NCBI GenBank assembly: GCA_035632315.1
Contig: DASQGZ010000048.1
Coordinates: 64,740 to 128,739, forward strand
DNA length: 64,000 bases
Source: Candidatus Kapaibacterium sp.
Lineage (GTDB): Bacteria > Bacteroidota > Ignavibacteria > Palsa-1295
Direction: 5' to 3'
Of the stretch, positions 1 to 64,000 are shown in pieces. The notes under the pieces were generated by a model. The model saw only the letters and a program-made list of their open reading frames with translations, ran no database searches and was not told where the DNA came from. How positions within the stretch are numbered: position 1 is the stretch's first letter; each line of letters opens with the position of its first letter. The translations under genes were made by a program, and so were the position numbers.

Positions 1-710
1 CTTCTTCAAGTATTTTTTTTCTCCATATTTTCATTCCTCCGGCGCCAAGCAACAGTGGTTCATAGATGAATGCCGCGATATTGCGATCCGACGAACAATG
101 CTTCATCAGCGCGTCCAAAAATTTCTGCTCGTCATCCGAGAATTGTTCCGAATCATACTCCGGCGGAGTCGGGAACGGCAGATGGATCACATCGAAGAGC
201 ATCGGAGTAAATGCATCGGTAAATGTGCTGCGACTGCTTGCCGACATTGCCCCGAATGTGTCACCGTGATAGGAATGTTCGAGAGCGAGAAATGTCGTTC
301 GGGTTTCGCCGCGCAATTTCCAGTATTGCACTGACATTTTCAATGCAACCTCGACCGCCGTCGAACCGTCGTCGCTGAAAAAAACTTTTGTGAGTCCGTT
401 CGGCGTTCGTTCGATCAGTTTTTTTGCAAGCACCGATGCAGACTCGTGTGTAAAACCGGCAAAGATAACTTGCTCGAGTTTTGACGCTTGCTTTGCGATC
501 GCCTCGGCAATATACGGATGAGAATGTCCGTGCAGTGTCACCCACCATGAGGAGATCCCGTCAAAGATTTTTTTGCCATCCGCAAGAGTCAGATACGAAC
601 CGCTGGCACGTTCAACGCCCGGCACCTGCGGCGATAAGTGCATCTGCGTATATGGATGCCAAATGTATTCTGCATCCCATGACTCCCACGTATTTTTTTT
701 TTGCGGACAT
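1..710 (-). CDS. bioA: Adenosylmethionine-8-amino-7-oxononanoate aminotransferase (BioA), N-terminal ~230 aa. The gene runs off the window start. The start region contains an A10 run that puts ATG 710-708 out of frame with the BioA body.
   Basis: Manual minus-strand translation gives WESWDAEYIWHPYTQM...SWWVTLHGHSHPYIAEAI...YHGDTFGAMS, which aligns with E. coli BioA. It immediately follows the bioD stop (TGAtcaATG). It is not in the ORF track because of the frameshift and the window edge. Confidence 0.8.
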
Positions 711-713
711 TGA

Positions 714-1352
714 TCAGCTATTCTTTAATATATGTTGACGAAACGTATTGAAGTGTTCGTCATAAACCTGTTTTAATATTGTTTTATCAATCCTGCCAAG
801 CAGCGGAATGCGCCCGAGAATTTTTGTTTTCCCATGCGTCGCAATTGCCGTTTCATTTTGCGAATTTATTTCGCCTATCGTTACGCAGCCAGCAACTTCA
901 ATATTTCTCTTTCTGAGCGCTTCAAGTGTCAATAGCGTATGGTTGATCGTTCCGAGAGAAGACCGGGTTGCGATCACAACCGGGATCTGCCACATTGCAA
1001 TAACATCAACCTGAAGCACATTGTCGTTCATCGGCACAAGAACACCTCCTGCCGCTTCAATGATGAGGTCGCGTTCGGCCGGAAGGCCAAGTTTATTTTC
1101 ATCTATTGTTATGCCGTCGAGTCGGGCGGATAAATGCGGTGAGAGGGGCTGTTGAAGTTTATACACTTCAGCAATGATCCGGTTAGAACTACATTCGCTC
1201 AGACGACGAACCGTTTCGGGATCTGTCTCATCCTCCAAGCCGGACTGAACAGGCTTCCAATAATAAAGTGATTCAATCGAAGACATGAACAGTGCAGAGA
1301 GAATCGTTTTCCCAACACTTGTGTCCGTTCCAGCAATGACAATTCGCTGCAT
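714..1352 (-). CDS. bioD: ATP-dependent dethiobiotin synthetase
   Basis: 212 aa with the N-terminal P-loop GTDTSVGKT typical of BioD. It sits in the bio operon. Confidence 0.9.
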   Translation of the reverse strand: MQRIVIAGTDTSVGKTILSALFMSSIESLYYWKPVQSGLEDETDPETVRRLSECSSNRIIAEVYKLQQPLSPHLSARLDGITIDENKLGLPAERDLIIEAAGGVLVPMNDNVLQVDVIAMWQIPVVIATRSSLGTINHTLLTLEALRKRNIEVAGCVTIGEINSQNETAIATHGKTKILGRIPLLGRIDKTILKQVYDEHFNTFRQHILKNS

Positions 1353-2509
1353 CAGTCAATGAATTGTTTCTCGATCTCGATCAAGGAATTGCACAATAAT
1401 TCCAGCTCGGCTTGTGCATGAAGTGCATTGACAGTCAGTCGGAATCGCGAGGTGCCTTCAGCGACGGTCGGCGGACGAATAGGACGAACATCGACACCTC
1501 GTTCGGCAAGTGCATCAGCAACCCGACACGCCTCAGCATCCGCTCCAATAATGAGTGAAATGATCGGCGACCTGCCGTCATGTATCTTCCATCGTTTTAA
1601 ATTGCCTTGTAATGTTTTTCTGACAAACCCGGCATTCGAGAATACACGGTCACGAAGTTCGGGATGAGCGGTGATCTCATTCAATACTTCCGATATTTGC
1701 ATCGGAATAACCGGCGGAAGCGCTGTCGTAAAGATCATCGTACGCGCACGATTGATGAGATAACTTTTTACCGTCTCGGAGGAACACACAAACGCGCCTG
1801 CACCGGCGAGCGCTTTGCCACACGGATGAATGCTGAGATATACATGATCTCGAACTCCATTTTCGTCAATTAGCCCCCTGCCGTTCGTACCGAAGAGACC
1901 GGTTGCGTGAGCTTCATCGACAATAAGAATGAACCCATTCTCGCTGCAGAACGAAGCGATCTCTTTGATCGGCGCTTCATCGCCGTCCATCGAATATAAA
2001 CTTTCGATCACGACAAATACATCGCCTGCTCTTGTCATGGAAGATGCAGAAGCGTTCAATGATTCGAGCGAATTATGTTCGAAGCTTTTCTTCGATGCGA
2101 AGCTTGCATGAATGCCTTCGCGAAGGCTTGCATGAACACGTTCGTCAAAAAGAATCACATCGTGTCGCGTCGGCAGCGCCGTCAGCACCGCCATATTTGC
2201 TGCGTAACCGGACGTAAAATACAATGCTGCTTCGGCAGCTTCGAATTTCCTGAAATCTTCTTCGACTTGTTCGTGCCAAGTGTGATTTCCCCGAAGAAGC
2301 CGTGACCCTCCGGCGCCCAACGGAATGCTGCTCTCCGAAATTTTTCGTGCAATTCGTTCGCGGATCTCACCGCTATAGGTCAGTCCAAGATAATCGTTCG
2401 AAGTGAAATCGATCCCGCGTGGAAGCAGAAGCGTCCGCTTGCGTTTTTTTTCTTCGAGCGATGCAAGTTCGTTCTGCAATCGCATCTCTATCTTCGGCAC
2501 GATCGGCAT
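1352..2509 (-). CDS. bioF: 8-amino-7-oxononanoate synthase (PLP-dependent class II aminotransferase fold)
   Basis: 385 aa with SNDYLGL and SMDGD motifs like E. coli BioF. Its stop overlaps the bioD start. Confidence 0.85.
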   Translation of the reverse strand: MPIVPKIEMRLQNELASLEEKKRKRTLLLPRGIDFTSNDYLGLTYSGEIRERIARKISESSIPLGAGGSRLLRGNHTWHEQVEEDFRKFEAAEAALYFTSGYAANMAVLTALPTRHDVILFDERVHASLREGIHASFASKKSFEHNSLESLNASASSMTRAGDVFVVIESLYSMDGDEAPIKEIASFCSENGFILIVDEAHATGLFGTNGRGLIDENGVRDHVYLSIHPCGKALAGAGAFVCSSETVKSYLINRARTMIFTTALPPVIPMQISEVLNEITAHPELRDRVFSNAGFVRKTLQGNLKRWKIHDGRSPIISLIIGADAEACRVADALAERGVDVRPIRPPTVAEGTSRFRLTVNALHAQAELELLCNSLIEIEKQFID

Positions 2510-2513
2510 TGTC

Positions 2514-3476
2514 TTATGCCGTCACAGACATTTCCATTGCGAACGGAGCGGCCGCTTCGACGCCAAGTTTTTCGAGCAGCGATATATCCTCATTGAACGA
2601 TGGGTTCGGCGTCGTCAGCAATGTATCGCCGGTAAAAATAGAATTCGCACCCGCAAGAAATGCAAGTGTTTGAGCTTCTTTCGATAGTGACAACCTCCCG
2701 GCGCTCAGCCGCACACGAGACTTCGGCATCAAGATTCTGGCACAGGCAATGACGCGGATAAAATCGAATGGATCGAGCGGCGGAGCATCCGCTAGCGGTG
2801 TTCCGTCAACAGGAACGAGTGCATTGATCGGAACACTTTCCGGTTGAGGGTCGAAATTCGCAAGCGTATGTAAAAAAGCGACCCTGTCATCATCTGTTTC
2901 TCCCATTCCGAGAATGCCGCCGCAGCAAACAGAGATACCGCTCTCCTGAACGTTGCGCAGCGTATCGAGACGGTCCTGATATTCTCTGGTATGGATGATA
3001 GACCCATAAAAACTTTCTGAAGTATCGAGATTATGATTATATGCCGTCAGCCCTGCATCTTTCAAACGTTCGGCTTGTGGTTTGGTCACCATACCGAGTG
3101 TCGTACAAACTTCAAGACCGAGGCTTCGCACACCGCGCACCATTTGGAGCACGTTGTCGAAATCGCGACCGTCACGAACTTCGCGCCACGCAGCGCCCAT
3201 ACAAAAACGAGTTGCGCCGGCATCTTTCGCTCGTCTTGCAGTGCTCACGACTTCATCGACATCCAGCAGTTTCTCTGCTTCAACACCCGTATGATACCGA
3301 GCCGCTTGCGGACAGTATGCGCAATCCTCCGGACAGCCACCTGTTTTTACCGAGAGGAGCGTGCATAGTTGTATATCATCATATTGGTGATATGTTCGGT
3401 GTATAGCGCTCGCCTCTGACACTAATTTCAAAAAAGGGGTCTCGTAAAGCGAGCGAACTTCTTGTAATGAGATCAT
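2514..3476 (-). CDS. bioB: Biotin synthase (radical SAM)
   Basis: 320 aa with the CPEDCAYCPQ radical-SAM cysteine motif and overall BioB similarity. Confidence 0.9.
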   Translation of the reverse strand: MISLQEVRSLYETPFLKLVSEASAIHRTYHQYDDIQLCTLLSVKTGGCPEDCAYCPQAARYHTGVEAEKLLDVDEVVSTARRAKDAGATRFCMGAAWREVRDGRDFDNVLQMVRGVRSLGLEVCTTLGMVTKPQAERLKDAGLTAYNHNLDTSESFYGSIIHTREYQDRLDTLRNVQESGISVCCGGILGMGETDDDRVAFLHTLANFDPQPESVPINALVPVDGTPLADAPPLDPFDFIRVIACARILMPKSRVRLSAGRLSLSKEAQTLAFLAGANSIFTGDTLLTTPNPSFNEDISLLEKLGVEAAAPFAMEMSVTA

Positions 3477-3551
3477 ATAAAAACAGCGATTAATTTTCTT
3501 TTTAATACGATATCGGCTCTTTAAACATAAGTTATCTGTAATCGTTTTATA

Positions 3552-3914
3552 TCATTCTACCTCGACTTCAACCATCCCTTCGTCAATTCTGACCGGATAA
3601 ATTGGAATGCGCGGGCCGGTTCCGGGCCATGTGAGTGCTCCCGTCCGAAGCGAGAACACCCATGAATGCTCCGGGCATGTGATTTCATCATCAAAGACAT
3701 AACCATGTTCCATCGAAGTCCCTTGATGCGGGCAGATCGCTCCGCAGGAAAAGAGTTCAGACCCAGAGCGCATCACAAGTATCTGTTTGCCCGCGATGCT
3801 GCGGCATACGATCGACCCATTTGCCAATTCTTCATTTTTGACGATCTTCGTCCACATTCGTATATTTGTACTATTATAAACTGCAAAAATACCGCTCTCT
3901 AAGAGAAAGGACAC
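3552..3914 (-). CDS. Small Rieske [2Fe-2S] domain protein (NirD or Rieske-ferredoxin like)
   Basis: 120 aa with CPHQG...(16 aa)...CPEHSW, which is the CXH-X16-CXXH Rieske motif. Confidence 0.75.
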   Translation of the reverse strand: MSFLLESGIFAVYNSTNIRMWTKIVKNEELANGSIVCRSIAGKQILVMRSGSELFSCGAICPHQGTSMEHGYVFDDEITCPEHSWVFSLRTGALTWPGTGPRIPIYPVRIDEGMVEVEVE

Positions 3915-3942
3915 AATAGCTGCATCATTTGAGAACGGTATT

Positions 3943-5256
3943 GTGGATTTATATACTCATTCATCAATCAATCCCACTATGAAAAAAATCTTAAAGATCG
4001 TTGGTATCATTGTCGGTGCCATTGTTCTGCTTGTTGCAGGATTTATTGGTTTTCTCAAGGTAGCCGGGATGCCAAGTTTTAGCAATGTGAAGCGGCCCGA
4101 CGTTCATGTCGAGGTTACGCCAGTACGTGTCGAGCGGGGTCGCAAGATCATGGGTATGCTCTGTTATAATTGCCACTATAATGCAGCAACGAATAAGCTG
4201 AGCGGACATTTTCTCAATGAATCGCCGCCGGTCTTTGGGAAGATCTATTCCCACAATATCACGAGCGATAAAACGAACGGTATCGGAGGCTGGACAGACG
4301 GAGAAATTTTATACTTCCTGAGAACAGGTATTCATAAAAATAACGAATACGTCCCGCCATATATGCCGAAGTTTCCGCACATGGCAGAAGAAGATATTCA
4401 ATCGCTCGTAGCATATTTACGTTCGAATGACTCTCTTGTCGCACCGAGTACAGCACCCGATACTGCAGAAGAGCCCTCGTTGCTTGCTCTGTTTCTCGGA
4501 CGATTTGTTTTTAAGCCGTATTCGTATCCGACAGAAAATATTCCGTTACCTCCTGCCGGCAACTCCGTTGCTGTCGGGAAATATTGGGCGGCCAGTGTAC
4601 TTGATTGTTATCAGTGCCACAGTGCCGATTTTAAAACGAACGATGGTTTGAATCCGGAAAAATCAGTCGGATTTTTCGGCGGCGGCAACGAACTAACCGA
4701 TCCGATAGGTAAACCTGTCTTTTCAAGAAATATCACACCTGATATGGAACACGGTATCGGCAAGTGGACGCCGGGTATGTTCTTGCGTGCGCTCCGAGAC
4801 GGTCTTCGTCCGGATAATACGGCACTTCGTTACCCAATGGCACGCTTCCCGGAGCTCAGCGATTCTGAGATCGTTGCGATCTATGATTATTTACGAACCG
4901 TCCCGTCGCTTTCGACACCAAACAAGCAAAGTGCGGATTACAAATACGCAAATGCGAACCCCTCTGACGGTGAAAAAGTCTATTATAAATATGCGTGCTA
5001 TGCCTGTCACGGGCAGAACGGAATTGGGATGTGTGACCTGACGCATGCGTGTGATAAATATCATAGCGATGAAGAACTGACTAATTGGATCAAGAATCCG
5101 TCGAAGATCATCCCCGGCACGAAGATGCCGACGTGGGAAGGCACGATCCGCGAAGAAGAATTCGCGCCGCTGGTGCAATATGTCCGCCAACTCGGACATG
5201 AGACCCAAGCGAAGTTAAAAGAGAACAGCCAAAAAACAACGGCTTCTCTTAAGTAA
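3943..5256 (+). CDS. Membrane-anchored tri-heme c-type cytochrome
   Basis: 437 aa with an N-terminal TM helix and three CXXCH motifs (CYNCH, CYQCH, CYACH). Confidence 0.8.
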   Translation: MDLYTHSSINPTMKKILKIVGIIVGAIVLLVAGFIGFLKVAGMPSFSNVKRPDVHVEVTPVRVERGRKIMGMLCYNCHYNAATNKLSGHFLNESPPVFGKIYSHNITSDKTNGIGGWTDGEILYFLRTGIHKNNEYVPPYMPKFPHMAEEDIQSLVAYLRSNDSLVAPSTAPDTAEEPSLLALFLGRFVFKPYSYPTENIPLPPAGNSVAVGKYWAASVLDCYQCHSADFKTNDGLNPEKSVGFFGGGNELTDPIGKPVFSRNITPDMEHGIGKWTPGMFLRALRDGLRPDNTALRYPMARFPELSDSEIVAIYDYLRTVPSLSTPNKQSADYKYANANPSDGEKVYYKYACYACHGQNGIGMCDLTHACDKYHSDEELTNWIKNPSKIIPGTKMPTWEGTIREEEFAPLVQYVRQLGHETQAKLKENSQKTTASLK

Positions 5257-5279
5257 TCGCCATTATAACTTATGATGCC

Positions 5280-5314
5280 AATGGCGGGCCCGGAAAGACC
5301 CGCCGTTTTTTGTT
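5280..5314 (+). terminator. Rho-independent terminator after the cytochrome gene
   Basis: GGCGGGCCCGGAAAGACCCGCC hairpin followed by GTTTTTT. Confidence 0.5.
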
Positions 5315-5386
5315 GCACGTTTTTTTCCCATTCGTTGTATTATCTTTTTGTGTTGGGCGACGCTCTCCGCCGTCCGATAATCTGTT

Positions 5387-7270
5387 GTGTTGTCACGGAA
5401 ACGTTCTTGTTCTATGGATACGATCAATCTGGTAAAACGAATTGCGTGCTTTGTTGTTGTCGCAATTGTCTCGCTGCATTCTGCTCTTCATGCCGAAACA
5501 ACGTATAACCCTGGTAATTATGTCGTCAAAGATATTTGGGTCGACCCGTCGAATGGAGCTGATTCATACGACGGCTCAACCAGGGCAAAGGCCGTCAGAG
5601 ACATTAATACTGCCTGGGGCTTGATCCAGCAATTACAAATAACGACGACAGGCTATCGCATCATGCTCGTTGCCGGAATGTATTCTGCCGATTCGACACC
5701 AAACTTTCAATCTCTCGCGGCAACATTCAAATACCCGGTCATTATTCAAGCCGCGGACGGTAACGGCACTGCTTCGCTGCCGAGGATCACGGTGATCGGT
5801 TGCAGTTACCTGTATTTTATCGGCGTTAACATCCGAACTGTTTTTGGCGGTGATGCTTTCGGCGCGACAACAAGCGACCACTTGCTTCTGAGTAATTGCG
5901 GGATCGACGGCCTTAACAGTGATACTACAGGTTCCGAATCGCAAAATGCTGTCAGTTTCACTACCTGCCAGTATTGCTATATTGAAGATTGTACCATCAA
6001 GCATTCAACAAATGCGCTTGCATATTTCAGCGCGTGTCAATACGGACATATTCTACACTCAACTCTCGACTCGACTGCCGGAACAGGTATTTATGCCGGA
6101 AGCGGCTCAGCATATTTATACTTTGAACGCAATATGCTCCGTAATGCTGCCGGCAGAGGCTTTCTACTCGGCGGCACAAGTTACCTCGATTATGATTTTA
6201 TTACGCCCTGGCTGCATTACGATACCTACGATATCAAGATCGACAACAACATCATTGCCAACACACAAAAAGAAGCATTTTTGGTCAATGGCAGTTACGA
6301 TGCGCTCATTGCGTATAATACTTTTTATAAGACCGGCGATTCCGCTGCGACAATGTTTATCGTCGGGTTAGGAAACCGGACGTGCAATTACGATCAATTG
6401 AAATGTAAAACATTTCTCGACAGCGGCGCCTGGGGTACGGTACATATTTACCAGACTGATGACGATGCGGCATGGATACCGAATAAACACCTCTATATAT
6501 ATAATAATATCTTTTATAATCCTACCGGATCGCAAACGTCTTACGGCGAGCTTTCCGTCTGGGGTTCTCGTAAAGCGTTGAGCCATGCGTCGTGCCCCAA
6601 GCCAGCGTATGCTGACGACGATATGGAGTTCAAAGGCAATGTCATTTTCAATGGCGTGCTTTCAAAACCGTTGGGGCTTTCCGATACTTCCGGGTGCCAG
6701 GATTCGAATCTTACGTGCAATAAAAATCTGATCATTACGGAAAATTCTTTGAATATCCAAGAGCCTGATCTCGTCGGTGCGAGTAATGGCGACTTGCATC
6801 CGAAACCGGGCAGTTTTTTATTCAGTACAAAATTATTCGCGATCCCTAACTTTATCTGGACCGATCTGCCCGGTCGGCCGATAGAACCACAAGGCGATCT
6901 CTCAAATGCGATCACCATAGATTTCGACGGTAAGATCCGCAGTTCCGGCTCCGACGCTCCCGGTAGTTTCAAAAGCTCGACGGCATCGGTTCACCAAACA
7001 TCGCCTGCCGATTTTTCTGTCGGCGATCCTGTCCCGAATCCGGCATCCGATCACGCGGACATTTCGTTTTTGCTCACCGGCCGCGCTCTCGTTCGGGCCA
7101 GTGTTCACGATCTGCTCGGCAGAGAGATCGAACTCATTGCGAACGAATCATTCGAGCAAGGTATGTATCATCTGCCAATTTCAATAGCGAACCTTGCAAC
7201 TGGCGCATATTATATTTGCGTATCTGCCGAAGGGACAACGATCACTAAGGCTTTTTCCGTGATTCGATAA
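5387..7270 (+). CDS. T9SS-secreted right-handed parallel beta-helix (pectin-lyase fold) protein. The likely true start is the Met at 5414.
   Basis: Signal peptide MDTINLVKRIACFVVVAIVSLHSALHA and PbH1-like repeats. The C-terminal ~80 aa resemble a T9SS sorting domain (FPNPASDH...YICVSAEG...KAFSVIR). Confidence 0.7.
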   Translation: MLSRKRSCSMDTINLVKRIACFVVVAIVSLHSALHAETTYNPGNYVVKDIWVDPSNGADSYDGSTRAKAVRDINTAWGLIQQLQITTTGYRIMLVAGMYSADSTPNFQSLAATFKYPVIIQAADGNGTASLPRITVIGCSYLYFIGVNIRTVFGGDAFGATTSDHLLLSNCGIDGLNSDTTGSESQNAVSFTTCQYCYIEDCTIKHSTNALAYFSACQYGHILHSTLDSTAGTGIYAGSGSAYLYFERNMLRNAAGRGFLLGGTSYLDYDFITPWLHYDTYDIKIDNNIIANTQKEAFLVNGSYDALIAYNTFYKTGDSAATMFIVGLGNRTCNYDQLKCKTFLDSGAWGTVHIYQTDDDAAWIPNKHLYIYNNIFYNPTGSQTSYGELSVWGSRKALSHASCPKPAYADDDMEFKGNVIFNGVLSKPLGLSDTSGCQDSNLTCNKNLIITENSLNIQEPDLVGASNGDLHPKPGSFLFSTKLFAIPNFIWTDLPGRPIEPQGDLSNAITIDFDGKIRSSGSDAPGSFKSSTASVHQTSPADFSVGDPVPNPASDHADISFLLTGRALVRASVHDLLGREIELIANESFEQGMYHLPISIANLATGAYYICVSAEGTTITKAFSVIR

Positions 7271-7342
7271 CACCGAATCTGGCTTACGATTAGAACTTAC
7301 GGTTCGCACGAAAATTTTGCGACTATGTTGTAGTATTGCGTT

Positions 7343-8143
7343 ATGAAAACGGTGATAATAGCGGTGTTTGTCTTTGCGGTCTCCGCGCATGCTCAAATGT
7401 ATCAGGGTAAGCAGGTATCGAACATTTCCTTAGTTTCAGGGGCTGTTAAGCCCGGCAAGCCGTTCACGCTCGGCATTCATATTCTGATGGAATCTGGCTG
7501 GCATACATATTGGAAGACACCGGGTGATGCCGGTGCGGCACCTGTTGCCGAGATCATTGGTGCACCGGATCTTACCGCCGGAGAACTGCGCTACCCGACA
7601 CCACATAAGATGATTTCGAGCGACATTGTGACGTATGGTTACGACGAAGAAGTCGTTTTCCTGCTGCCGGTACGCCCGAATAATGCAAACGCACCACACC
7701 GCTTCAAATTAAAACTGAACTGGCTCGTTTGCAAAGAAGTGTGTCTGCCGGCAGAGGCGATCCTTGAATTCAATATCGATTCGCTCAATGCCGACAGCAT
7801 CAAAGAAAATCAGCGGCTGCTCGACAGGTGGACGGCAAGATTGCCGCAGCCCGGAGCGGGTTTCAATCTCGACCATGCCGGAGCGCTGGCAACTGTTACA
7901 AAAGACAGCGCGATCAATCTGTTTGTTAAATTCTTCGATGTCGCACCGAATACCATTACTGATTTTTTTCCCATCGACCAGGAAGATTTTGTCATCAATT
8001 ACAACAGCATCGCTGCAACGCGCGACGGCATTTCAATGACGCTCACACCGGGACGTAAAGGGGCCGAACTCAAACAGATTGCCGGTGTCGTTCTGATCGG
8101 CACGACGGGATACGAAGTGAATGTGCCGGTGACGAAACAATGA
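7343..8143 (+). CDS. Secreted DsbD N-terminal (alpha) domain-containing protein (ScsB or DsbD-alpha like)
   Basis: Signal peptide plus the HTYW and WLVCKEVCLP motifs characteristic of the DsbD N-terminal domain. Confidence 0.65.
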   Translation: MKTVIIAVFVFAVSAHAQMYQGKQVSNISLVSGAVKPGKPFTLGIHILMESGWHTYWKTPGDAGAAPVAEIIGAPDLTAGELRYPTPHKMISSDIVTYGYDEEVVFLLPVRPNNANAPHRFKLKLNWLVCKEVCLPAEAILEFNIDSLNADSIKENQRLLDRWTARLPQPGAGFNLDHAGALATVTKDSAINLFVKFFDVAPNTITDFFPIDQEDFVINYNSIAATRDGISMTLTPGRKGAELKQIAGVVLIGTTGYEVNVPVTKQ

Positions 8144-8144
8144 A

Positions 8145-8795
8145 TTGCACTATTTCGTATTTTATCCGGTGCCACCTGAACAATGCTATTATATGTATAT
8201 GAAATTTCTTATTATTCTTTTTTTTGTGATGTCAATTACGTCAATGACCTCTGCACACCCCATCGAGATCGGCAAATCGGCCCCCAATTTCACATTGCCC
8301 GACCTCGACGGCAAACCCGTCAAGCTTTCCGACTTCAAAGGCAAGATCGTCGTGCTTGAATGGATCAACGAAGGCTGTCCGTTCTCCCGCGGACATTATG
8401 AATCGGGCAATATGCAATCGCTGCAAAAAACGTACACATCGAAAGGCGTCATTTGGCTGACGATCAACTCGACTCGTCCCGATCATCCGGAAGCGTTCAA
8501 TTCCGCGAAGAGTAAACAAGTGCTCACCGAATGGAAATCGAATGCAACGACAAACCTAATGGATGAAGACCGTACAGTCGGGCATCTTTACGATGCAAAA
8601 ACAACGCCGCATATGTTCGTTATCGACGCAAACGGAATCGTTCGTTACCAAGGTGCGATCGACGATCATCGCGGCACTGACGGCGGAAAAAATGCACACG
8701 TCAACTATGTTCAAGAAGCGCTCGACGATATTCTTGCCGGGAAAGAAGTCACGGTCACGACAACAACACCGTACGGTTGTTCGGTGAAATATTAA
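8145..8795 (+). CDS. Secreted thioredoxin-fold redoxin family protein. The likely start is the Met at 8199.
   Basis: Signal peptide MKFLIILFFVMSITSMTSA and a thioredoxin-like region with a GCPF redox motif. The gap to the upstream DsbD-alpha gene is 1 nt. Confidence 0.6.
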   Translation: MHYFVFYPVPPEQCYYMYMKFLIILFFVMSITSMTSAHPIEIGKSAPNFTLPDLDGKPVKLSDFKGKIVVLEWINEGCPFSRGHYESGNMQSLQKTYTSKGVIWLTINSTRPDHPEAFNSAKSKQVLTEWKSNATTNLMDEDRTVGHLYDAKTTPHMFVIDANGIVRYQGAIDDHRGTDGGKNAHVNYVQEALDDILAGKEVTVTTTTPYGCSVKY

Positions 8796-8798
8796 AAC

Positions 8799-9506
8799 GT
8801 GGCTGAGCTTATCCTGCATCCTATTGGCGTGATTCGCACGCCGTTCATCGATAAATATGCAGCACCGCGACAGCCGGGGACAGATGGTGAGAGCGCTGTC
8901 GGAAAAGTAGTCCTCGAAAAAGGTCACAACTTCGAGCAAGCACTTAATGATCTCAACGGTTTCGAGAAGATCTGGCTGATCTATCAATTCGACCGCAATA
9001 CGAACTGGAAGCCGAAAGTTTTGCCACCGCGAAGCGATATTAAGCGAGGAGTGTTTGCGACGCGTTCTCCGCACCGGCCAAATCCGCTCGGGTTGTCAGT
9101 CGTTACACTGCTTGAGATTCGAGGCCGTACACTGATCGTCGAAGGCGTTGATATGCTCGATAAAACGCCGCTCTTCGACATCAAGCCATATCTTTCGGCG
9201 ACTGAATCATTTCCTGAAGCACGCATGGGCTGGGCGAGTGACACTGTTGAAAAAGATAATCATCAACGTACTTTTACATACGATAAAAACGTTGTTAAGA
9301 AATTAGAAGGCCTTCCCTTCCAAGAGCAGCACCATATTCGTGCACATATCGAGAAAATGCTTCAGTTCGATATTCGTCCTCACCCGTACAAACGGATTTC
9401 GGTACTTTCCGACGGCAGTTATATGCTTGCATATAAAACTTTGCGAATAACATTTTCTATGCAAGGTACAGATTCTGTCATTATCACGGATATTCGGCCT
9501 GCTTAG
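8799..9506 (+). CDS. tsaA: tRNA (adenine37-N6)-methyltransferase TsaA/TrmO (YaeB family)
   Basis: HPIGVIRTPF...PRQPG N-terminus typical of YaeB/TsaA. Confidence 0.8.
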   Translation: MAELILHPIGVIRTPFIDKYAAPRQPGTDGESAVGKVVLEKGHNFEQALNDLNGFEKIWLIYQFDRNTNWKPKVLPPRSDIKRGVFATRSPHRPNPLGLSVVTLLEIRGRTLIVEGVDMLDKTPLFDIKPYLSATESFPEARMGWASDTVEKDNHQRTFTYDKNVVKKLEGLPFQEQHHIRAHIEKMLQFDIRPHPYKRISVLSDGSYMLAYKTLRITFSMQGTDSVIITDIRPA

Positions 9507-9630
9507 TACATTTTCGGCGTTTTTTTCGTATATTTATGTCACTGTGAAGCTGCGGAGCATTCTTTCTCGCCACCTTACAGTATGTTACTGGAACAAACCG
9601 GATAAAAACGGTGTATTATATTTCACTAAT

Positions 9631-9653
9631 ATATGGGCAACCATATAAATGAG
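9631..9653. promoter_or_regulatory. Inverted repeat TATATGG-gcaa-CCATATA just upstream of marR. It is a candidate MarR operator.
   Basis: Perfect 7-bp arms ending 3 nt before the MarR start codon. Confidence 0.3.
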
Positions 9654-9655
9654 TC

Positions 9656-10174
9656 ATGAGCACTATTCCCCATTCAGTCTCTCTGGAAACTCGCAATATT
9701 ATAAACTCGATCCGCCGCTTAGTGCAATCGATCCGAGTGGCATCGCGGGATTCCGAAAAAAAAGTAGGACTTTCAGCAGCACAACTATTTGTGCTACAGA
9801 AACTCAAAGAAGAACACGGGCTCTCACTCAACGATCTGGCAGAGCGGACACTGACGCATCAAAGCTCAGTTTCGGTCGTGATCAAACGCCTTGTCGAAAA
9901 AGACCTTGTTCGACGCGAACGTTCCGATGAGGACGGCCGCCAACTTGTGTTGGGCATAACGCCGAAAGGCCGGCGGCTTCTCGTGCGGGCGCCTCACGCG
10001 AAACAGGATTGGCTCATCACGGCGCTCGAACAGATGAAACCAGTTTCCCGCAAACGGTTCGACAGGGCGTTTACCGAACTGCTCGAACTCTCCGGGCTTG
10101 CAAAGAAAGGCTATCCGCCATTGCTGTTTGCTGAAACAGGGCCGAATAAACTACATCAAAAAAAAAATAAATGA
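9656..10174 (+). CDS. MarR family transcriptional regulator
   Basis: 172 aa winged-helix MarR pattern (LSAAQLFVLQKL...LSLNDLAERT...DGRQLVLGITPKG). Confidence 0.85.
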   Translation: MSTIPHSVSLETRNIINSIRRLVQSIRVASRDSEKKVGLSAAQLFVLQKLKEEHGLSLNDLAERTLTHQSSVSVVIKRLVEKDLVRRERSDEDGRQLVLGITPKGRRLLVRAPHAKQDWLITALEQMKPVSRKRFDRAFTELLELSGLAKKGYPPLLFAETGPNKLHQKKNK

Positions 10175-12039
10175 TCGAGGGTGAAGTAGAACGATCTTCG
10201 ACGACGAACGGATTACCGGTCGCCCCCGGTATGGAAATGGCACTTGCCGGGATCGATGTCCCTCGTGAGCAGGCCATCTTCGACCGCCGCTCGATCGTTC
10301 TTACTGCTGGGTGTATGGCTCTTGCCATTGCCGCGGTATTTATAGCGCAAGGATTACAAGCGCTGATCGCATTTTTCACAAATCTATTTTTCTACGGTCA
10401 TTTCTCATTAGCAATCACTTCGCCCGCTGATAATCAGCTTGGCCTTGGCGTGCTTATTATTCCGGTCATCGGCGGCCTCATCGTCGGGGTGATGGCGCGG
10501 TTCGGTTCGAGCGCCATCAGAGGACACGGCATTCCCGAAGCAATGGAGCAAGTGCTTCTCAACGAAAGCCGCATTCATCCGTGGATGACATTCTTAAAGC
10601 CGATCTCATCGGCGATCGCGATCGGCAGCGGCGGACCGTTCGGTGCGGAGGGGCCAATTATTGCAACCGGCGGCGCACTCGGATCCGTGATCGGGCAGTT
10701 ATTGCCCATCACTGCGAATGAACGAAAAATATTGCTGACTGCCGGAGCAGCAGCAGGTATGACCGCGATATTTGGCACACCCGTCGCCGCGATCTTGCTC
10801 TCGATCGAATTATTATTATTCGAATTCAAAGCACGCTCGATCATTCCGATCGCGCTTGCGTCGGTAACAGCAGCGACTATCCGATATGCTCTCATCGGCA
10901 ATAAAGTGATCTTTGCGATGCCGAACCTCACTGAACCCGGTGCGTTGGCACTTACAATATATCTGGCGATCGGCGTCGTTGTCGGTGTTTGTTCTGTGTA
11001 TGTCAGTAAATTGGTCTATCTCGTTGAAGATCTCTTCGAAAAACTTCCGATCCATTGGATGTGGTGGCCGGCGATCGGCGCTGTTGCAGTTGGTATCTGC
11101 GGTTATTTCGTCCCGAGAACGCTTGGGGTCGGATACAACAACATTACAGATATTCTGACACATTCGCTTGCAACACAGACAGTACTAATTCTCTGTCTAG
11201 TAAAATTTATTTCGTGGGCGATCTCACTTGGAAGCGGAACATCGGGCGGAACGATGGCACCGCTTTTTACGATCGGCAGCGGACTCGGAATGCTGTTTGG
11301 TGTGATTGCATTGTGGCTCTTCCCAAACGTCGGGGTCGATCTGAGAATGGCAGCGCTCGTCGGCATGGCGGCACTTTTTGCCGGTGCAACGCGGGCGCTC
11401 TTGACGTCGGTAGTCTTGGCATTCGAAACAACTCTGCAACCTATCAGCCTCTTACCAGTGATCGGTGGGTGCTCGGCGGCGTATGTCGTCTCGAGCATTA
11501 TGATGAAGAATACGATCATGACGGAAAAGATCGCTCGGCGCGGTGTGCGCGTTCCGAGCGAATATCAAGCTGATTTTCTTGACCGCATTCTTGTCCGCGA
11601 TCTCGATCTTGCCGCACCGATCACCCTTGATGCTTCGCGAACGCTTGAGTCCGTTCGCGAGTGGATCGCCACCGGCACACCGGGTTCCGAACACCAAGGA
11701 TTTCCCGTACTCGAAAATGGAAATCTGATCGGCGTTATTACACGGCGCGACATCATCAGTCCGCGAATGAGCGGTGAAGCCAGTCTAAAAGATATTATTT
11801 CAAGGGCACCTATTTGTGTCTATGACGATTGTACGCTTCGCGAATCTGCCGATCATATGGTATCCCATAATGTTGGGAGACTGCCGGTGATCTCGCGAAC
11901 AACCCCTCCAAAATTGATCGGCATTATCACACGAAGTGATCTGCTCGCTGCTCACCGACAGCGCCTGGAAGAACATTATAAAGAACATCAGACGCTTCGC
12001 TTCAAACAAGTTTGGTCACCAAAGAAAGAGGAGACATGA
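10171..12039 (+). CDS. ClC family voltage-gated chloride channel / H+-Cl- antiporter with C-terminal tandem CBS domains
   Basis: GSGIPE-like (RGHGIPE) and GSGGPFGAEGP selectivity motifs, multiple TM segments and C-terminal CBS pairs. It overlaps the marR stop by 4 nt. Confidence 0.9.
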   Translation: MIEGEVERSSTTNGLPVAPGMEMALAGIDVPREQAIFDRRSIVLTAGCMALAIAAVFIAQGLQALIAFFTNLFFYGHFSLAITSPADNQLGLGVLIIPVIGGLIVGVMARFGSSAIRGHGIPEAMEQVLLNESRIHPWMTFLKPISSAIAIGSGGPFGAEGPIIATGGALGSVIGQLLPITANERKILLTAGAAAGMTAIFGTPVAAILLSIELLLFEFKARSIIPIALASVTAATIRYALIGNKVIFAMPNLTEPGALALTIYLAIGVVVGVCSVYVSKLVYLVEDLFEKLPIHWMWWPAIGAVAVGICGYFVPRTLGVGYNNITDILTHSLATQTVLILCLVKFISWAISLGSGTSGGTMAPLFTIGSGLGMLFGVIALWLFPNVGVDLRMAALVGMAALFAGATRALLTSVVLAFETTLQPISLLPVIGGCSAAYVVSSIMMKNTIMTEKIARRGVRVPSEYQADFLDRILVRDLDLAAPITLDASRTLESVREWIATGTPGSEHQGFPVLENGNLIGVITRRDIISPRMSGEASLKDIISRAPICVYDDCTLRESADHMVSHNVGRLPVISRTTPPKLIGIITRSDLLAAHRQRLEEHYKEHQTLRFKQVWSPKKEET

Positions 12040-12071
12040 GAATAGCAATATTCTCACTGGGTAAAAAGGGA

Positions 12072-12112
12072 AGCCCCTGCCAACTGTGTGCTGCCGGCGG
12101 GGGCTTTTTATT
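12072..12112. terminator. Bidirectional rho-independent terminator between convergent genes
   Basis: AGCCCCTGCC...GGCGGGGGCT stem followed by TTTTATT. Confidence 0.5.
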
Positions 12113-12144
12113 AAAGCCATCGATCAAACCGAAAGAGATTCTTT

Positions 12145-13167
12145 TCAGTAGAACAGGTCGGTAAATTTTCCGTTACGAACAGTAACGGGCGAACGGGATG
12201 AACCATCTTCTATATTGAACATAAATGTCCCTGAAATGCGGCGGCGAATCGTGTCGAAATCAGAAATGACAACCGCACTGGGGACGAGTGTCCGATTTGT
12301 ATCAGCAAACGCAAGCTCATTTTTCCCGCTCGATGAATCGAATCCATATTTACTGTAGATCGCGAAACCGGGCTCAATGTCAAATGTGCCGGGATGAATC
12401 GGTTTCCGAATGAGCATTGAAAAAGATTCATATCCGTCGGTCTTTGATTCGTCTGTCCGCATAACGATCGCAAAGTGTTCGCTGCTGCGGCCTTGACCAT
12501 TAATGTTTCCGAACCCATCGAATAATTTTGCCGACGAAAATCCGGATGTCCAGTTGGTACCGGCGATATCGGCCGTCATCACTTGCCCGCCTGCTTCACC
12601 TAATCTGAAATACAGATCGGTGAATGAGCCCTCCATCAAATGCTGAGTCTTTGTCAGAGGTGTATATATCATACATGTAAATATTCCGGAAATGCGTTTC
12701 GCGAGCGTATCTACTTTTGTAATTTGGAGTGATCCGCTGAGCGTTTTCTGAACCAGAATATTCGTCAGGCTGTCATTAAAACGGTAGCTGATCTGTGCGA
12801 CCCCGGCAAACGCACTGTCGGATATCGGGTACACCCCTGTCTTGACATCGACATCCAGCAGCATCAACGAAAGATAAACCGAGTCGGCATTCAGATCGAA
12901 ATTCAGAACGGAGTGAAATCCCCTGTCGAGATAATAACTATACTCATCTTTCATCGCCTGTCCTTGATAATATTCGGCATAATCGAAATTATCATTGAAG
13001 GGAAATTGCACGCCATCAATAAATATCGCGGAAAGCCCTGCCTGCGCAAGAGGATGATTATAGATAACCGTCTGATCTCCCGGGGCAGACACAGATGTAT
13101 CTTTGCACCCAAGAACACCATAGATGAGTGCCGTAATTACCGAAAATATTGCGACCGTTCTTTTCAT
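12145..13167 (-). CDS. Hypothetical lipoprotein
   Basis: Lipobox signal (VLGC). No recognisable catalytic motifs. Confidence 0.45.
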   Translation of the reverse strand: MKRTVAIFSVITALIYGVLGCKDTSVSAPGDQTVIYNHPLAQAGLSAIFIDGVQFPFNDNFDYAEYYQGQAMKDEYSYYLDRGFHSVLNFDLNADSVYLSLMLLDVDVKTGVYPISDSAFAGVAQISYRFNDSLTNILVQKTLSGSLQITKVDTLAKRISGIFTCMIYTPLTKTQHLMEGSFTDLYFRLGEAGGQVMTADIAGTNWTSGFSSAKLFDGFGNINGQGRSSEHFAIVMRTDESKTDGYESFSMLIRKPIHPGTFDIEPGFAIYSKYGFDSSSGKNELAFADTNRTLVPSAVVISDFDTIRRRISGTFMFNIEDGSSRSPVTVRNGKFTDLFY

Positions 13168-13283
13168 TTTGAGATAGCCAGCCGTTCTTTATTAGACACG
13201 TTCGATCTCGCTTTATTCCACATCTGCGACACCGTCAAGAACATTCATTCCCGGTCAAAATTCCACCAAGCCGGAACCACTCT

Positions 13284-13329
13284 ATAGGTGCCTATTCGTT
13301 TTATAAGAGTAGGTAAAATGGGCACCTAT
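13284..13329. promoter_or_regulatory. Two copies of the near-palindrome ATAGG(TG/CA)CCTAT in the Y-family polymerase promoter. The second copy overlaps the start codon. This is a candidate repressor operator.
   Basis: ATAGGTGCCTAT at 13284-13295 and ATGGGCACCTAT at 13318-13329. The same 12-mer recurs upstream of the VOC gene at 17592. Confidence 0.3.
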
Positions 13330-14713
13330 GGTTTCTGTTATCGATTGCAATAATTTCTACATCTCCTGCGAGCGGAAGCTCGACCCGTCACTCGAGAAGC
13401 GGCCGGTCGTGGTGCTGTCGAATAACGACGGCGTGGTGATCTCGCGCTCGAATGAAGTAAAAGCGATGGGTGTCACAATGGCAGGGGCTGCCTACCAGTA
13501 TCGCGACTTGTTCAAAAAACACAACGTCAAAGTCTTCAGCGCGAACTTCAATTATTATATGCAGATCTCCGAACAAGTGATGTCGGTGATCCGCGATTAT
13601 TCACCGGAGGTCGAAGTCTATTCGGTTGATGAGGCTTTTATCAATTTGCGCGGCTTAGAGTGGAAGAAGCCGGCGATCTACCTCAAGGGACTTCGCGACC
13701 GAATTTGGGACGAGATCGGCATTCCTGTTTCTGTCGGCATCGCAGAAACGAAAACGCTTGCGAAGGCAGCGACCGAATTTTGCAAAAAAGACGAATCGTT
13801 CGGCGGCGTGATGGATCTCTACGATAATCCAAAACGAAATGATTATCTGCGTACGCTGCCTGTCGGCGATTTGTGGGGCGTCGGCAGACAATTCAATATC
13901 TTTCTTGAACAACAGAACATCAAAACAGCACTCCAGCTTATTGAACAGCCAGATGAGTGGATACTGCGGCATTTGCATATCGGCGGATTAAAAATGGTGT
14001 GGGAGCTTCGCGGCATTCCGTGCATTCCGGTCGAGGCAAATCTCGCGCCGCCAAAGCAGATCATGCGCTCGCGTTCGTTCGGACGCTATATCACCACAAA
14101 AAGCGAACTCAAAGAAGCCGCCGCTCTCTTCATCAGTATGGCTGCAGAATCGCTTCGCGCACATAAACTCGTCGCAGGCGTTGCCGGTGTATTTGTGCAT
14201 ACCAACCGATTCAACGACGATCCGAAATATTCGAACTCGCTCGCTGACGCGCTGTCGGAACCGACGGCATATACTCCCGCGCTGATCGCGCATATTCATC
14301 GGTTGGTCGATCTGATCTTTAAGGACGGATTTAAATATCAGAAGGTTGGCGTCATCCTCACTGATCTCGGTCCTGCCGAAAAAATGCAACTGACATTTTC
14401 GTATGATGAAACCTCCCTTAGCAAGCGCGAAGCTGTGATGCGCGCACTCGACAAACTCAATGCAAAATACCGCGAAAATCATTTGGTAATGCTTGCCGCC
14501 GAAGGCATCGAACATGGCTGGCACTCGAAACAGGAACATCTGTCAACTACAAAACCGACATACGTCGAACCGACCGAGCGAACCAGATTCCTGACGACGG
14601 TTTCTGTCCCCGGCATACCACAGCGCCCGAAGAAAGATCACACGCTCGAACCCGCAATGCAATCCCGTGCGCTCGGGAAGCAGGTTGCCGAACGATTGAT
14701 GGCAAACTCATAG
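13328..14713 (+). CDS. Y-family translesion DNA polymerase (UmuC / DinB-like)
   Basis: N-terminus IDCNNFYISCERKLDP...VVVLSNNDG is typical of UmuC/ImpB. It is 461 aa. Confidence 0.85.
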   Translation: MVSVIDCNNFYISCERKLDPSLEKRPVVVLSNNDGVVISRSNEVKAMGVTMAGAAYQYRDLFKKHNVKVFSANFNYYMQISEQVMSVIRDYSPEVEVYSVDEAFINLRGLEWKKPAIYLKGLRDRIWDEIGIPVSVGIAETKTLAKAATEFCKKDESFGGVMDLYDNPKRNDYLRTLPVGDLWGVGRQFNIFLEQQNIKTALQLIEQPDEWILRHLHIGGLKMVWELRGIPCIPVEANLAPPKQIMRSRSFGRYITTKSELKEAAALFISMAAESLRAHKLVAGVAGVFVHTNRFNDDPKYSNSLADALSEPTAYTPALIAHIHRLVDLIFKDGFKYQKVGVILTDLGPAEKMQLTFSYDETSLSKREAVMRALDKLNAKYRENHLVMLAAEGIEHGWHSKQEHLSTTKPTYVEPTERTRFLTTVSVPGIPQRPKKDHTLEPAMQSRALGKQVAERLMANS

Positions 14714-14728
14714 AAATGTAAATTAAAA

Positions 14729-14757
14729 ATGTAAAATTACGCGTCATAATTTTACAT
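14729..14757. terminator. Hairpin ATGTAAAATTA-cgcgtca-TAATTTTACAT between convergent genes
   Basis: Perfect 11-bp inverted repeat, AT-rich. Confidence 0.4.
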
Positions 14758-16077
14758 CTACTTCTCGTATCTTCGGAGTCCCACAAGTTTGTAATTATCC
14801 TCGTCAAGCGCTCGGACCAGTACATCGCGATGCTGATAGAGCGAGATCGTTGAATAATTTTTCATTGCGATCGCGGCATACATGATCATTGCTGATGCAA
14901 ATGTTGTGTACGTAAGACGCTGTACCCATTTCTTTTCTAACGGCTTACATAAAGCGTAGAATGCGTACAGAACCATCAGCGGGAAAAACAACACCGCCGC
15001 ATGAGACGGCGGATCGACATGTGAGAATAACGATGATACGAAAAAAAGAAGAAAGCCGCCAAGAGCCAGAATAGCAACATTGCGGAACATCGCATCGCCG
15101 TGTTTTTTCGAGAAGAAGTTATAGAGCAAAAAGATCGACAGTGCGACGCCGATCACGCCGACAAAACCTGTAAACGGCGCCGCCCAAACATAGTCCTTCA
15201 TAAATTGCATTCGCTCTTCCGTATTACCGCCAATGAAGCGCGTAACATCGAAACTTGCATACGCGAGATATGTTGAAAGCATTTTGAAAATATCTCCGGC
15301 GTGCTCGAGGTGCAGCTCCACCATTCCGGAGACACTTTTCCCTTTTTCGGATGCAAGTCCGTAATTCAACAACGTCGGAATAAGCAAACTGCCGCTTGTT
15401 AAACATCCCGCAAGGAACGATGCAGTATTTGTAGCGATCGTTTTGACGTTTTTTGTTTTTAGTAAATAATAAAATGCAACTACAGTAAACGGACCGAGCA
15501 AAACCCACGACATGTGCAGTTGAAAAATCCAGAAGATACCAAAGCCGAAAAAGAAATAGCAGAGCGGCTTTGGCAGGATGTTCATTCGCAGCGGCTCGTA
15601 TGTTTCAAAGACACCGATGAAGAATAATATCGCTCCGGGGATAACGTGCGACGGATTGACAAGCCGCGTGAAGTAGCATACCGACCACGGGATTAGAAGT
15701 ACATACACCCAAATAAGCAATTTATTTATCTGCGGCAATCGTTTTGAAGCGTACCACGCAAAGAATCCGAGGCTGAGTGTTAATAATATATTCAACGTGA
15801 TATACGGCGCTTCCGGGATCTTCCAGACATACCACATCGCCGAAACAAGATATCCTTGCAATGCTCCGGGGATCTGAGAACCGTTATAGACAAGGTCGGC
15901 GCCGAAGAACGGATAGGTGTGTGTCGTAAACGATTTTAATCCGATGAGATAGATCTGCAGAACGTCTTCGTCAGGAAACCAGAATTCCGTTGTGAGGCTA
16001 TAAATAAATCTGAGGACGACAATTACACAAACGATAATGATAAAACCATACTTGTAGCGAGTATTTGTTGCTGCCAT
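14758..16077 (-). CDS. Polytopic membrane protein, possibly a GT-C fold glycosyltransferase (ArnT/PMT-like)
   Basis: 439 aa with more than 10 predicted TM helices and an N-terminal periplasmic-loop FPDED motif reminiscent of GT-C DE motifs. Confidence 0.4.
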   Translation of the reverse strand: MAATNTRYKYGFIIIVCVIVVLRFIYSLTTEFWFPDEDVLQIYLIGLKSFTTHTYPFFGADLVYNGSQIPGALQGYLVSAMWYVWKIPEAPYITLNILLTLSLGFFAWYASKRLPQINKLLIWVYVLLIPWSVCYFTRLVNPSHVIPGAILFFIGVFETYEPLRMNILPKPLCYFFFGFGIFWIFQLHMSWVLLGPFTVVAFYYLLKTKNVKTIATNTASFLAGCLTSGSLLIPTLLNYGLASEKGKSVSGMVELHLEHAGDIFKMLSTYLAYASFDVTRFIGGNTEERMQFMKDYVWAAPFTGFVGVIGVALSIFLLYNFFSKKHGDAMFRNVAILALGGFLLFFVSSLFSHVDPPSHAAVLFFPLMVLYAFYALCKPLEKKWVQRLTYTTFASAMIMYAAIAMKNYSTISLYQHRDVLVRALDEDNYKLVGLRRYEK

Positions 16078-16144
16078 TCTTTGATAACACTATTACATCC
16101 ACCGAAATCTCCGCTTTTCGATCGCTTTAAAGAATGTGTTGCGT

Positions 16145-16603
16145 TTACTCAAGCAGCCAATAAATCTCCGTCACTAATTTCGACGGATCGGGCTCAGTGC
16201 GCGGGTCGGATCGATACACTTCCCAGCACGGACCTTTCGGCTGTTTGTCGAGTGAGCCGACGTACTCGCGCATTTGCATCCATGCAGCTTGCAAGCCGCT
16301 ATACGGACCGGTATATTTCAAATATGCCGCCATTCCGCCGGGAATGGCATCCATCGTCATATCTCCGGACGAGGCGACATCATTTGCAATCGGCATACCA
16401 AGTTCTATTACGACATTATTCTCAACAAAATCGTGATAAATACACAGTGGCGCTCCGGCCATCTGTACGCCTGTTTCCGCAATGTACCCCCACATTTTCG
16501 GGTACCACTCATCAAAGAGCGACATAAACTCTTTCATTGTGGAGTGTTTCGTAACGCTCAATATGCGCTGTGACGGAATTGTTTTCGTGATTATTTCAGG
16601 CAT
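16145..16603 (-). CDS. GyrI-like / AraC-effector-binding domain small-molecule-binding protein
   Basis: 152 aa with overall similarity to the GyrI-like domain family. Confidence 0.55.
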   Translation of the reverse strand: MPEIITKTIPSQRILSVTKHSTMKEFMSLFDEWYPKMWGYIAETGVQMAGAPLCIYHDFVENNVVIELGMPIANDVASSGDMTMDAIPGGMAAYLKYTGPYSGLQAAWMQMREYVGSLDKQPKGPCWEVYRSDPRTEPDPSKLVTEIYWLLE

Positions 16604-16628
16604 TACTCAGATGGTATTTACTCATTAC

Positions 16629-16750
16629 ATCGTTGTCATTGCGAGCGAAACGAAGTGAAGCGAAGCAATCTAAAATATTTCAAATTATGTAACGCTTGAA
16701 TCATTTTTAGATTGCTTCGGTCGCTGCGCGACTCTCGCAATGACATCGTT
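16629..16750. repeat. Palindromic intergenic repeat, copy A. Two inverted units, each with GTCATTGCGAG ... CGAAGCAATCTAAAA around a variable core.
   Basis: Left arm 16635-16675 and right arm 16705-16745. Cores differ between the arms. The loop is ~30 nt. Confidence 0.6.
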
Positions 16751-16789
16751 AATACATTGTATAAAAGGAAAGTCCTCTTAATCTTACAT

Positions 16790-17566
16790 TCACTTCACCG
16801 CCATTTGATAGATCGCAAATCCGGCATGCTGCGGATCGTCGAGCACAGCGAAGCGCCCCATGTTCGGGATATCCTGCGGTCCGACGAAGACCTGTGCGCC
16901 GAGCGATTTTGCGAGCTCCGCCGTTTTGTCGCAATCGGCAACCATTACATACGACATCCAATGCGGCGGGACTTCGCCCCACTCTTTTTGGATCTGCATC
17001 ATACCACCGATGGATACGCCGTCGCTGTTCTTCCATTCGGCGTAATTCGCGTCACCGCCTGTCGTCCAGCCGAAGAGCGATGTATAGAATTTCTTTGCGC
17101 CTTCGATGTCGTTCGTGTAAAGCTCCCACCAGCAGAACGCACCGTTCTCGCCAACAAGCGAAGCACCCGGGAATTTGACCGGCTGCCAAAGGCAGATCAT
17201 TCCGCCGGTTGGATCTTTGACGATTGACATTCTGCCGTGTTCCATCACATCGAACGGCTCCATCAGAATTTGTCCGCCGAGCGATGCTGCTTTCTTTGTG
17301 GACTCATCGACATTTGTGACGGAGACGTACACATTCCAATGCGGCGGAATGCCGCGATCCATTTGTGCTTTATCCATTCCGTAGAGCGCTCCGACCGGCT
17401 TACCGCCGATCTCGAGCATCGTATAGAACTGGTCGGGTCCCATCGGGGAGTCGTTGATGTCCCAGCCGAAGACTTTGGAATAAAAGGACTTAGCCGCAGC
17501 CTGATCGCTGGTGACAAGCTCACACCAGCTAAAATTACCGGGCTTGTATGAGGTTACTGTTGCCAT
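16790..17566 (-). CDS. Tandem-domain VOC (glyoxalase / bleomycin-resistance / dioxygenase) family protein
   Basis: 258 aa with two glyoxalase-like halves (FGW...G...ICLWQ and FGWTTGGD...FAIYQ). Confidence 0.75.
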   Translation of the reverse strand: MATVTSYKPGNFSWCELVTSDQAAAKSFYSKVFGWDINDSPMGPDQFYTMLEIGGKPVGALYGMDKAQMDRGIPPHWNVYVSVTNVDESTKKAASLGGQILMEPFDVMEHGRMSIVKDPTGGMICLWQPVKFPGASLVGENGAFCWWELYTNDIEGAKKFYTSLFGWTTGGDANYAEWKNSDGVSIGGMMQIQKEWGEVPPHWMSYVMVADCDKTAELAKSLGAQVFVGPQDIPNMGRFAVLDDPQHAGFAIYQMAVK

Positions 17567-17591
17567 TGTTTCTTGATAATTGATTAATAAA

Positions 17592-17603
17592 AATAGGTGC
17601 CTA
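17592..17603. promoter_or_regulatory. ATAGGTGCCTAT palindrome 26 nt upstream of the VOC gene start
   Basis: Exact copy of the 12-mer found in the polymerase promoter. Confidence 0.3.
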
Positions 17604-17679
17604 TGATTAAGCCTTTTAATATATGAAGAAATTTTCGGAGGTGATGAAGAATTAATACAGCGAAGAAATACAGGTTTCG

Positions 17680-18000
17680 TTATGCCGGCTTCACGCTGAC
17701 CTGTGCATCAATATCATTGAAATAATCCTGACAGATCGCGTCGCCGATCGATGGGATAAGCAGCAGTGCGAGAAAAGCGACAACCTTGCTGATCTTCTCT
17801 TTCGTGATGTCCTCGACAGCCTCTGAATATTGCCAGAGCCACCAAAGATTCACGAACGGAATGATCATAAACCACGCCGACGGAATGTTCGCGCCAAAAC
17901 GGTTCATTTCGTTTTTCGTCTTGACGCGCCAAACGATAATATAAATTCCGAACGTGATAATGCTAAGAAAAAAAACGGCGATCGTGCTGCGTTTTGTCAT
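17680..18000 (-). CDS. Small membrane protein (DUF4234-like)
   Basis: 106 aa with two or three TM helices and an FGIYIIVW motif. Confidence 0.4.
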   Translation of the reverse strand: MTKRSTIAVFFLSIITFGIYIIVWRVKTKNEMNRFGANIPSAWFMIIPFVNLWWLWQYSEAVEDITKEKISKVVAFLALLLIPSIGDAICQDYFNDIDAQVSVKPA

Positions 18001-18140
18001 GGTTGGTGATGAATGAAATGAATTAAGTACAAAGATACGAGCGTTTTATGTACCTGTTTCAATTACATCTGTTACTCAGCTAACAACCCAGGACGGTTTC
18101 ACTTAGCGGAGGCTCTTCTTTCCTAAACATGGCCAGCTCC

Positions 18141-18587
18141 TCACTGTTTCTTATTCGGCTGTCCTTTGCCGGTGGTGATCAAGTTTCGCAAGCTGCCATT
18201 AACGTACGAACCCCATGCATTCGAGCAGATATCGAAGCATTCATATTCGGGGACTAACCCAAGTTGAGTGAAGCGAATCTCGGTTTTATTATCTTTTCGA
18301 GAAACTTCGAAAATAATTTTATTGCCGATCCACTCAGTCTTGTCTTTGGTGAAATTAAAGTAGTTATCTACCACATCCCAAACAACCTTTTTATTCGGAA
18401 TGAACTCCGTTATCTTCATCGTGCTGCGGTGTACGTCTTCATAATGATACTTCCACTCGGCGCCGAGTTTACCGGTACTGCCTTCGATCTCTTCCGACCA
18501 CCATCCCCGAGGATTATTGATCGCTGCGAAAGCTTCTTCGGGAGTTTGATCTACCGAGAACGCCGTCGTGTAATTTTGATTGTTCAT
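18141..18587 (-). CDS. SRPBCC superfamily protein (AHSA1 / activator of Hsp90 ATPase homolog-like)
   Basis: 148 aa. It is a paralog of the next gene (shared QTPEEAFAAINNPR.WW). Confidence 0.65.
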   Translation of the reverse strand: MNNQNYTTAFSVDQTPEEAFAAINNPRGWWSEEIEGSTGKLGAEWKYHYEDVHRSTMKITEFIPNKKVVWDVVDNYFNFTKDKTEWIGNKIIFEVSRKDNKTEIRFTQLGLVPEYECFDICSNAWGSYVNGSLRNLITTGKGQPNKKQ

Positions 18588-18596
18588 ATTGTCTTT

Positions 18597-19040
18597 TTAA
18601 AAAGTAGTTTTTTCCGCGACTCCTGTTGCAATCAGGGTTCGTAAACTTTTACCGACGAGTGACACCCATGCGCTCGAGCAGGCGTCATAACACTCGATCC
18701 CCGGGTATAAGCCGTCGTGCGTGAATCGCACTTCGGTCCGCTCGCCCTTCTTCGCGATATCAAAAGTTATTTTTGTGCCGTCCCACTCGCTTTTATCTTT
18801 GAGAAAATTAAGTTGACTTTCCGATACGAGCCAAACGACTTTCTTGCCTGGAATAAACTCTGTTACGGTCTGTTTGCTGTAGTGATGGGGTTCGTACTGA
18901 TAGGTAAACTCACTCCCAAGTTTATCGCTGTTGCCCTCGAATTCCCCAGTCCACCAGGCGCGGGGATTATTGATAGCTGCAAATGCTTCTTCCGGAGTCT
19001 GATCTACCGTAAAGGCAATTGTGTAATCTGATGTAGTCAT
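18597..19040 (-). CDS. SRPBCC superfamily protein (AHSA1-like), tandem paralog
   Basis: 147 aa, ~50% identical to the neighbouring gene. Confidence 0.65.
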   Translation of the reverse strand: MTTSDYTIAFTVDQTPEEAFAAINNPRAWWTGEFEGNSDKLGSEFTYQYEPHHYSKQTVTEFIPGKKVVWLVSESQLNFLKDKSEWDGTKITFDIAKKGERTEVRFTHDGLYPGIECYDACSSAWVSLVGKSLRTLIATGVAEKTTF

Positions 19041-19117
19041 TTTCTTTATATTTGTTAGTGTTAGAAATTTCAGAAATTAAACCTGTTATTAAATATTGTT
19101 TCATTGAATTGGTATCG

Positions 19118-19981
19118 TTAGTTCAACATTGCCTTCATTCCAAATGCAGTTAGAAAATTCTCATATTGCTCTTTGACATGTTTATTTGCAATTTCAGAAA
19201 AATTTCCGGTTGCAGGGTCTACAACAGTTCGTAAAGGTCTTTTGCCTTTAGGGGTATCAATCAGTTGTACAATTGCATCAGCAACTAATTGAGAGTTTGG
19301 TTTTAAGGCTTCGAACATTTGCTTAACACCTGCTCCGATTTGTTCAGGAACATTTGCAAGGTCACCATATCCTGCAATGACAGTAGCGTCTGAACCGGAT
19401 ACTATTTTTCCCCAAACTTCAGTAGGAAAAGCACCGGGTTGTACCATGACCACATCAATCCCCAATGGTCTTGTTTCATAATGCAAGCCTTCTGTCAAGC
19501 CTTCGATCGCAAACTTAGCGCTATTGTAAACTGTCTGAAACGGAAAAGAGAATCGGCCGGCGACGCTTGAGATATTAATAATCAATCCCTCGTGCTGCTT
19601 ACGCATTTGGGGTAACGCCGCTCTGATAACTCTCCAAGCTCCTATCACATCCACATCCATTATTTTGACGACATCGTCATCCGTAAATGTTTCAGCGATT
19701 CCGGTTGCGTAGACTCCTGCATTATTTACGACCACATCAATTCTGCCTTCTTTGTCAATGATGGTTGCAAGAGCATCAGTTACAGATCTTCCTTTGGTAA
19801 CGTCAACATCCAATACTTTTATATTTGCCTGCTGAACTAACGACTCTGCCTTGTCAGCATTGCGACCATTCGTGTCACGCATGGTAGCATATACTTTGTG
19901 TCCTAACGCGGCACAACTTTTAGCCGCAAGCCTGCCAAAACCGCTGTTTGTTCCGGTAATTAAAATGACTTTCTTTTCCAT
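19118..19981 (-). CDS. SDR family short-chain dehydrogenase/reductase
   Basis: TGTNSGFG glycine-rich NAD(P)-binding motif and a YxxxK catalytic region. Confidence 0.85.
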   Translation of the reverse strand: MEKKVILITGTNSGFGRLAAKSCAALGHKVYATMRDTNGRNADKAESLVQQANIKVLDVDVTKGRSVTDALATIIDKEGRIDVVVNNAGVYATGIAETFTDDDVVKIMDVDVIGAWRVIRAALPQMRKQHEGLIINISSVAGRFSFPFQTVYNSAKFAIEGLTEGLHYETRPLGIDVVMVQPGAFPTEVWGKIVSGSDATVIAGYGDLANVPEQIGAGVKQMFEALKPNSQLVADAIVQLIDTPKGKRPLRTVVDPATGNFSEIANKHVKEQYENFLTAFGMKAMLN

Positions 19982-19995
19982 GATTTTTCCCTTTC

Positions 19996-20385
19996 TTATT
20001 TGCCCTTTGGATATGTGAAGTTGATCTTTTCTTCGAGCGTCTTAATGGGACGCACCTGAATCCGAGCATTCACCGTATGTTTGTAGCTGAGTTCCGGATT
20101 CCCCTTTGCGATGGCGATTGCCTCATCGAGATCGGCTGCCAGAATGTGGTAATATCCGACGATAACCTCTTTTGATTCGATGAACGGACCGTCCTTGAAT
20201 GATCCCGGTCTACCGGATATCATCGCGCCCTCGTTCAAGAGCGGCTGCGCGCCGACCAGGTTGCCGTTCTTTATAAGGCCTTCGATATAGGTCGAGACTG
20301 CATTCAGGAACTCCAGATATTTCTCGGCTGACATCCCGTGGTCCTTGTCAATGTCATTATGGATCAGTATCATGAATTCTTTCAT
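19996..20385 (-). CDS. YciI-like (YCII-related) protein. The track ORF extends to 20439, but the likely start is MKEFMIL at 20385.
   Basis: ~129 aa with the size and pattern of YciI. It is adjacent to an ECF sigma gene as in ECF41/DUF6596-type clusters. Confidence 0.65.
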   Translation of the reverse strand: MKEFMILIHNDIDKDHGMSAEKYLEFLNAVSTYIEGLIKNGNLVGAQPLLNEGAMISGRPGSFKDGPFIESKEVIVGYYHILAADLDEAIAIAKGNPELSYKHTVNARIQVRPIKTLEEKINFTYPKGK

Positions 20386-20546
20386 AAGTTTAGTACGATT
20401 AAATAGTTTGAAAATAGTGCTTATTTGATGGGGAGACAAACAAGATTTGGGATTAGGGACATGCCAGGGAAAATTAAAAATGTAAAATGTAAAATTGGGG
20501 AAATCGAGGGGAATCGGACATTCCGGAGGGGAAATGTGCCTTCTAT

Positions 20547-21854
20547 TTAAGACTTCTCTTTCAGCGACATCTTTTTCTTTTCAAGCAATTCCTTTTCCGC
20601 CGGAAGCGGCGCGAGTTCGATCGCACGTTCCAGAGATTTGATCGCGTCAGACGTTTGCTCCAACTGGTCGTAAAACTCTGCCTGCGTAGAATAGAACAGA
20701 TGATACGATTTGACAGATGGATTCTCTTTTATTCTCTCAAGTTCAGCCAGTGCAGATTCGGCTCCGTGGACCTTCGAAAGCGAGATCGCACGATTGAGCA
20801 GAACGAGTGGCGAGCTATCGAGTTGGATCAGGCTATCGTAAAGAGAAAGGATGTTTTTCCAATCTGTAGATTTGTAATCGGCCGCAATGCAATACGTTGC
20901 CGAGATCGCGGCGAGAATATGGTAGATGCTGAGGTCTCCATTCTCAGTTGATTGCTGCAGATAGCTCAGACCGATACGTTGTTTTTGTGTATCCCATAAG
21001 CTGCGATCCTGTTCAGCCATTGTCAGCAGATTTCCTTCGGCATCCTGGCGCGCAGCAAATCGCGATGAATCCAGGAACATCAGCGAGAGCAACGCATATA
21101 CATTTCCTTTCTGCCGAATCGCATTATCGTCGGCCAGCATCTGCGCCAGTCTGATGGCTTCTTCGCATAGTTCGTAGCGAATAAGGTTAGTGCCTTTCGA
21201 TGCGCTGTAGCCTTCGTTGAAGAGAAGATAGATCGTTTCAAGAACGGTGCTCTGCCGCTTTTCGAGATTTTTTCCTTCGGGCACTTCAAACGGAATTTTA
21301 TCTTCGCGGATTTTTTGTCTCGCTCTGACTAATCGTTTATGAATATTAACTTCCGTTGTCAGAAATGCTCTCGCAATTTCGGGAATGCTGAATCCGCAGA
21401 GCGTTTTTAGTGCGAGAGCAATTTGTGAGTCCGCAGAGATCGATGGATGGCAGCAGGTAAAGATCATGCGAAGCTGGTCGTCCTGGATTTCTTCTTCGGA
21501 AAAAAGATGATTTAGCGCCGGCTCGGCAGTCCATTCTGATTGCAAATAATGTGAAACTTCGGTTACATACTCGTTCTTATATTTCTCGCGGTTAAGGACA
21601 TTGAGTGCCTTGTTCCTGGCGACGCGGTAGAGCCATGCCGTCGGGTTATCAGGCACGCCTTTTTCTTTCCACTGACCGAGTGCTTCGATGAGTGAGTCCT
21701 GTACGACGTCTTCAGCCATTTCCAGGTTTCTTGAGCCAAAGATACGCGTAAGAACGGAAACGATCCTTCCCGTTTCATGTCGGGACAAATTCTCAATGAG
21801 ATCGTTAATATCCAATGTTTCTTCTTCGGTAGGCATACTGAAGGGCGTCATCAT
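20547..21854 (-). CDS. ECF-type sigma-70 family factor with a long C-terminal extension (DUF6596-like)
   Basis: Region 2 (DVVQDSLIEAL..W) and region 4 HTH followed by a ~200-aa TPR-like tail. Confidence 0.7.
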   Translation of the reverse strand: MMTPFSMPTEEETLDINDLIENLSRHETGRIVSVLTRIFGSRNLEMAEDVVQDSLIEALGQWKEKGVPDNPTAWLYRVARNKALNVLNREKYKNEYVTEVSHYLQSEWTAEPALNHLFSEEEIQDDQLRMIFTCCHPSISADSQIALALKTLCGFSIPEIARAFLTTEVNIHKRLVRARQKIREDKIPFEVPEGKNLEKRQSTVLETIYLLFNEGYSASKGTNLIRYELCEEAIRLAQMLADDNAIRQKGNVYALLSLMFLDSSRFAARQDAEGNLLTMAEQDRSLWDTQKQRIGLSYLQQSTENGDLSIYHILAAISATYCIAADYKSTDWKNILSLYDSLIQLDSSPLVLLNRAISLSKVHGAESALAELERIKENPSVKSYHLFYSTQAEFYDQLEQTSDAIKSLERAIELAPLPAEKELLEKKKMSLKEKS

Positions 21855-21913
21855 GGCCGAAATTCATCCTAACAGAGTTATTTTTAAAGAAAACTCCTTA
21901 CAAAAATACAAAA

Positions 21914-22008
21914 TAAAAAAAACCGTTAACGCAGGGAGCTATAGCGGCTTCAATATATACCACCGGTGAAGACTTACTTTCCCAAGCCTGACTGGCTAAG
22001 TATTATCA
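21914..22008 (-). repeat. Decayed copy 1 of the 5S rRNA 3'-end plus terminator unit
   Basis: An A-run, a degenerate hairpin and ~45 nt matching the 5S 3' end (GACTTACTTTCCCAAGCCTGACTGGCTAAGTATTATCA versus 31124-31160). The stop codon of gene 21996-22595 lies inside it. Confidence 0.55.
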
Positions 22009-22595
22009 ATGCCCCCAGAGGAGAATGCAAGAATTATATTTGCGTAAGTTCGCCAGTCCTTCATGCTCGTATCAATTCTTAAGTATGGAAGACGAGTTTT
22101 GCCAAGAGCATCAATTCTTCTTTGTTGAGAGGTTTGAACTGCAGCTATCGCATTCTCTCGAGATCCGTAATATGCAATCATCACATCGGCATATTCATTA
22201 TTCTCAGTGCGGTCAATGGATCGGCGTTCAGTAAGTGAAGCTTCGAAGCTAAGCAAAATAATACAAGCCCCCAATTCAAACAGCCGTTTGTCGAAAGCTT
22301 CCAATTTTTCCCAATAAGGAAAGAGAGCGTAGCCTGTAGGATGAAATCGCTCAACAACAATTATCTCGGATGGCTGTTTTTCCTTATGCTGCTCAATGTG
22401 GCGAAGACTTACTTCCAATGCATCAAAATGCGGCTCTGCTTTCCATGATTCATCTCGTACTTGCTGCATAAGACTACCCAGAGTTTCCTCTTCAGAAATA
22501 TAATATGTTGTTGTCGGCAAGAGTGTTTTTAAGTCTCTGATAACGGAGCTTTTTCCCGATCCGGTAACACCTTCTATGATTATGATTCGATTCAT
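21996..22595 (-). CDS. P-loop NTPase / kinase-like protein
   Basis: Walker A motif EGVTGSGKSS. The C-terminal 4 codons are encoded by the 5S-like repeat. Confidence 0.5.
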   Translation of the reverse strand: MNRIIIIEGVTGSGKSSVIRDLKTLLPTTTYYISEEETLGSLMQQVRDESWKAEPHFDALEVSLRHIEQHKEKQPSEIIVVERFHPTGYALFPYWEKLEAFDKRLFELGACIILLSFEASLTERRSIDRTENNEYADVMIAYYGSRENAIAAVQTSQQRRIDALGKTRLPYLRIDTSMKDWRTYANIILAFSSGGIDNT

Positions 22596-22671
22596 CGCAC
22601 GGGTAATGAGGCACAGCGCAAAATAATTCTATAAAAAACCTGTCAACCCAGAGCAATTTCTCCTAAAAACT

Positions 22672-22732
22672 AAAAACTTACAACTAACGATTACCCCACC
22701 TACTTCCCCAAGCCGACTTGCTAAATATCATC
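22672..22732 (-). repeat. Decayed copy 2 of the 5S 3'-end unit
   Basis: CCTACTTCCCCAAGCCGACTTGCTAAATATCATC is ~85% identical to the 5S 3' end. It contains the stop codon of gene 22728-23255. Confidence 0.5.
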
Positions 22733-23255
22733 CACTGGTCTTCGGTTTGCGCTTTAGAATCAGAGCACAAATGAGGCTGATGAAGACACCGACTGGAAAG
22801 ATCTCGAGGAATGTCATCCCTAATTCTATGAACGGATTGGCGTACCACTGCTTCCACTCGGCCATTTCCTTCGTTTTTGCCAGAATTACTGAATCCGATG
22901 CGCCGCTCTTTTTCAGGTTATTCACCATTTGTGCAGCATATTTATCGGCAAAATCGGGCAAGGCGATGGAGGAATAAATTTTCCAGCTTACTACATAAAA
23001 CACCGAAGCAATGATCGAGATATAGAGGCCAATGAGAAACGCTCTCCCAAAAGTCACGCTGCCGCCCAAATAATTATCGCGGTAATTGCGAATGCCGAAG
23101 AAGATCATCGAAAGCGAAACGATCATCGTGGCATAGCCCACCACCATGGAAGTCGAACTGCCTTCGGATGCCAATGGCACCGAAAACGAAATGACCATTA
23201 AGACGACAATGATAAGCCCGGCAATAATGCCGTAGGTGAAAACAACTTTACGCAT
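22728..23255 (-). CDS. Hypothetical 4-TM membrane protein
   Basis: 175 aa with four hydrophobic helices. Confidence 0.4.
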   Translation of the reverse strand: MRKVVFTYGIIAGLIIVVLMVISFSVPLASEGSSTSMVVGYATMIVSLSMIFFGIRNYRDNYLGGSVTFGRAFLIGLYISIIASVFYVVSWKIYSSIALPDFADKYAAQMVNNLKKSGASDSVILAKTKEMAEWKQWYANPFIELGMTFLEIFPVGVFISLICALILKRKPKTSG

Positions 23256-23397
23256 AGGTGTATTGATTAATGATTTTTTTTTTTTGGTTTATTTCGATCA
23301 CATGAATCGACGGCAGCAAAAATAGCTATTTCCACCGGAAATGTCAATAGCACTTTAGTGTATTTCTGCAAAAATAATGACATTTAGCACTTTGGTG

Positions 23398-23832
23398 CTA
23401 TTCGATGAGACCAATACGGCGCGCTTTTTCGATCGCCTGTGTGCGGCGCTCGGCTTCGAGCTTCCGGAATAAGGTCGAAGTGTGCTTCTTGACGGTATTG
23501 AGCGAAAGAAATAATCTATCTGCGATTTCCTGATTGGAATGCCCGGCGGCGATCAGATGAAGCACTTCGCTTTCACGGGGACTGATACCGAGATCGGCAG
23601 GAGATATCCGGGCAGATTGAGCCACTTCGGCAAGCATGAACTGCGTTCGGTGAGTTGCCGTCAGCTTCCGGCCTATCCAAAGGCCGAGCAATGTGAACAC
23701 CAGAGCAATAACGCCGACATAGTACTCTATCTTCAGATCATAGACAAAGTATTTATAATCGACGAACTTCAGCAGCAACAGCAGTCCCGCCATCGAAAGC
23801 GCATATAAATAGATCGGTCGTTTCACGGACAC
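23398..23832 (-). CDS. Membrane-anchored LuxR/GerE-family HTH transcriptional regulator
   Basis: N-terminal TM helices and a C-terminal LuxR HTH (ESEVLHLIAAGHSNQEIADRLFLSLNTVKKH). Confidence 0.7.
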   Translation of the reverse strand: MSVKRPIYLYALSMAGLLLLLKFVDYKYFVYDLKIEYYVGVIALVFTLLGLWIGRKLTATHRTQFMLAEVAQSARISPADLGISPRESEVLHLIAAGHSNQEIADRLFLSLNTVKKHTSTLFRKLEAERRTQAIEKARRIGLIE

Positions 23833-23912
23833 AAAGATACGAAGAAAGCCAAAAAACCCGCTAGCACGAAGCGATAGCGCGCTAACATAGAAAAAACAAG
23901 AACTATGGGCAG

Positions 23913-24623
23913 TTATTCAGATTGTTTTCCAAAACCAAACAGTACGCCGAGGGTAATGCGAAAATCTCTGGTAAAAATTTTCTGATTATCAACCTCTCCT
24001 CCACCCAGATCTTTACCATATTGAGCATTAAGATTCGTTAACCCGTAATCATAGGCTGCTTCGAGAAAAATCATCGTCGTCGGACTAACATTATAGGTCG
24101 CCCCTACTCCACCTATAATTCCGAAATTTATTGAAGTAATGTCGCTATCAGGTATATCGATTGTCGAATCTGTCACAGACGTAGTAACTCTCTGCTTTGC
24201 AGAAAGTTTGAATCCAATCTCAGGCCCTATGAATACCATCGGCCTCACATTCCCAGAGCCGAACGATATTTTGAAAAGAATTGGGATTTCAAAATAAGAG
24301 CCATTATACGAGGATGAATATTTGTATGATGTACCAAATAATGTAAACGTCTGATCTGTGGTACCTCCTTTTTGCACATAAGACGGCTGCGCCGACACGC
24401 CAAAATGATCTGAAAACCAGTAGTCAAATTCCGCGCCGATGGCAATGCCGGTTGTCGATCCGTGCGTCAAGCCGGATATTGTGTCAGGGTCGAATGATAG
24501 CGAGCCGATATCAATTCCACCTCTAGCACCAATCCAGATACGAGGTGATTGAGCATGAAGCTGGCCTCCTGCAGTGGTGAGGAGCAACAATGCCCCGAGA
24601 ACCCAAACATGACGTTGTTCCAT
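23913..24623 (-). CDS. Outer-membrane beta-barrel (porin-family) protein
   Basis: Signal peptide, alternating amphipathic strands and a C-terminal aromatic-rich strand. Confidence 0.6.
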   Translation of the reverse strand: MEQRHVWVLGALLLLTTAGGQLHAQSPRIWIGARGGIDIGSLSFDPDTISGLTHGSTTGIAIGAEFDYWFSDHFGVSAQPSYVQKGGTTDQTFTLFGTSYKYSSSYNGSYFEIPILFKISFGSGNVRPMVFIGPEIGFKLSAKQRVTTSVTDSTIDIPDSDITSINFGIIGGVGATYNVSPTTMIFLEAAYDYGLTNLNAQYGKDLGGGEVDNQKIFTRDFRITLGVLFGFGKQSE

Positions 24624-24679
24624 ATAAAGGTCATTGAGTGAATTACAACAAAGATACTAAAGAATCTTGATGCGAGATA

Positions 24680-24745
24680 AAAAAAAACTCGAATGCAAGA
24701 GCGATAGCGGGGTAACATACAACCCCCTGACGATGACCTACTTTC
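24680..24745 (-). repeat. Decayed copy 3 of the 5S 3'-end plus terminator unit. It is a candidate distal boundary of the island.
   Basis: AAAAAAAACTCGAATGCAAGAGCGATAGCGGGGTAACATACAACCCCCTGACGATGACCTACTTTC is ~85% identical to 31068-31135 (terminator, flank and the last 25 nt of 5S). Confidence 0.55.
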
Positions 24746-25037
24746 AGATTCTTCGCGGAGTTTTCACTGAGCAGATGTGAATGTGCTCAGAATGACACCG
24801 CTGGTTGAGCTTTATAGATTAATATCACAAAAGTATATAAAAATTTGATAAATTACACTATTTATCAATATTTTATCAATAATACTTGCATTTTTGATTT
24901 TTATTTCGTATATTTGCAGCCAGAGATTAGCCAACATATCTGAAGCCGGCATCCTGCCCGCTCATCATTCAGCGTTTCCGGCACCTCCTTCATTCAAGTA
25001 CTGCGAAGTACATTTATTGCCAAGTACTTTTATCGTT

Positions 25038-26426
25038 ATGCAACAGACAACTCCTTCCGAGTTCGCGCATTCGCGGCTTGGGCTTACTTCATGGAAAAAA
25101 TTCGATGCCATTTTCGAAGCCGTCGAAGCGGGGCATCGGCGCATACTCGTTCGAAGCGCAAATGGCGTCGGCAAAACGACGGCGCTTGCGGCGCTTTGCA
25201 ACTGGAAGCTTTCGACTTCGGACGAATGCATCGTCCTCACCACAAGCTCCAGCGAAAAACAGCTTCGGCATAATCTTTGGGGTGAGATCAGGGCGCAGGC
25301 GATGAAAGCGAATCTGTATGAACCGAAAGATATCACTGATACGCGCATCAAGCTCGGCGAAAAAAGATTTATGCTTGCGGTTTCTCCTGCAAAGCCAGAA
25401 TCCGCGCAGGGGTTTCATGCTGCAAGCATGCTCATTGCCGTTGATGAAGCCACCGGGGTTCGCCGCGATATTCTTTCTTCGCTGATCGCAACGGCAAGCA
25501 GTGACGACGTGCAGATCGTGATGATCTATAATCCCATCACACCCGATAGTTTTGTTTATGAAGCAGAGCGATCGGGCGATTGGCACCTCGTCACGATCAG
25601 CGCGCTCGAACATCCGAACGTTGCAAAGAAAAAAACGAAGATCGCAGGCGCCGTTACCTTGAAAGCGACGGAGCATAACCTCAAACTCTGGAGCGAAGAA
25701 GCGGCGCCGGATGACGGCGAATCGTTCGAGCTGCACGGCAAATGGTGGCGCAAGACGCTCGAAGTCTGCCGCCGCATTCTCGGTCAGTGGTACGACGATT
25801 TTGGCGAAGGTATCATCTCGCGCGCGCTCGTGAATGCTGCAATCACCAATACAAATGCCGAGCGCGGAGCGAAGTCGATGGGTGTCGATCTTGCCGGCGG
25901 CGGCAAGGACGAGACCGTGATCGCCCGCTTCGATGGAGGCATCGGGTTGCCGCTGATCGTTATGCGCTCATCAAAAATTCTTGATATCGTTTCACGCATC
26001 GAAGAAGAATACCGCTCAGGATTTACGCGCATTGCCATCGATGAAACAGGTGTCATCGGCACGGCGTCCGAACTGCTTGCTGTGCGCGATATCAAGGTGC
26101 ATTCGGTTGCATTCTCGGCAAAGGCGATCGGCACATACGACAGCCGCGTCCGAACGCTCGGCAACAGGCGAATGGAAATGTATTACCATCTGCGCGAAGA
26201 ACTGCGCGCCGAAAAATTGCAATTAGTAGATGACGGAAAACTTGCCGAAGAACTTTGCACGATGAAGCTATCGACCAAAAGCACGAACGATAAATATTAC
26301 CTCGAACCGAAAGAGAATATCACCGCCCGCCTCGGCCACTCCCCCGATCGCGCCGATGCTACAGCGCTGGCACGATATGCGAATTTATTAGCGGAATATG
26401 ATGCCAAACCGCTCGTGATGTTTTGA
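25038..26426 (+). CDS. Phage terminase large subunit-like protein (ATPase plus RNase-H-like nuclease). The track ORF starts at 24894, but the likely start is MQQTTPSEF.
   Basis: Walker A NGVGKTT, Walker B VDEA and a C-terminal nuclease domain beginning GVDLAGGGKDETVIA and ending PDRADA. Upstream is a Bacteroidetes-type -7 element TATATTTG. Confidence 0.65.
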   Translation: MQQTTPSEFAHSRLGLTSWKKFDAIFEAVEAGHRRILVRSANGVGKTTALAALCNWKLSTSDECIVLTTSSSEKQLRHNLWGEIRAQAMKANLYEPKDITDTRIKLGEKRFMLAVSPAKPESAQGFHAASMLIAVDEATGVRRDILSSLIATASSDDVQIVMIYNPITPDSFVYEAERSGDWHLVTISALEHPNVAKKKTKIAGAVTLKATEHNLKLWSEEAAPDDGESFELHGKWWRKTLEVCRRILGQWYDDFGEGIISRALVNAAITNTNAERGAKSMGVDLAGGGKDETVIARFDGGIGLPLIVMRSSKILDIVSRIEEEYRSGFTRIAIDETGVIGTASELLAVRDIKVHSVAFSAKAIGTYDSRVRTLGNRRMEMYYHLREELRAEKLQLVDDGKLAEELCTMKLSTKSTNDKYYLEPKENITARLGHSPDRADATALARYANLLAEYDAKPLVMF

Positions 26427-26465
26427 GGGCATATCCGTTTGGGATTGAAAGTGGCTCCGAGAGGC

Positions 26466-26975
26466 TTAACGTTTCAATCTTGCCGAGAATTCAACCCCAA
26501 TTTCCGCAACAAAATCAGAATCATTGACCCAGCGAACATTCATATTTTCACAGACATTTGGAATTCTTACATTTCTTGCACTTGGGGCAGTTACTTTCCC
26601 CTCCTTGGTAACAACGCAAGCATTTTCTTTCATAGCGTGTGCAATTACCCAAGGGTCAGCAAGCGACCGATTCCTTCTATTATCCACGAGAAACTTATGC
26701 AGTGGATTCGTGTCGTATATTTTTTGCAAACATTTTGTAACTTCTTCATCTATTGGCTTTTTCTCTATGCTACTTTCTCGCAACCATTCTGCCAGGTCAT
26801 CATCCGTTTTCGTAATTTCTTCGAAGACATTTTCTGGTAGAAAAATTATCCCCGTGTGACCAATATCATTGAGAATACTCCAATAATCCGGGCAGAATTT
26901 TGGAGAATAATAAAATTGCCAAGCCTGAATAAGGACGTTGGCGTCCAAACAATATTTATCAGAGCGTGGGGGCAT
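26466..26975 (-). CDS. DUF4411-like PIN-fold protein, putative nuclease/toxin
   Basis: 169 aa with the N-terminus YCLDANVLIQAW. It lies 8 nt downstream of the ImmA/IrrE gene, so it is an operon partner. Confidence 0.55.
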   Translation of the reverse strand: MPPRSDKYCLDANVLIQAWQFYYSPKFCPDYWSILNDIGHTGIIFLPENVFEEITKTDDDLAEWLRESSIEKKPIDEEVTKCLQKIYDTNPLHKFLVDNRRNRSLADPWVIAHAMKENACVVTKEGKVTAPSARNVRIPNVCENMNVRWVNDSDFVAEIGVEFSARLKR

Positions 26976-26983
26976 TATTAAAA

Positions 26984-28168
26984 TTAATAAAGCTGTGCTA
27001 GCATTTTAGGGAATTTAGTGAGTGAAATATTTAATAAGCTGCTTGCCTGGGTCGGTTGAATAAATCCACCTTTGAAAGCATCAATAACAGTCTGTGTAAA
27101 TAATTTGCCATTTTTATTTGCAAGCAACAAATAATAGTTAGGCCCCCCTTCTTTCTCTTTAGAAGCAAGTTTCTTGGCAGTCTCCTTTTCAATGTATTTC
27201 TGAAACTCTTTGTCGAGTATATTCTTAATAACCCTGTATTTCTCTAAGGAAATTAAACCTAAATTGTACCCGCGTACTAACAACGCTAACGAGCTTACGC
27301 CAAAAATTTTTGAAGTCTTGTACAATTTTTCCTGAGAATGGAAAAGTGACGGATCCAACTTCTTGATTATCTGGTAAGGCATTAATGCCGATGCGGCTAC
27401 TTCATTGCAAAAATATTCAACTGGTTCAGGATGGCCTGCAGATTTTGCCTGCGGAATTATGTCATTAGAAATTCCGGATGCTGCAATCCAAACATGTGCA
27501 AGTTCATGTACAAGTGTAAATAACTGAGGAGTATCCCAATCATTGGAATTGATAAACACGAATGGTGCATGCTGGTCGGCAAGAGCAAAACCTTGCATCT
27601 CGTCGCTATCTAATAAGAGTTTCGAATGTATTAAGCTTGTTCTTGAAATAAATATCCCAGCCCGTTCAGCGCTTGCAATCCATTCACGATACGGATTCAC
27701 CGTTTTATAGTGAGCTGGATCAATTTGCAAGGTCTGTAGGATATCAGCAGCTACCTTTGCCGGGTCATCTGATGAAGAAAATTTTCCAACGAACGGAAGC
27801 TTCTCTTCTCCATTCTCTTGGTAAAATTCTCTCATCCATTCTTGTTTTTGACGAAGTTCTCTAATAATAAATTCGGATGCCGTCCCCAATGGCTTCGCAC
27901 TTTTTTTTCGAAAATCCTTTAATGGTTGAAAGTCTATTGGGGGCTCGGGAAGAAAGAAAATGGCAAAGGGTCTTTTATAGACTTTCGCTAATTTCTGTGC
28001 TTGTTTAATAGTTGGCAGGCCTGTACCGGCTTCCCATTCCAGTAACTTGTCAGTATCAATTGCCGCTTTTAAGGCAGCAATTTCAGGAGAAATTTTTGCA
28101 GTTTCTCGAGCCCACTTAAGGACGACGGGTGTAACGTTTGCTCGGTCTGCCATTAGAGATGAAAACAC
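26984..28168 (-). CDS. XRE-type HTH fused to an ImmA/IrrE family zinc metallopeptidase (DUF955 / M78)
   Basis: N-terminal HTH and the HELAHVW HEXXH motif. Confidence 0.8.
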   Translation of the reverse strand: MFSSLMADRANVTPVVLKWARETAKISPEIAALKAAIDTDKLLEWEAGTGLPTIKQAQKLAKVYKRPFAIFFLPEPPIDFQPLKDFRKKSAKPLGTASEFIIRELRQKQEWMREFYQENGEEKLPFVGKFSSSDDPAKVAADILQTLQIDPAHYKTVNPYREWIASAERAGIFISRTSLIHSKLLLDSDEMQGFALADQHAPFVFINSNDWDTPQLFTLVHELAHVWIAASGISNDIIPQAKSAGHPEPVEYFCNEVAASALMPYQIIKKLDPSLFHSQEKLYKTSKIFGVSSLALLVRGYNLGLISLEKYRVIKNILDKEFQKYIEKETAKKLASKEKEGGPNYYLLLANKNGKLFTQTVIDAFKGGFIQPTQASSLLNISLTKFPKMLAQLY

Positions 28169-28202
28169 ACAAGCACCTATAAAGTGGTTCCATAATGTAG
28201 AC

Positions 28203-28754
28203 TTATATTACTTCCCAGGCAGAAATTTTGGCCTGTTGATGGATAGGATGCTTTAAACCAGTACGTATTTGCTCTATACGATTCCCCAATTTAATTTTTA
28301 CTACCGATTTTGCAATTGCCTCAAAAGATTTTAAAAGAGGTTCAGTGCTAATAATAGCCGGACTATGTTCATAGCTAATCGTTAACACTGCTTTTCTTTC
28401 CTTACCCTTCCATTCCCGAAGTTTTAAGCAATCGCCTATCGCGCTTGAATTCCCCGGATATGGATGGAGGAGATTCACTGTCCAATTTTCAGCTTCTTTG
28501 CCGTTATCACCATACGGCCGTGCAATTTTAAACTCAATTGCCCAATAATCTTCTATCAGAAGATCTGGATTGCGTTTTGCCTTGCATCGCCCATCGAAAT
28601 GTTTAAGCTGATTCAGGTAGTATTCTATTCTCTTGACCAGTTGCGGCTCACCATACGGCCCGACTCCGGGATGATAGGCCTTAAACGGCGGATCGTTTTT
28701 ATCAATTTGAACCAGTGCATCTGAGATGTCTTTTACAACATTGTTCAGTGTCAT
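28203..28754 (-). CDS. Hypothetical protein with a PD-(D/E)xK-like nuclease motif
   Basis: RNPD-LLI-EDYWAIEFK fits D...(D/E)xK spacing. It lies 34 nt upstream of the ImmA/IrrE gene on the same strand. Confidence 0.35.
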   Translation of the reverse strand: MTLNNVVKDISDALVQIDKNDPPFKAYHPGVGPYGEPQLVKRIEYYLNQLKHFDGRCKAKRNPDLLIEDYWAIEFKIARPYGDNGKEAENWTVNLLHPYPGNSSAIGDCLKLREWKGKERKAVLTISYEHSPAIISTEPLLKSFEAIAKSVVKIKLGNRIEQIRTGLKHPIHQQAKISAWEVI

Positions 28755-28881
28755 AGTAGTAAGATATTTCTTGAAAGAAATAAAAGTTGCTTATGCAGAG
28801 TGATAGTCGTTTACCATACAATCCCTGTCAACGATCCGTTCGCCACCGATCACCTTTTGCGATCTTGGGAGAGCCGAATTT

Positions 28882-28903
28882 CTGGTGATTAAAAATCACC
28901 AGT
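28882..28903. promoter_or_regulatory. Perfect palindrome CTGGTGATT-aaaa-AATCACCAG ~130 nt upstream of the PD-(D/E)xK gene. It is a candidate operator.
   Basis: 9-bp arms. This is the only such site in the window. Confidence 0.3.
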
Positions 28904-28976
28904 TAATATATGTTGCTCCGAAGTGACGACATATAACTTATTGTTCACTATTTATCACATTTAACAATTTACACCT

Positions 28977-29147
28977 ATGAAAACCCAATACATGAATAAC
29001 GTCCCGTTTCTTCCGGGAGAATTAACCATTGTGACATCCGATCATGCCGAGCTGGCGATGCAGCATTCGGCGCGGCTTGCCGATTCGTTTCGCAGGGCGC
29101 GGCTGAACGGGAATAATAGGGGTGAAAACACTGTTTTATCAATGTGA
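28977..29147 (+). pseudogene. 5' fragment (49 codons plus RBS) of a paralog of gene 29696-30400. It forms direct repeat 1 (28975-29109).
   Basis: ~95% nucleotide identity to 29694-29828. The reading frame is open for 49 codons and then diverges and stops. Confidence 0.6.
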
Positions 29148-29320
29148 AAAAACTCACAATCGAAACCAATACCCACCTCAACGACCGCGATAAGCGGCGG
29201 GCTGCTATTGTGCATTCGGTCATTGCGTCGTCCCGGATCGAAGGGATATTGTTGACCAAAGCGCAGGAAGAAGCCATTGCCCGTCGGGTTGACAAGCGTC
29301 TTAAAAAAGACTCCGAATGA
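29144..29320 (+). CDS. VbhA/YhfG-like Fic-antitoxin remnant (58 codons, GTG start)
   Basis: Contains SSRIEGI, matching the (S/T)xxxE(G/N) Fic-inhibitory motif. It is convergent with, and overlaps, the Fic fragment. Confidence 0.4.
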   Translation: MKKLTIETNTHLNDRDKRRAAIVHSVIASSRIEGILLTKAQEEAIARRVDKRLKKDSE

Positions 29321-29600
29321 TCCGTTTCATCGGTTCATAGTTTTCATCGGCGGCCGCCTGGACCGCTGCAACATATTCGTCAAATCGTTCTTCTGTGATC
29401 TTCTCGAAGTGCAGTAATTCGAACCCCTGCTGAACAGCCATTGCATTTGCCAGAATTCGCATCACGCGACCGTTGCCTTCGCGGAACGGATGGATGAATA
29501 ACAACTCGGCATGGACGACGGCGATCGCATCTATCAATGCGTCACGACCCGGATACAGCAGCGGCAATTGTTTTAGAATATCCGTTTCGAATTTCTGCAT
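29301..29600 (-). pseudogene. N-terminally truncated Fic (filamentation induced by cAMP) domain protein
   Basis: HPFREGNGRVMR is the canonical Fic motif. At 99 aa it lacks the N-terminal helices. Confidence 0.6.
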
Positions 29601-29650
29601 TGTCAGCGGCAGGTACTTTCAGGTAAGAGCGTAATCAACCACCCCAACCC

Positions 29651-29680
29651 CGCCTTGAAAAGGCGAGACAGATTTTTTTT
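29651..29680 (+). terminator. Hairpin CGCCTT-gaaa-AGGCG followed by a T8 run
   Basis: Seen directly in the sequence. Confidence 0.45.
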
Positions 29681-29695
29681 AATCTATCAACATCT

Positions 29696-30400
29696 ATGAA
29701 AACCCAATATATGAATAACGTCCCGTTTCTTCCGGGAGAATTAACCATTGTGACATCCGATCATGCCGAGGCGACGATGCAGCACTCGGCGCGGCTTGCC
29801 GATTCGTTTCGCAAGGCGCGGCTGAACGTCCTTGTCATTAATTGCGGGATGAACGAGCGCCGCTTCCGCCAGCATTATCACGATACGTACGGCTCCGGTA
29901 TCGATACAACACCGACGGTGATCCTGAAGACATCGCTTTTAGGAAATGTCGCCGGCGACCGCGAAGGGATCGATCAGATCGTGCGCGAAGCGAAGATCGG
30001 CGTCGTGATCCTTGCCGGCTGGGAATTTGCATCGGGAACGCGCCGCCGCCGCAACAAATTATTCTTTTACCTTCGCGAGCTCATGGCCGAACGCGATATT
30101 GCCGTCATCGTGTATTCGCAAACGATGAATAATCCTGTTGCCGGAAAAATGGGCGCACTCGGAAAGCTTGCCGCCGCGGCAATGGAAGTGGTGAAGATCG
30201 ATTCGTCGAAAGTGCTGGAAGCGGTCGTGAAAAAGCCGCCCGTGATCGCGTGGGAATCGGCAGATGAGATGCATACCATTGAACAGGGGGTACAGCGATT
30301 AGTCAGGAATATCAATGAGTTAGCAGACCATCAGTGCACATCGGATGAAGATGCACGGCAAATAGAGAATGACGATGGAGACTACGGCGTGGCGGTGTGA
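29696..30400 (+). CDS. Hypothetical protein. The beta-strand pattern suggests a RecA-like fold without a Walker A motif.
   Basis: 234 aa. Its first 49 codons are duplicated upstream at 28977. Confidence 0.35.
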   Translation: MKTQYMNNVPFLPGELTIVTSDHAEATMQHSARLADSFRKARLNVLVINCGMNERRFRQHYHDTYGSGIDTTPTVILKTSLLGNVAGDREGIDQIVREAKIGVVILAGWEFASGTRRRRNKLFFYLRELMAERDIAVIVYSQTMNNPVAGKMGALGKLAAAAMEVVKIDSSKVLEAVVKKPPVIAWESADEMHTIEQGVQRLVRNINELADHQCTSDEDARQIENDDGDYGVAV

Positions 30401-30442
30401 AAAAGCCGATGTACGAATTTCCGTTGCCGAAGGGCCAGGGAT

Positions 30443-31069
30443 ATGTATATTTGCAAGAAGGATATAATTATGATACTACCTAAACTGTTACTTTCACTGA
30501 TCATCTCGGTTTCTATTTATAGTTTTTTCCCTCAGGGCGACGATCTGAATCTCGGATTTGAGCGAGTTGGTTACAAAGCCAAACCCATTGGCTGGTATGC
30601 CGGAGGAGGAGGAGGAAAGAAAGATGACCTTGACGGTTATCTCGGAGAGTGCGATTCGACGACAGTTCACTCGGGAAAATATTCTTTGCACTTGAAATAT
30701 CTCAAAGGTGACGGCTTCGGAGTCGGAACGAAAACACTCGACATCGCCCCACTCAGAGGCAAAACCATTCGCTTCAGCGGCTGGATCAAAACCCACAACG
30801 TCGGCGGGAAGAAAGATCACAATTTCGACGGGTACGCAGGTTTGTGGTGGAGAGTAGATGGGCCGGATCACAAGACGTTAGCCTTCAATAATATGCAAGA
30901 TAGCTTGGTCAACGGTACCCGTGATTGGCAGAGATATTCATTTGAATTACCGGTGGGAGAAACCGCTACGAATATAGATTTCGGAGTTCAAATGGCAGGG
31001 AAAGGCGAAGCATGGTTCGATGATCTGTCCATCGATACCAACGGGGTCCATTATTTAGGTTGGAAATAA
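30443..31069 (+). CDS. Hypothetical secreted protein
   Basis: Signal peptide and a G-rich linker. No catalytic motifs. Confidence 0.4.
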   Translation: MYICKKDIIMILPKLLLSLIISVSIYSFFPQGDDLNLGFERVGYKAKPIGWYAGGGGGKKDDLDGYLGECDSTTVHSGKYSLHLKYLKGDGFGVGTKTLDIAPLRGKTIRFSGWIKTHNVGGKKDHNFDGYAGLWWRVDGPDHKTLAFNNMQDSLVNGTRDWQRYSFELPVGETATNIDFGVQMAGKGEAWFDDLSIDTNGVHYLGWK

Positions 31070-31074
31070 AAAAA

Positions 31075-31106
31075 CCCTCGAACGCAAGAGCGATCGAGGG
31101 TTAACA
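31075..31106 (-). terminator. rRNA operon terminator (CCCTCGA...TCGAGGG hairpin followed by U-run on the minus strand)
   Basis: Sits immediately 3' of the 5S gene. Confidence 0.5.
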
Positions 31107-31111
31107 TACAA

Positions 31112-31228
31112 CCCCTGGCGACGACCTACTTTCCCAAGCCTGACTGGCTAAGTATCATCGGCTTACAAGGGCTTAACTGCTCTGTTCGGAATGGGAAGAG
31201 GTGTAGCCCCTTGGATATAGTCGCCAAA
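31112..31228 (-). rRNA. rrf: 5S ribosomal RNA
   Basis: Minus-strand sequence CCATTCCGAACAGAG...GTTAAGC...GGGAAAGTAGGTCGTCGCCAGGGG has the canonical 5S helices. Confidence 0.85.
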
Positions 31229-31439
31229 AGGAAACTTTATGAGTGGTCAGTGATCAGTGGCCGGTGGTCAGCTGATCAAAGACAGCGAACGGTGTGAATT
31301 GCGAATGATACGAGTATCGAACTATTGAATCTACATTCAATAAGTCTAAATTGTGACGAACACTATACCAAACACTATAGTAATGCGGTAGTAAGGTGTT
31401 TTGCGCGAGAATGTCGCACAAACTATCTCTACTACGAAA

Positions 31440-34425
<2,986 letters not shown>

Positions 34426-34985
34426 CATAATACAGATAGCAGTTGCAGCATCCTCTGAATCCCACATAATATAGTTGCCTACATTATATGACAAACGCAA
34501 GAACGCCTTACTACCTTTGATGCATTACTACAGTGTTCGATACCGAAGGCTCGTTGAGGCATATCTAAGTCGTTGAAAATCAACGATCTAAATTTACACA
34601 TAACAAATCCTTCGTTACTTTAGAATTTGGGGATTGACTGACATTCTCTCTGATTGCTCGTTGAGATAGCCAATCAACCTTATTATGCTCGATACTTGCG
34701 GTCACAGTCACTTTTATTTGCATAAAAATGGCTGCTCCCATTTACTTATACTTAAGTCGTCTCATTCGCGGTCTTCACGTCTCCAATGGGCTTTCGCTTA
34801 CCTGAAAACGATCAGATTTCACACCGCTTCGCTTGTCAAAGAACTTCCCCTTTTGTCAAGGGAGCGGTAAAACGCCAACTCACTCCCGTGAAGTTCCAAA
34901 TTGCCGGAATATTTCTGAAAAAAGATTGTAACCTTCTAAAATTTTAAGTGTCTTTTGGTAGGAAGAATGAACTAAAGAACTACTA

Positions 34986-37061
34986 ATGGCACGCTTTCTA
35001 TTCATAATACTTTTTTCTTTCACCATCACCAGTCCGTGTTACGCCCAATGGTTACAATCTAGCGGACCAGCAGGTTCAGGAGTTTCAGACTTTTCTATAT
35101 TGGGTAATAAATTATTTTCAGCCTCCTTTGATGGAATATATGCTTCTACCGATTACGGAAAGACATGGGAATACAGTAATTTTACACAGCCAGTCAGTTC
35201 ACTTTGTGTAATCGGAAACAAGATCCTCGCAATGAACAACTATCAGGATCATGGACTCTATCAATCAGATGATTCAGGCATTAGTTGGCATCAATTATTC
35301 CCCAATACATGGGTTGGACAAGCACGAACAGATAATACTCGCTTATTCGCCCTTACGAGCGACGGAATATTCATGTCAGAGGACAGTGGGAAAATTTGGA
35401 TTCAAATCGACTCTCAGATCAATGGTAATGTGTTCCGGGGGCAATTAGACCTCGTAGGCAATGGCGTCTTGTACAGGGATGACTATGGAATTACTGTTTA
35501 CAGAACTACTGACCTCGGGAGAACCTGGCAACGCTTTGACAGTACGGGGTTTAATATTTCTCAGAAGATTGTCGTCGTTGATGATACTACTGCTTTTGCA
35601 GAAATAAATACAAACTCTGGTGCCGCTTTGATTCAATCGAAAGACGGAATTCACTGGAGTATCGTTGATTCGACAAACATACTCAATATTTCCAGTTTAA
35701 ATACAGGTATCAGAATCGGTAATTCAATCATGTTGGGTGGTTGGAATGGTTTGCTTATCTCAATGAACGATGGAAAAAGTTGGAGTCATTATACGAATTT
35801 AGGAGAACAACAAATTGATGTTGCGGTCCTCAAAGTCTCGGGTGAAATGGTTTTCGCAGGGTGTAGAAAAGGGGTTTATATCAGTAACGATACCGGACTA
35901 ACATGGACAGCAATGCAACAAGACATTGGGGATAGGTCATTGACTGCGATCGGATCGAGTAGTAGTCTTATCCTCGCCGGTGGAGTAAATGGAAGGCTCT
36001 TTGAAACAACTGATAATGGACTTCATTGGAACACAGTATCCTCTTTTGACTCTGTCCGTCGAATCAATGAGATCCAGTTTGTCGGTACAAATGCATTCGT
36101 ATGCTCGACATCAGGCTTTTATAAGTCAATTGACAATGGAGATAACTGGTCACTCCTTACAGGTTCAATACCTGATTCTAACGTGACCTGTTTCTTATTC
36201 GCGGGTAGCAGAATGTACATCGGCACATGGAATGGGATATTCCGTTCAACTGATTTCGGCAAATCATGGCAAGAAGTAAATAATGGCCTTGCAAATTTGT
36301 ATGCTCTATCACTATGCTCGAATGATCAATATCTTTTTGCCGGAACGGCAAACGGCATTTTCCGTAGCGAAGACTTCGGTGATCATTGGGTTCGGAAAAG
36401 TGACGGACTTAGTAGTGTTGATGTTCAAAATTTCAGTACCGACCCACCGTACATATTTGCCGGCACAACGAATACAATATGCCGTTCGAGTGATAATGGA
36501 GAGCATTGGCAATCTCTGGATTCCCCATCTGTCGATATAATGGCAATGAAAACCATCAATAATGTTATCATAGCATCAACAGGTTTGCCAGTTGAAGTAT
36601 ATGCATCTACCAATCATGGGGATAGCTGGAAAATTATTTCCGACGGAATAGATAAAGATTGGATTCAAGGCACATATCCGAAAATTACCTCTTTCGCGAA
36701 CGACGGTCAATTCATTTATGCTGCAAGTGACGGGCAGGGGGTGTGGAAAAGGAAAATTGATGAAAAAATAACAGCAGATGTCCGACAACCGATAAGTATA
36801 CCAAGCTCAACAATCTCATCTTTTCCCAATCCATGTAATGATGAAAGTACTATTCGATTTACTCTTTCAAATCCCTCAATTGCATCGGTGGTACTAACCG
36901 ATATCCTTGGCAAACAGGTTACTCTTGTACGGAACACATCCTATAATGCGGGCACTTATGATCTCCCAATTAATTTGACCGGATATTCCAGCGGAATCTA
37001 TTCCTGCAAAGTTATTACCCGAGATGGTATGCAAGAAATTAAGATTGTAAAAGCAAAATAG
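34986..37061 (+). CDS. T9SS-secreted BNR/Asp-box repeat (beta-propeller) protein
   Basis: Signal peptide, at least 12 SxDxGxTW repeats and a C-terminal T9SS sorting domain. Confidence 0.75.
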   Translation: MARFLFIILFSFTITSPCYAQWLQSSGPAGSGVSDFSILGNKLFSASFDGIYASTDYGKTWEYSNFTQPVSSLCVIGNKILAMNNYQDHGLYQSDDSGISWHQLFPNTWVGQARTDNTRLFALTSDGIFMSEDSGKIWIQIDSQINGNVFRGQLDLVGNGVLYRDDYGITVYRTTDLGRTWQRFDSTGFNISQKIVVVDDTTAFAEINTNSGAALIQSKDGIHWSIVDSTNILNISSLNTGIRIGNSIMLGGWNGLLISMNDGKSWSHYTNLGEQQIDVAVLKVSGEMVFAGCRKGVYISNDTGLTWTAMQQDIGDRSLTAIGSSSSLILAGGVNGRLFETTDNGLHWNTVSSFDSVRRINEIQFVGTNAFVCSTSGFYKSIDNGDNWSLLTGSIPDSNVTCFLFAGSRMYIGTWNGIFRSTDFGKSWQEVNNGLANLYALSLCSNDQYLFAGTANGIFRSEDFGDHWVRKSDGLSSVDVQNFSTDPPYIFAGTTNTICRSSDNGEHWQSLDSPSVDIMAMKTINNVIIASTGLPVEVYASTNHGDSWKIISDGIDKDWIQGTYPKITSFANDGQFIYAASDGQGVWKRKIDEKITADVRQPISIPSSTISSFPNPCNDESTIRFTLSNPSIASVVLTDILGKQVTLVRNTSYNAGTYDLPINLTGYSSGIYSCKVITRDGMQEIKIVKAK

Positions 37062-37064
37062 TAT

Positions 37065-38279
37065 TCAATCATACCGCAACGCTTCGATCGGATCAAGCGC
37101 AGAGGCTTTCTTCGCAGGGTAGAATCCGAAGAAAAGCCCGACTGATGTTGCCGCAAGAAATGACAGAAGCATCGCCTGCGTTGAGATGATCAGAATCCAA
37201 CCGTTATTTTTTGAAATGAGATAGCTCGCGCCGACGCCGACAAGCACGCCGATAATTCCGCCGACGAGACTCAGCGTCAAGGCTTCAACAAGAAATTGCG
37301 TTAGGATCACTCGCGGCTTTGCACCGATGGATTTACGAATGCCGATCTCGTGTGTGCGTTCGGTCACGCTGACAAGCATAATGTTCATAATGCCAATACC
37401 GCCGACGAGCAAAGAAATAATTGCAGCGCTTGTTAATAACTGTGTCAGTGTACCTGAACTCGCAGCTGCTGCTTGTGCGAGCTCAACCTGCGAACGGACA
37501 CGAAAATCATCGCCTTTGCCGGTGAGGCGGTGCTGATCGCGGAGAATGTTCGTGACATCGGCAATCGCTACATCGGTCATATCGCTTGAGAATGTGGTTA
37601 CAAAGATATCCTCGAGCCACGTCGTGCCCATGATACGTTTTTGCACGGTTGTTGTCGGACCGACGATGAAATCGTCCTGATCGAAGCCATTCGAGTTAAA
37701 TCCTTTCGGCTGCAGCACACCGAGAACGATCATCGGGACAGGCCCGACACGAATTTCCTGACCGATCGCATTTTCGGCGCTGCCGTATAATTGTTCTGCG
37801 ACAGTGTTGCCGAGATCACACACTTTCCGATCGCTTGCAACATCCTGGTCGGTAAAAATCGAACCGACAGCGATCTTGTAATTACGAATATCCAGACAGT
37901 TTGGTGTCGTCCCGAGGACGCGGGTATTCCAATTCATATTCGATCCGATGACCTGCACCCGTGAATCAACTGACGGTTCGACCGCCGAAAGAAAAATTGA
38001 CCGACGGAGCGCTTCGACATCTTTTTCGGTGAGATTGATATTTGCTGTTGAGACTACGCCGTTTCGTTGGCTCGGAGCCGGATCTATCTGAAGCAAATTG
38101 GTACCCATCGACTGTATCCTGTTCGCAATGTCATTCGCAGCTCCTTCGCCGATCGCCGTCAGTGCGATCACCGATGCAACTCCGATGATAATTCCCAGCA
38201 TTGTTAAAAGCGCTCGCGTCTTGTTCGACGCCAGCGCCGCGAATGCCATATCAATACTTGAGAGTAGTTGGGTTACCAT
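37065..38279 (-). CDS. ABC transporter permease, FtsX/MacB-like
   Basis: MacB periplasmic core plus a C-terminal FtsX 4-TM domain. Confidence 0.8.
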   Translation of the reverse strand: MVTQLLSSIDMAFAALASNKTRALLTMLGIIIGVASVIALTAIGEGAANDIANRIQSMGTNLLQIDPAPSQRNGVVSTANINLTEKDVEALRRSIFLSAVEPSVDSRVQVIGSNMNWNTRVLGTTPNCLDIRNYKIAVGSIFTDQDVASDRKVCDLGNTVAEQLYGSAENAIGQEIRVGPVPMIVLGVLQPKGFNSNGFDQDDFIVGPTTTVQKRIMGTTWLEDIFVTTFSSDMTDVAIADVTNILRDQHRLTGKGDDFRVRSQVELAQAAAASSGTLTQLLTSAAIISLLVGGIGIMNIMLVSVTERTHEIGIRKSIGAKPRVILTQFLVEALTLSLVGGIIGVLVGVGASYLISKNNGWILIISTQAMLLSFLAATSVGLFFGFYPAKKASALDPIEALRYD

Positions 38280-38593
38280 ATATGTAATATAACACCATAC
38301 ATATGGGAATATTTTTCAATTGTTTTTGATATTCATCCTAATATATAAAGATAGTCGCATAACGAATTGAACTCCAGTTCAGAGCCGCTTCTCAAATGTG
38401 AGATCAAAACAAGAGCTTATTTATAGTGTCAAAAAATGCAAAAAAGTGGAATTTTCCTGCTTATTTGTGGTTTTCACCAAAAGCATATTGTTTTGTCGCG
38501 GAGTGCGAAAGCCGTAAAATGAAAGAATTTTCATAATTTTCGTCGTTACTCACTCCACATCACAGCGTATGTCACTGTGTGTACATTTAAATC

Positions 38594-40516
38594 TTGTCGA
38601 TGATGAATATTAAGCGACTGGCAACTACCATTCCTATTACCTTAATTGTCTTCTTCCTTCTCGTGCCAAATTCCAAGGCGCAAACAACGGCGCCGGCTGA
38701 TAATACAAAATCTGATATTACCTACCCACACCGGCTGACATTCGGCCTCGGAGCAGGTATCAATATGAACTTCGCGAAAGGTACCTATACCGATCAGGCG
38801 AATTCATATTCGAGCGGCTTTGGTGCGGCGCCGACCTTTTTTGCGCTGCTCGAAATACCGCTCGCCGATAAATGGATGCTTGTGCCGCGTGTCCATTACA
38901 GCGATTACAGCGGAAGCTTCACCGATGGAACCCCTGCCGGCAATGCCATCCAAGTAAAGAACTTCGCATATAATGTGCAAACGATCGGGCTTGATATTCT
39001 CGGTAAGTATGCAGTGCTCGATAATTTCCATATTCTCTTTGGCCCGTCGATCGCGACGATGATCAAGAAAAGCTTTGCTCACGGCACATCGAGCGACGCG
39101 AGTTCTTCGAGTACCGACCTGCCGGGAACAGGAAGCGTCTATGCGGCGATCGGCGCAGGAATTGGGTACGATATTCCGATCAATTCAAAGCATACGGTCT
39201 GGCTCTCGCCGGAATTGTTCTATAGTTTTCCGCTGACGAATCTCGGCGGCTCGAACGGCGATCTGAAGATCTCGACGCTTCGCGCGGCTCTGTCAGTGAA
39301 GTTCGATATCGGGCCAGACGAAAAACCTGCTGAGGCGCAGCCTGCCGCACCGCAGATCAGCGTAAGTGCAAAAGGCGTTCTGCCAAACGGCGACCCGTCA
39401 CAGGATCTGACCGTCGGCGAACAAGTAACGCGAACCCGCACTTCGATGCCGATGCTTCCGTATATTTTCTTTGATTATAACAGCGCAGAGATTCCGACAC
39501 GATACGTTCGCAACAATTCCACCGGATACAGCACCGATATGCTCGAAGGCAAAGATGCACTCGAAGCAAATCACAATGGCCTTGATGTTCTCGGTGCAAG
39601 AATGCGTCAGTATCCTGATGCAACAGTAACACTGACCGGCACGAATTCCAACAGCGGCAAAGAACGGAACAATATCGAACTTTCCCGCTTGCGTGCGATG
39701 GCCGTTCGCGATTATCTTGTCAAGCAATGGAATATCGATCCGAAGCGCATCATCGTCGACGAGCGAAACTTACCGGAGCTTCCGACGAATCCGGTCACGA
39801 AAGCCGGTATGGAAGAAAATCGCCGCGTCGAAATTTCTTCGAGCGATACTCGCATGACAGAACCTATAAAGATCGAAAAGAAAAATTCGCAAAACATCGG
39901 CGAAACGCTTGCCCGATTTGAAACATCGGTCACAGCAGACCCGCGTATCAATATCGTTCGCTGGGATGTCACTGCCGATGAGAACGGTACGCCGCTCGCC
40001 GCAGACAGCGGCAAAGGCACACCGCCTCACGTGCTCACCGTGAAAATTCCGAACGCATCGAATTACGTCGGTCAGCCGGTGCATTATCAGATGAACATTT
40101 ACGATGCCGACGGAAAGAAATACAGCGCTGACGGAATGACCCGCATTTCGAGCAAACCGGTTGAGAGTGCGAAGCTCGAAAAATATGCGATGCTCTCGTT
40201 CGATTTCAATCTTTCGGATATTAATCCTCGTGCCCAGCAGATGATAGGGCTGATCGGCGAAAGTATTTCGCGTGATGCGACGGCAGTGAATGTTACCGGC
40301 TTCTGCGATAATACCGGGGCCGACGATTATAATCAGGCGCTCTCCGAAGCGCGTGCCGATGCCGCTCGTAAAAATTTGCAAACACTGACGAGAATGCCGG
40401 CAAACACGAACGTCATCGGAATGGGAAAGCGTGCTCCGAAATTTACAAACGATCTGCCCGAAGGCAGAATGCTCAATCGCCGTGTCGAAGTAGATATTCA
40501 AAAGTCGAGTAAATAA
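38594..40516 (+). CDS. OmpA-family outer membrane protein (beta-barrel plus two OmpA-like peptidoglycan-binding domains)
   Basis: Signal peptide, N-terminal barrel strands and two NxxLSxxRA OmpA-C motifs. Confidence 0.8.
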   Translation: MSMMNIKRLATTIPITLIVFFLLVPNSKAQTTAPADNTKSDITYPHRLTFGLGAGINMNFAKGTYTDQANSYSSGFGAAPTFFALLEIPLADKWMLVPRVHYSDYSGSFTDGTPAGNAIQVKNFAYNVQTIGLDILGKYAVLDNFHILFGPSIATMIKKSFAHGTSSDASSSSTDLPGTGSVYAAIGAGIGYDIPINSKHTVWLSPELFYSFPLTNLGGSNGDLKISTLRAALSVKFDIGPDEKPAEAQPAAPQISVSAKGVLPNGDPSQDLTVGEQVTRTRTSMPMLPYIFFDYNSAEIPTRYVRNNSTGYSTDMLEGKDALEANHNGLDVLGARMRQYPDATVTLTGTNSNSGKERNNIELSRLRAMAVRDYLVKQWNIDPKRIIVDERNLPELPTNPVTKAGMEENRRVEISSSDTRMTEPIKIEKKNSQNIGETLARFETSVTADPRINIVRWDVTADENGTPLAADSGKGTPPHVLTVKIPNASNYVGQPVHYQMNIYDADGKKYSADGMTRISSKPVESAKLEKYAMLSFDFNLSDINPRAQQMIGLIGESISRDATAVNVTGFCDNTGADDYNQALSEARADAARKNLQTLTRMPANTNVIGMGKRAPKFTNDLPEGRMLNRRVEVDIQKSSK

Positions 40517-40562
40517 GTTTACGAGTCGGGCCAACGAGGCAAGATTCGTTTCATTGGTGAAT

Positions 40563-40602
40563 GGGTCGGGGTAAGCAATGCGCTTCCCCGACCTTTTCAT
40601 TT
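40563..40602 (+). terminator. Rho-independent terminator after ompA-like gene
   Basis: GGGTCGGGG...CCCCGACC followed by TTTTCATTT. Confidence 0.5.
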
Positions 40603-40627
40603 GACCGTGATTCTCGGGATGTAAAGG

Positions 40628-41608
40628 ATGAACACGATCTTTATTGTCATTCCGAACGGAATGGAGCAAAGTGAGGAATCTGTCGATAAAAAAGTCCTTA
40701 TTTTTGTAAACTTTACATTCATCAAATTAATGTCCGTACAAGCAACTCAAGACTCGCTCCCAAATTTCGATACCCTCTGGAATTACGGTAAGCCTGCCGA
40801 GACTCGAGAGAAATTTCTCGAAATCCTTCCTCGCGCCGAAACGTCGAATGATACAAATTATCTTGCTCAATTGCTGACCCAGATCGCTCGTACCTATTCG
40901 CTGGAAAATAGATTTACTGACGCTCATTCGATTCTCGATCGAGCAGAAAAAATGCTGACAGCCGATCTGAGGCTCACTCGTGTCAGGTATTTGCTTGAAC
41001 GAGGCAGGAGCTTCAACTCTGCCGGCGAGGTTTCACGCTCGCTCCCGCTCTTCAAAGAAGCACATCATCTCGCAGTCGAGATCGGCGAGATGCGCTACGC
41101 CATTGATGCCATTCACATGATCGCTATTGCAGAATCAGATCCGAAGAAGCAAGTCGAATGGAATCTCAAAGGTATCACAATGACCGAGCCTGATGAAAAA
41201 CTTCATGGCTGGCTTTGGGCATTATACAATAATATCGGAGAAAGTTATCTCAAGCTTCATGATTACGACAATGCATGTAAATATTTCCACTTACTTTCCG
41301 AGTACCAAATAAAGAAAAACGGCGAAGCCGATATGTTCACGTTGAAAGACGAAGCGAAGTCATTGCGGTTCGCGGGACATCCTGAAAGATCGCTTGCGAT
41401 CATCCAGCAGGTCTTCGAAAAACTTTCTGCCGAGAAAAAAGACGATGGATATATCCGACAAGAACTTGCTGAAGCATTATTTGCACTTGGAAAGATAGAT
41501 GAAGCAAAACCACATTTCATTAAAGCATCCGAACTCCTTTCGAAAGATGACTGGTTTATAAAGAACTGTCCGGATGAATTGAAACGGCTCGATGCAATGT
41601 CAAAGTGA
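40628..41608 (+). CDS. TPR-like helical repeat protein. An alternative start is at 40730.
   Basis: All-alpha repeat pattern with no catalytic motif. Confidence 0.45.
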   Translation: MNTIFIVIPNGMEQSEESVDKKVLIFVNFTFIKLMSVQATQDSLPNFDTLWNYGKPAETREKFLEILPRAETSNDTNYLAQLLTQIARTYSLENRFTDAHSILDRAEKMLTADLRLTRVRYLLERGRSFNSAGEVSRSLPLFKEAHHLAVEIGEMRYAIDAIHMIAIAESDPKKQVEWNLKGITMTEPDEKLHGWLWALYNNIGESYLKLHDYDNACKYFHLLSEYQIKKNGEADMFTLKDEAKSLRFAGHPERSLAIIQQVFEKLSAEKKDDGYIRQELAEALFALGKIDEAKPHFIKASELLSKDDWFIKNCPDELKRLDAMSK

Positions 41609-41664
41609 TCTGTGAAAATCCGCTCGATCCGTCTCATCCGCATGCTATTACCGTTATTTTCTGA

Positions 41665-42669
41665 ATGAAAAAACTTTCTGCCATCGTTGCTCTCGCCGCC
41701 GTCATCGGACTTGCCGTTGTCCTCGCTTCTCTTTTCTGGAAGAATCCTGCGAACGGTACCGGCGAAGTTGTCATCTTTGTTCCCAAAGGAGCGTCACTAT
41801 CTTCGGTCACCGATTCGCTTGCCAAACATGATCTCATTCGCTCGAAACTACTGTTCAAACTGGCGGCTCGTTTCGAAGGCGCGTCGTCTGCTCTGCAGCC
41901 CGGAAATTATCGGATGAATTACGGACTGTCCAACATCGACATTCTCACGCGTCTGCTCGGCACTGAGTTCGCTATTATTTTCGAAGCGACGTTTCCAGAA
42001 GGGAGTACGATTCGTAAAGTTGCGTCGATCGCAAAAGAAAAACTCGGTCTCGATTCTGCGATGATCGTTCGCCTTTCGCACGATACTGCGTTTTTGCATT
42101 CGATCGGCGCCCCAAATGAGGCCATGACTGCCGAAGGGTTTCTCTTCCCTGACACGTATCGTTTTTATCTGATGATGACGCCGAAAGAATTGCTCGTGAG
42201 AATGCTCGCGAGATTCAAAGAGGTGATCAACGATTCGATGCTTGCCGAAGGTGCATTGGAAGAGCTCTCGCCCTACGAAGTGCTGACCCTTGCATCCATC
42301 ATCGAAGCAGAAGCTAAGCGTTCCGACGAGCGCGACACGATCGCCGGCGTATATCTCAATCGAATTCAAATGGGAATGAAGCTCGACGCCGACCCAACCG
42401 TGCAATACGGTCTCGGACTCACTCGCCCCATTACTCACGACGATCTTTTGAAAGACAATCCGTATAATACGTATTTGAATGAAGGCTTACCGCCCGGACC
42501 GATCAATAATCCCGGCAAAGCCGCCATCCTCGCCGCACTGCATCCCGCGCATCACAACAAGATCTATTTCGTCGCCCGCCGCGACGGCTCCGGCGGACAC
42601 TATTTCTCGCGCACTGCCGCCGAACAGGAGCGAGCCATCAAAGCGTCGAATCGAAATGAGGCGGAGTGA
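41665..42669 (+). CDS. mltG: Endolytic murein transglycosylase MltG (YceG-like)
   Basis: N-terminal TM helix and the YceG signature region (EAE...DADPTVQYG, LPPGPI). Confidence 0.8.
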   Translation: MKKLSAIVALAAVIGLAVVLASLFWKNPANGTGEVVIFVPKGASLSSVTDSLAKHDLIRSKLLFKLAARFEGASSALQPGNYRMNYGLSNIDILTRLLGTEFAIIFEATFPEGSTIRKVASIAKEKLGLDSAMIVRLSHDTAFLHSIGAPNEAMTAEGFLFPDTYRFYLMMTPKELLVRMLARFKEVINDSMLAEGALEELSPYEVLTLASIIEAEAKRSDERDTIAGVYLNRIQMGMKLDADPTVQYGLGLTRPITHDDLLKDNPYNTYLNEGLPPGPINNPGKAAILAALHPAHHNKIYFVARRDGSGGHYFSRTAAEQERAIKASNRNEAE

Positions 42670-42753
42670 ATAGATATTCTCCCCAAACCATTACCCCCCT
42701 CCTCGTGTTTTGCTTAGTCTATAATTCTATCACCGAACCGGAGACCAGATTTA

Positions 42754-43497
42754 ATGGATTTTTCCTTTCTTTTGCATACGTGGTGGGGCGCACTGATCGT
42801 TGTTGTTGTTGCAGGGCATTTTACTATTATGTGCACGTCGCTCTACCTGCACCGCTCGCTGACGCATCAAAGCGTCACCTTTTCGCCGATCGCTGCATTT
42901 CCGATGCGCGTATGGCTATGGCTCTTTACCGGAATGTCTGCTCGCCAGTGGGTTGCCGTCCACCGCAAGCATCATGCCTTTGTCGATACTGAGAACGACC
43001 CGCATTCGCCGGTAATCCACGGCTGGGCGCATATCCTCTTTCTTGGCGTGATGTATTATCGCAAAGCATATGGTGATGAAGCAACACTCGAAAAATACTC
43101 CCGTGGGTTGAAAGAAGATTTTTTTGAGAAGTATATTTTCGTCCCGTTGAAATATGGCGGACCCGTCGCGCTCTATGGCATTACGGCATTGACGTTCGGA
43201 CCACTGACCGGTTTATTCGTGTGGATTGGTTTGGTACTCTGGGTACCGTTCTGGGCGGCTGGCGTTGTGAATGGGCTTGGGCATACGGTCGGTTATCGCA
43301 ACTTCCCGGTCGAAGATGCTAGCACGAACATCGTACCGGTCGGTTTACTGCTTTCGGGCGAAGAACTTCATAACAATCACCACAAGATGCCATCGAATCC
43401 GAAGTTCTCCGTCAAATGGTTCGAGTTCGATATGGGATGGGTCTATATTTCGATCCTGAGATTCCTCCATTTGGCAAAGCTGCGGACAGCAGAGTGA
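42754..43497 (+). CDS. Membrane acyl-lipid / acyl-CoA delta-9 desaturase
   Basis: Three His boxes (HRSLTH, HRKHH, HNNHH). Confidence 0.8.
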   Translation: MDFSFLLHTWWGALIVVVVAGHFTIMCTSLYLHRSLTHQSVTFSPIAAFPMRVWLWLFTGMSARQWVAVHRKHHAFVDTENDPHSPVIHGWAHILFLGVMYYRKAYGDEATLEKYSRGLKEDFFEKYIFVPLKYGGPVALYGITALTFGPLTGLFVWIGLVLWVPFWAAGVVNGLGHTVGYRNFPVEDASTNIVPVGLLLSGEELHNNHHKMPSNPKFSVKWFEFDMGWVYISILRFLHLAKLRTAE

Positions 43498-43569
43498 ATT
43501 GAGAATGCAGAATTGAGAATTGAGAACGTTGGGGTATAGCGTTCTTTTCTCCATTTACAATTCTCAATT
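43498..43569 (+). promoter_or_regulatory. Nested hairpins with GAATTGAGAA tandem repeats. An inner terminator-like stem GAACG...CGTTC plus a T-run is enclosed by a 12-bp outer stem AATTGAGAATTG / CAATTCTCAATT.
   Basis: Seen directly in the sequence. It lies between the desaturase gene and the pgsA-like gene. Confidence 0.4.
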
Positions 43570-43612
43570 TCCGAGTAGAGACAATTTCCGCCCTGAAGTT
43601 GTTGGCAGGTCA

Positions 43613-44233
43613 ATGAGTTTACCGATGATACTGACGGTATTGCGGATGCTGCTGGCGCCGTTGTTCTACATCCTCATTGCCGTGATCACGCCGCCTTCGT
43701 ATCGTTGGGCAGCGATCGTCTTTACCCTCGCTGCAGTTACGGATTGGTACGACGGTTATTTCGCGCGCCTTTGGAAACTCACCTCGCCGCTCGGCGCATT
43801 TCTCGATCCGCTTGCCGATAAAATGTTAACATCTGCCGCATTTATCGCTTTCGCTGCCAATGACATTATTCCCGTATGGTGCGTCGTGCTTATTATTATT
43901 CGCGATGTGTATCTTACGCTCTACCGAATGATCGCCGATGCATTGCACGAGCCGATCAAGACAAGCCGCCTCGCAAAATTCAAAACTTTTTTTCAGATGT
44001 CGTTCATCATCTATATACTTGCGGCGCTTTTGATGAAATATGAACTTCACGGCGCAGCATGGATCAATGCAGGAACAGTGATGCTCGATGAACGAATTAT
44101 GCTGACGCTCGCGGTCGTCGTCACTGCACTGACACTCCTGAGCGCGGCGCAGTACACATATGATAACATCAGCGTACTGAAGCTTGCCGCAAAGAGATAT
44201 ATTTTGAAACGTTCTCCGCAAAATTTGTCGTAA
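43613..44233 (+). CDS. pgsA: CDP-alcohol phosphatidyltransferase (PgsA-like)
   Basis: DWYDGYFAR...GAFLDPLADK is the CDP-OH phosphotransferase motif. Confidence 0.7.
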   Translation: MSLPMILTVLRMLLAPLFYILIAVITPPSYRWAAIVFTLAAVTDWYDGYFARLWKLTSPLGAFLDPLADKMLTSAAFIAFAANDIIPVWCVVLIIIRDVYLTLYRMIADALHEPIKTSRLAKFKTFFQMSFIIYILAALLMKYELHGAAWINAGTVMLDERIMLTLAVVVTALTLLSAAQYTYDNISVLKLAAKRYILKRSPQNLS

Positions 44234-44238
44234 ACAAT

Positions 44239-44778
44239 ATGTCAGAGAATGCTGCCCTCGCGAAAGCGCGCTCGCGGTTGTGGAAACCGATGAGCCCGAA
44301 GATGAAAGATGTGCCGGTGTGGGCATTATTGATCGGTTCGTTCGGGTTTGCCGGGCTGTCGCCTGTTTCAAGCGGCACTGTCGGCAGCGCTGTAGCGGCG
44401 GCATTGTATTATTTTATTACTCCGCTGCAGTCGCTTTGGGTTCTTGCTGTCTGCTGTATCGTTGTGCTCGTTATCGGCACTGTCGCCGCAGATGTGATCG
44501 CATTGAAACTCGGCGAGCACGATCCGTCGGTCGTTGTGATCGACGAAGTACTCGGGCAATGGATCGCGTGCTTTACATGGGTGTATAAAGGCGATCTGAC
44601 GTACGTCATTATCGCATTTATCGCATTTCGCGCATTCGACATTTTCAAAACATACCCGGCATCGATCTTCGAAAAAAGAGAAGGCGGCTCTGCCGTGATG
44701 CTTGACGATGCTGTTGCGGGAGTGTATGCGAATATCATCGCCCATCTTACGATGTTTGCGATCTCGGCGTTACGATAA
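44239..44778 (+). CDS. pgpA: Phosphatidylglycerophosphatase A
   Basis: PgpA-like membrane pattern. It is in an operon with pgsA. Confidence 0.7.
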   Translation: MSENAALAKARSRLWKPMSPKMKDVPVWALLIGSFGFAGLSPVSSGTVGSAVAAALYYFITPLQSLWVLAVCCIVVLVIGTVAADVIALKLGEHDPSVVVIDEVLGQWIACFTWVYKGDLTYVIIAFIAFRAFDIFKTYPASIFEKREGGSAVMLDDAVAGVYANIIAHLTMFAISALR

Positions 44779-46028
44779 TGCTTACTTGCGAGATACTTTC
44801 GATCGGCGACGAACTGCTCATCGGGCAGGTCGTCAATACGAATGCGTCCTATATTTCCGAAAAACTCAACAGCATCGGTATTGATGTAACACGAGTAACG
44901 ACGGTTGGGGACGATGCCACAGTCATTACTAAAGCGATCAAGAGAGCATGGAAAGAGCAGAACATTGTTATTGCGACCGGCGGACTCGGGCCGACGCATG
45001 ATGATATTTCGAAGAATATCGTCGCTAAATTCTTCGGAAAGAAATTAATACTTCATAAACAAACACTCGCTCGCGTCAAGGCACGCTTCGCATCGTTCGG
45101 CTACAAGAAAATGCCGGAAGCAAATATCGGCCAGGCGATGATACCGCAAGGATTCACCGTCCTTCCGAACGATCGCGGCACAGCGCCGGGGCTGCTCTAT
45201 CATTTCAACCGCAAGACATTTATCATCCTGCCGGGCGTCCCGCATGAGATGAAATTCTTGATGGAGAACAGCGTCATCAAGCTCCTTAGAAAGATACATA
45301 AGAAAAAACTTGGAGATGTCATTGCTCATAGAACACTGCTTACAACCGGCATCGGCGAATCGATGCTTGCCGAAAAAGTCGGTGATGTGAACAATTTTCT
45401 TGTTGGGGGAGCTACACTCGCCTACTTACCGAAAACAAGCGGCGTCAGGATGCGCATCAGTGTCCGCGCGAAGAGTGAACAAATCGCAAAAAATATCATT
45501 GAAAAGATTGAGCGCCATATTCGTTCACGCATCGGCGCGCATATTTACGGGATGAACGACGAAACGCTTGAAGGCGCAGTCGTCGCATTATTAAGAAAAA
45601 GAAAAGAACGGATCGCCGCTGCCGAAAGCTGTACCGGCGGAATGCTCTCGATGCGCATTACGAATGTACCCGGCGCTTCCGAAATATTTCCGGGCGGAGT
45701 GGTATCCTATTCAAATGATATTAAAATGCAAGAGCTTGGCGTGTCGGAAGCAACCTTACATACGTATGGAGCCGTGAGCGAAGAATGTGCGATCGCAATG
45801 GCAGAAAGCGCGCTGAAAAAATTCGGTACGACATACGCCATCGCGATTACCGGCATTGCAGGGCCGGACGGCGGCACGAGCGAACGGCCGGTCGGCACCG
45901 TCTGGATTGCACTTGCCGATTCATACGGCACGACCACAAAGCTCTTTCACTTCGGCGGCGAACGCGCGATCATCCGTGAACGCAGCTCTGATGCAGCGCT
46001 CGATATGCTGCGAAAGAAACTGATATGA
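44778..46028 (+). CDS. cinA: CinA (MoCF-binding N-domain plus nicotinamide-nucleotide amidohydrolase C-domain)
   Basis: Full-length CinA architecture. Confidence 0.85.
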   Translation: MLTCEILSIGDELLIGQVVNTNASYISEKLNSIGIDVTRVTTVGDDATVITKAIKRAWKEQNIVIATGGLGPTHDDISKNIVAKFFGKKLILHKQTLARVKARFASFGYKKMPEANIGQAMIPQGFTVLPNDRGTAPGLLYHFNRKTFIILPGVPHEMKFLMENSVIKLLRKIHKKKLGDVIAHRTLLTTGIGESMLAEKVGDVNNFLVGGATLAYLPKTSGVRMRISVRAKSEQIAKNIIEKIERHIRSRIGAHIYGMNDETLEGAVVALLRKRKERIAAAESCTGGMLSMRITNVPGASEIFPGGVVSYSNDIKMQELGVSEATLHTYGAVSEECAIAMAESALKKFGTTYAIAITGIAGPDGGTSERPVGTVWIALADSYGTTTKLFHFGGERAIIRERSSDAALDMLRKKLI

Positions 46029-46091
46029 AGGAATGACACTCCCTTCGCCCGCGTTTGCTAACAACATTCTTTTTTTTACTCTATATTATAG

Positions 46092-47921
46092 ATGGCAGCC
46101 CCCAAGCGATACGACCTGAAAGATTTTTTTCGCACACCCGACGAGTCCGGGTATCACATTTCACCCGACGGGAATTGGATCTCCTATCTCGCTCCGTATG
46201 AGCGCCGCAAGAATATATTTGTGATGCCGCGCACTGGCGGCGAGGCAAGGCGCGTCACGAGTGAAACGGCGCGCGATATGGCTGGATATTTCTGGAAAGA
46301 CAGCAATCGCATTATTTATGCAAAAGATTTTGCCGGCGATGAAAATTTTCATCTTCTTTCGGTCGGCGTTGATGGGAGCGATCTGAAAGATCTCACGCCG
46401 TTCGACGGCGTTACTGTCCGCATTATTGACGATCTGGAAGAGCATCCCGCAGAGATGATCATTTCGATGAACAAACGCGATAAAGAAGTCTTTGATGTGT
46501 ATCGCATCAATGTCGTCACTGCCGAAATGAAGCTGATCGCTGAAAATCCCGGTAACATTACGCGCTGGGTCACCGATCACGACGGTAAACTCCGTGTCGC
46601 TCAAACAACCGATGGCGTCAATTCGACGCTGCTCTACCGTGAGACTGAAGACGCCGAGTTCAAGCCGGTCATCACCACGAACTTCCGCGAAAGTATCTCG
46701 CCGATCTTCTTTATGTTCGATAACACGAACCTCTATTGTGCGAGCAACATCGGCCGCGATACCGAAGCGATCGTATTGATCGAGCCGGCCACCGGCAAAG
46801 AAAAGAAAACGATCTTCGAACACCCGGAAGTGGACGTCGAGCATTTGCATTATTCGAAGAAACGCAAGATCATCACGCATGCAACCTATATTACTTGGAA
46901 GACCGAGCGCCACTTCTTCGATCACGCGACAGAAAAATTATTTGCGAGGCTAAAAGAACTGCTCCCGAACTACGAAATCTCTTTTCCGAGTAAAAATAAA
47001 GAAGAAGATATTCTTATTGTTCGCACGTACAGCGACCGCTCGCTCGGCGCATTTTATCTCTACGAAAAAAATACCGACAAACTCACGAAGCTTGCCGATG
47101 TCAGTCCGTGGCTTGATGAGAACGATCTTTGCGAAATGAAACCTGTCACCTATACTTCTCGCGACGGCTTCACCATTCACGGGTATCTTACACTTCCGAA
47201 GAACAGCGACGGAAAAAATCTTCCGGTCATCGTCAATCCCCATGGCGGACCTTGGCATCGCGATGTGTGGGGCTATAATCCCGAAGTGCAGTTCTTTGCC
47301 AATCGCGGCTATGCGATCTTCCAAACGAATTTTCGCGGCTCGACCGGTTATGGCAGGAAATTCTGGGAAGCATCGTTCAAGCAATGGGGGAAAAATATGC
47401 AGAACGATGTAACCGACGGTGTCGAGTGGCTTATTTCGCAATCTATCGCAAACCCGAAACGCATTGCGATCTATGGAGGCAGCTACGGCGGCTATTGTAC
47501 GCTTGCGGGTATGACGTTCACTCCCGATCTGTACGCCTGCGGCATTGATTATGTCGGCGTCTCGAATCTTTTCACATTTATGACAACGATTCCGCCATAT
47601 TGGAAGCCATTGCTTGAGATGATGTACGAAATGGTTGGAGATCCGGAAAAAGATAAAGAGCTGCTGCGTTCGGCATCGCCGGTGTTTCATGTCGATAAAA
47701 TAAAATCGCCGCTTTTCGTCATTCAAGGTGCGAAAGATCCGCGTGTGAATATCAACGAATCGAACCAGATCGTCGAAGCGCTCCGCTCGCGTGGCATCGA
47801 CGTACCGTATCTCGTCAAAGAGAACGAAGGCCACGGCTTCCACAACGAAGAGAACCGCTTCGAAGTCTATGAAGCGATGGAGAAATTTTTAGAGAAGCAT
47901 TTGGATGGAATCGGGCATTAA
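46092..47921 (+). CDS. S9 family serine peptidase (prolyl oligopeptidase / acylaminoacyl-peptidase-like)
   Basis: An N-terminal beta-propeller and an alpha/beta hydrolase domain with the GGSYGGY nucleophile elbow. Confidence 0.8.
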   Translation: MAAPKRYDLKDFFRTPDESGYHISPDGNWISYLAPYERRKNIFVMPRTGGEARRVTSETARDMAGYFWKDSNRIIYAKDFAGDENFHLLSVGVDGSDLKDLTPFDGVTVRIIDDLEEHPAEMIISMNKRDKEVFDVYRINVVTAEMKLIAENPGNITRWVTDHDGKLRVAQTTDGVNSTLLYRETEDAEFKPVITTNFRESISPIFFMFDNTNLYCASNIGRDTEAIVLIEPATGKEKKTIFEHPEVDVEHLHYSKKRKIITHATYITWKTERHFFDHATEKLFARLKELLPNYEISFPSKNKEEDILIVRTYSDRSLGAFYLYEKNTDKLTKLADVSPWLDENDLCEMKPVTYTSRDGFTIHGYLTLPKNSDGKNLPVIVNPHGGPWHRDVWGYNPEVQFFANRGYAIFQTNFRGSTGYGRKFWEASFKQWGKNMQNDVTDGVEWLISQSIANPKRIAIYGGSYGGYCTLAGMTFTPDLYACGIDYVGVSNLFTFMTTIPPYWKPLLEMMYEMVGDPEKDKELLRSASPVFHVDKIKSPLFVIQGAKDPRVNINESNQIVEALRSRGIDVPYLVKENEGHGFHNEENRFEVYEAMEKFLEKHLDGIGH

Positions 47922-49432
47922 GCCTCTTCCATTAACGCAATCTTCATCGGCACCTCCACATTCACAATGTTCGACGGTGTGCTTTTATTGCCCGCAAGGT
48001 CGTAGGCGCGGACGTAGTACTGATATTTTCTGCCGCTTTGCGCGAGGTTATCGGTGTACATCGAGACCGTCACCGAATAGATGTGATCGAAATTCTTTCC
48101 GCTGTTCTCCGAGCGCCAAATTTCATAACCCGCGACCTCCTCATTATCGGTCGCGGCTTCCCAGTTAAGCCTGATCTGATTTGTTCGTGCAAGAAATTTT
48201 AGCGGCTCATCAGATTTCCATTCCGGCGCGATAGCATCGTCACTCAGCGGAGCCTGCTTCATTCCTTTCGGCCAAAGACCGCAGACGACTTCGTGAAATG
48301 TTTCGTCGAGCGCTTTGCAGACGTTCCAATAAATGCACTTGACTATTTTTTCGGGAGCACCTTCGCGAATCTTCTTGATGATGTCAGGATCGGCAAGCAG
48401 TCCGCGCGCCATGCCGATAAGATCGGCGCGGTCGTTCTGCAAAATTTCTTCTGCCAAATCGGGCGTGGAAATTTTTCCGGTCGATATCACAGGCGTCGTG
48501 AGTCCGTGCTTGCGAAGCTTGCGCCGCGCGGCTTCGCCCATGTGCAAATTATATGCATCGGGATATTCCGCGGGCGGCATACAACGGTCGCCGGAATACC
48601 CGGTGTACGGGTAAAGCACTTCGCCTTCTTTATGAATCGCGTCCTCGAACTTCCCACCGGCAGAAAGCGAAAGATAATCCGCGCCCTCTTCAGCGAAACG
48701 CACGGCGATCTCTGACGATTCTTCGCTCGTGTAACCGCCTTTGATAGCTTCTTCGCCGAGGAATCTGATGCCGATCGGAAAATCTTTGCCGATGCTCTTG
48801 CGAACTTCGTGCAGCACTTGTATCGGCACTCGTAACCTGTTCTCGAGCGATTTGCCGCCGAATTCATCCGGACGCTTATTCTTGCGAGAAAGAAACGAAC
48901 TCATCGTGTAGGCATGCGCCATGTGCAGTTCTACTCCATCGAAACCACATTCGCGGGCTCGAGCCGCCGCTTCCCCATATTGCTTGATGATGAGCTTAAT
49001 ATCTTCGACAGATAGATCTTCGATCCTCTGCCGCCAACCCGAACGAGCTATTTTCAGGAAATGAATGATCTGCGGAATAATTTTCGATGAGCTTTCGCTA
49101 TGTACTTTTTTTGCGATCTCCGTCAAGCCCGGTTTAAATTCATCGCTTGAAATTTTCAGAAGCGGACCGCTCTTCGCGCCATGCACTGACATTGCCTCGA
49201 CGACGACGAGCCCCGTTTCGCCTTTTGCAAAACGGACATAACGATCCATGATCGCAGCGTTGACCATCCCGTCCTCGCCGGAGAGCCGCGTCACCATCGC
49301 CGGTACGACGAGCCGGTTCGCTAGCTTCATCGACCCGATCGTCAACGGAGAAAGAAGCTTTTCGTACATCTTTTTTTTTAACAGCGTACCACTTGTGAAG
49401 GTTACTGACAAAGAAGCCCTCGCAGATTGCAA
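47918..49432 (-). CDS. Old Yellow Enzyme family NADH:flavin oxidoreductase with a C-terminal fibronectin type III domain. The likely start is MYEKLL at 49369.
   Basis: OYE TIM-barrel motifs (ANRLVVPAM, HMAHAY) followed by a ~90-aa FN3-like tail. Confidence 0.7.
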   Translation of the reverse strand: MQSARASLSVTFTSGTLLKKKMYEKLLSPLTIGSMKLANRLVVPAMVTRLSGEDGMVNAAIMDRYVRFAKGETGLVVVEAMSVHGAKSGPLLKISSDEFKPGLTEIAKKVHSESSSKIIPQIIHFLKIARSGWRQRIEDLSVEDIKLIIKQYGEAAARARECGFDGVELHMAHAYTMSSFLSRKNKRPDEFGGKSLENRLRVPIQVLHEVRKSIGKDFPIGIRFLGEEAIKGGYTSEESSEIAVRFAEEGADYLSLSAGGKFEDAIHKEGEVLYPYTGYSGDRCMPPAEYPDAYNLHMGEAARRKLRKHGLTTPVISTGKISTPDLAEEILQNDRADLIGMARGLLADPDIIKKIREGAPEKIVKCIYWNVCKALDETFHEVVCGLWPKGMKQAPLSDDAIAPEWKSDEPLKFLARTNQIRLNWEAATDNEEVAGYEIWRSENSGKNFDHIYSVTVSMYTDNLAQSGRKYQYYVRAYDLAGNKSTPSNIVNVEVPMKIALMEEA

Positions 49433-49463
49433 GGGCTTCCGGAAATTAGTTTGTTATCGATTA

Positions 49464-50150
49464 TTACATTACCGGGCATTCGATCTTGTTCTCTCTGACG
49501 ACGCCGGTGAGCATATTATAATACGCGCTGGCGCTTTTGCGGGCAGCTTCGATGGCGCGGTCTTCGTCTTCTTTCGAAGTGACGAGCGAATCGAGCATAT
49601 CGCGTTCGGCGCGGCGATGAACTTCATCGGCTTCGCTGTGAACCGTGAAGAACGACAAACCATAATCCGACTCGACTCCGTAAAATTTCTTCAACCCGTC
49701 GATCTTCGTCTTCGAGACTTCCGGGATCTGCGATTCATATCCGTAGAGCGCGGCGATGCCTTCGAGCGTCGAAGCATTGCGGGTCATGCCCATCATCGTG
49801 CTATCGAGCATCACCGTTTCTGGATATGCCGCTGCCGAGCGGACATCGGAACGAGATGCGCCGAGCGACTCGGCAAAGCGCAGCCATAATTCGGGATGAT
49901 TCTCCTCACCCCATTCTTCTTCGAGCAGATTTTCGAGCAATTGCTTGCGAACCGACGCATCCTCGGCGCCGCTATGGACAGCCGAAACGTAGCGCGGGAA
50001 GTTGCGCTCGAACTGGTAGTACTGCTTTGCATACTCCTGCAACTGAGCATTGGTCAGCGTGCCGGCATTCCATGCCTGGTAGAACGGATGCGACAGCACC
50101 GCATATTCCGAGATCGCGGCATCGAGCCGTGAGAGAAAGTCAGATGTCAT
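49464..50150 (-). CDS. TenA/PqqC-family (heme-oxygenase-like fold) protein
   Basis: HPFYQAW...QYYQF pattern of PqqC/TenA/CADD-like proteins. Confidence 0.5.
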   Translation of the reverse strand: MTSDFLSRLDAAISEYAVLSHPFYQAWNAGTLTNAQLQEYAKQYYQFERNFPRYVSAVHSGAEDASVRKQLLENLLEEEWGEENHPELWLRFAESLGASRSDVRSAAAYPETVMLDSTMMGMTRNASTLEGIAALYGYESQIPEVSKTKIDGLKKFYGVESDYGLSFFTVHSEADEVHRRAERDMLDSLVTSKEDEDRAIEAARKSASAYYNMLTGVVRENKIECPVM

Positions 50151-50662
50151 AATAGTAGGTCGTTAAAATTGATGAACGAGTTGTAAACACCGGTACAAAA
50201 ATAATCATTTTATGAATAATTCGCCCTCACTTTCTACTTTCTCCTTCTCTCGTTTGCTGTAAACTTCGGTCCGTAAGTACTTTATTTCTCATCCCATCCG
50301 CTGTACCACACACAACTTTCCCCCTGAAACGGCGAAACCGGCATTTCGCCGGCTCATATCAAATCCTGGATCAATCCTTTTCATCCTGAGAATCATGGTT
50401 ACAAAGATACGAATAACTTGACAAAAAGTCAATAGGTGCACATCGTTTTATTTTTGGAAAAAAATTTCGTGCCAGCATTACTAGCCAATGGACACTAGCC
50501 ACGGAACACCGTCCCTACTCCACAATTGCACAAGGTATACCCCTGCCGAGTGAAATCTGCTTCATGCACCCTCCGAACAGATCGAAAATTTCAAGCGTTG
50601 CGTCGGAGAGATTTGTGAAAGAGAGTGTCTTGATTGGCTGAACCGTACTCACAGCGTGTTAC

Positions 50663-51253
50663 TCAAAATTTATCAACTTCCACATTTGTAATTACGCCAT
50701 TTTGTACTTGAATCGTATCGGCTGAACTCTTTGCTCCAATTTTTATTGCTGTAAAACTGAAGAAGCCTCTAATTATTGGCAATCTGCCACTGGGACTTGG
50801 ATCGGAATCTGCGGGGTTAATTTTTGAAATATGTAATATTCCCGTGTGGACCGAGTCTGTAGTCCACAATGATCCGTCAGAAAGACGGACAAGCGCAGAG
50901 CCGAATTGCGCATTTCGAGAGAGACTAGAAGAAGGGAAGGTTCCCCTAATGAATGAAGTGTCGCAAGGTGATTTTAACAAGCAGGTACATGTATCAAACT
51001 TATCATTAGGCACAGCAAAATAAATCGAATCATCCGCCCTTATTGAGAATACTGAATCAGCATAAAATCCAAGAATTGATGATGGAAGTGCTTCGCCACA
51101 ACAATAATCTGCTAAATGAATATTCCTCTCATTCACCGTATAATTAACAAAAATACTATCTACGAGCATAGAATGGGGGAAAAGAATTTCTGTCGAACAA
51201 TCACTCAAGGAAAAAGTGAGAAGAATGGACCCTATAAAAAAAAATAGTTTCAC
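50663..51253 (-). CDS. Hypothetical secreted protein
   Basis: Signal peptide. It lies in an AT-rich region with long flanking intergenic stretches. Confidence 0.4.
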   Translation of the reverse strand: MKLFFFIGSILLTFSLSDCSTEILFPHSMLVDSIFVNYTVNERNIHLADYCCGEALPSSILGFYADSVFSIRADDSIYFAVPNDKFDTCTCLLKSPCDTSFIRGTFPSSSLSRNAQFGSALVRLSDGSLWTTDSVHTGILHISKINPADSDPSPSGRLPIIRGFFSFTAIKIGAKSSADTIQVQNGVITNVEVDKF

Positions 51254-51670
51254 GGTTAATTAATTAACTAAAAAAAATTTGAACCTAGTTCCATAAATAA
51301 TAAATTATTTGAAGAGTCCACCCAAGTACACCGCCCTTTCAGGGCTGAAATAATGATGGTGATTTCTTTTCCCAGGGTTCCGCTTCGCTTTACCCTGGGC
51401 TGTGAATACATCGTCGCTCTGCGACTATTGCTGGACACTAGCCACTACCTACTAATTTTCACAAATCTCACCGTATTGGTTCCGAAGCGCGCCAAATAGA
51501 CCCCAGCCGCAAGACTCCTAATATCCACAGGGCCACGTTCGCTGCACCTGACGCGATTATTGCTGTCATCAGTCTAAGGCAACTACGTTAAGAACATTAC
51601 TTATATTTTACTGAATTCTATAAGCTAATTTAGCTTGACACAAACCACGGATTTATTTTTTTAACCAACC

Positions 51671-52126
51671 TTATAGAGAATCTTTCCTGTAGCACGTTAT
51701 CTTTAATTCCAATGAATCTCTTGTTGTTTGATAAGTAAATGAGTTGCCTGAAATTTCAAAAATAATACCGGTATTGTTACCTGATAAATCAACATTTTTG
51801 TCTATCTTACCATAGTAATTGCTGGAGTCAAACACTATTCTCCAATAATGCGAACTATAATTGTAGTCATCAACATGGATCTGAAATATTCCACGTATAA
51901 AGAGTATTTCTTTTGTTGAATCGTTCGTGATCATGGCATTAACTATTGTATCAGCCTCAATAATAATTGCGGAGCAAGAATCCGGCGATGTTGGGATTCC
52001 AACTTGAGACCATATACCAAGAAAAGTCCCTGGCTTAGGATAATTAATTACTGAAGGTCCATTAATCGACGAGCATGACCATAAAGCTATCGACAATAAA
52101 ATAATATATCTAATACAATGTTTCAT
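51671..52126 (-). CDS. Hypothetical lipoprotein
   Basis: Lipobox LWSC. Confidence 0.4.
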   Translation of the reverse strand: MKHCIRYIILLSIALWSCSSINGPSVINYPKPGTFLGIWSQVGIPTSPDSCSAIIIEADTIVNAMITNDSTKEILFIRGIFQIHVDDYNYSSHYWRIVFDSSNYYGKIDKNVDLSGNNTGIIFEISGNSFTYQTTRDSLELKITCYRKDSL

Positions 52127-52259
52127 TCACTGAGCGGTTGTTGTTCAACGAACCGAATCCCCTTTGAATTGATTCTCATTGCCTTAGAATCTTAGGTGGG
52201 GCGCGACATATCTGTCGCCGGAAACCCTTACCCCCGATTACGGTTTTACTATTATACTC

Positions 52260-54167
52260 GTGGCTTGTGTCTTGGCAAACCCGGAGGTTATCACTGGAGT
52301 GAGGTATCGCCGTTCGATCTGTCTCTTTTTTCTCATCACCGCCATCCCGGCTCTGCATCGGGATATAGCGGCGCAATGGAAGCTTGTCTCGACGAATTTA
52401 TATTCGTCGTTCGATATGCTCGATACGCGGGTCGGGCTCGCAGGCCAGTTCGGCGTCGGGCTGCCGACGCTCTGCCGCTACGATAACGGCGCGATCACCG
52501 GCATTTTCACAGCGAGCGGGCTTATCAGCAATATCGTCATTCTCGATACGAACGTTGCGTTCTTCTCCGTCTTCGGCGACGGCATCTACGAAGCGTCGCT
52601 TCATTGGTCGCAATTCACGAAAGTTCACGATGCCGATACCAGCACGGTTCTCACGGTACTCGGAAGGACGGTCGTCGTTAACATCCACCGCTCACTTGCC
52701 GTCAGTTCCGATGGCGGGAACACATTCGGATTTTCAAAAGGCATTCTTGCGCGCGATTCGGTGTGCGCTGTCGGCATTTATGATTCGAGCACGATGATCG
52801 CCGTTGCCGATTCCGATCTGTATCGTTCAGTCGATGGCGGCGCACACTGGAGCCTTGTGCTCGATACGATCCGGCGCACGCATTCAATATATATAGACCG
52901 AGCACACAAATATATTTATGTTGGTGGCGTAAACCTCATGCGTTCGTCCGACGGCGGCGCAAACTGGGTAGAACTCAGAAGCATTTTCTTCGGATCGCTT
53001 TCCGGACCTGTTGTTGGCGTGAACGATTGCACGGGCGTACTCTATCTCGGACCGGATAATGTGTATCGCGGCGAACTGCTTCGCTCTGTCAATCTCGGCA
53101 AATTTTTTCAGAGCGTCGGGCAGGCGAATTTTGCACAGACTCATTTAAATAAAGGCATCGCGCTCGATCGCGGCTCGACATTTTTCTGGCTCGATTCGGG
53201 CGGTGTGATGTCGATGACGACAGTCGGCGTGGATGGCACGATCACGGACAGCGTTGCAGATCATGTCATCGTCGGTATTGATACGGTGCTGCATAATTCG
53301 CTCTGCGCGAACACACCGGCATCGACCTACACATTCAGAGTGCGATATGACCAGTGTACAGGGATCGTTCTCGATTCACTCCTGCAAGTATCTGCAAATC
53401 CGGCATTCAAAGTACAATTTTTACCGAAATTTCTCGGCGATACGGAAATCAAATTTAGTTTTTCGTTCCGCGCACGCGCCGAAGGACCCGATAGTGTGCG
53501 GTATCGTCTGAAATTCCATTCGCCTATTACGGGAAATTACGAACAGATTTTTTTCACCATTCCGGGCGTTGGCGATGCAAGCAGCGCGGTTGTTTCATTT
53601 TCTGTCCCCGAAGTCGATTTTGGGAAGATCGGCATCGACTCCGCACGGCGGAAGATATTTTCGATCTTGAACACCGGATGTGATACACTTATAATTACGT
53701 CAGTCACATCCTCGAATATTGTCTCGTTCCAGATCGCCGCAAAACAATATCCGATCGTTCTCTTGCCCGGGCAGAGCGTGTCGCTAACAGTAACTTTTTT
53801 GCCAAGCGCCGAAGGAGATTATCTTGAATCGGCAGTTATTGCAACGAACATCGGCACACGGTATCTGACACTACGCGGGACCGGAACAATTGGCGGCGGC
53901 GGAGATACATCGTTAGTTGTTATGCAACGCGAATTAGTCACGGTATCTATTTTTCCGAACCCTGCGCGAGATATATTATATCTGGAAGTGTCAGAAACAA
54001 TACCGATCTCGCAGATCGAGATCATTGACGAACTTGGGCGTGTGATCCGGCCGGCTGTTATTAATGAAAGCGGCGAACGGATCGCTCTTGATATTCATAC
54101 TCTTCCTGCCGGATCGTATCTGCTCAGCGGGGGCGATAGTATTCGAAAGAGGTTCATCAAATTTTGA
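52260..54167 (+). CDS. T9SS-secreted BNR/Asp-box repeat protein
   Basis: SxDGGxxW/F repeats and a C-terminal T9SS sorting domain. Confidence 0.65.
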   Translation: MACVLANPEVITGVRYRRSICLFFLITAIPALHRDIAAQWKLVSTNLYSSFDMLDTRVGLAGQFGVGLPTLCRYDNGAITGIFTASGLISNIVILDTNVAFFSVFGDGIYEASLHWSQFTKVHDADTSTVLTVLGRTVVVNIHRSLAVSSDGGNTFGFSKGILARDSVCAVGIYDSSTMIAVADSDLYRSVDGGAHWSLVLDTIRRTHSIYIDRAHKYIYVGGVNLMRSSDGGANWVELRSIFFGSLSGPVVGVNDCTGVLYLGPDNVYRGELLRSVNLGKFFQSVGQANFAQTHLNKGIALDRGSTFFWLDSGGVMSMTTVGVDGTITDSVADHVIVGIDTVLHNSLCANTPASTYTFRVRYDQCTGIVLDSLLQVSANPAFKVQFLPKFLGDTEIKFSFSFRARAEGPDSVRYRLKFHSPITGNYEQIFFTIPGVGDASSAVVSFSVPEVDFGKIGIDSARRKIFSILNTGCDTLIITSVTSSNIVSFQIAAKQYPIVLLPGQSVSLTVTFLPSAEGDYLESAVIATNIGTRYLTLRGTGTIGGGGDTSLVVMQRELVTVSIFPNPARDILYLEVSETIPISQIEIIDELGRVIRPAVINESGERIALDIHTLPAGSYLLSGGDSIRKRFIKF

Positions 54168-57100
54168 AGTTTCGAATATTCATACTGGCTGTTTTTCTCT
54201 GTACGATTCTCACGGAGTCGCGGCTTGCTGCGCAGCCGCATTGGACACTTGTGTTCAATGCTCCCGCATGCGGAAGCTCGGCTTATTTTATCAATCCGAA
54301 TGAAGGCTGCATCGGCATCGGAAATTATCCCGGAGGTTTCCCCGCGCAAATTTATTATACCCGTAACGGCGGAGCTACATGGACACGCTCGGTGATGCCG
54401 AATATGACAATGCTCGGGCAGGTCACCGATATTTTCTTCAGAGACCGGCTCAATGGGTGGGCATGCGTTCGCGAAGCGATCGAACACGGATGGAGCGGAC
54501 TCTATCGGACGTTCGACGGCGGCGAGACGTGGCAGCAATGGTACCAATCTATTTTTCCGGTCTCTGTCCGCGAAACATCTCGCGGCGTCTATCTTTCCGA
54601 CCGCACTGCTTCCGCCGGGGGCGTTGAATTCTCGAACGACGGAGGAAATACGTTTAAATATATTGTCATCAGCAGCGGCGCGCTCGGTCTTGATTTTCTC
54701 GACGATAATATCGGCATCTTCTCAACCGAAGGAAATACGACCGAGCCATATCTTGTGACCTCTGACGGAGGAACGACGTGGACGCCCTTCCCGCTGCGTT
54801 TAGAATCGTGGTCAACATTTGCCGACCCGGCAACAAAAAAATTATTCTTCTGCAGCGAGCGCGATGTTCCCTATCCCGGCACACAATCGACGATCGGAAT
54901 GACGAAGGATCTTGGGATCACGTATAATCAAAACCTCGCGCTCGATACAACAGATGTATTTTCGGGCGGCATCAACGGAAATAAAGGATGCCGTTCGGCC
55001 ATCTATGTTCAGCAGGAAGTAAAAGGCAGAAATTTTTCCGGCGGCCTTATCCGCTCGACCGACGGCGGCACGACGTGGGTGAATGTCGGCGGACCATACA
55101 ATTATAACGACAAGCGTTTTGCCGTTACGGGCAGAGGAGCCGTTGTGTATGCATTCGACCGTACGGGCGGCGTCTGGAAAACATCAGACGGCGGCGACGG
55201 CAAACTCAGCTCGTCGGTGCTTGGCTCGGTCGCGTTCTCGACGTTGCCATCGTCGAACAGCATTTCATCGAAACTCTGCGACAGCGCGAGCGAAGTTATT
55301 CATCTTGCATACTCCGATTGCGATTCGGTCTCGCTAGAAAAAATAAATTTTATCAATGACGGTCTCGGTGAGCTTTCGACGAGTCATCAGACAGTATTTT
55401 TTGGACACAGCGGTTCATCCAGCGACTCGGCGATCATCACATTCAAACCAATGCAGATCGCAAGTAAAACCGAACGCATCAGGCTCACGATCCGTCAAGG
55501 AGACGGATATTTGCAGGATACGATCATCACGCTCGACCTGCAGGGGCTTGCGGCAAATGATGTGCCGTCTATCGCTGAAGTGCGCGGCGACTCGCTCGGG
55601 TTCGGAACACGAAGCGTTTGCGGCGACGATTCGGTTCGCGTGATCACCATCACAAATGCCGGCTGCGCACCGATGAATGTTATTTCGCTTTCTGTTTCAG
55701 GTAGCGCATTTTCATTGCTCTCAAGTTTCTCACCGATCGCACTTGGTCCCGGGATATCAAGGCAATATCTTATTCGCTTCAATCCGAATTTGATCGGAAC
55801 CCAGTTCGGCGCGCTGATTCTGCAAACAGGAAATGCCCGGGATTCTGTCGTGCTGAGTGGCATCGGCAGACCCGGCAGCCGGGGATATAAACTCTCGCAG
55901 CCGAACATCACATCAACGATGTGCGATTCTGCCGAAGGGACGCTTGTCCTGCGAAATATTTCTTGTACACAAGTGACGATCAGTTCGATCGGCATCGCTC
56001 CGCCGTTCCGTTTCGATCCTGTCGCAACACCCGTCACGATGGCAACCGATTCAGCGATCGTGCTGAAGTATCACTTCGTGCCGAATACGCCCGGCATGTA
56101 TAATGCGGCTGTCACGATCAATTCGCTCAACGTGAATGATGTGTTCGATACGTCCCTCACACTCGTCGGTGTTGCAACCGAAGGGACAGCGAACATTTCA
56201 TATTCGCCGCCGGCATTAAATTTCGATTCTGTTTCTGTTTGTTCGCTGAGGGAATTTGATATATCGATCGCCAGTACCGGGTGCGATACGCTTGCGATTC
56301 CGCTGGATACTTTAACAACCGATACTACTGAGTTTCATATCGTCTCCGATGTCAGTTCACGAGCCGTTCTTCGCGGCGACACAGTTCATATCAAAGTGCG
56401 TTTTCATCCGCCCGGCGTTGGGTCGTTCTCGAGTGTGCTGCATATCCAAACAAATACCGGTCCGATCAATATTCCGATGCAGGGCATTGGCTCGAGCGAT
56501 CCGGGTGTGCTCTCGCTTTCAGGTGTTACGCTCGGGAATATTCTTACGTGTAAGGATACAACATTCTCGTTCACCATCGAGAACACGACTTGCGATTCGC
56601 TTGTGCTTGATTCAATCCGTGTCACCGGCATCGGAAGAAGCGATTACGTAACGACCTACACTGCACCTACGCCGCTTGGCCTCGGAGCAAAAAATACATT
56701 CACAACTCATTTCATCCCGCAAGCAGGCGGCAACCGAAATGCGATACTTCACTGCTACCTGCACAAAACGGACGGGACACTCGTCGAAAAAAATACTCCA
56801 TTGAACGGTGTTGGCGTCGCGCCGGTACCGATCCGCCTGTCATTGCCAAGTATTACCTACTCGACTCTTGCAGGCGCGCCGATTCAAATTCCGGTTACGG
56901 TGCTCGATACAAGTTATATCGATGTTGGGACGACGACGTTCAGCTTGTCACTGAACACCGACCTGCTCACGCCGACAAATTTTGATCTCACCGGAAGCAT
57001 ATTTGGTGGCGCTTCGGTGATCGGTTTCAACGTGGTAAAGACCGGCGTGACGATCTCGCTGTCAGTTCCGCCAGGCGAACGATTTCATTCCGGTTTGCTC

Positions 57101-57571
57101 GGAACGCTCGATTGCATTCCATTCGTAAGCGATACGATCACCACAGATATTATCGAAAGCACATTTACAGCATTTGATAAGGATACTTCCGCAAACTGCT
57201 TGCCGACCGCACTCATCACGCCGCCGCAAACGATCACTTCGTTCACGCTCGCGCCGGCGTGCGGCATTTCGACACTGACAAAATATCTGCGCTATGGCCC
57301 AAGCGGAATTTTTATTCAAAGTATTTCACCAAACCCTGCCCATTCGGAAATAATATTCTCTGCGTTACTTGATCCGATCCCTGACGGCGACCTTGCCATT
57401 GATATTCTCGACGATGCCGGCGCACTCGTGCAAAGCGAACATATCCCGCACTCAGAGCTTCGCTCGCCGTTCGTTCATACGATGAACATCCTCGGCGCCA
57501 GCGGCACAAGAACACTGCGATTACAAAGCGGCGCGTCGGAAACGCTCGGCCGGTTCGTGTTAGTGAAATAA
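54164..57571 (+). CDS. Giant T9SS-secreted protein: N-terminal BNR beta-propeller, multiple Ig-like domains and a C-terminal sorting domain
   Basis: 1135 aa with Asp-box repeats (TRNGGATW, FDGGETW, SDGGTTW). It overlaps the upstream gene by 4 nt. Confidence 0.7.
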   Translation: MKFRIFILAVFLCTILTESRLAAQPHWTLVFNAPACGSSAYFINPNEGCIGIGNYPGGFPAQIYYTRNGGATWTRSVMPNMTMLGQVTDIFFRDRLNGWACVREAIEHGWSGLYRTFDGGETWQQWYQSIFPVSVRETSRGVYLSDRTASAGGVEFSNDGGNTFKYIVISSGALGLDFLDDNIGIFSTEGNTTEPYLVTSDGGTTWTPFPLRLESWSTFADPATKKLFFCSERDVPYPGTQSTIGMTKDLGITYNQNLALDTTDVFSGGINGNKGCRSAIYVQQEVKGRNFSGGLIRSTDGGTTWVNVGGPYNYNDKRFAVTGRGAVVYAFDRTGGVWKTSDGGDGKLSSSVLGSVAFSTLPSSNSISSKLCDSASEVIHLAYSDCDSVSLEKINFINDGLGELSTSHQTVFFGHSGSSSDSAIITFKPMQIASKTERIRLTIRQGDGYLQDTIITLDLQGLAANDVPSIAEVRGDSLGFGTRSVCGDDSVRVITITNAGCAPMNVISLSVSGSAFSLLSSFSPIALGPGISRQYLIRFNPNLIGTQFGALILQTGNARDSVVLSGIGRPGSRGYKLSQPNITSTMCDSAEGTLVLRNISCTQVTISSIGIAPPFRFDPVATPVTMATDSAIVLKYHFVPNTPGMYNAAVTINSLNVNDVFDTSLTLVGVATEGTANISYSPPALNFDSVSVCSLREFDISIASTGCDTLAIPLDTLTTDTTEFHIVSDVSSRAVLRGDTVHIKVRFHPPGVGSFSSVLHIQTNTGPINIPMQGIGSSDPGVLSLSGVTLGNILTCKDTTFSFTIENTTCDSLVLDSIRVTGIGRSDYVTTYTAPTPLGLGAKNTFTTHFIPQAGGNRNAILHCYLHKTDGTLVEKNTPLNGVGVAPVPIRLSLPSITYSTLAGAPIQIPVTVLDTSYIDVGTTTFSLSLNTDLLTPTNFDLTGSIFGGASVIGFNVVKTGVTISLSVPPGERFHSGLLGTLDCIPFVSDTITTDIIESTFTAFDKDTSANCLPTALITPPQTITSFTLAPACGISTLTKYLRYGPSGIFIQSISPNPAHSEIIFSALLDPIPDGDLAIDILDDAGALVQSEHIPHSELRSPFVHTMNILGASGTRTLRLQSGASETLGRFVLVK

Positions 57572-57573
57572 AA

Positions 57574-57604
57574 AATGGCTTCATCAAGAAGCCATTTTAA
57601 AAAA
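57574..57604. terminator. Bidirectional terminator AATGGCTTC-atcaa-GAAGCCATT flanked by A/T runs
   Basis: Seen directly in the sequence. Confidence 0.5.
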
Positions 57605-57638
57605 TCCCATTAATCCCAGAAATCGCGGTTCAGACAAC

Positions 57639-59021
57639 CTACAGCCCTCTTAGATCATTAAAGACCATGAACACCATTAGTAGTAACAGCACCGTCACGC
57701 CAACCTGCTGAAAGCGAAGCTTAAATTTTTGTGAAAGTTCGCGGCCAAGCACCGCTTCGACAAGAATGATAATGAGATGTCCGCCATCGAGCGCAGGGAC
57801 TGGCAAGATATTCAAAAATGCAAGCGATAACGAGAGGATCGCCATGAAACCCAAGTACGCCGCAGCGCCGCTCTTTGCAGCATGTCCCGCGATCTGCGCG
57901 ATCCTGATCGGGCCGCCGACATTCTTCGTAAAATTCACTTTGCCCGTAAAGAGCATAAAAATATTTTGGATATAGAGCCGCGTCTGAGTGAAGAGATCAC
58001 TGATGCCGGTAGAAATCGCTTCGCCGAACGAGTAATCCAGCTTCGTCGTCTTACCCATAAACGGTGCCTGTGAAATTTGCACACCGATCTGCCCGGCGTT
58101 ATTCGGCGTAATGCTGGTTGACATTTCTTTGCCGTCGCGGATCCACGTCAGATTGATCGGCTGATTGGCATGCGGCTTAATAAGATCGATCATTGCAACT
58201 TCGTTGAGCACCGGAACGTCGTTGATCTTTATAACGCGATCTCCTGTTTTGATGCCCGCATGATCGGCAGGATAAGAAGATGTCACATCGTTTACAAATG
58301 CCCCGCCCGCACCTTCAGGATATAAACCGAAATTTTTATCAACCTCCGCCGGCTCTGTTGTCAGATCGCTCGTATGATATTGCACCGTGAACTGCGTTCC
58401 GGCGCGTTCGAGCGTCATTGCGAAGTCGCGGCCGAGGTGCCCGATCGTTGCTTCAATATCAACATCCTGCCAGTTCGTCATTGGCTTACCATCGATCGAA
58501 ACGATCTTATCACCGGGGACGATACCGAGTTTTGCAGAAACAGATTGCTGTGCGACATAGCCGACCGTTGTGGTATTCCAAATGATCTTCCCTTCGGAAT
58601 ATTTGAGTCCGATAAAGATAGCGCCCGCAAGAAGAAAATTTAATGTCACACCGGCACAAATAACGATGGACTTTTTCCACCAGCTTTTTGAACGGAATTC
58701 CCACTGCTGAGCAGGACCGGTCAGTTCTTCACGTTGGGTTTCATCGATCATTCCTGCAATTTTCGCATAGCCGCCGATCGGCAGCAGTGACAACCGGTAA
58801 TCGGTATGTTTACCAAGTTCTGCTTCTAATTCCTCAGAAAGCGGACCGAATGTAAACCCATTGAGCTTATTCCACCCGAATAATCGGCGTCCCATCCCGA
58901 TCGAATAGACCGGCACATACATCCCAAAGATGCGCGCAGCAATGAAATGGCCGAATTCATGAATGGAAACGAGGACGAAGATCGTCAGGATAAAGTAAAA
59001 GATCGTTTGTAAGAAATCCAT
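57639..59021 (-). CDS. rseP: RIP site-2 zinc metalloprotease RseP
   Basis: HEFGHF HEXXH motif in a TM helix, PDZ domains and a C-terminal LDG motif region. Confidence 0.85.
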   Translation of the reverse strand: MDFLQTIFYFILTIFVLVSIHEFGHFIAARIFGMYVPVYSIGMGRRLFGWNKLNGFTFGPLSEELEAELGKHTDYRLSLLPIGGYAKIAGMIDETQREELTGPAQQWEFRSKSWWKKSIVICAGVTLNFLLAGAIFIGLKYSEGKIIWNTTTVGYVAQQSVSAKLGIVPGDKIVSIDGKPMTNWQDVDIEATIGHLGRDFAMTLERAGTQFTVQYHTSDLTTEPAEVDKNFGLYPEGAGGAFVNDVTSSYPADHAGIKTGDRVIKINDVPVLNEVAMIDLIKPHANQPINLTWIRDGKEMSTSITPNNAGQIGVQISQAPFMGKTTKLDYSFGEAISTGISDLFTQTRLYIQNIFMLFTGKVNFTKNVGGPIRIAQIAGHAAKSGAAAYLGFMAILSLSLAFLNILPVPALDGGHLIIILVEAVLGRELSQKFKLRFQQVGVTVLLLLMVFMVFNDLRGL

Positions 59022-59079
59022 AGGAGCTTTAAAATGCTTATTTGGTCACTTGCGTTCGGGGAGAAAAATGTATCTTTTT

Positions 59080-59109
59080 TGTCATTGCGAGCGCAGCGAA
59101 GTAATGACA
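59080..59109. repeat. Palindromic repeat family, short copy B (TGTCATTGCGAGCGCAGCGAAGTAATGACA)
   Basis: Shares the GTCATTGCGAGCG...CGAAG terminus with copies A and C. It abuts the dxr stop codon. Confidence 0.5.
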
Positions 59110-59110
59110 A

Positions 59111-60304
59111 TTAGAACATTTTCCCAACCCTTGTTCTCGTTTCTACGTCCGCATCATATATCCGTTTCAGCCCCTGTGCAATATCTGATTCACTGGAGAT
59201 AACGAATGCTTCGTCGGATCGCGCTGGGGCGTTATCTATGGCGGATTCGATGAGTTTCGGAATGTCGGTGAAGCGTATCTTCTCATTCAAAAAGGCGTCA
59301 ACGGCAACTTCATTTGCCGCATTGAGAATGCAGGGATAAGCACCGCCGCGAGCAGCCGCTTCGCGTGAAAGCCGAAGTGTAGGAAAACGGTCGGTATCGG
59401 GCGCTTCGAAATCGAGACGATTATTTTTCAGAAGATCGAGCAGATCGTATGATGCCGACGCGCGTTCGGGAAATCCGAGCGCATATTGGATCGGCAATCT
59501 CATATCCGGCGCGCCGAGCTGCGCTTTGACGCTGCCGTCGGTGAACTCCACCATCGAATGGATAATAGATTGCGGATGTACGATAACATCGACTTTTTCG
59601 AGGGGAACACCGAAGAGCCACCGTGCTTCGATGACCTCTAAGCCTTTATTCATCAACGTTGCCGAGTCGATCGTGATCTTTCGGCCCATTACCCAATTCG
59701 GATGCTTGAGCGCGCGCTCAACTGTAATACTGTCAAATTCTTCTTTCGGTGCCGTGCGGAACGGCCCGCCGCTTGCCGTGAGAATGATCCGCTTCACTGC
59801 ATCAACCGTTTCGCCAACAAGACATTGCAGCACTGCTGAATGCTCAGAATCTATCGGGATGATCTCTGCGCCGGTTTGCGCTGCAAGGCCAGTCATAAGT
59901 TCACCGGCAACAACAAGCGTCTCTTTATTTGCAAGGGCGATGCGTTTTCCTGCATGGATCGCCGCGATCGTCGGCTTTAATCCTGCAAAACCGACAAGAG
60001 CTCCGACGACCGTATCGATGTTGTTGCTTTCGGCGATCAGTTCGAGGGCTTCGTCACCGAATTGGATATCAACATCCTTCGGAGCTTTCTCGCACAGTTC
60101 ACGAAATGCGCCATTGTCGGTCATCACCACTGTCTTTGGGCGGAATTCGGCGATCTGTTCGAGAACAATATCAACCGAACGATGTGCTGAAATCGCTTCG
60201 ACCGAGAAACGTCCCGGATTATGGCGAACGACATCGAGCGTATTACGTCCGATGCTGCCCGTCGAACCGAGAATGGCGATACGATGTGGATTTTTCACGT
60301 TCAC
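59111..60304 (-). CDS. dxr: 1-deoxy-D-xylulose 5-phosphate reductoisomerase
   Basis: ILGSTGSIG NADPH-binding motif and full-length Dxr similarity. Confidence 0.9.
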   Translation of the reverse strand: MNVKNPHRIAILGSTGSIGRNTLDVVRHNPGRFSVEAISAHRSVDIVLEQIAEFRPKTVVMTDNGAFRELCEKAPKDVDIQFGDEALELIAESNNIDTVVGALVGFAGLKPTIAAIHAGKRIALANKETLVVAGELMTGLAAQTGAEIIPIDSEHSAVLQCLVGETVDAVKRIILTASGGPFRTAPKEEFDSITVERALKHPNWVMGRKITIDSATLMNKGLEVIEARWLFGVPLEKVDVIVHPQSIIHSMVEFTDGSVKAQLGAPDMRLPIQYALGFPERASASYDLLDLLKNNRLDFEAPDTDRFPTLRLSREAAARGGAYPCILNAANEVAVDAFLNEKIRFTDIPKLIESAIDNAPARSDEAFVISSESDIAQGLKRIYDADVETRTRVGKMF

Positions 60305-60400
60305 CGGAGCAAATGCAACAATTTGAAAATTCTCGCGTTAGTTGAACGTTGACAAACAACAACAAGACTGAAACAGAGCCGGGGAATATTATCATTCAAT

Positions 60401-60514
60401 AGATGTCATTGCGAGCATGGCGTACGCCATGCGAAGCAATCTAATATTTCGAAACAGTCTCCTCGCTTCAAGATATTAGATTGCTTCGTCGCTTCGCTCC
60501 TCGCAATGACATCT
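60401..60514. repeat. Palindromic intergenic repeat, copy C (AGATGTCATTGCGAG-core-CGAAGCAATCTAATAT, inverted twice)
   Basis: Left arm 60401-60447 and right arm 60473-60514. The cores differ. The left-arm core CATGGCGTACGCCATG is itself a palindrome. Confidence 0.6.
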
Positions 60515-62545
60515 CTTTTGGTCGTTTCAACTGTTGCCTCAGCCCAAACAACCGCGCTTACTTCCGACACGACCAAGCATCGGGACTCGACCCACGTCAT
60601 TACTTCGAAAGCATTTCGATGCCCGATTGCAGTAACTGCCGGACCAACAACGATCATCTCCAACGATGCCGTTCGCTATTACGGCTCACCGCAAACATTT
60701 TCAGCAGTGATCGAAGAATCCGTTTCGGCAATGCCGCTGATGCTTGACGATCAAGGGTATGGACGCGAGACATTTCTTTCGACTTCGCGATACAACGAAC
60801 CGTTCGTTACCACATTCATCAATGGTGTTCTGCCGCTTAACGATCCGATCACCGGAAATTCGATGTTGAATTATTTTCCTCTCGAACTTGCATCGAATAT
60901 CGAATTAATGCGCGGTGGAGAATTTGGTTCGCTTGACCACGCATCAAGTGATGCGGTAAATCTCAGGCTCGAAACATTTCGAGCGCCGATCGCTTATTCG
61001 CGTTTTCATTATACGCAGGAATTGTCGCACAGCTTTTCAAATTTCGAAGGACTCTTCAGCGTCAATACTTCTGAAGCGATGAACCTTGTCTTCGCCGTCT
61101 ATCGCAGAGGCTCGGGCAGCGCATTGACATCCACGACACTCAATCTTAACCCACGCGCTGACGACTGGTGGATTCGTACGCAGGCTAACTACGATACCAA
61201 AAGCGTTCATGCGCTGTTCTTGATGTTATATACATCGGCGTTCAGCGGACTCAACGGAGGCACATTCAAGATCGACTCCGCGACCGATGTCTTCGACGAG
61301 CAGCTTGCTCCGGTGCAGTATTCACAGTCATACGATCACCGCACCCGAATCGATCTATTGGGGCAAACAGCATTTTCGCTGCTTTCTGAAAAAGATCCGA
61401 CACGGCTTTCGGCGTATCTGACGGCATCATCGAGATTACTTCATATCGCTGACACGAATTTCCCGCCAAATACTCCGACACTTTCTAACGGCGATCGTTT
61501 TGGATTCAGCTTCGAACAGCCGGCGGCGCTTTCGATCGGTGAATTTTCGACGCGAGCGCTCGTTCGCGCCGATGCCCAAGTGTTGTCGCGTTCGACCCCA
61601 AGCGTCATTGTGAACGATATTATCGAAAAGCGTTACTCTGCACTTGCCGGCGATTCGCTCGCTATCGGCGGCGCATACGGACTCAGCGCGAACGGCTTTT
61701 TTCGTTGGACATTCTCGGAATTATCAATTGATAAAGCAGCCCAGCCGAGCCTCGCGCTGACGAACTTCGGTCTAGAGGGTTCTGCGCGGCTTTCAAAGGC
61801 ACTGACCATAACCGCAGACCTTACATATATGCGTGACCGCGCGGTGCAATCGCCGGACCCGACCGCGACGTATGAACTAAAAAATCTCGGCGCATTTGCT
61901 TCGCTCGGCATTCCGCTCGGCATATCCGATAGTATCGCGTTATCGGCAGGAGTTCTCGATCGTGTCGAACCTGAAGGCATCGTTTTAAAGCCTCTCGACG
62001 CGAATGACAGTCTCTACACGCTTACATTTTCTTCGACCGCAATTCATACACATGGAATTAATGGAGCCGTGCAATGCTGGTTCGATAAATTTCGATTGTC
62101 TGCACAAGCAGAATATTTGCCAAGCATTCATCCGGCGAGTTCATATACGAACATCCCCGCGCTGCAATCCGATCTCGGCAACAGGATCTTCGGTGCGGCA
62201 GGTTTGTACTATGAGAATGACATTGCCGAAGGGAATATGCGCCTTTCGCTCGGTGCACGCGTTCGTTATTACAATTCCATCACACCGGCGCTGAGCTATG
62301 AGGCTGCAACAGATTATTATGTTTATCACGGCTTGCCTCGTTTTATGGCAGGCGCGCTTACCGACTCACGATTGACAACTCCGAAATATCCGATCGACAT
62401 TCTTGCCTCGGCATTGATCGATCAGCGCGCACAGATTAATATCGAGTTTCTGAATATTCTCGGTACACCGTATTTCAACACAATGATCTTCCCGCGCGAA
62501 GGCTTTACGTTCCGCCTCGACGTGACGTGGGCATTTTTGGATTAA
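60506..62545 (+). CDS. TonB-dependent receptor-like outer membrane protein (plug-like region plus beta-barrel)
   Basis: The plug-like segment IELMRGGEFGSLDHASSDAVNL and a long beta-strand-rich C-terminal region. The start codon lies inside repeat copy C. Confidence 0.5.
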   Translation: MTSLLVVSTVASAQTTALTSDTTKHRDSTHVITSKAFRCPIAVTAGPTTIISNDAVRYYGSPQTFSAVIEESVSAMPLMLDDQGYGRETFLSTSRYNEPFVTTFINGVLPLNDPITGNSMLNYFPLELASNIELMRGGEFGSLDHASSDAVNLRLETFRAPIAYSRFHYTQELSHSFSNFEGLFSVNTSEAMNLVFAVYRRGSGSALTSTTLNLNPRADDWWIRTQANYDTKSVHALFLMLYTSAFSGLNGGTFKIDSATDVFDEQLAPVQYSQSYDHRTRIDLLGQTAFSLLSEKDPTRLSAYLTASSRLLHIADTNFPPNTPTLSNGDRFGFSFEQPAALSIGEFSTRALVRADAQVLSRSTPSVIVNDIIEKRYSALAGDSLAIGGAYGLSANGFFRWTFSELSIDKAAQPSLALTNFGLEGSARLSKALTITADLTYMRDRAVQSPDPTATYELKNLGAFASLGIPLGISDSIALSAGVLDRVEPEGIVLKPLDANDSLYTLTFSSTAIHTHGINGAVQCWFDKFRLSAQAEYLPSIHPASSYTNIPALQSDLGNRIFGAAGLYYENDIAEGNMRLSLGARVRYYNSITPALSYEAATDYYVYHGLPRFMAGALTDSRLTTPKYPIDILASALIDQRAQINIEFLNILGTPYFNTMIFPREGFTFRLDVTWAFLD

Positions 62546-62579
62546 GCCAAAACAGCGACATTTCTCGCAGCATTATTGT

Positions 62580-63470
62580 TTGACCATCCGAGAAATTATG
62601 GGCTTATTTTCCAGATCGAAAAGCAACCTTCTGAAACCGGCATGGCGCTTCAACGCTCGAGCGGGAAAGATCATTTGGCGGCTGCTGATCAGTCCGACGG
62701 GTGTGCTTGCCGGTGAAGAACGCGATCCGGAGAATAAGACATCGTCGCTCTTCGCGCTCGATGTGCCAACGGGCAATGTTCTTTGGCGTGACATTAATAT
62801 CGACGAGCCGTGGTGGTTTCACACGGCGCTGATGACGGCGGAAAATATCTATGTTCATCGGTTTCGCAAACCCGATATGCCCGAGCCGCTCGGCATTATT
62901 GCTCTCGATGCCGCCGACGGATCGCTCCGCTGGGAGCAGCCTGATGTGGCGATGCTTTTCGAATACGGCGGAAAAGTCTATGCCCAACGCGACGCACTTG
63001 GGAGAAAAGAATTTTTTTCGCTCGACAGCAAGACGGGCGAAGTGCTCGAAGCATTCGGTTCCGAGAAAGAGAATATCCTTTCGCTCGAATCGCTCGCACA
63101 CAGCGACGACACTCATTCTGTGTATTCGCTTCCGATCAGACCCGATGACGAGATATTCGGCGAGATATCGAATGTACTGACCGATGTGATGAATGTCCGT
63201 GAACTCCGTGGAGCGATCGACTTTACCGAGTTCGGCTCAAATCTGGTTATGAGCTACCACGAGCGTATCACGAACAATGCCGAAGCTGCGCTCGGAAATT
63301 TGCTTTCGAATCATCTCACGATACTCGCCAAAGAAAGCGGCGAAGTGATCTATCAGGACATATTGAATAAGCAAACGCCGTATCCGGTCGGCGATAATTT
63401 TTTTATTCACCGTGGAATACTCATCTATGTTAAAGAAACAACCGAAATCGTCGGCATTGCACTCGAGTAG
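62580..63470 (+). CDS. Hypothetical protein with PQQ-like beta-propeller repeats
   Basis: Repeated G..LW / GSLRWE beta-propeller-like motifs. Confidence 0.35.
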   Translation: MTIREIMGLFSRSKSNLLKPAWRFNARAGKIIWRLLISPTGVLAGEERDPENKTSSLFALDVPTGNVLWRDINIDEPWWFHTALMTAENIYVHRFRKPDMPEPLGIIALDAADGSLRWEQPDVAMLFEYGGKVYAQRDALGRKEFFSLDSKTGEVLEAFGSEKENILSLESLAHSDDTHSVYSLPIRPDDEIFGEISNVLTDVMNVRELRGAIDFTEFGSNLVMSYHERITNNAEAALGNLLSNHLTILAKESGEVIYQDILNKQTPYPVGDNFFIHRGILIYVKETTEIVGIALE

Positions 63471-63930
63471 CCTTGCCATATTGTTTTTGTGTGTGGCGGC
63501 GCTTGCGAGCTGCGACCGTGGTGCGACAGAGCAAATACAAGCCGCCGAACGGTTCGCCGATGCGACTGCACGCAATAACGTAAGTCTGCGCGATTCGATG
63601 ATCGCTACACGATTGTTCAAATCGTATTTCAAGAACGAGTATGTTTCGAGTGAATTCATTACCTGGATCCAATCGCTCTACGATTTTCATAATCATAAAT
63701 TCACCTTTTCTGCCAACGCCGATGTTGACCGCGATCTCAAAGCCGACCTCAAAGACGGACTGATCGATCCTTCGGAGATCGAAGAAACAGGAATCGTAAA
63801 GGTCGGATCGAGAAACGAGCCTGACCAGGCGGCATACTTCTATATGGTCAAGCAAAAAGGCCAACACTGGAAAGTCGCGATGGTCACCAAAGGTGAAGCA
63901 CAGGTAAATTTTAATAACGTTTCACAATAA
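63412..63930 (+). CDS. Hypothetical lipoprotein
   Basis: Lipobox LASC after a hydrophobic segment. Confidence 0.4.
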   Translation: MEYSSMLKKQPKSSALHSSSLAILFLCVAALASCDRGATEQIQAAERFADATARNNVSLRDSMIATRLFKSYFKNEYVSSEFITWIQSLYDFHNHKFTFSANADVDRDLKADLKDGLIDPSEIEETGIVKVGSRNEPDQAAYFYMVKQKGQHWKVAMVTKGEAQVNFNNVSQ

Positions 63931-63935
63931 TCGTA

Positions 63936-64000
63936 ATGCTCACAGTTGGCGACAAAGCCCCGAATTTTTCAGGTATCGATGATTCCGGAAAAACGATTTC
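63936..64000 (+). CDS. Thiol peroxidase (Bcp / peroxiredoxin-like), N-terminal fragment. It continues past the window end.
   Basis: MLTVGDKAPNFSGIDDSGKTI matches the Bcp N-terminus. Confidence 0.55.
   Translation, partial: MLTVGDKAPNFSGIDDSGKTI

Follow-up and report, generated by a model that had tools for sequence, protein, structure and literature searches.

A decayed Fic toxin–antitoxin module of the FicY/AntY type in an uncultured Kapabacteria lineage, probably fused with the flanking DNA through illegitimate recombination

What are the closest described systems?

Fic toxins that AMPylate GyrB and ParE and are neutralised by an antitoxin have been characterised biochemically for FicY/AntY and others, and in FicY/AntY of Yersinia pseudotuberculosis YPIII the antitoxin is a convergent downstream ORF, AntY, which carries the motif S22TAIET27 and inhibits ParE AMPylation in vitro (Lu et al. 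2020, PMC7479194). The locus described here, which lies in a 64,000-nucleotide stretch of Candidatus Kapaibacterium DNA (the window, meaning the whole of the DNA that was analysed), resembles that pair in having an HPFxxGNGR Fic toxin and a ~55-aa antitoxin in a convergent downstream ORF, with the motif SSRIEG where AntY has STAIET, and differs from it in that the toxin is without its N-terminal half. The window's pair belongs to a Bacteroidota/Kapabacteria branch: what is left of its toxin is 46-47% identical to the enterobacterial ones, and its two genes overlap by 20 nt. In VbhT/VbhA of Bartonella, YhfG/Fic of E. coli and AntF/Fic-1 of Pseudomonas, there is likewise a separate small protein, whose [S/T]xxxE[G/N] helix obstructs ATP binding, but in these the antitoxin gene comes first in a co-directional operon, whereas the window's pair is convergent. 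To our knowledge, a tail-to-tail, 3'-overlapping Fic/antitoxin layout has so far been described for one Yersinia pair. The stakes of the individual locus are small, since a pseudogenised toxin with a surviving antitoxin is a common fate of TA modules, and this one comes from the MAG of an uncultured Kapabacteria lineage.

What remains of the toxin and its antitoxin?

The features that matter for the argument are these, in window coordinates:

28918-29109, plus strand: copy 1 of a direct repeat, an orphan 5' unit made of ~58 nt of upstream flank and the first 44 codons of a predicted RecA-fold gene
29101-29143, plus strand: left junction plus the DNA natively upstream of the antitoxin gene, from alignment with a related locus (L002)
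29144-29320, plus strand: antitoxin gene of the AntY/FicA type, intact, encoding 58 aa from a GTG start, recognised by its motif and by homologues beside Fic genes
29301-29320, strandless: 20-nt tail-to-tail overlap of toxin and antitoxin, as in relatives
29301-29615, minus strand: 3' half of a class-I Fic toxin gene, comprising the ORF 29600-29301 and 5 codons of upstream homology
29616-29650, strandless: right junction, between the Fic breakpoint and the hairpin, with no detected homology
29651-29685, plus strand: terminator-like hairpin CGCCTT-GAA-AAGGCG followed by T8, from folding
29690-29828, plus strand: copy 2 of the repeat, formed by the start of the intact gene, from BLAST and a repeat search
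29696-30400, plus strand: intact 234-aa gene for a conserved hypothetical protein with a predicted RecA/DnaB/KaiC-like fold and a degenerate Walker A

The toxin ORF (29600-29301, minus strand) encodes 99 aa and has HPFREGNGR at residues 37-45, in agreement with the Fic active-site motif HPFx[D/E]GN[G/K]R; H, P, F, R, G, N and the final R of the motif never vary among relatives (alignment A2), and E41 and G44 are nearly invariant (>=90%). The worry that this match might be spurious can be laid to rest, as the Pfam Fic profile is matched at E 2.9e-10 (profile 54-92/93) and the PADLOC phage-defence candidate PDC-S04 (PDLC04839) at E 1.8e-35. Every profile nevertheless tells of a fragment: PDC-S04 is covered at positions 104-200/205 only, the NCBIfam models mob_myst_B and Fic at 110-183/186 and 117-190/200, and the fragment aligns with residues 100-202 of the 203-aa Fic protein of one relative (L020), full-length relatives being about 190-220 aa long. 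By tblastn the homology runs 5 codons past the ORF start, to 29615, with an in-frame stop just before. Of a complete FIC domain, then, with its N-terminal helices and flap (..SKGGF.F), the C-terminal half alone is present, and the earlier note was right that the N-terminal half is missing, homology beginning about halfway, near residue 100 of ~200. With the 5' half of the gene some 100 codons have gone, among them those for the target-binding flap; without them the FIC domain presumably cannot form, so that the module would be non-toxic, and the 99-aa fragment is not expected to have AMPylation activity.

Convergent with this fragment is the 58-codon ORF for which an SSRIEG motif had been claimed, and it is indeed there, reading S29-S-R-I-E33-G34, an instance of the inhibitory-helix motif [S/T]xxxE[G/N]. 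A word-indexed homology search with this ORF returned one relative only, and it was through gene neighbourhoods that its family emerged, including a homologue of 65% identity (P0149) that adjoins a 198-aa Fic gene and another next to an intact Fic gene in L020; the intact Fic/antitoxin pairs that the earlier note proposed to look for in relatives do exist. Across 32 family members (alignment A6), the E of the motif is invariant and the S nearly so, and the top two PDB profile matches of the family (E 0.6-0.7) are to chains of Fic antitoxins, with the motif aligned. The label 'VbhA-like' holds at the level of the motif only: the Pfam VbhA profile (PF18495) does not match the 58-aa ORF at E <= 1 and matches two of the 32 family members, the better at E 0.049. 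Taken together, the motif and the Fic-adjacent homologues of the antitoxin, along with the loss of the ~100 N-terminal residues of the toxin, bear out the description of the locus as a degraded Fic toxin/antitoxin remnant.

The orphan antitoxin may still be expressed. Its GTG start overlaps the stop of a 56-aa chimeric ORF (GTGA), which opens with a duplicate of codons 1-44 of the RecA-fold gene, preceded by the few bases in front of that gene's ATG. Consensus scans for a sigma-70 promoter gave chance-level matches only.

Is the convergent layout native?

The toxin and antitoxin genes are convergent and overlap by 20 nt, as had been noticed, and the earlier note took the convergence as a sign of rearrangement, a view that the relatives do not bear out. 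Among 80 related loci drawn from many phyla, 79 have a convergent ORF of 50-70 aa that carries the motif [ST]xxxE[G/T/N] and overlaps the 3' end of the Fic gene (74 under a stricter filter), the overlap being 4-47 nt in nearly all of the 80 and exactly 20 nt in seven; L003 and L004 also show this layout. At least 79 species-level genomes have it, from Bacteroidota, Nitrospirota, Desulfobacterota-type MAGs, Gammaproteobacteria, Omnitrophota and CPR, and FicY/AntY shares it (PMC7479194). Convergent, 3'-overlapping pairs are the rule, and the tail-to-tail arrangement is the native architecture of the window's Fic subfamily. The probable assignment of this subfamily to FicY/AntY rests on the gene layout and on three enterobacterial loci of the same BLAST-defined set (L034, L040 and L062), which have exactly the STAIET motif and a 4-nt overlap.

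The partner ORF is easily passed over. In the one annotated RefSeq plasmid record that was inspected, NZ_CP048383.1, a Fic gene and its convergent partner overlap by 4 nt and the partner is annotated 'hypothetical protein', the very name that the 58-aa ORF of the window bears in its source record. PDC-S04, too, is modelled as a single protein, although the family carries a convergent partner ORF. Since this partner is widespread and goes under the name of hypothetical protein, Fic genes that appear to be without an antitoxin, PDC-S04 included, may have an overlooked inhibitor; the convergent overlap would also permit antisense interference besides inhibition by the protein.

What is the direct repeat?

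The remnant is bracketed by direct repeats, and the ~95% identity reported for them is real: positions 28971-29109 and 29690-29828 align over 139 nt at 95.0% identity (BLAST, E 3e-57), and a repeat search extends this to 28960-29109 and 29679-29828, 150 nt at 92%. There are six differences across 133 coding nt, the longest identical run is ~60 nt, and BLAST finds no third copy within the window. The extent had been put at the RBS and 49 codons; we find 44 codons, and upstream the high-identity part starts only about 6-17 nt before the ATG. Copy 1 continues into the 56-aa chimeric ORF (28977-29147).

A transposon or insertion sequence would be expected to leave a short (2-14 bp) identical duplication, whereas this repeat is 139-150 nt long and 5-8% diverged; the repeat search found no inverted repeats at its ends, and no transposase lies between or near the copies. 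Nor does the bracketed segment resemble an integrative element, being only about 580 nt long and without a recombinase. We agree, then, that this is no recent target-site duplication, given the 5% divergence, the lack of a transposase and the fact that a related metagenome contig (L087) has the orphan copy and its flank too.

The gene whose 5' end is repeated encodes a 234-aa protein with 27 homologues, identical (100%) to a protein of a Kapabacteria MAG (VEW28_08520), and it has no match in Pfam, NCBIfam or PADLOC. Its AlphaFold model (pLDDT 78.9) is matched by Foldseek to DnaB, RecA, KaiC and RadA at E ~1e-6, and on that model the product is predicted to be a RecA/DnaB/KaiC-fold protein; the fold search is the one source of this placement, the family profile having found nothing among PDB sequences. 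In every relative the DNA upstream of the gene is different, and homology starts at or near the start codon. A metagenome scan with the family turned up two loci only, L087 being one of them.

It is L087 that gives copy 1 its age. The flank and fragment of copy 1 match positions 7941-8124 of that contig at 86.5%, and the orphan fragment there ends within ~10 nt of the window's breakpoint, has a frameshift and is without the remainder of the gene. The flank upstream of copy 1 is 73.8% identical to L087 as against 39% to the region upstream of copy 2, and a three-base signature (GAGCTGGCG) is common to copy 1 and L087 and absent from copy 2 and from L001. As copy, flank and signature all recur in L087, the orphan 5' copy must be old, and the 'direct repeat' of 139-150 nt is then no more than an old 5' end of the RecA-fold gene and its current one. 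In the coding part, copy 1 is nearer to copy 2 (95.1%) than to L087 (92.7%), which requires either gene conversion or a donor closely related to the recipient. The earlier idea of a paralog of the gene as the recombination partner is plausible, but the orphan copy could equally be an older resident allele. The sequence that follows the breakpoint in L087 does not align significantly with the antitoxin upstream region (114 of 2000 shuffles), and for that reason we do not claim the same junction in L087 and the window.

How did the locus arise?

We think, with a probability of roughly 75%, that this is a decayed class-I Fic TA module of the FicY/AntY type and that illegitimate recombination brought it together with its neighbours. 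On the left, the module would have fused with a resident copy of the RecA-fold gene at codon 44, where a 9-nt imperfect microhomology (29101-29109, GGCTGAACG) links codons 42-44 with sequence upstream of the antitoxin; positions 29101-29138 align with the upstream region of a FicA homologue in L002, with a score reached by 1 of 2000 shuffles. Such a fusion would have left the orphan 5' fragment, old enough to occur in a related genome. At its right end, inside the Fic gene, the module would abut an upstream hairpin and the intact copy of the RecA-fold gene: Fic homology stops at 29615 (tblastn) and the hairpin begins at 29651.

That hairpin and its T8 run, which fold at -11.7 kcal/mol (z -4.46), had been listed with the contents of the bracketed segment; the structure is present, and we assign it to the upstream region of the gene and not to the Fic cassette, because it stands immediately upstream, as a hairpin or T-run does at the equivalent place in L087 and L088. 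A homology of the hairpin between copy 2 and copy 1 or L087, with compensatory stem changes, was considered and set aside, the upstream alignment being 39% identical and the copy 1 hairpin unfolded.

Homology-facilitated illegitimate recombination, or microhomology-mediated joining, is a general mechanism, and the locus is like it in its microhomology junction, in a foreign segment beside an rRNA operon as anchor, and in relics truncated on the anchor side; it is unlike it in that no donor molecule or competence system was found, the mechanism being inferred from the scar. Neither a donor nor a pre-insertion ('empty') allele was found, and among the related loci examined no other Fic locus adjoins the 234-aa gene or a 5S gene, so the whole locus in an intact, ancestral form did not turn up either. 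What we have is a dead toxin and a possibly still expressed orphan antitoxin, in a recombination scar that is real but ordinary.

Could the repeats instead be the attL and attR of an integrative element that targets the 5' end of the gene and supplies a surrogate 5' end, with a later internal deletion having removed nearly all of it, the integrase and the 5' half of Fic included? The upstream DNA that varies in every relative up to at or near the start codon, the breakpoints of L087 and the window within ~10 nt of each other, the site-specific-looking 5S 3'-end repeats in the same region and the integrase that adjoins a related Fic pair on a Citrobacter plasmid would all suit such an element, but 12-41 kb of the window holds no integrase or recombinase, the left junction is a microhomology inside the native upstream region of the antitoxin, which fits illegitimate joining and not an element end, the variable/constant boundary in the P0004 population lies 160 nt upstream of the ATG and so outside the gene, and the two breakpoints known are not identical. 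We consider this unlikely. Somewhat less probable still is a tandem duplication in situ, by unequal exchange between codons 42-44 and the antitoxin upstream region, which would have duplicated the antitoxin, the Fic remnant and the gene's 5' end and later lost the leftmost TA remnant. The microhomology at the junction and the mutual closeness of the two copies in their coding parts are what it would predict; set against these are the flank of copy 1, unrelated to the Fic remnant and shared with L087, the three-base signature common to copy 1 and L087 and not copy 2, and the need for an extra precise deletion.

We give very little credence to a functional 'mini-Fic' of 99 aa or to a two-strain assembly chimera. 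In the databases many homologues have called lengths of 99-116 aa, the catalytic motif is complete and the sequence does come from a MAG, with these exact proteins on one contig only; yet the short calls, where examined, are truncations or frameshifted genes, 66 of the 80 genome loci have Fic ORFs of 173-302 aa, homology in the window continues upstream of the ATG into the in-frame stop, and against a chimera stand the six differences between the copies, which share no identical run longer than ~60 nt, and the orphan fragment on an independent contig. Finally, the account in the earlier note, a co-directional VbhA/VbhT-like cassette made convergent by inversion or rearrangement, draws on the co-directionality of the best-known FicTA modules (VbhA/VbhT, YhfG/Fic and AntF/Fic-1; in part PMC7479194) and is refuted by the convergent overlap in 79 of 80 relatives with intact toxins in many phyla, overlaps that the 20 nt of the window match.

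What lies next door?

The locus sits in a defence/TA island beside a 5S rRNA gene, with a RosmerTA-like pair and further defence matches next door. Partial 5S 3' ends recur in this region with a single common boundary: three such relics, in two genomes, share the boundary that follows ...GTATCATC. Rfam at a permissive threshold gave no partial 5S copies, and it was BLAST and alignment that revealed them; a 5S att-like 35-mer had no matches in viral contigs. The common boundary hints at site-specific insertion into the 5S rRNA gene, which we know of no element using as an integration target. A doubtful extension is that small integrase-less defence/TA cassettes of 0.7-6 kb are added serially at one fixed site, 47 nt from the 5S 3' end, and that with each addition a 5S 3' end and its terminator are displaced and stay as a relic; the truncated Fic gene and the orphan gene start would then be collateral truncations of a polar, rRNA-anchored replacement, and the orphan antitoxin, translationally coupled, might be kept against incoming Fic toxins. 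Every truncated relic in the region retains the side away from the rRNA operon (the 3' ends of 5S, the start of the gene and the 3' half of Fic), a polarity that suggests successive one-sided replacements running from a variable breakpoint to the conserved 5S/23S anchor.

The decayed Fic pair and its repeats

The locus belongs to a known toxin–antitoxin type but has decayed, and it lies in a recombination-scarred defence island. A repeat search of the window recovered a direct repeat of 150 nt (28960-29109 and 29679-29828, 92% identical), and BLAST gave 95% identity for its core (E 3e-57); a Fic ORF and a small ORF lie between the copies, as the earlier note had it. The repeat spans 44 codons of gene 29696-30400, rather than the 49 first proposed, and across 133 coding nt the copies differ at six positions, two synonymous and four non-synonymous (three codons). 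Since BLAST finds no third copy in the window, the repeat is not the longer dispersed element considered as an alternative.

Features of the Fic scar
28971-29109: repeat copy 1, an orphan gene start
29144-29320, + strand: small ORF, 58 aa, GTG start, containing ...VIASSRIEGILL...
29600-29301, - strand: Fic ORF, 99 aa, containing ...FIHPFREGNGRVMR...; overlaps the small ORF by 20 nt
29651-29685: hairpin + T8, fold -11.7 kcal/mol, z -4.5
29690-29828: repeat copy 2, 5' end of the intact gene
24746-31062: the surrounding segment, with an AAA ATPase, a DUF4411/PIN-like gene and HTH-M78 protein, an unknown 183-aa gene, the Fic scar, the RecA-fold gene (29696-30400, + strand) and an unknown 208-aa gene

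Directly 5' of the scar (26466-28168), the DUF4411 PIN-like gene (169 aa) adjoins the HTH and peptidase M78 protein (394 aa), for which PADLOC gives RmrA matches (best E 2.2e-14); together they form a RosmerTA-like toxin/antitoxin defence pair.

How much of the toxin is left?

The Fic assignment is not spurious, for profiles from Pfam, NCBIfam and PADLOC all match the 99-aa ORF, in each case through the C-terminal part of the model only.

Profile matches of the 99-aa ORF
Pfam Fic: E 2.9e-10, profile 54-92 of 93
NCBIfam mobile mystery protein B: E 1.9e-09, profile 110-183 of 186
NCBIfam E. coli-type Fic: E 2.3e-08, profile 117-190 of 200
PADLOC defence candidate PDC-S04: E 1.8e-35, profile 104-200 of 205

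When aligned with the 203-aa Fic of L020, a Candidatus Kapaibacterium MAG, homology runs from residue 100 onward, extending five codons 5' of the ATG and ending at an in-frame stop codon, and the N-terminal '...IHK.AL..LY.FAGK.R.VN.SKGGF.F...' of full-length relatives is absent. Because homology starts behind this stop and the N-terminal part is missing, the toxin is genuinely truncated; the loss of its N-terminal half, described in the earlier note, holds in both the profile spans and the alignment. The missing part includes what we take to be the target-binding flap of Fic structures.

Such decay is not confined to the window. Among 80 surveyed Fic loci, eight have Fic ORFs below 130 aa, of which two (L036, L049) run off a contig end. 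L004 (a JGI contig, 3968-4303) and L037 are genuinely truncated, beginning at residue 94 in the first, almost the same point as in the window, and at residue 124 in the second. L007, L027, L057 and L070 keep the N-terminal part, with tblastn homology resuming 5' of the called ORF, either past the called start or in a separate piece; the latter is the case in L003 (Spirosoma koreense, 3744-4345), where Fic is split into ORFs of 72 and 114 aa. The small ORF is retained in all short-Fic loci but one, so loss of the toxin with persistence of the antitoxin is a recurrent end state. This, along with start-codon calls at conserved Met positions, probably accounts for many database entries of 99-116 aa.

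Is the convergent layout a sign of rearrangement?

This had been proposed, and it is contradicted by the relatives. The 58-aa ORF has a sole relative by direct search (P0149, 65% identity), which lies tail-to-tail with a 198-aa Fic gene on one contig. In L003 and L004, the opposite strand has an ORF of 54-58 aa carrying ...SFRIEK... or ...FSIEGI...; its overlap with the Fic 3' end is 26 nt. The 80 loci, drawn from 463 confirmed relatives in one-genome-per-species collections, have a convergent ORF of ~50-70 aa with [S/T]xxxE, the next residue mostly G, T or N, in 79 cases (74 under a stricter automatic filter), with an overlap of typically 4-47 nt, a range that includes the window's 20 nt. They come from Bacteroidota, Balneolia, Kapabacteria, Nitrospirota, Omnitrophota, one CPR genome, and delta- and gammaproteobacterial lineages (Providencia, Proteus, Serratia, Xenorhabdus, Pantoea). 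On the Citrobacter freundii RefSeq plasmid NZ_CP048383.1, a gene annotated 'Fic family protein' shares 4 nt with the convergent gene of a 52-aa 'hypothetical protein', and one characterised convergent case, FicY/AntY, is already in the literature (PMC7479194); the surveyed enterobacterial small ORFs carry exactly its STAIET. Because surveyed relatives, plasmid record and published case have the same layout, convergence is native to this Fic subfamily and uninformative on rearrangement.

The 'VbhA' label is not borne out, as Pfam VbhA barely matches the small-ORF family; a profile of 32 small ORFs matched only two chains in the PDB, both Fic antitoxins aligned at the motif (E 0.6-0.7). Both the one annotated record inspected (the plasmid) and the source record of the window call the small ORF a 'hypothetical protein', and the PADLOC model for this Fic (PDC-S04) is a candidate consisting of one gene. 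The breadth of the architecture is worth recording beyond the scar itself, and the convergent overlap could add antisense control.

Where did the orphan gene start come from?

The related metagenome contig L087 (identity to the window 94.5% in the 23S 3' end and 90.5% in 5S) has the upstream flank and first ~41 codons of the RecA-fold gene, frameshifted and 86.5% identical over 185 nt, followed by ~470 nt of unrelated DNA and the 5S gene; the rest of the gene is absent from L087. Copy 1 and this fragment appear to be the same relic because they have GAGCTGGCG in common, where copy 2, L001 and L088 (loci with the gene) have GAGGCGACG-type sequence, and because the ~60-nt upstream flank is 73.8% identical between them, against 39% between copies 1 and 2. 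A complication is that copy 1 is closer to copy 2 (95.1%) than to L087 (92.7%), with other derived bases common to the two copies. We therefore read copy 1 as an old orphan fragment, putatively orthologous with that of L087, plus gene conversion or an intact copy from a close relative. The half-length Fic and the old orphan copy bear out a degraded Fic pair, and not a recent target-site duplication.

At the left join, window 29101-29138 (GGCTGAACGGGAATAATAGGGGTGAAAACACTGTTTTA) is homologous to the antitoxin upstream region of the Fic locus L002 (GGCTTGACGGGGACGATAGCGGCGAGAAAATTGTTTTA), with a score reached by 1 of 2000 shuffles. Because the repeat ends with the nine bases that open this stretch (gene codons 42-44), the join sits in microhomology, the signature of illegitimate recombination. 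The result is a chimeric 56-aa ORF (44 gene codons and 12 new) whose stop overlaps the antitoxin GTG start (GTGA), which would allow translational coupling; a consensus scan identified no promoter for the antitoxin. On the right, Fic homology stops at 29615 (tblastn), and ~35 nt without detected homology precede the hairpin + T8 and the gene. We assigned the hairpin to the RecA-fold gene, not the Fic cassette, because L087 and L088 have a hairpin or T-run at the equivalent place.

The 234-aa product of that gene is a conserved hypothetical that has 27 homologues; it is 100% identical to a protein of a Candidatus Kapabacteria MAG, and no Pfam, NCBIfam or PADLOC model matches it. Its AlphaFold model (pLDDT 78.9) matches DnaB, RecA, KaiC and RadA cores (E ~1e-6), and in our reading of the alignments GELTIVTSDHAEA at the P-loop position is a degenerate Walker A. 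The DNA 5' of the gene differs in every relative and is rich in defence genes, such as HD-CE and ORC/CDC6-like genes in L001 and Eco57I-type methylase and HATPase genes in L088; within one population, L088 and L091 have two different neighbourhoods with a boundary 160 nt 5' of the ATG. Among the loci checked, no other Fic has this gene or a 5S gene as its neighbour.

What do the 5S relics record?

The scar lies within a ~9-kb stretch beside a 23S-5S pair, and this stretch holds relics of the 5S 3' end and terminator, delimiting gene segments of ~0.7, 1.9 and 6.3 kb.

5S genes and relics
Window 31113-31228: real 5S, terminator 31063-31112
Window 21911-22007: relic R1, right boundary ...GTATCATC-type, 47 nt from the 5S 3' end
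Window 22698-22732: 5S fragment, same right boundary as R1
Window 24674-24745: relic R2, right boundary 26 nt shorter
L001 7987-8079: partial 5S, right boundary ~2 nt or less from that of R1 (...GTATCA)

All truncated relics retain their rRNA-distal side (5S 3' ends, gene 5' end, Fic 3' half), which fits successive replacement of the DNA that runs from a breakpoint to the rRNA anchor. Of the four 5S relics, three, found in two genomes, have their boundary no more than ~2 nt away from one position (...GTATCATC|, 47 nt before the 3' end). This common boundary points instead to a site-specific step, the relics looking as though a 5S rRNA gene had been a repeated target of site-specific insertion. 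There is no integrase in 12-41 kb of the window, and a scan of viral contigs with a 5S 35-mer gave no match. These relics, too, are worth recording beyond the Fic scar.

Two short anchors, one at the 3' end of the gene for the 510-aa ATPase and the other at the orphan gene start, are conserved between L087 (5080-5210 and 7941-8124) and the window (26335-26464 and 28918-29099), and the DNA between them is entirely different, with a 644-aa secreted protein in L087 versus the DUF4411, M78 and 183-aa genes; the pattern is one of mosaic, cassette-like replacement. After its orphan fragment, L087 has AT-rich DNA (8190-8300) with repeated TCCATTAG(G)TTACTTT / AAAGTAAACT motifs that look like iterons or operators.

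The first 5S-bounded segment holds a 199-aa P-loop kinase-like ORF (21996-22595; weak PADLOC VakA match, E 2.8e-05). The 23S and 5S genes (31113-34416) have no adjacent 16S, an ORF at 34986 following the 23S 5' end: an unlinked rRNA arrangement. Elsewhere in the window, adjacent AHSA1-like paralogues of 148 and 147 aa (18141-19040) are 67.5% identical in DNA over 268 nt, and a ~120-nt imperfect palindrome (60398-60517, 76% self-complementary) surrounds the start of a 679-aa ORF (60506-62545, + strand), just past the start of a divergent 397-aa ORF (59111-60304, - strand).
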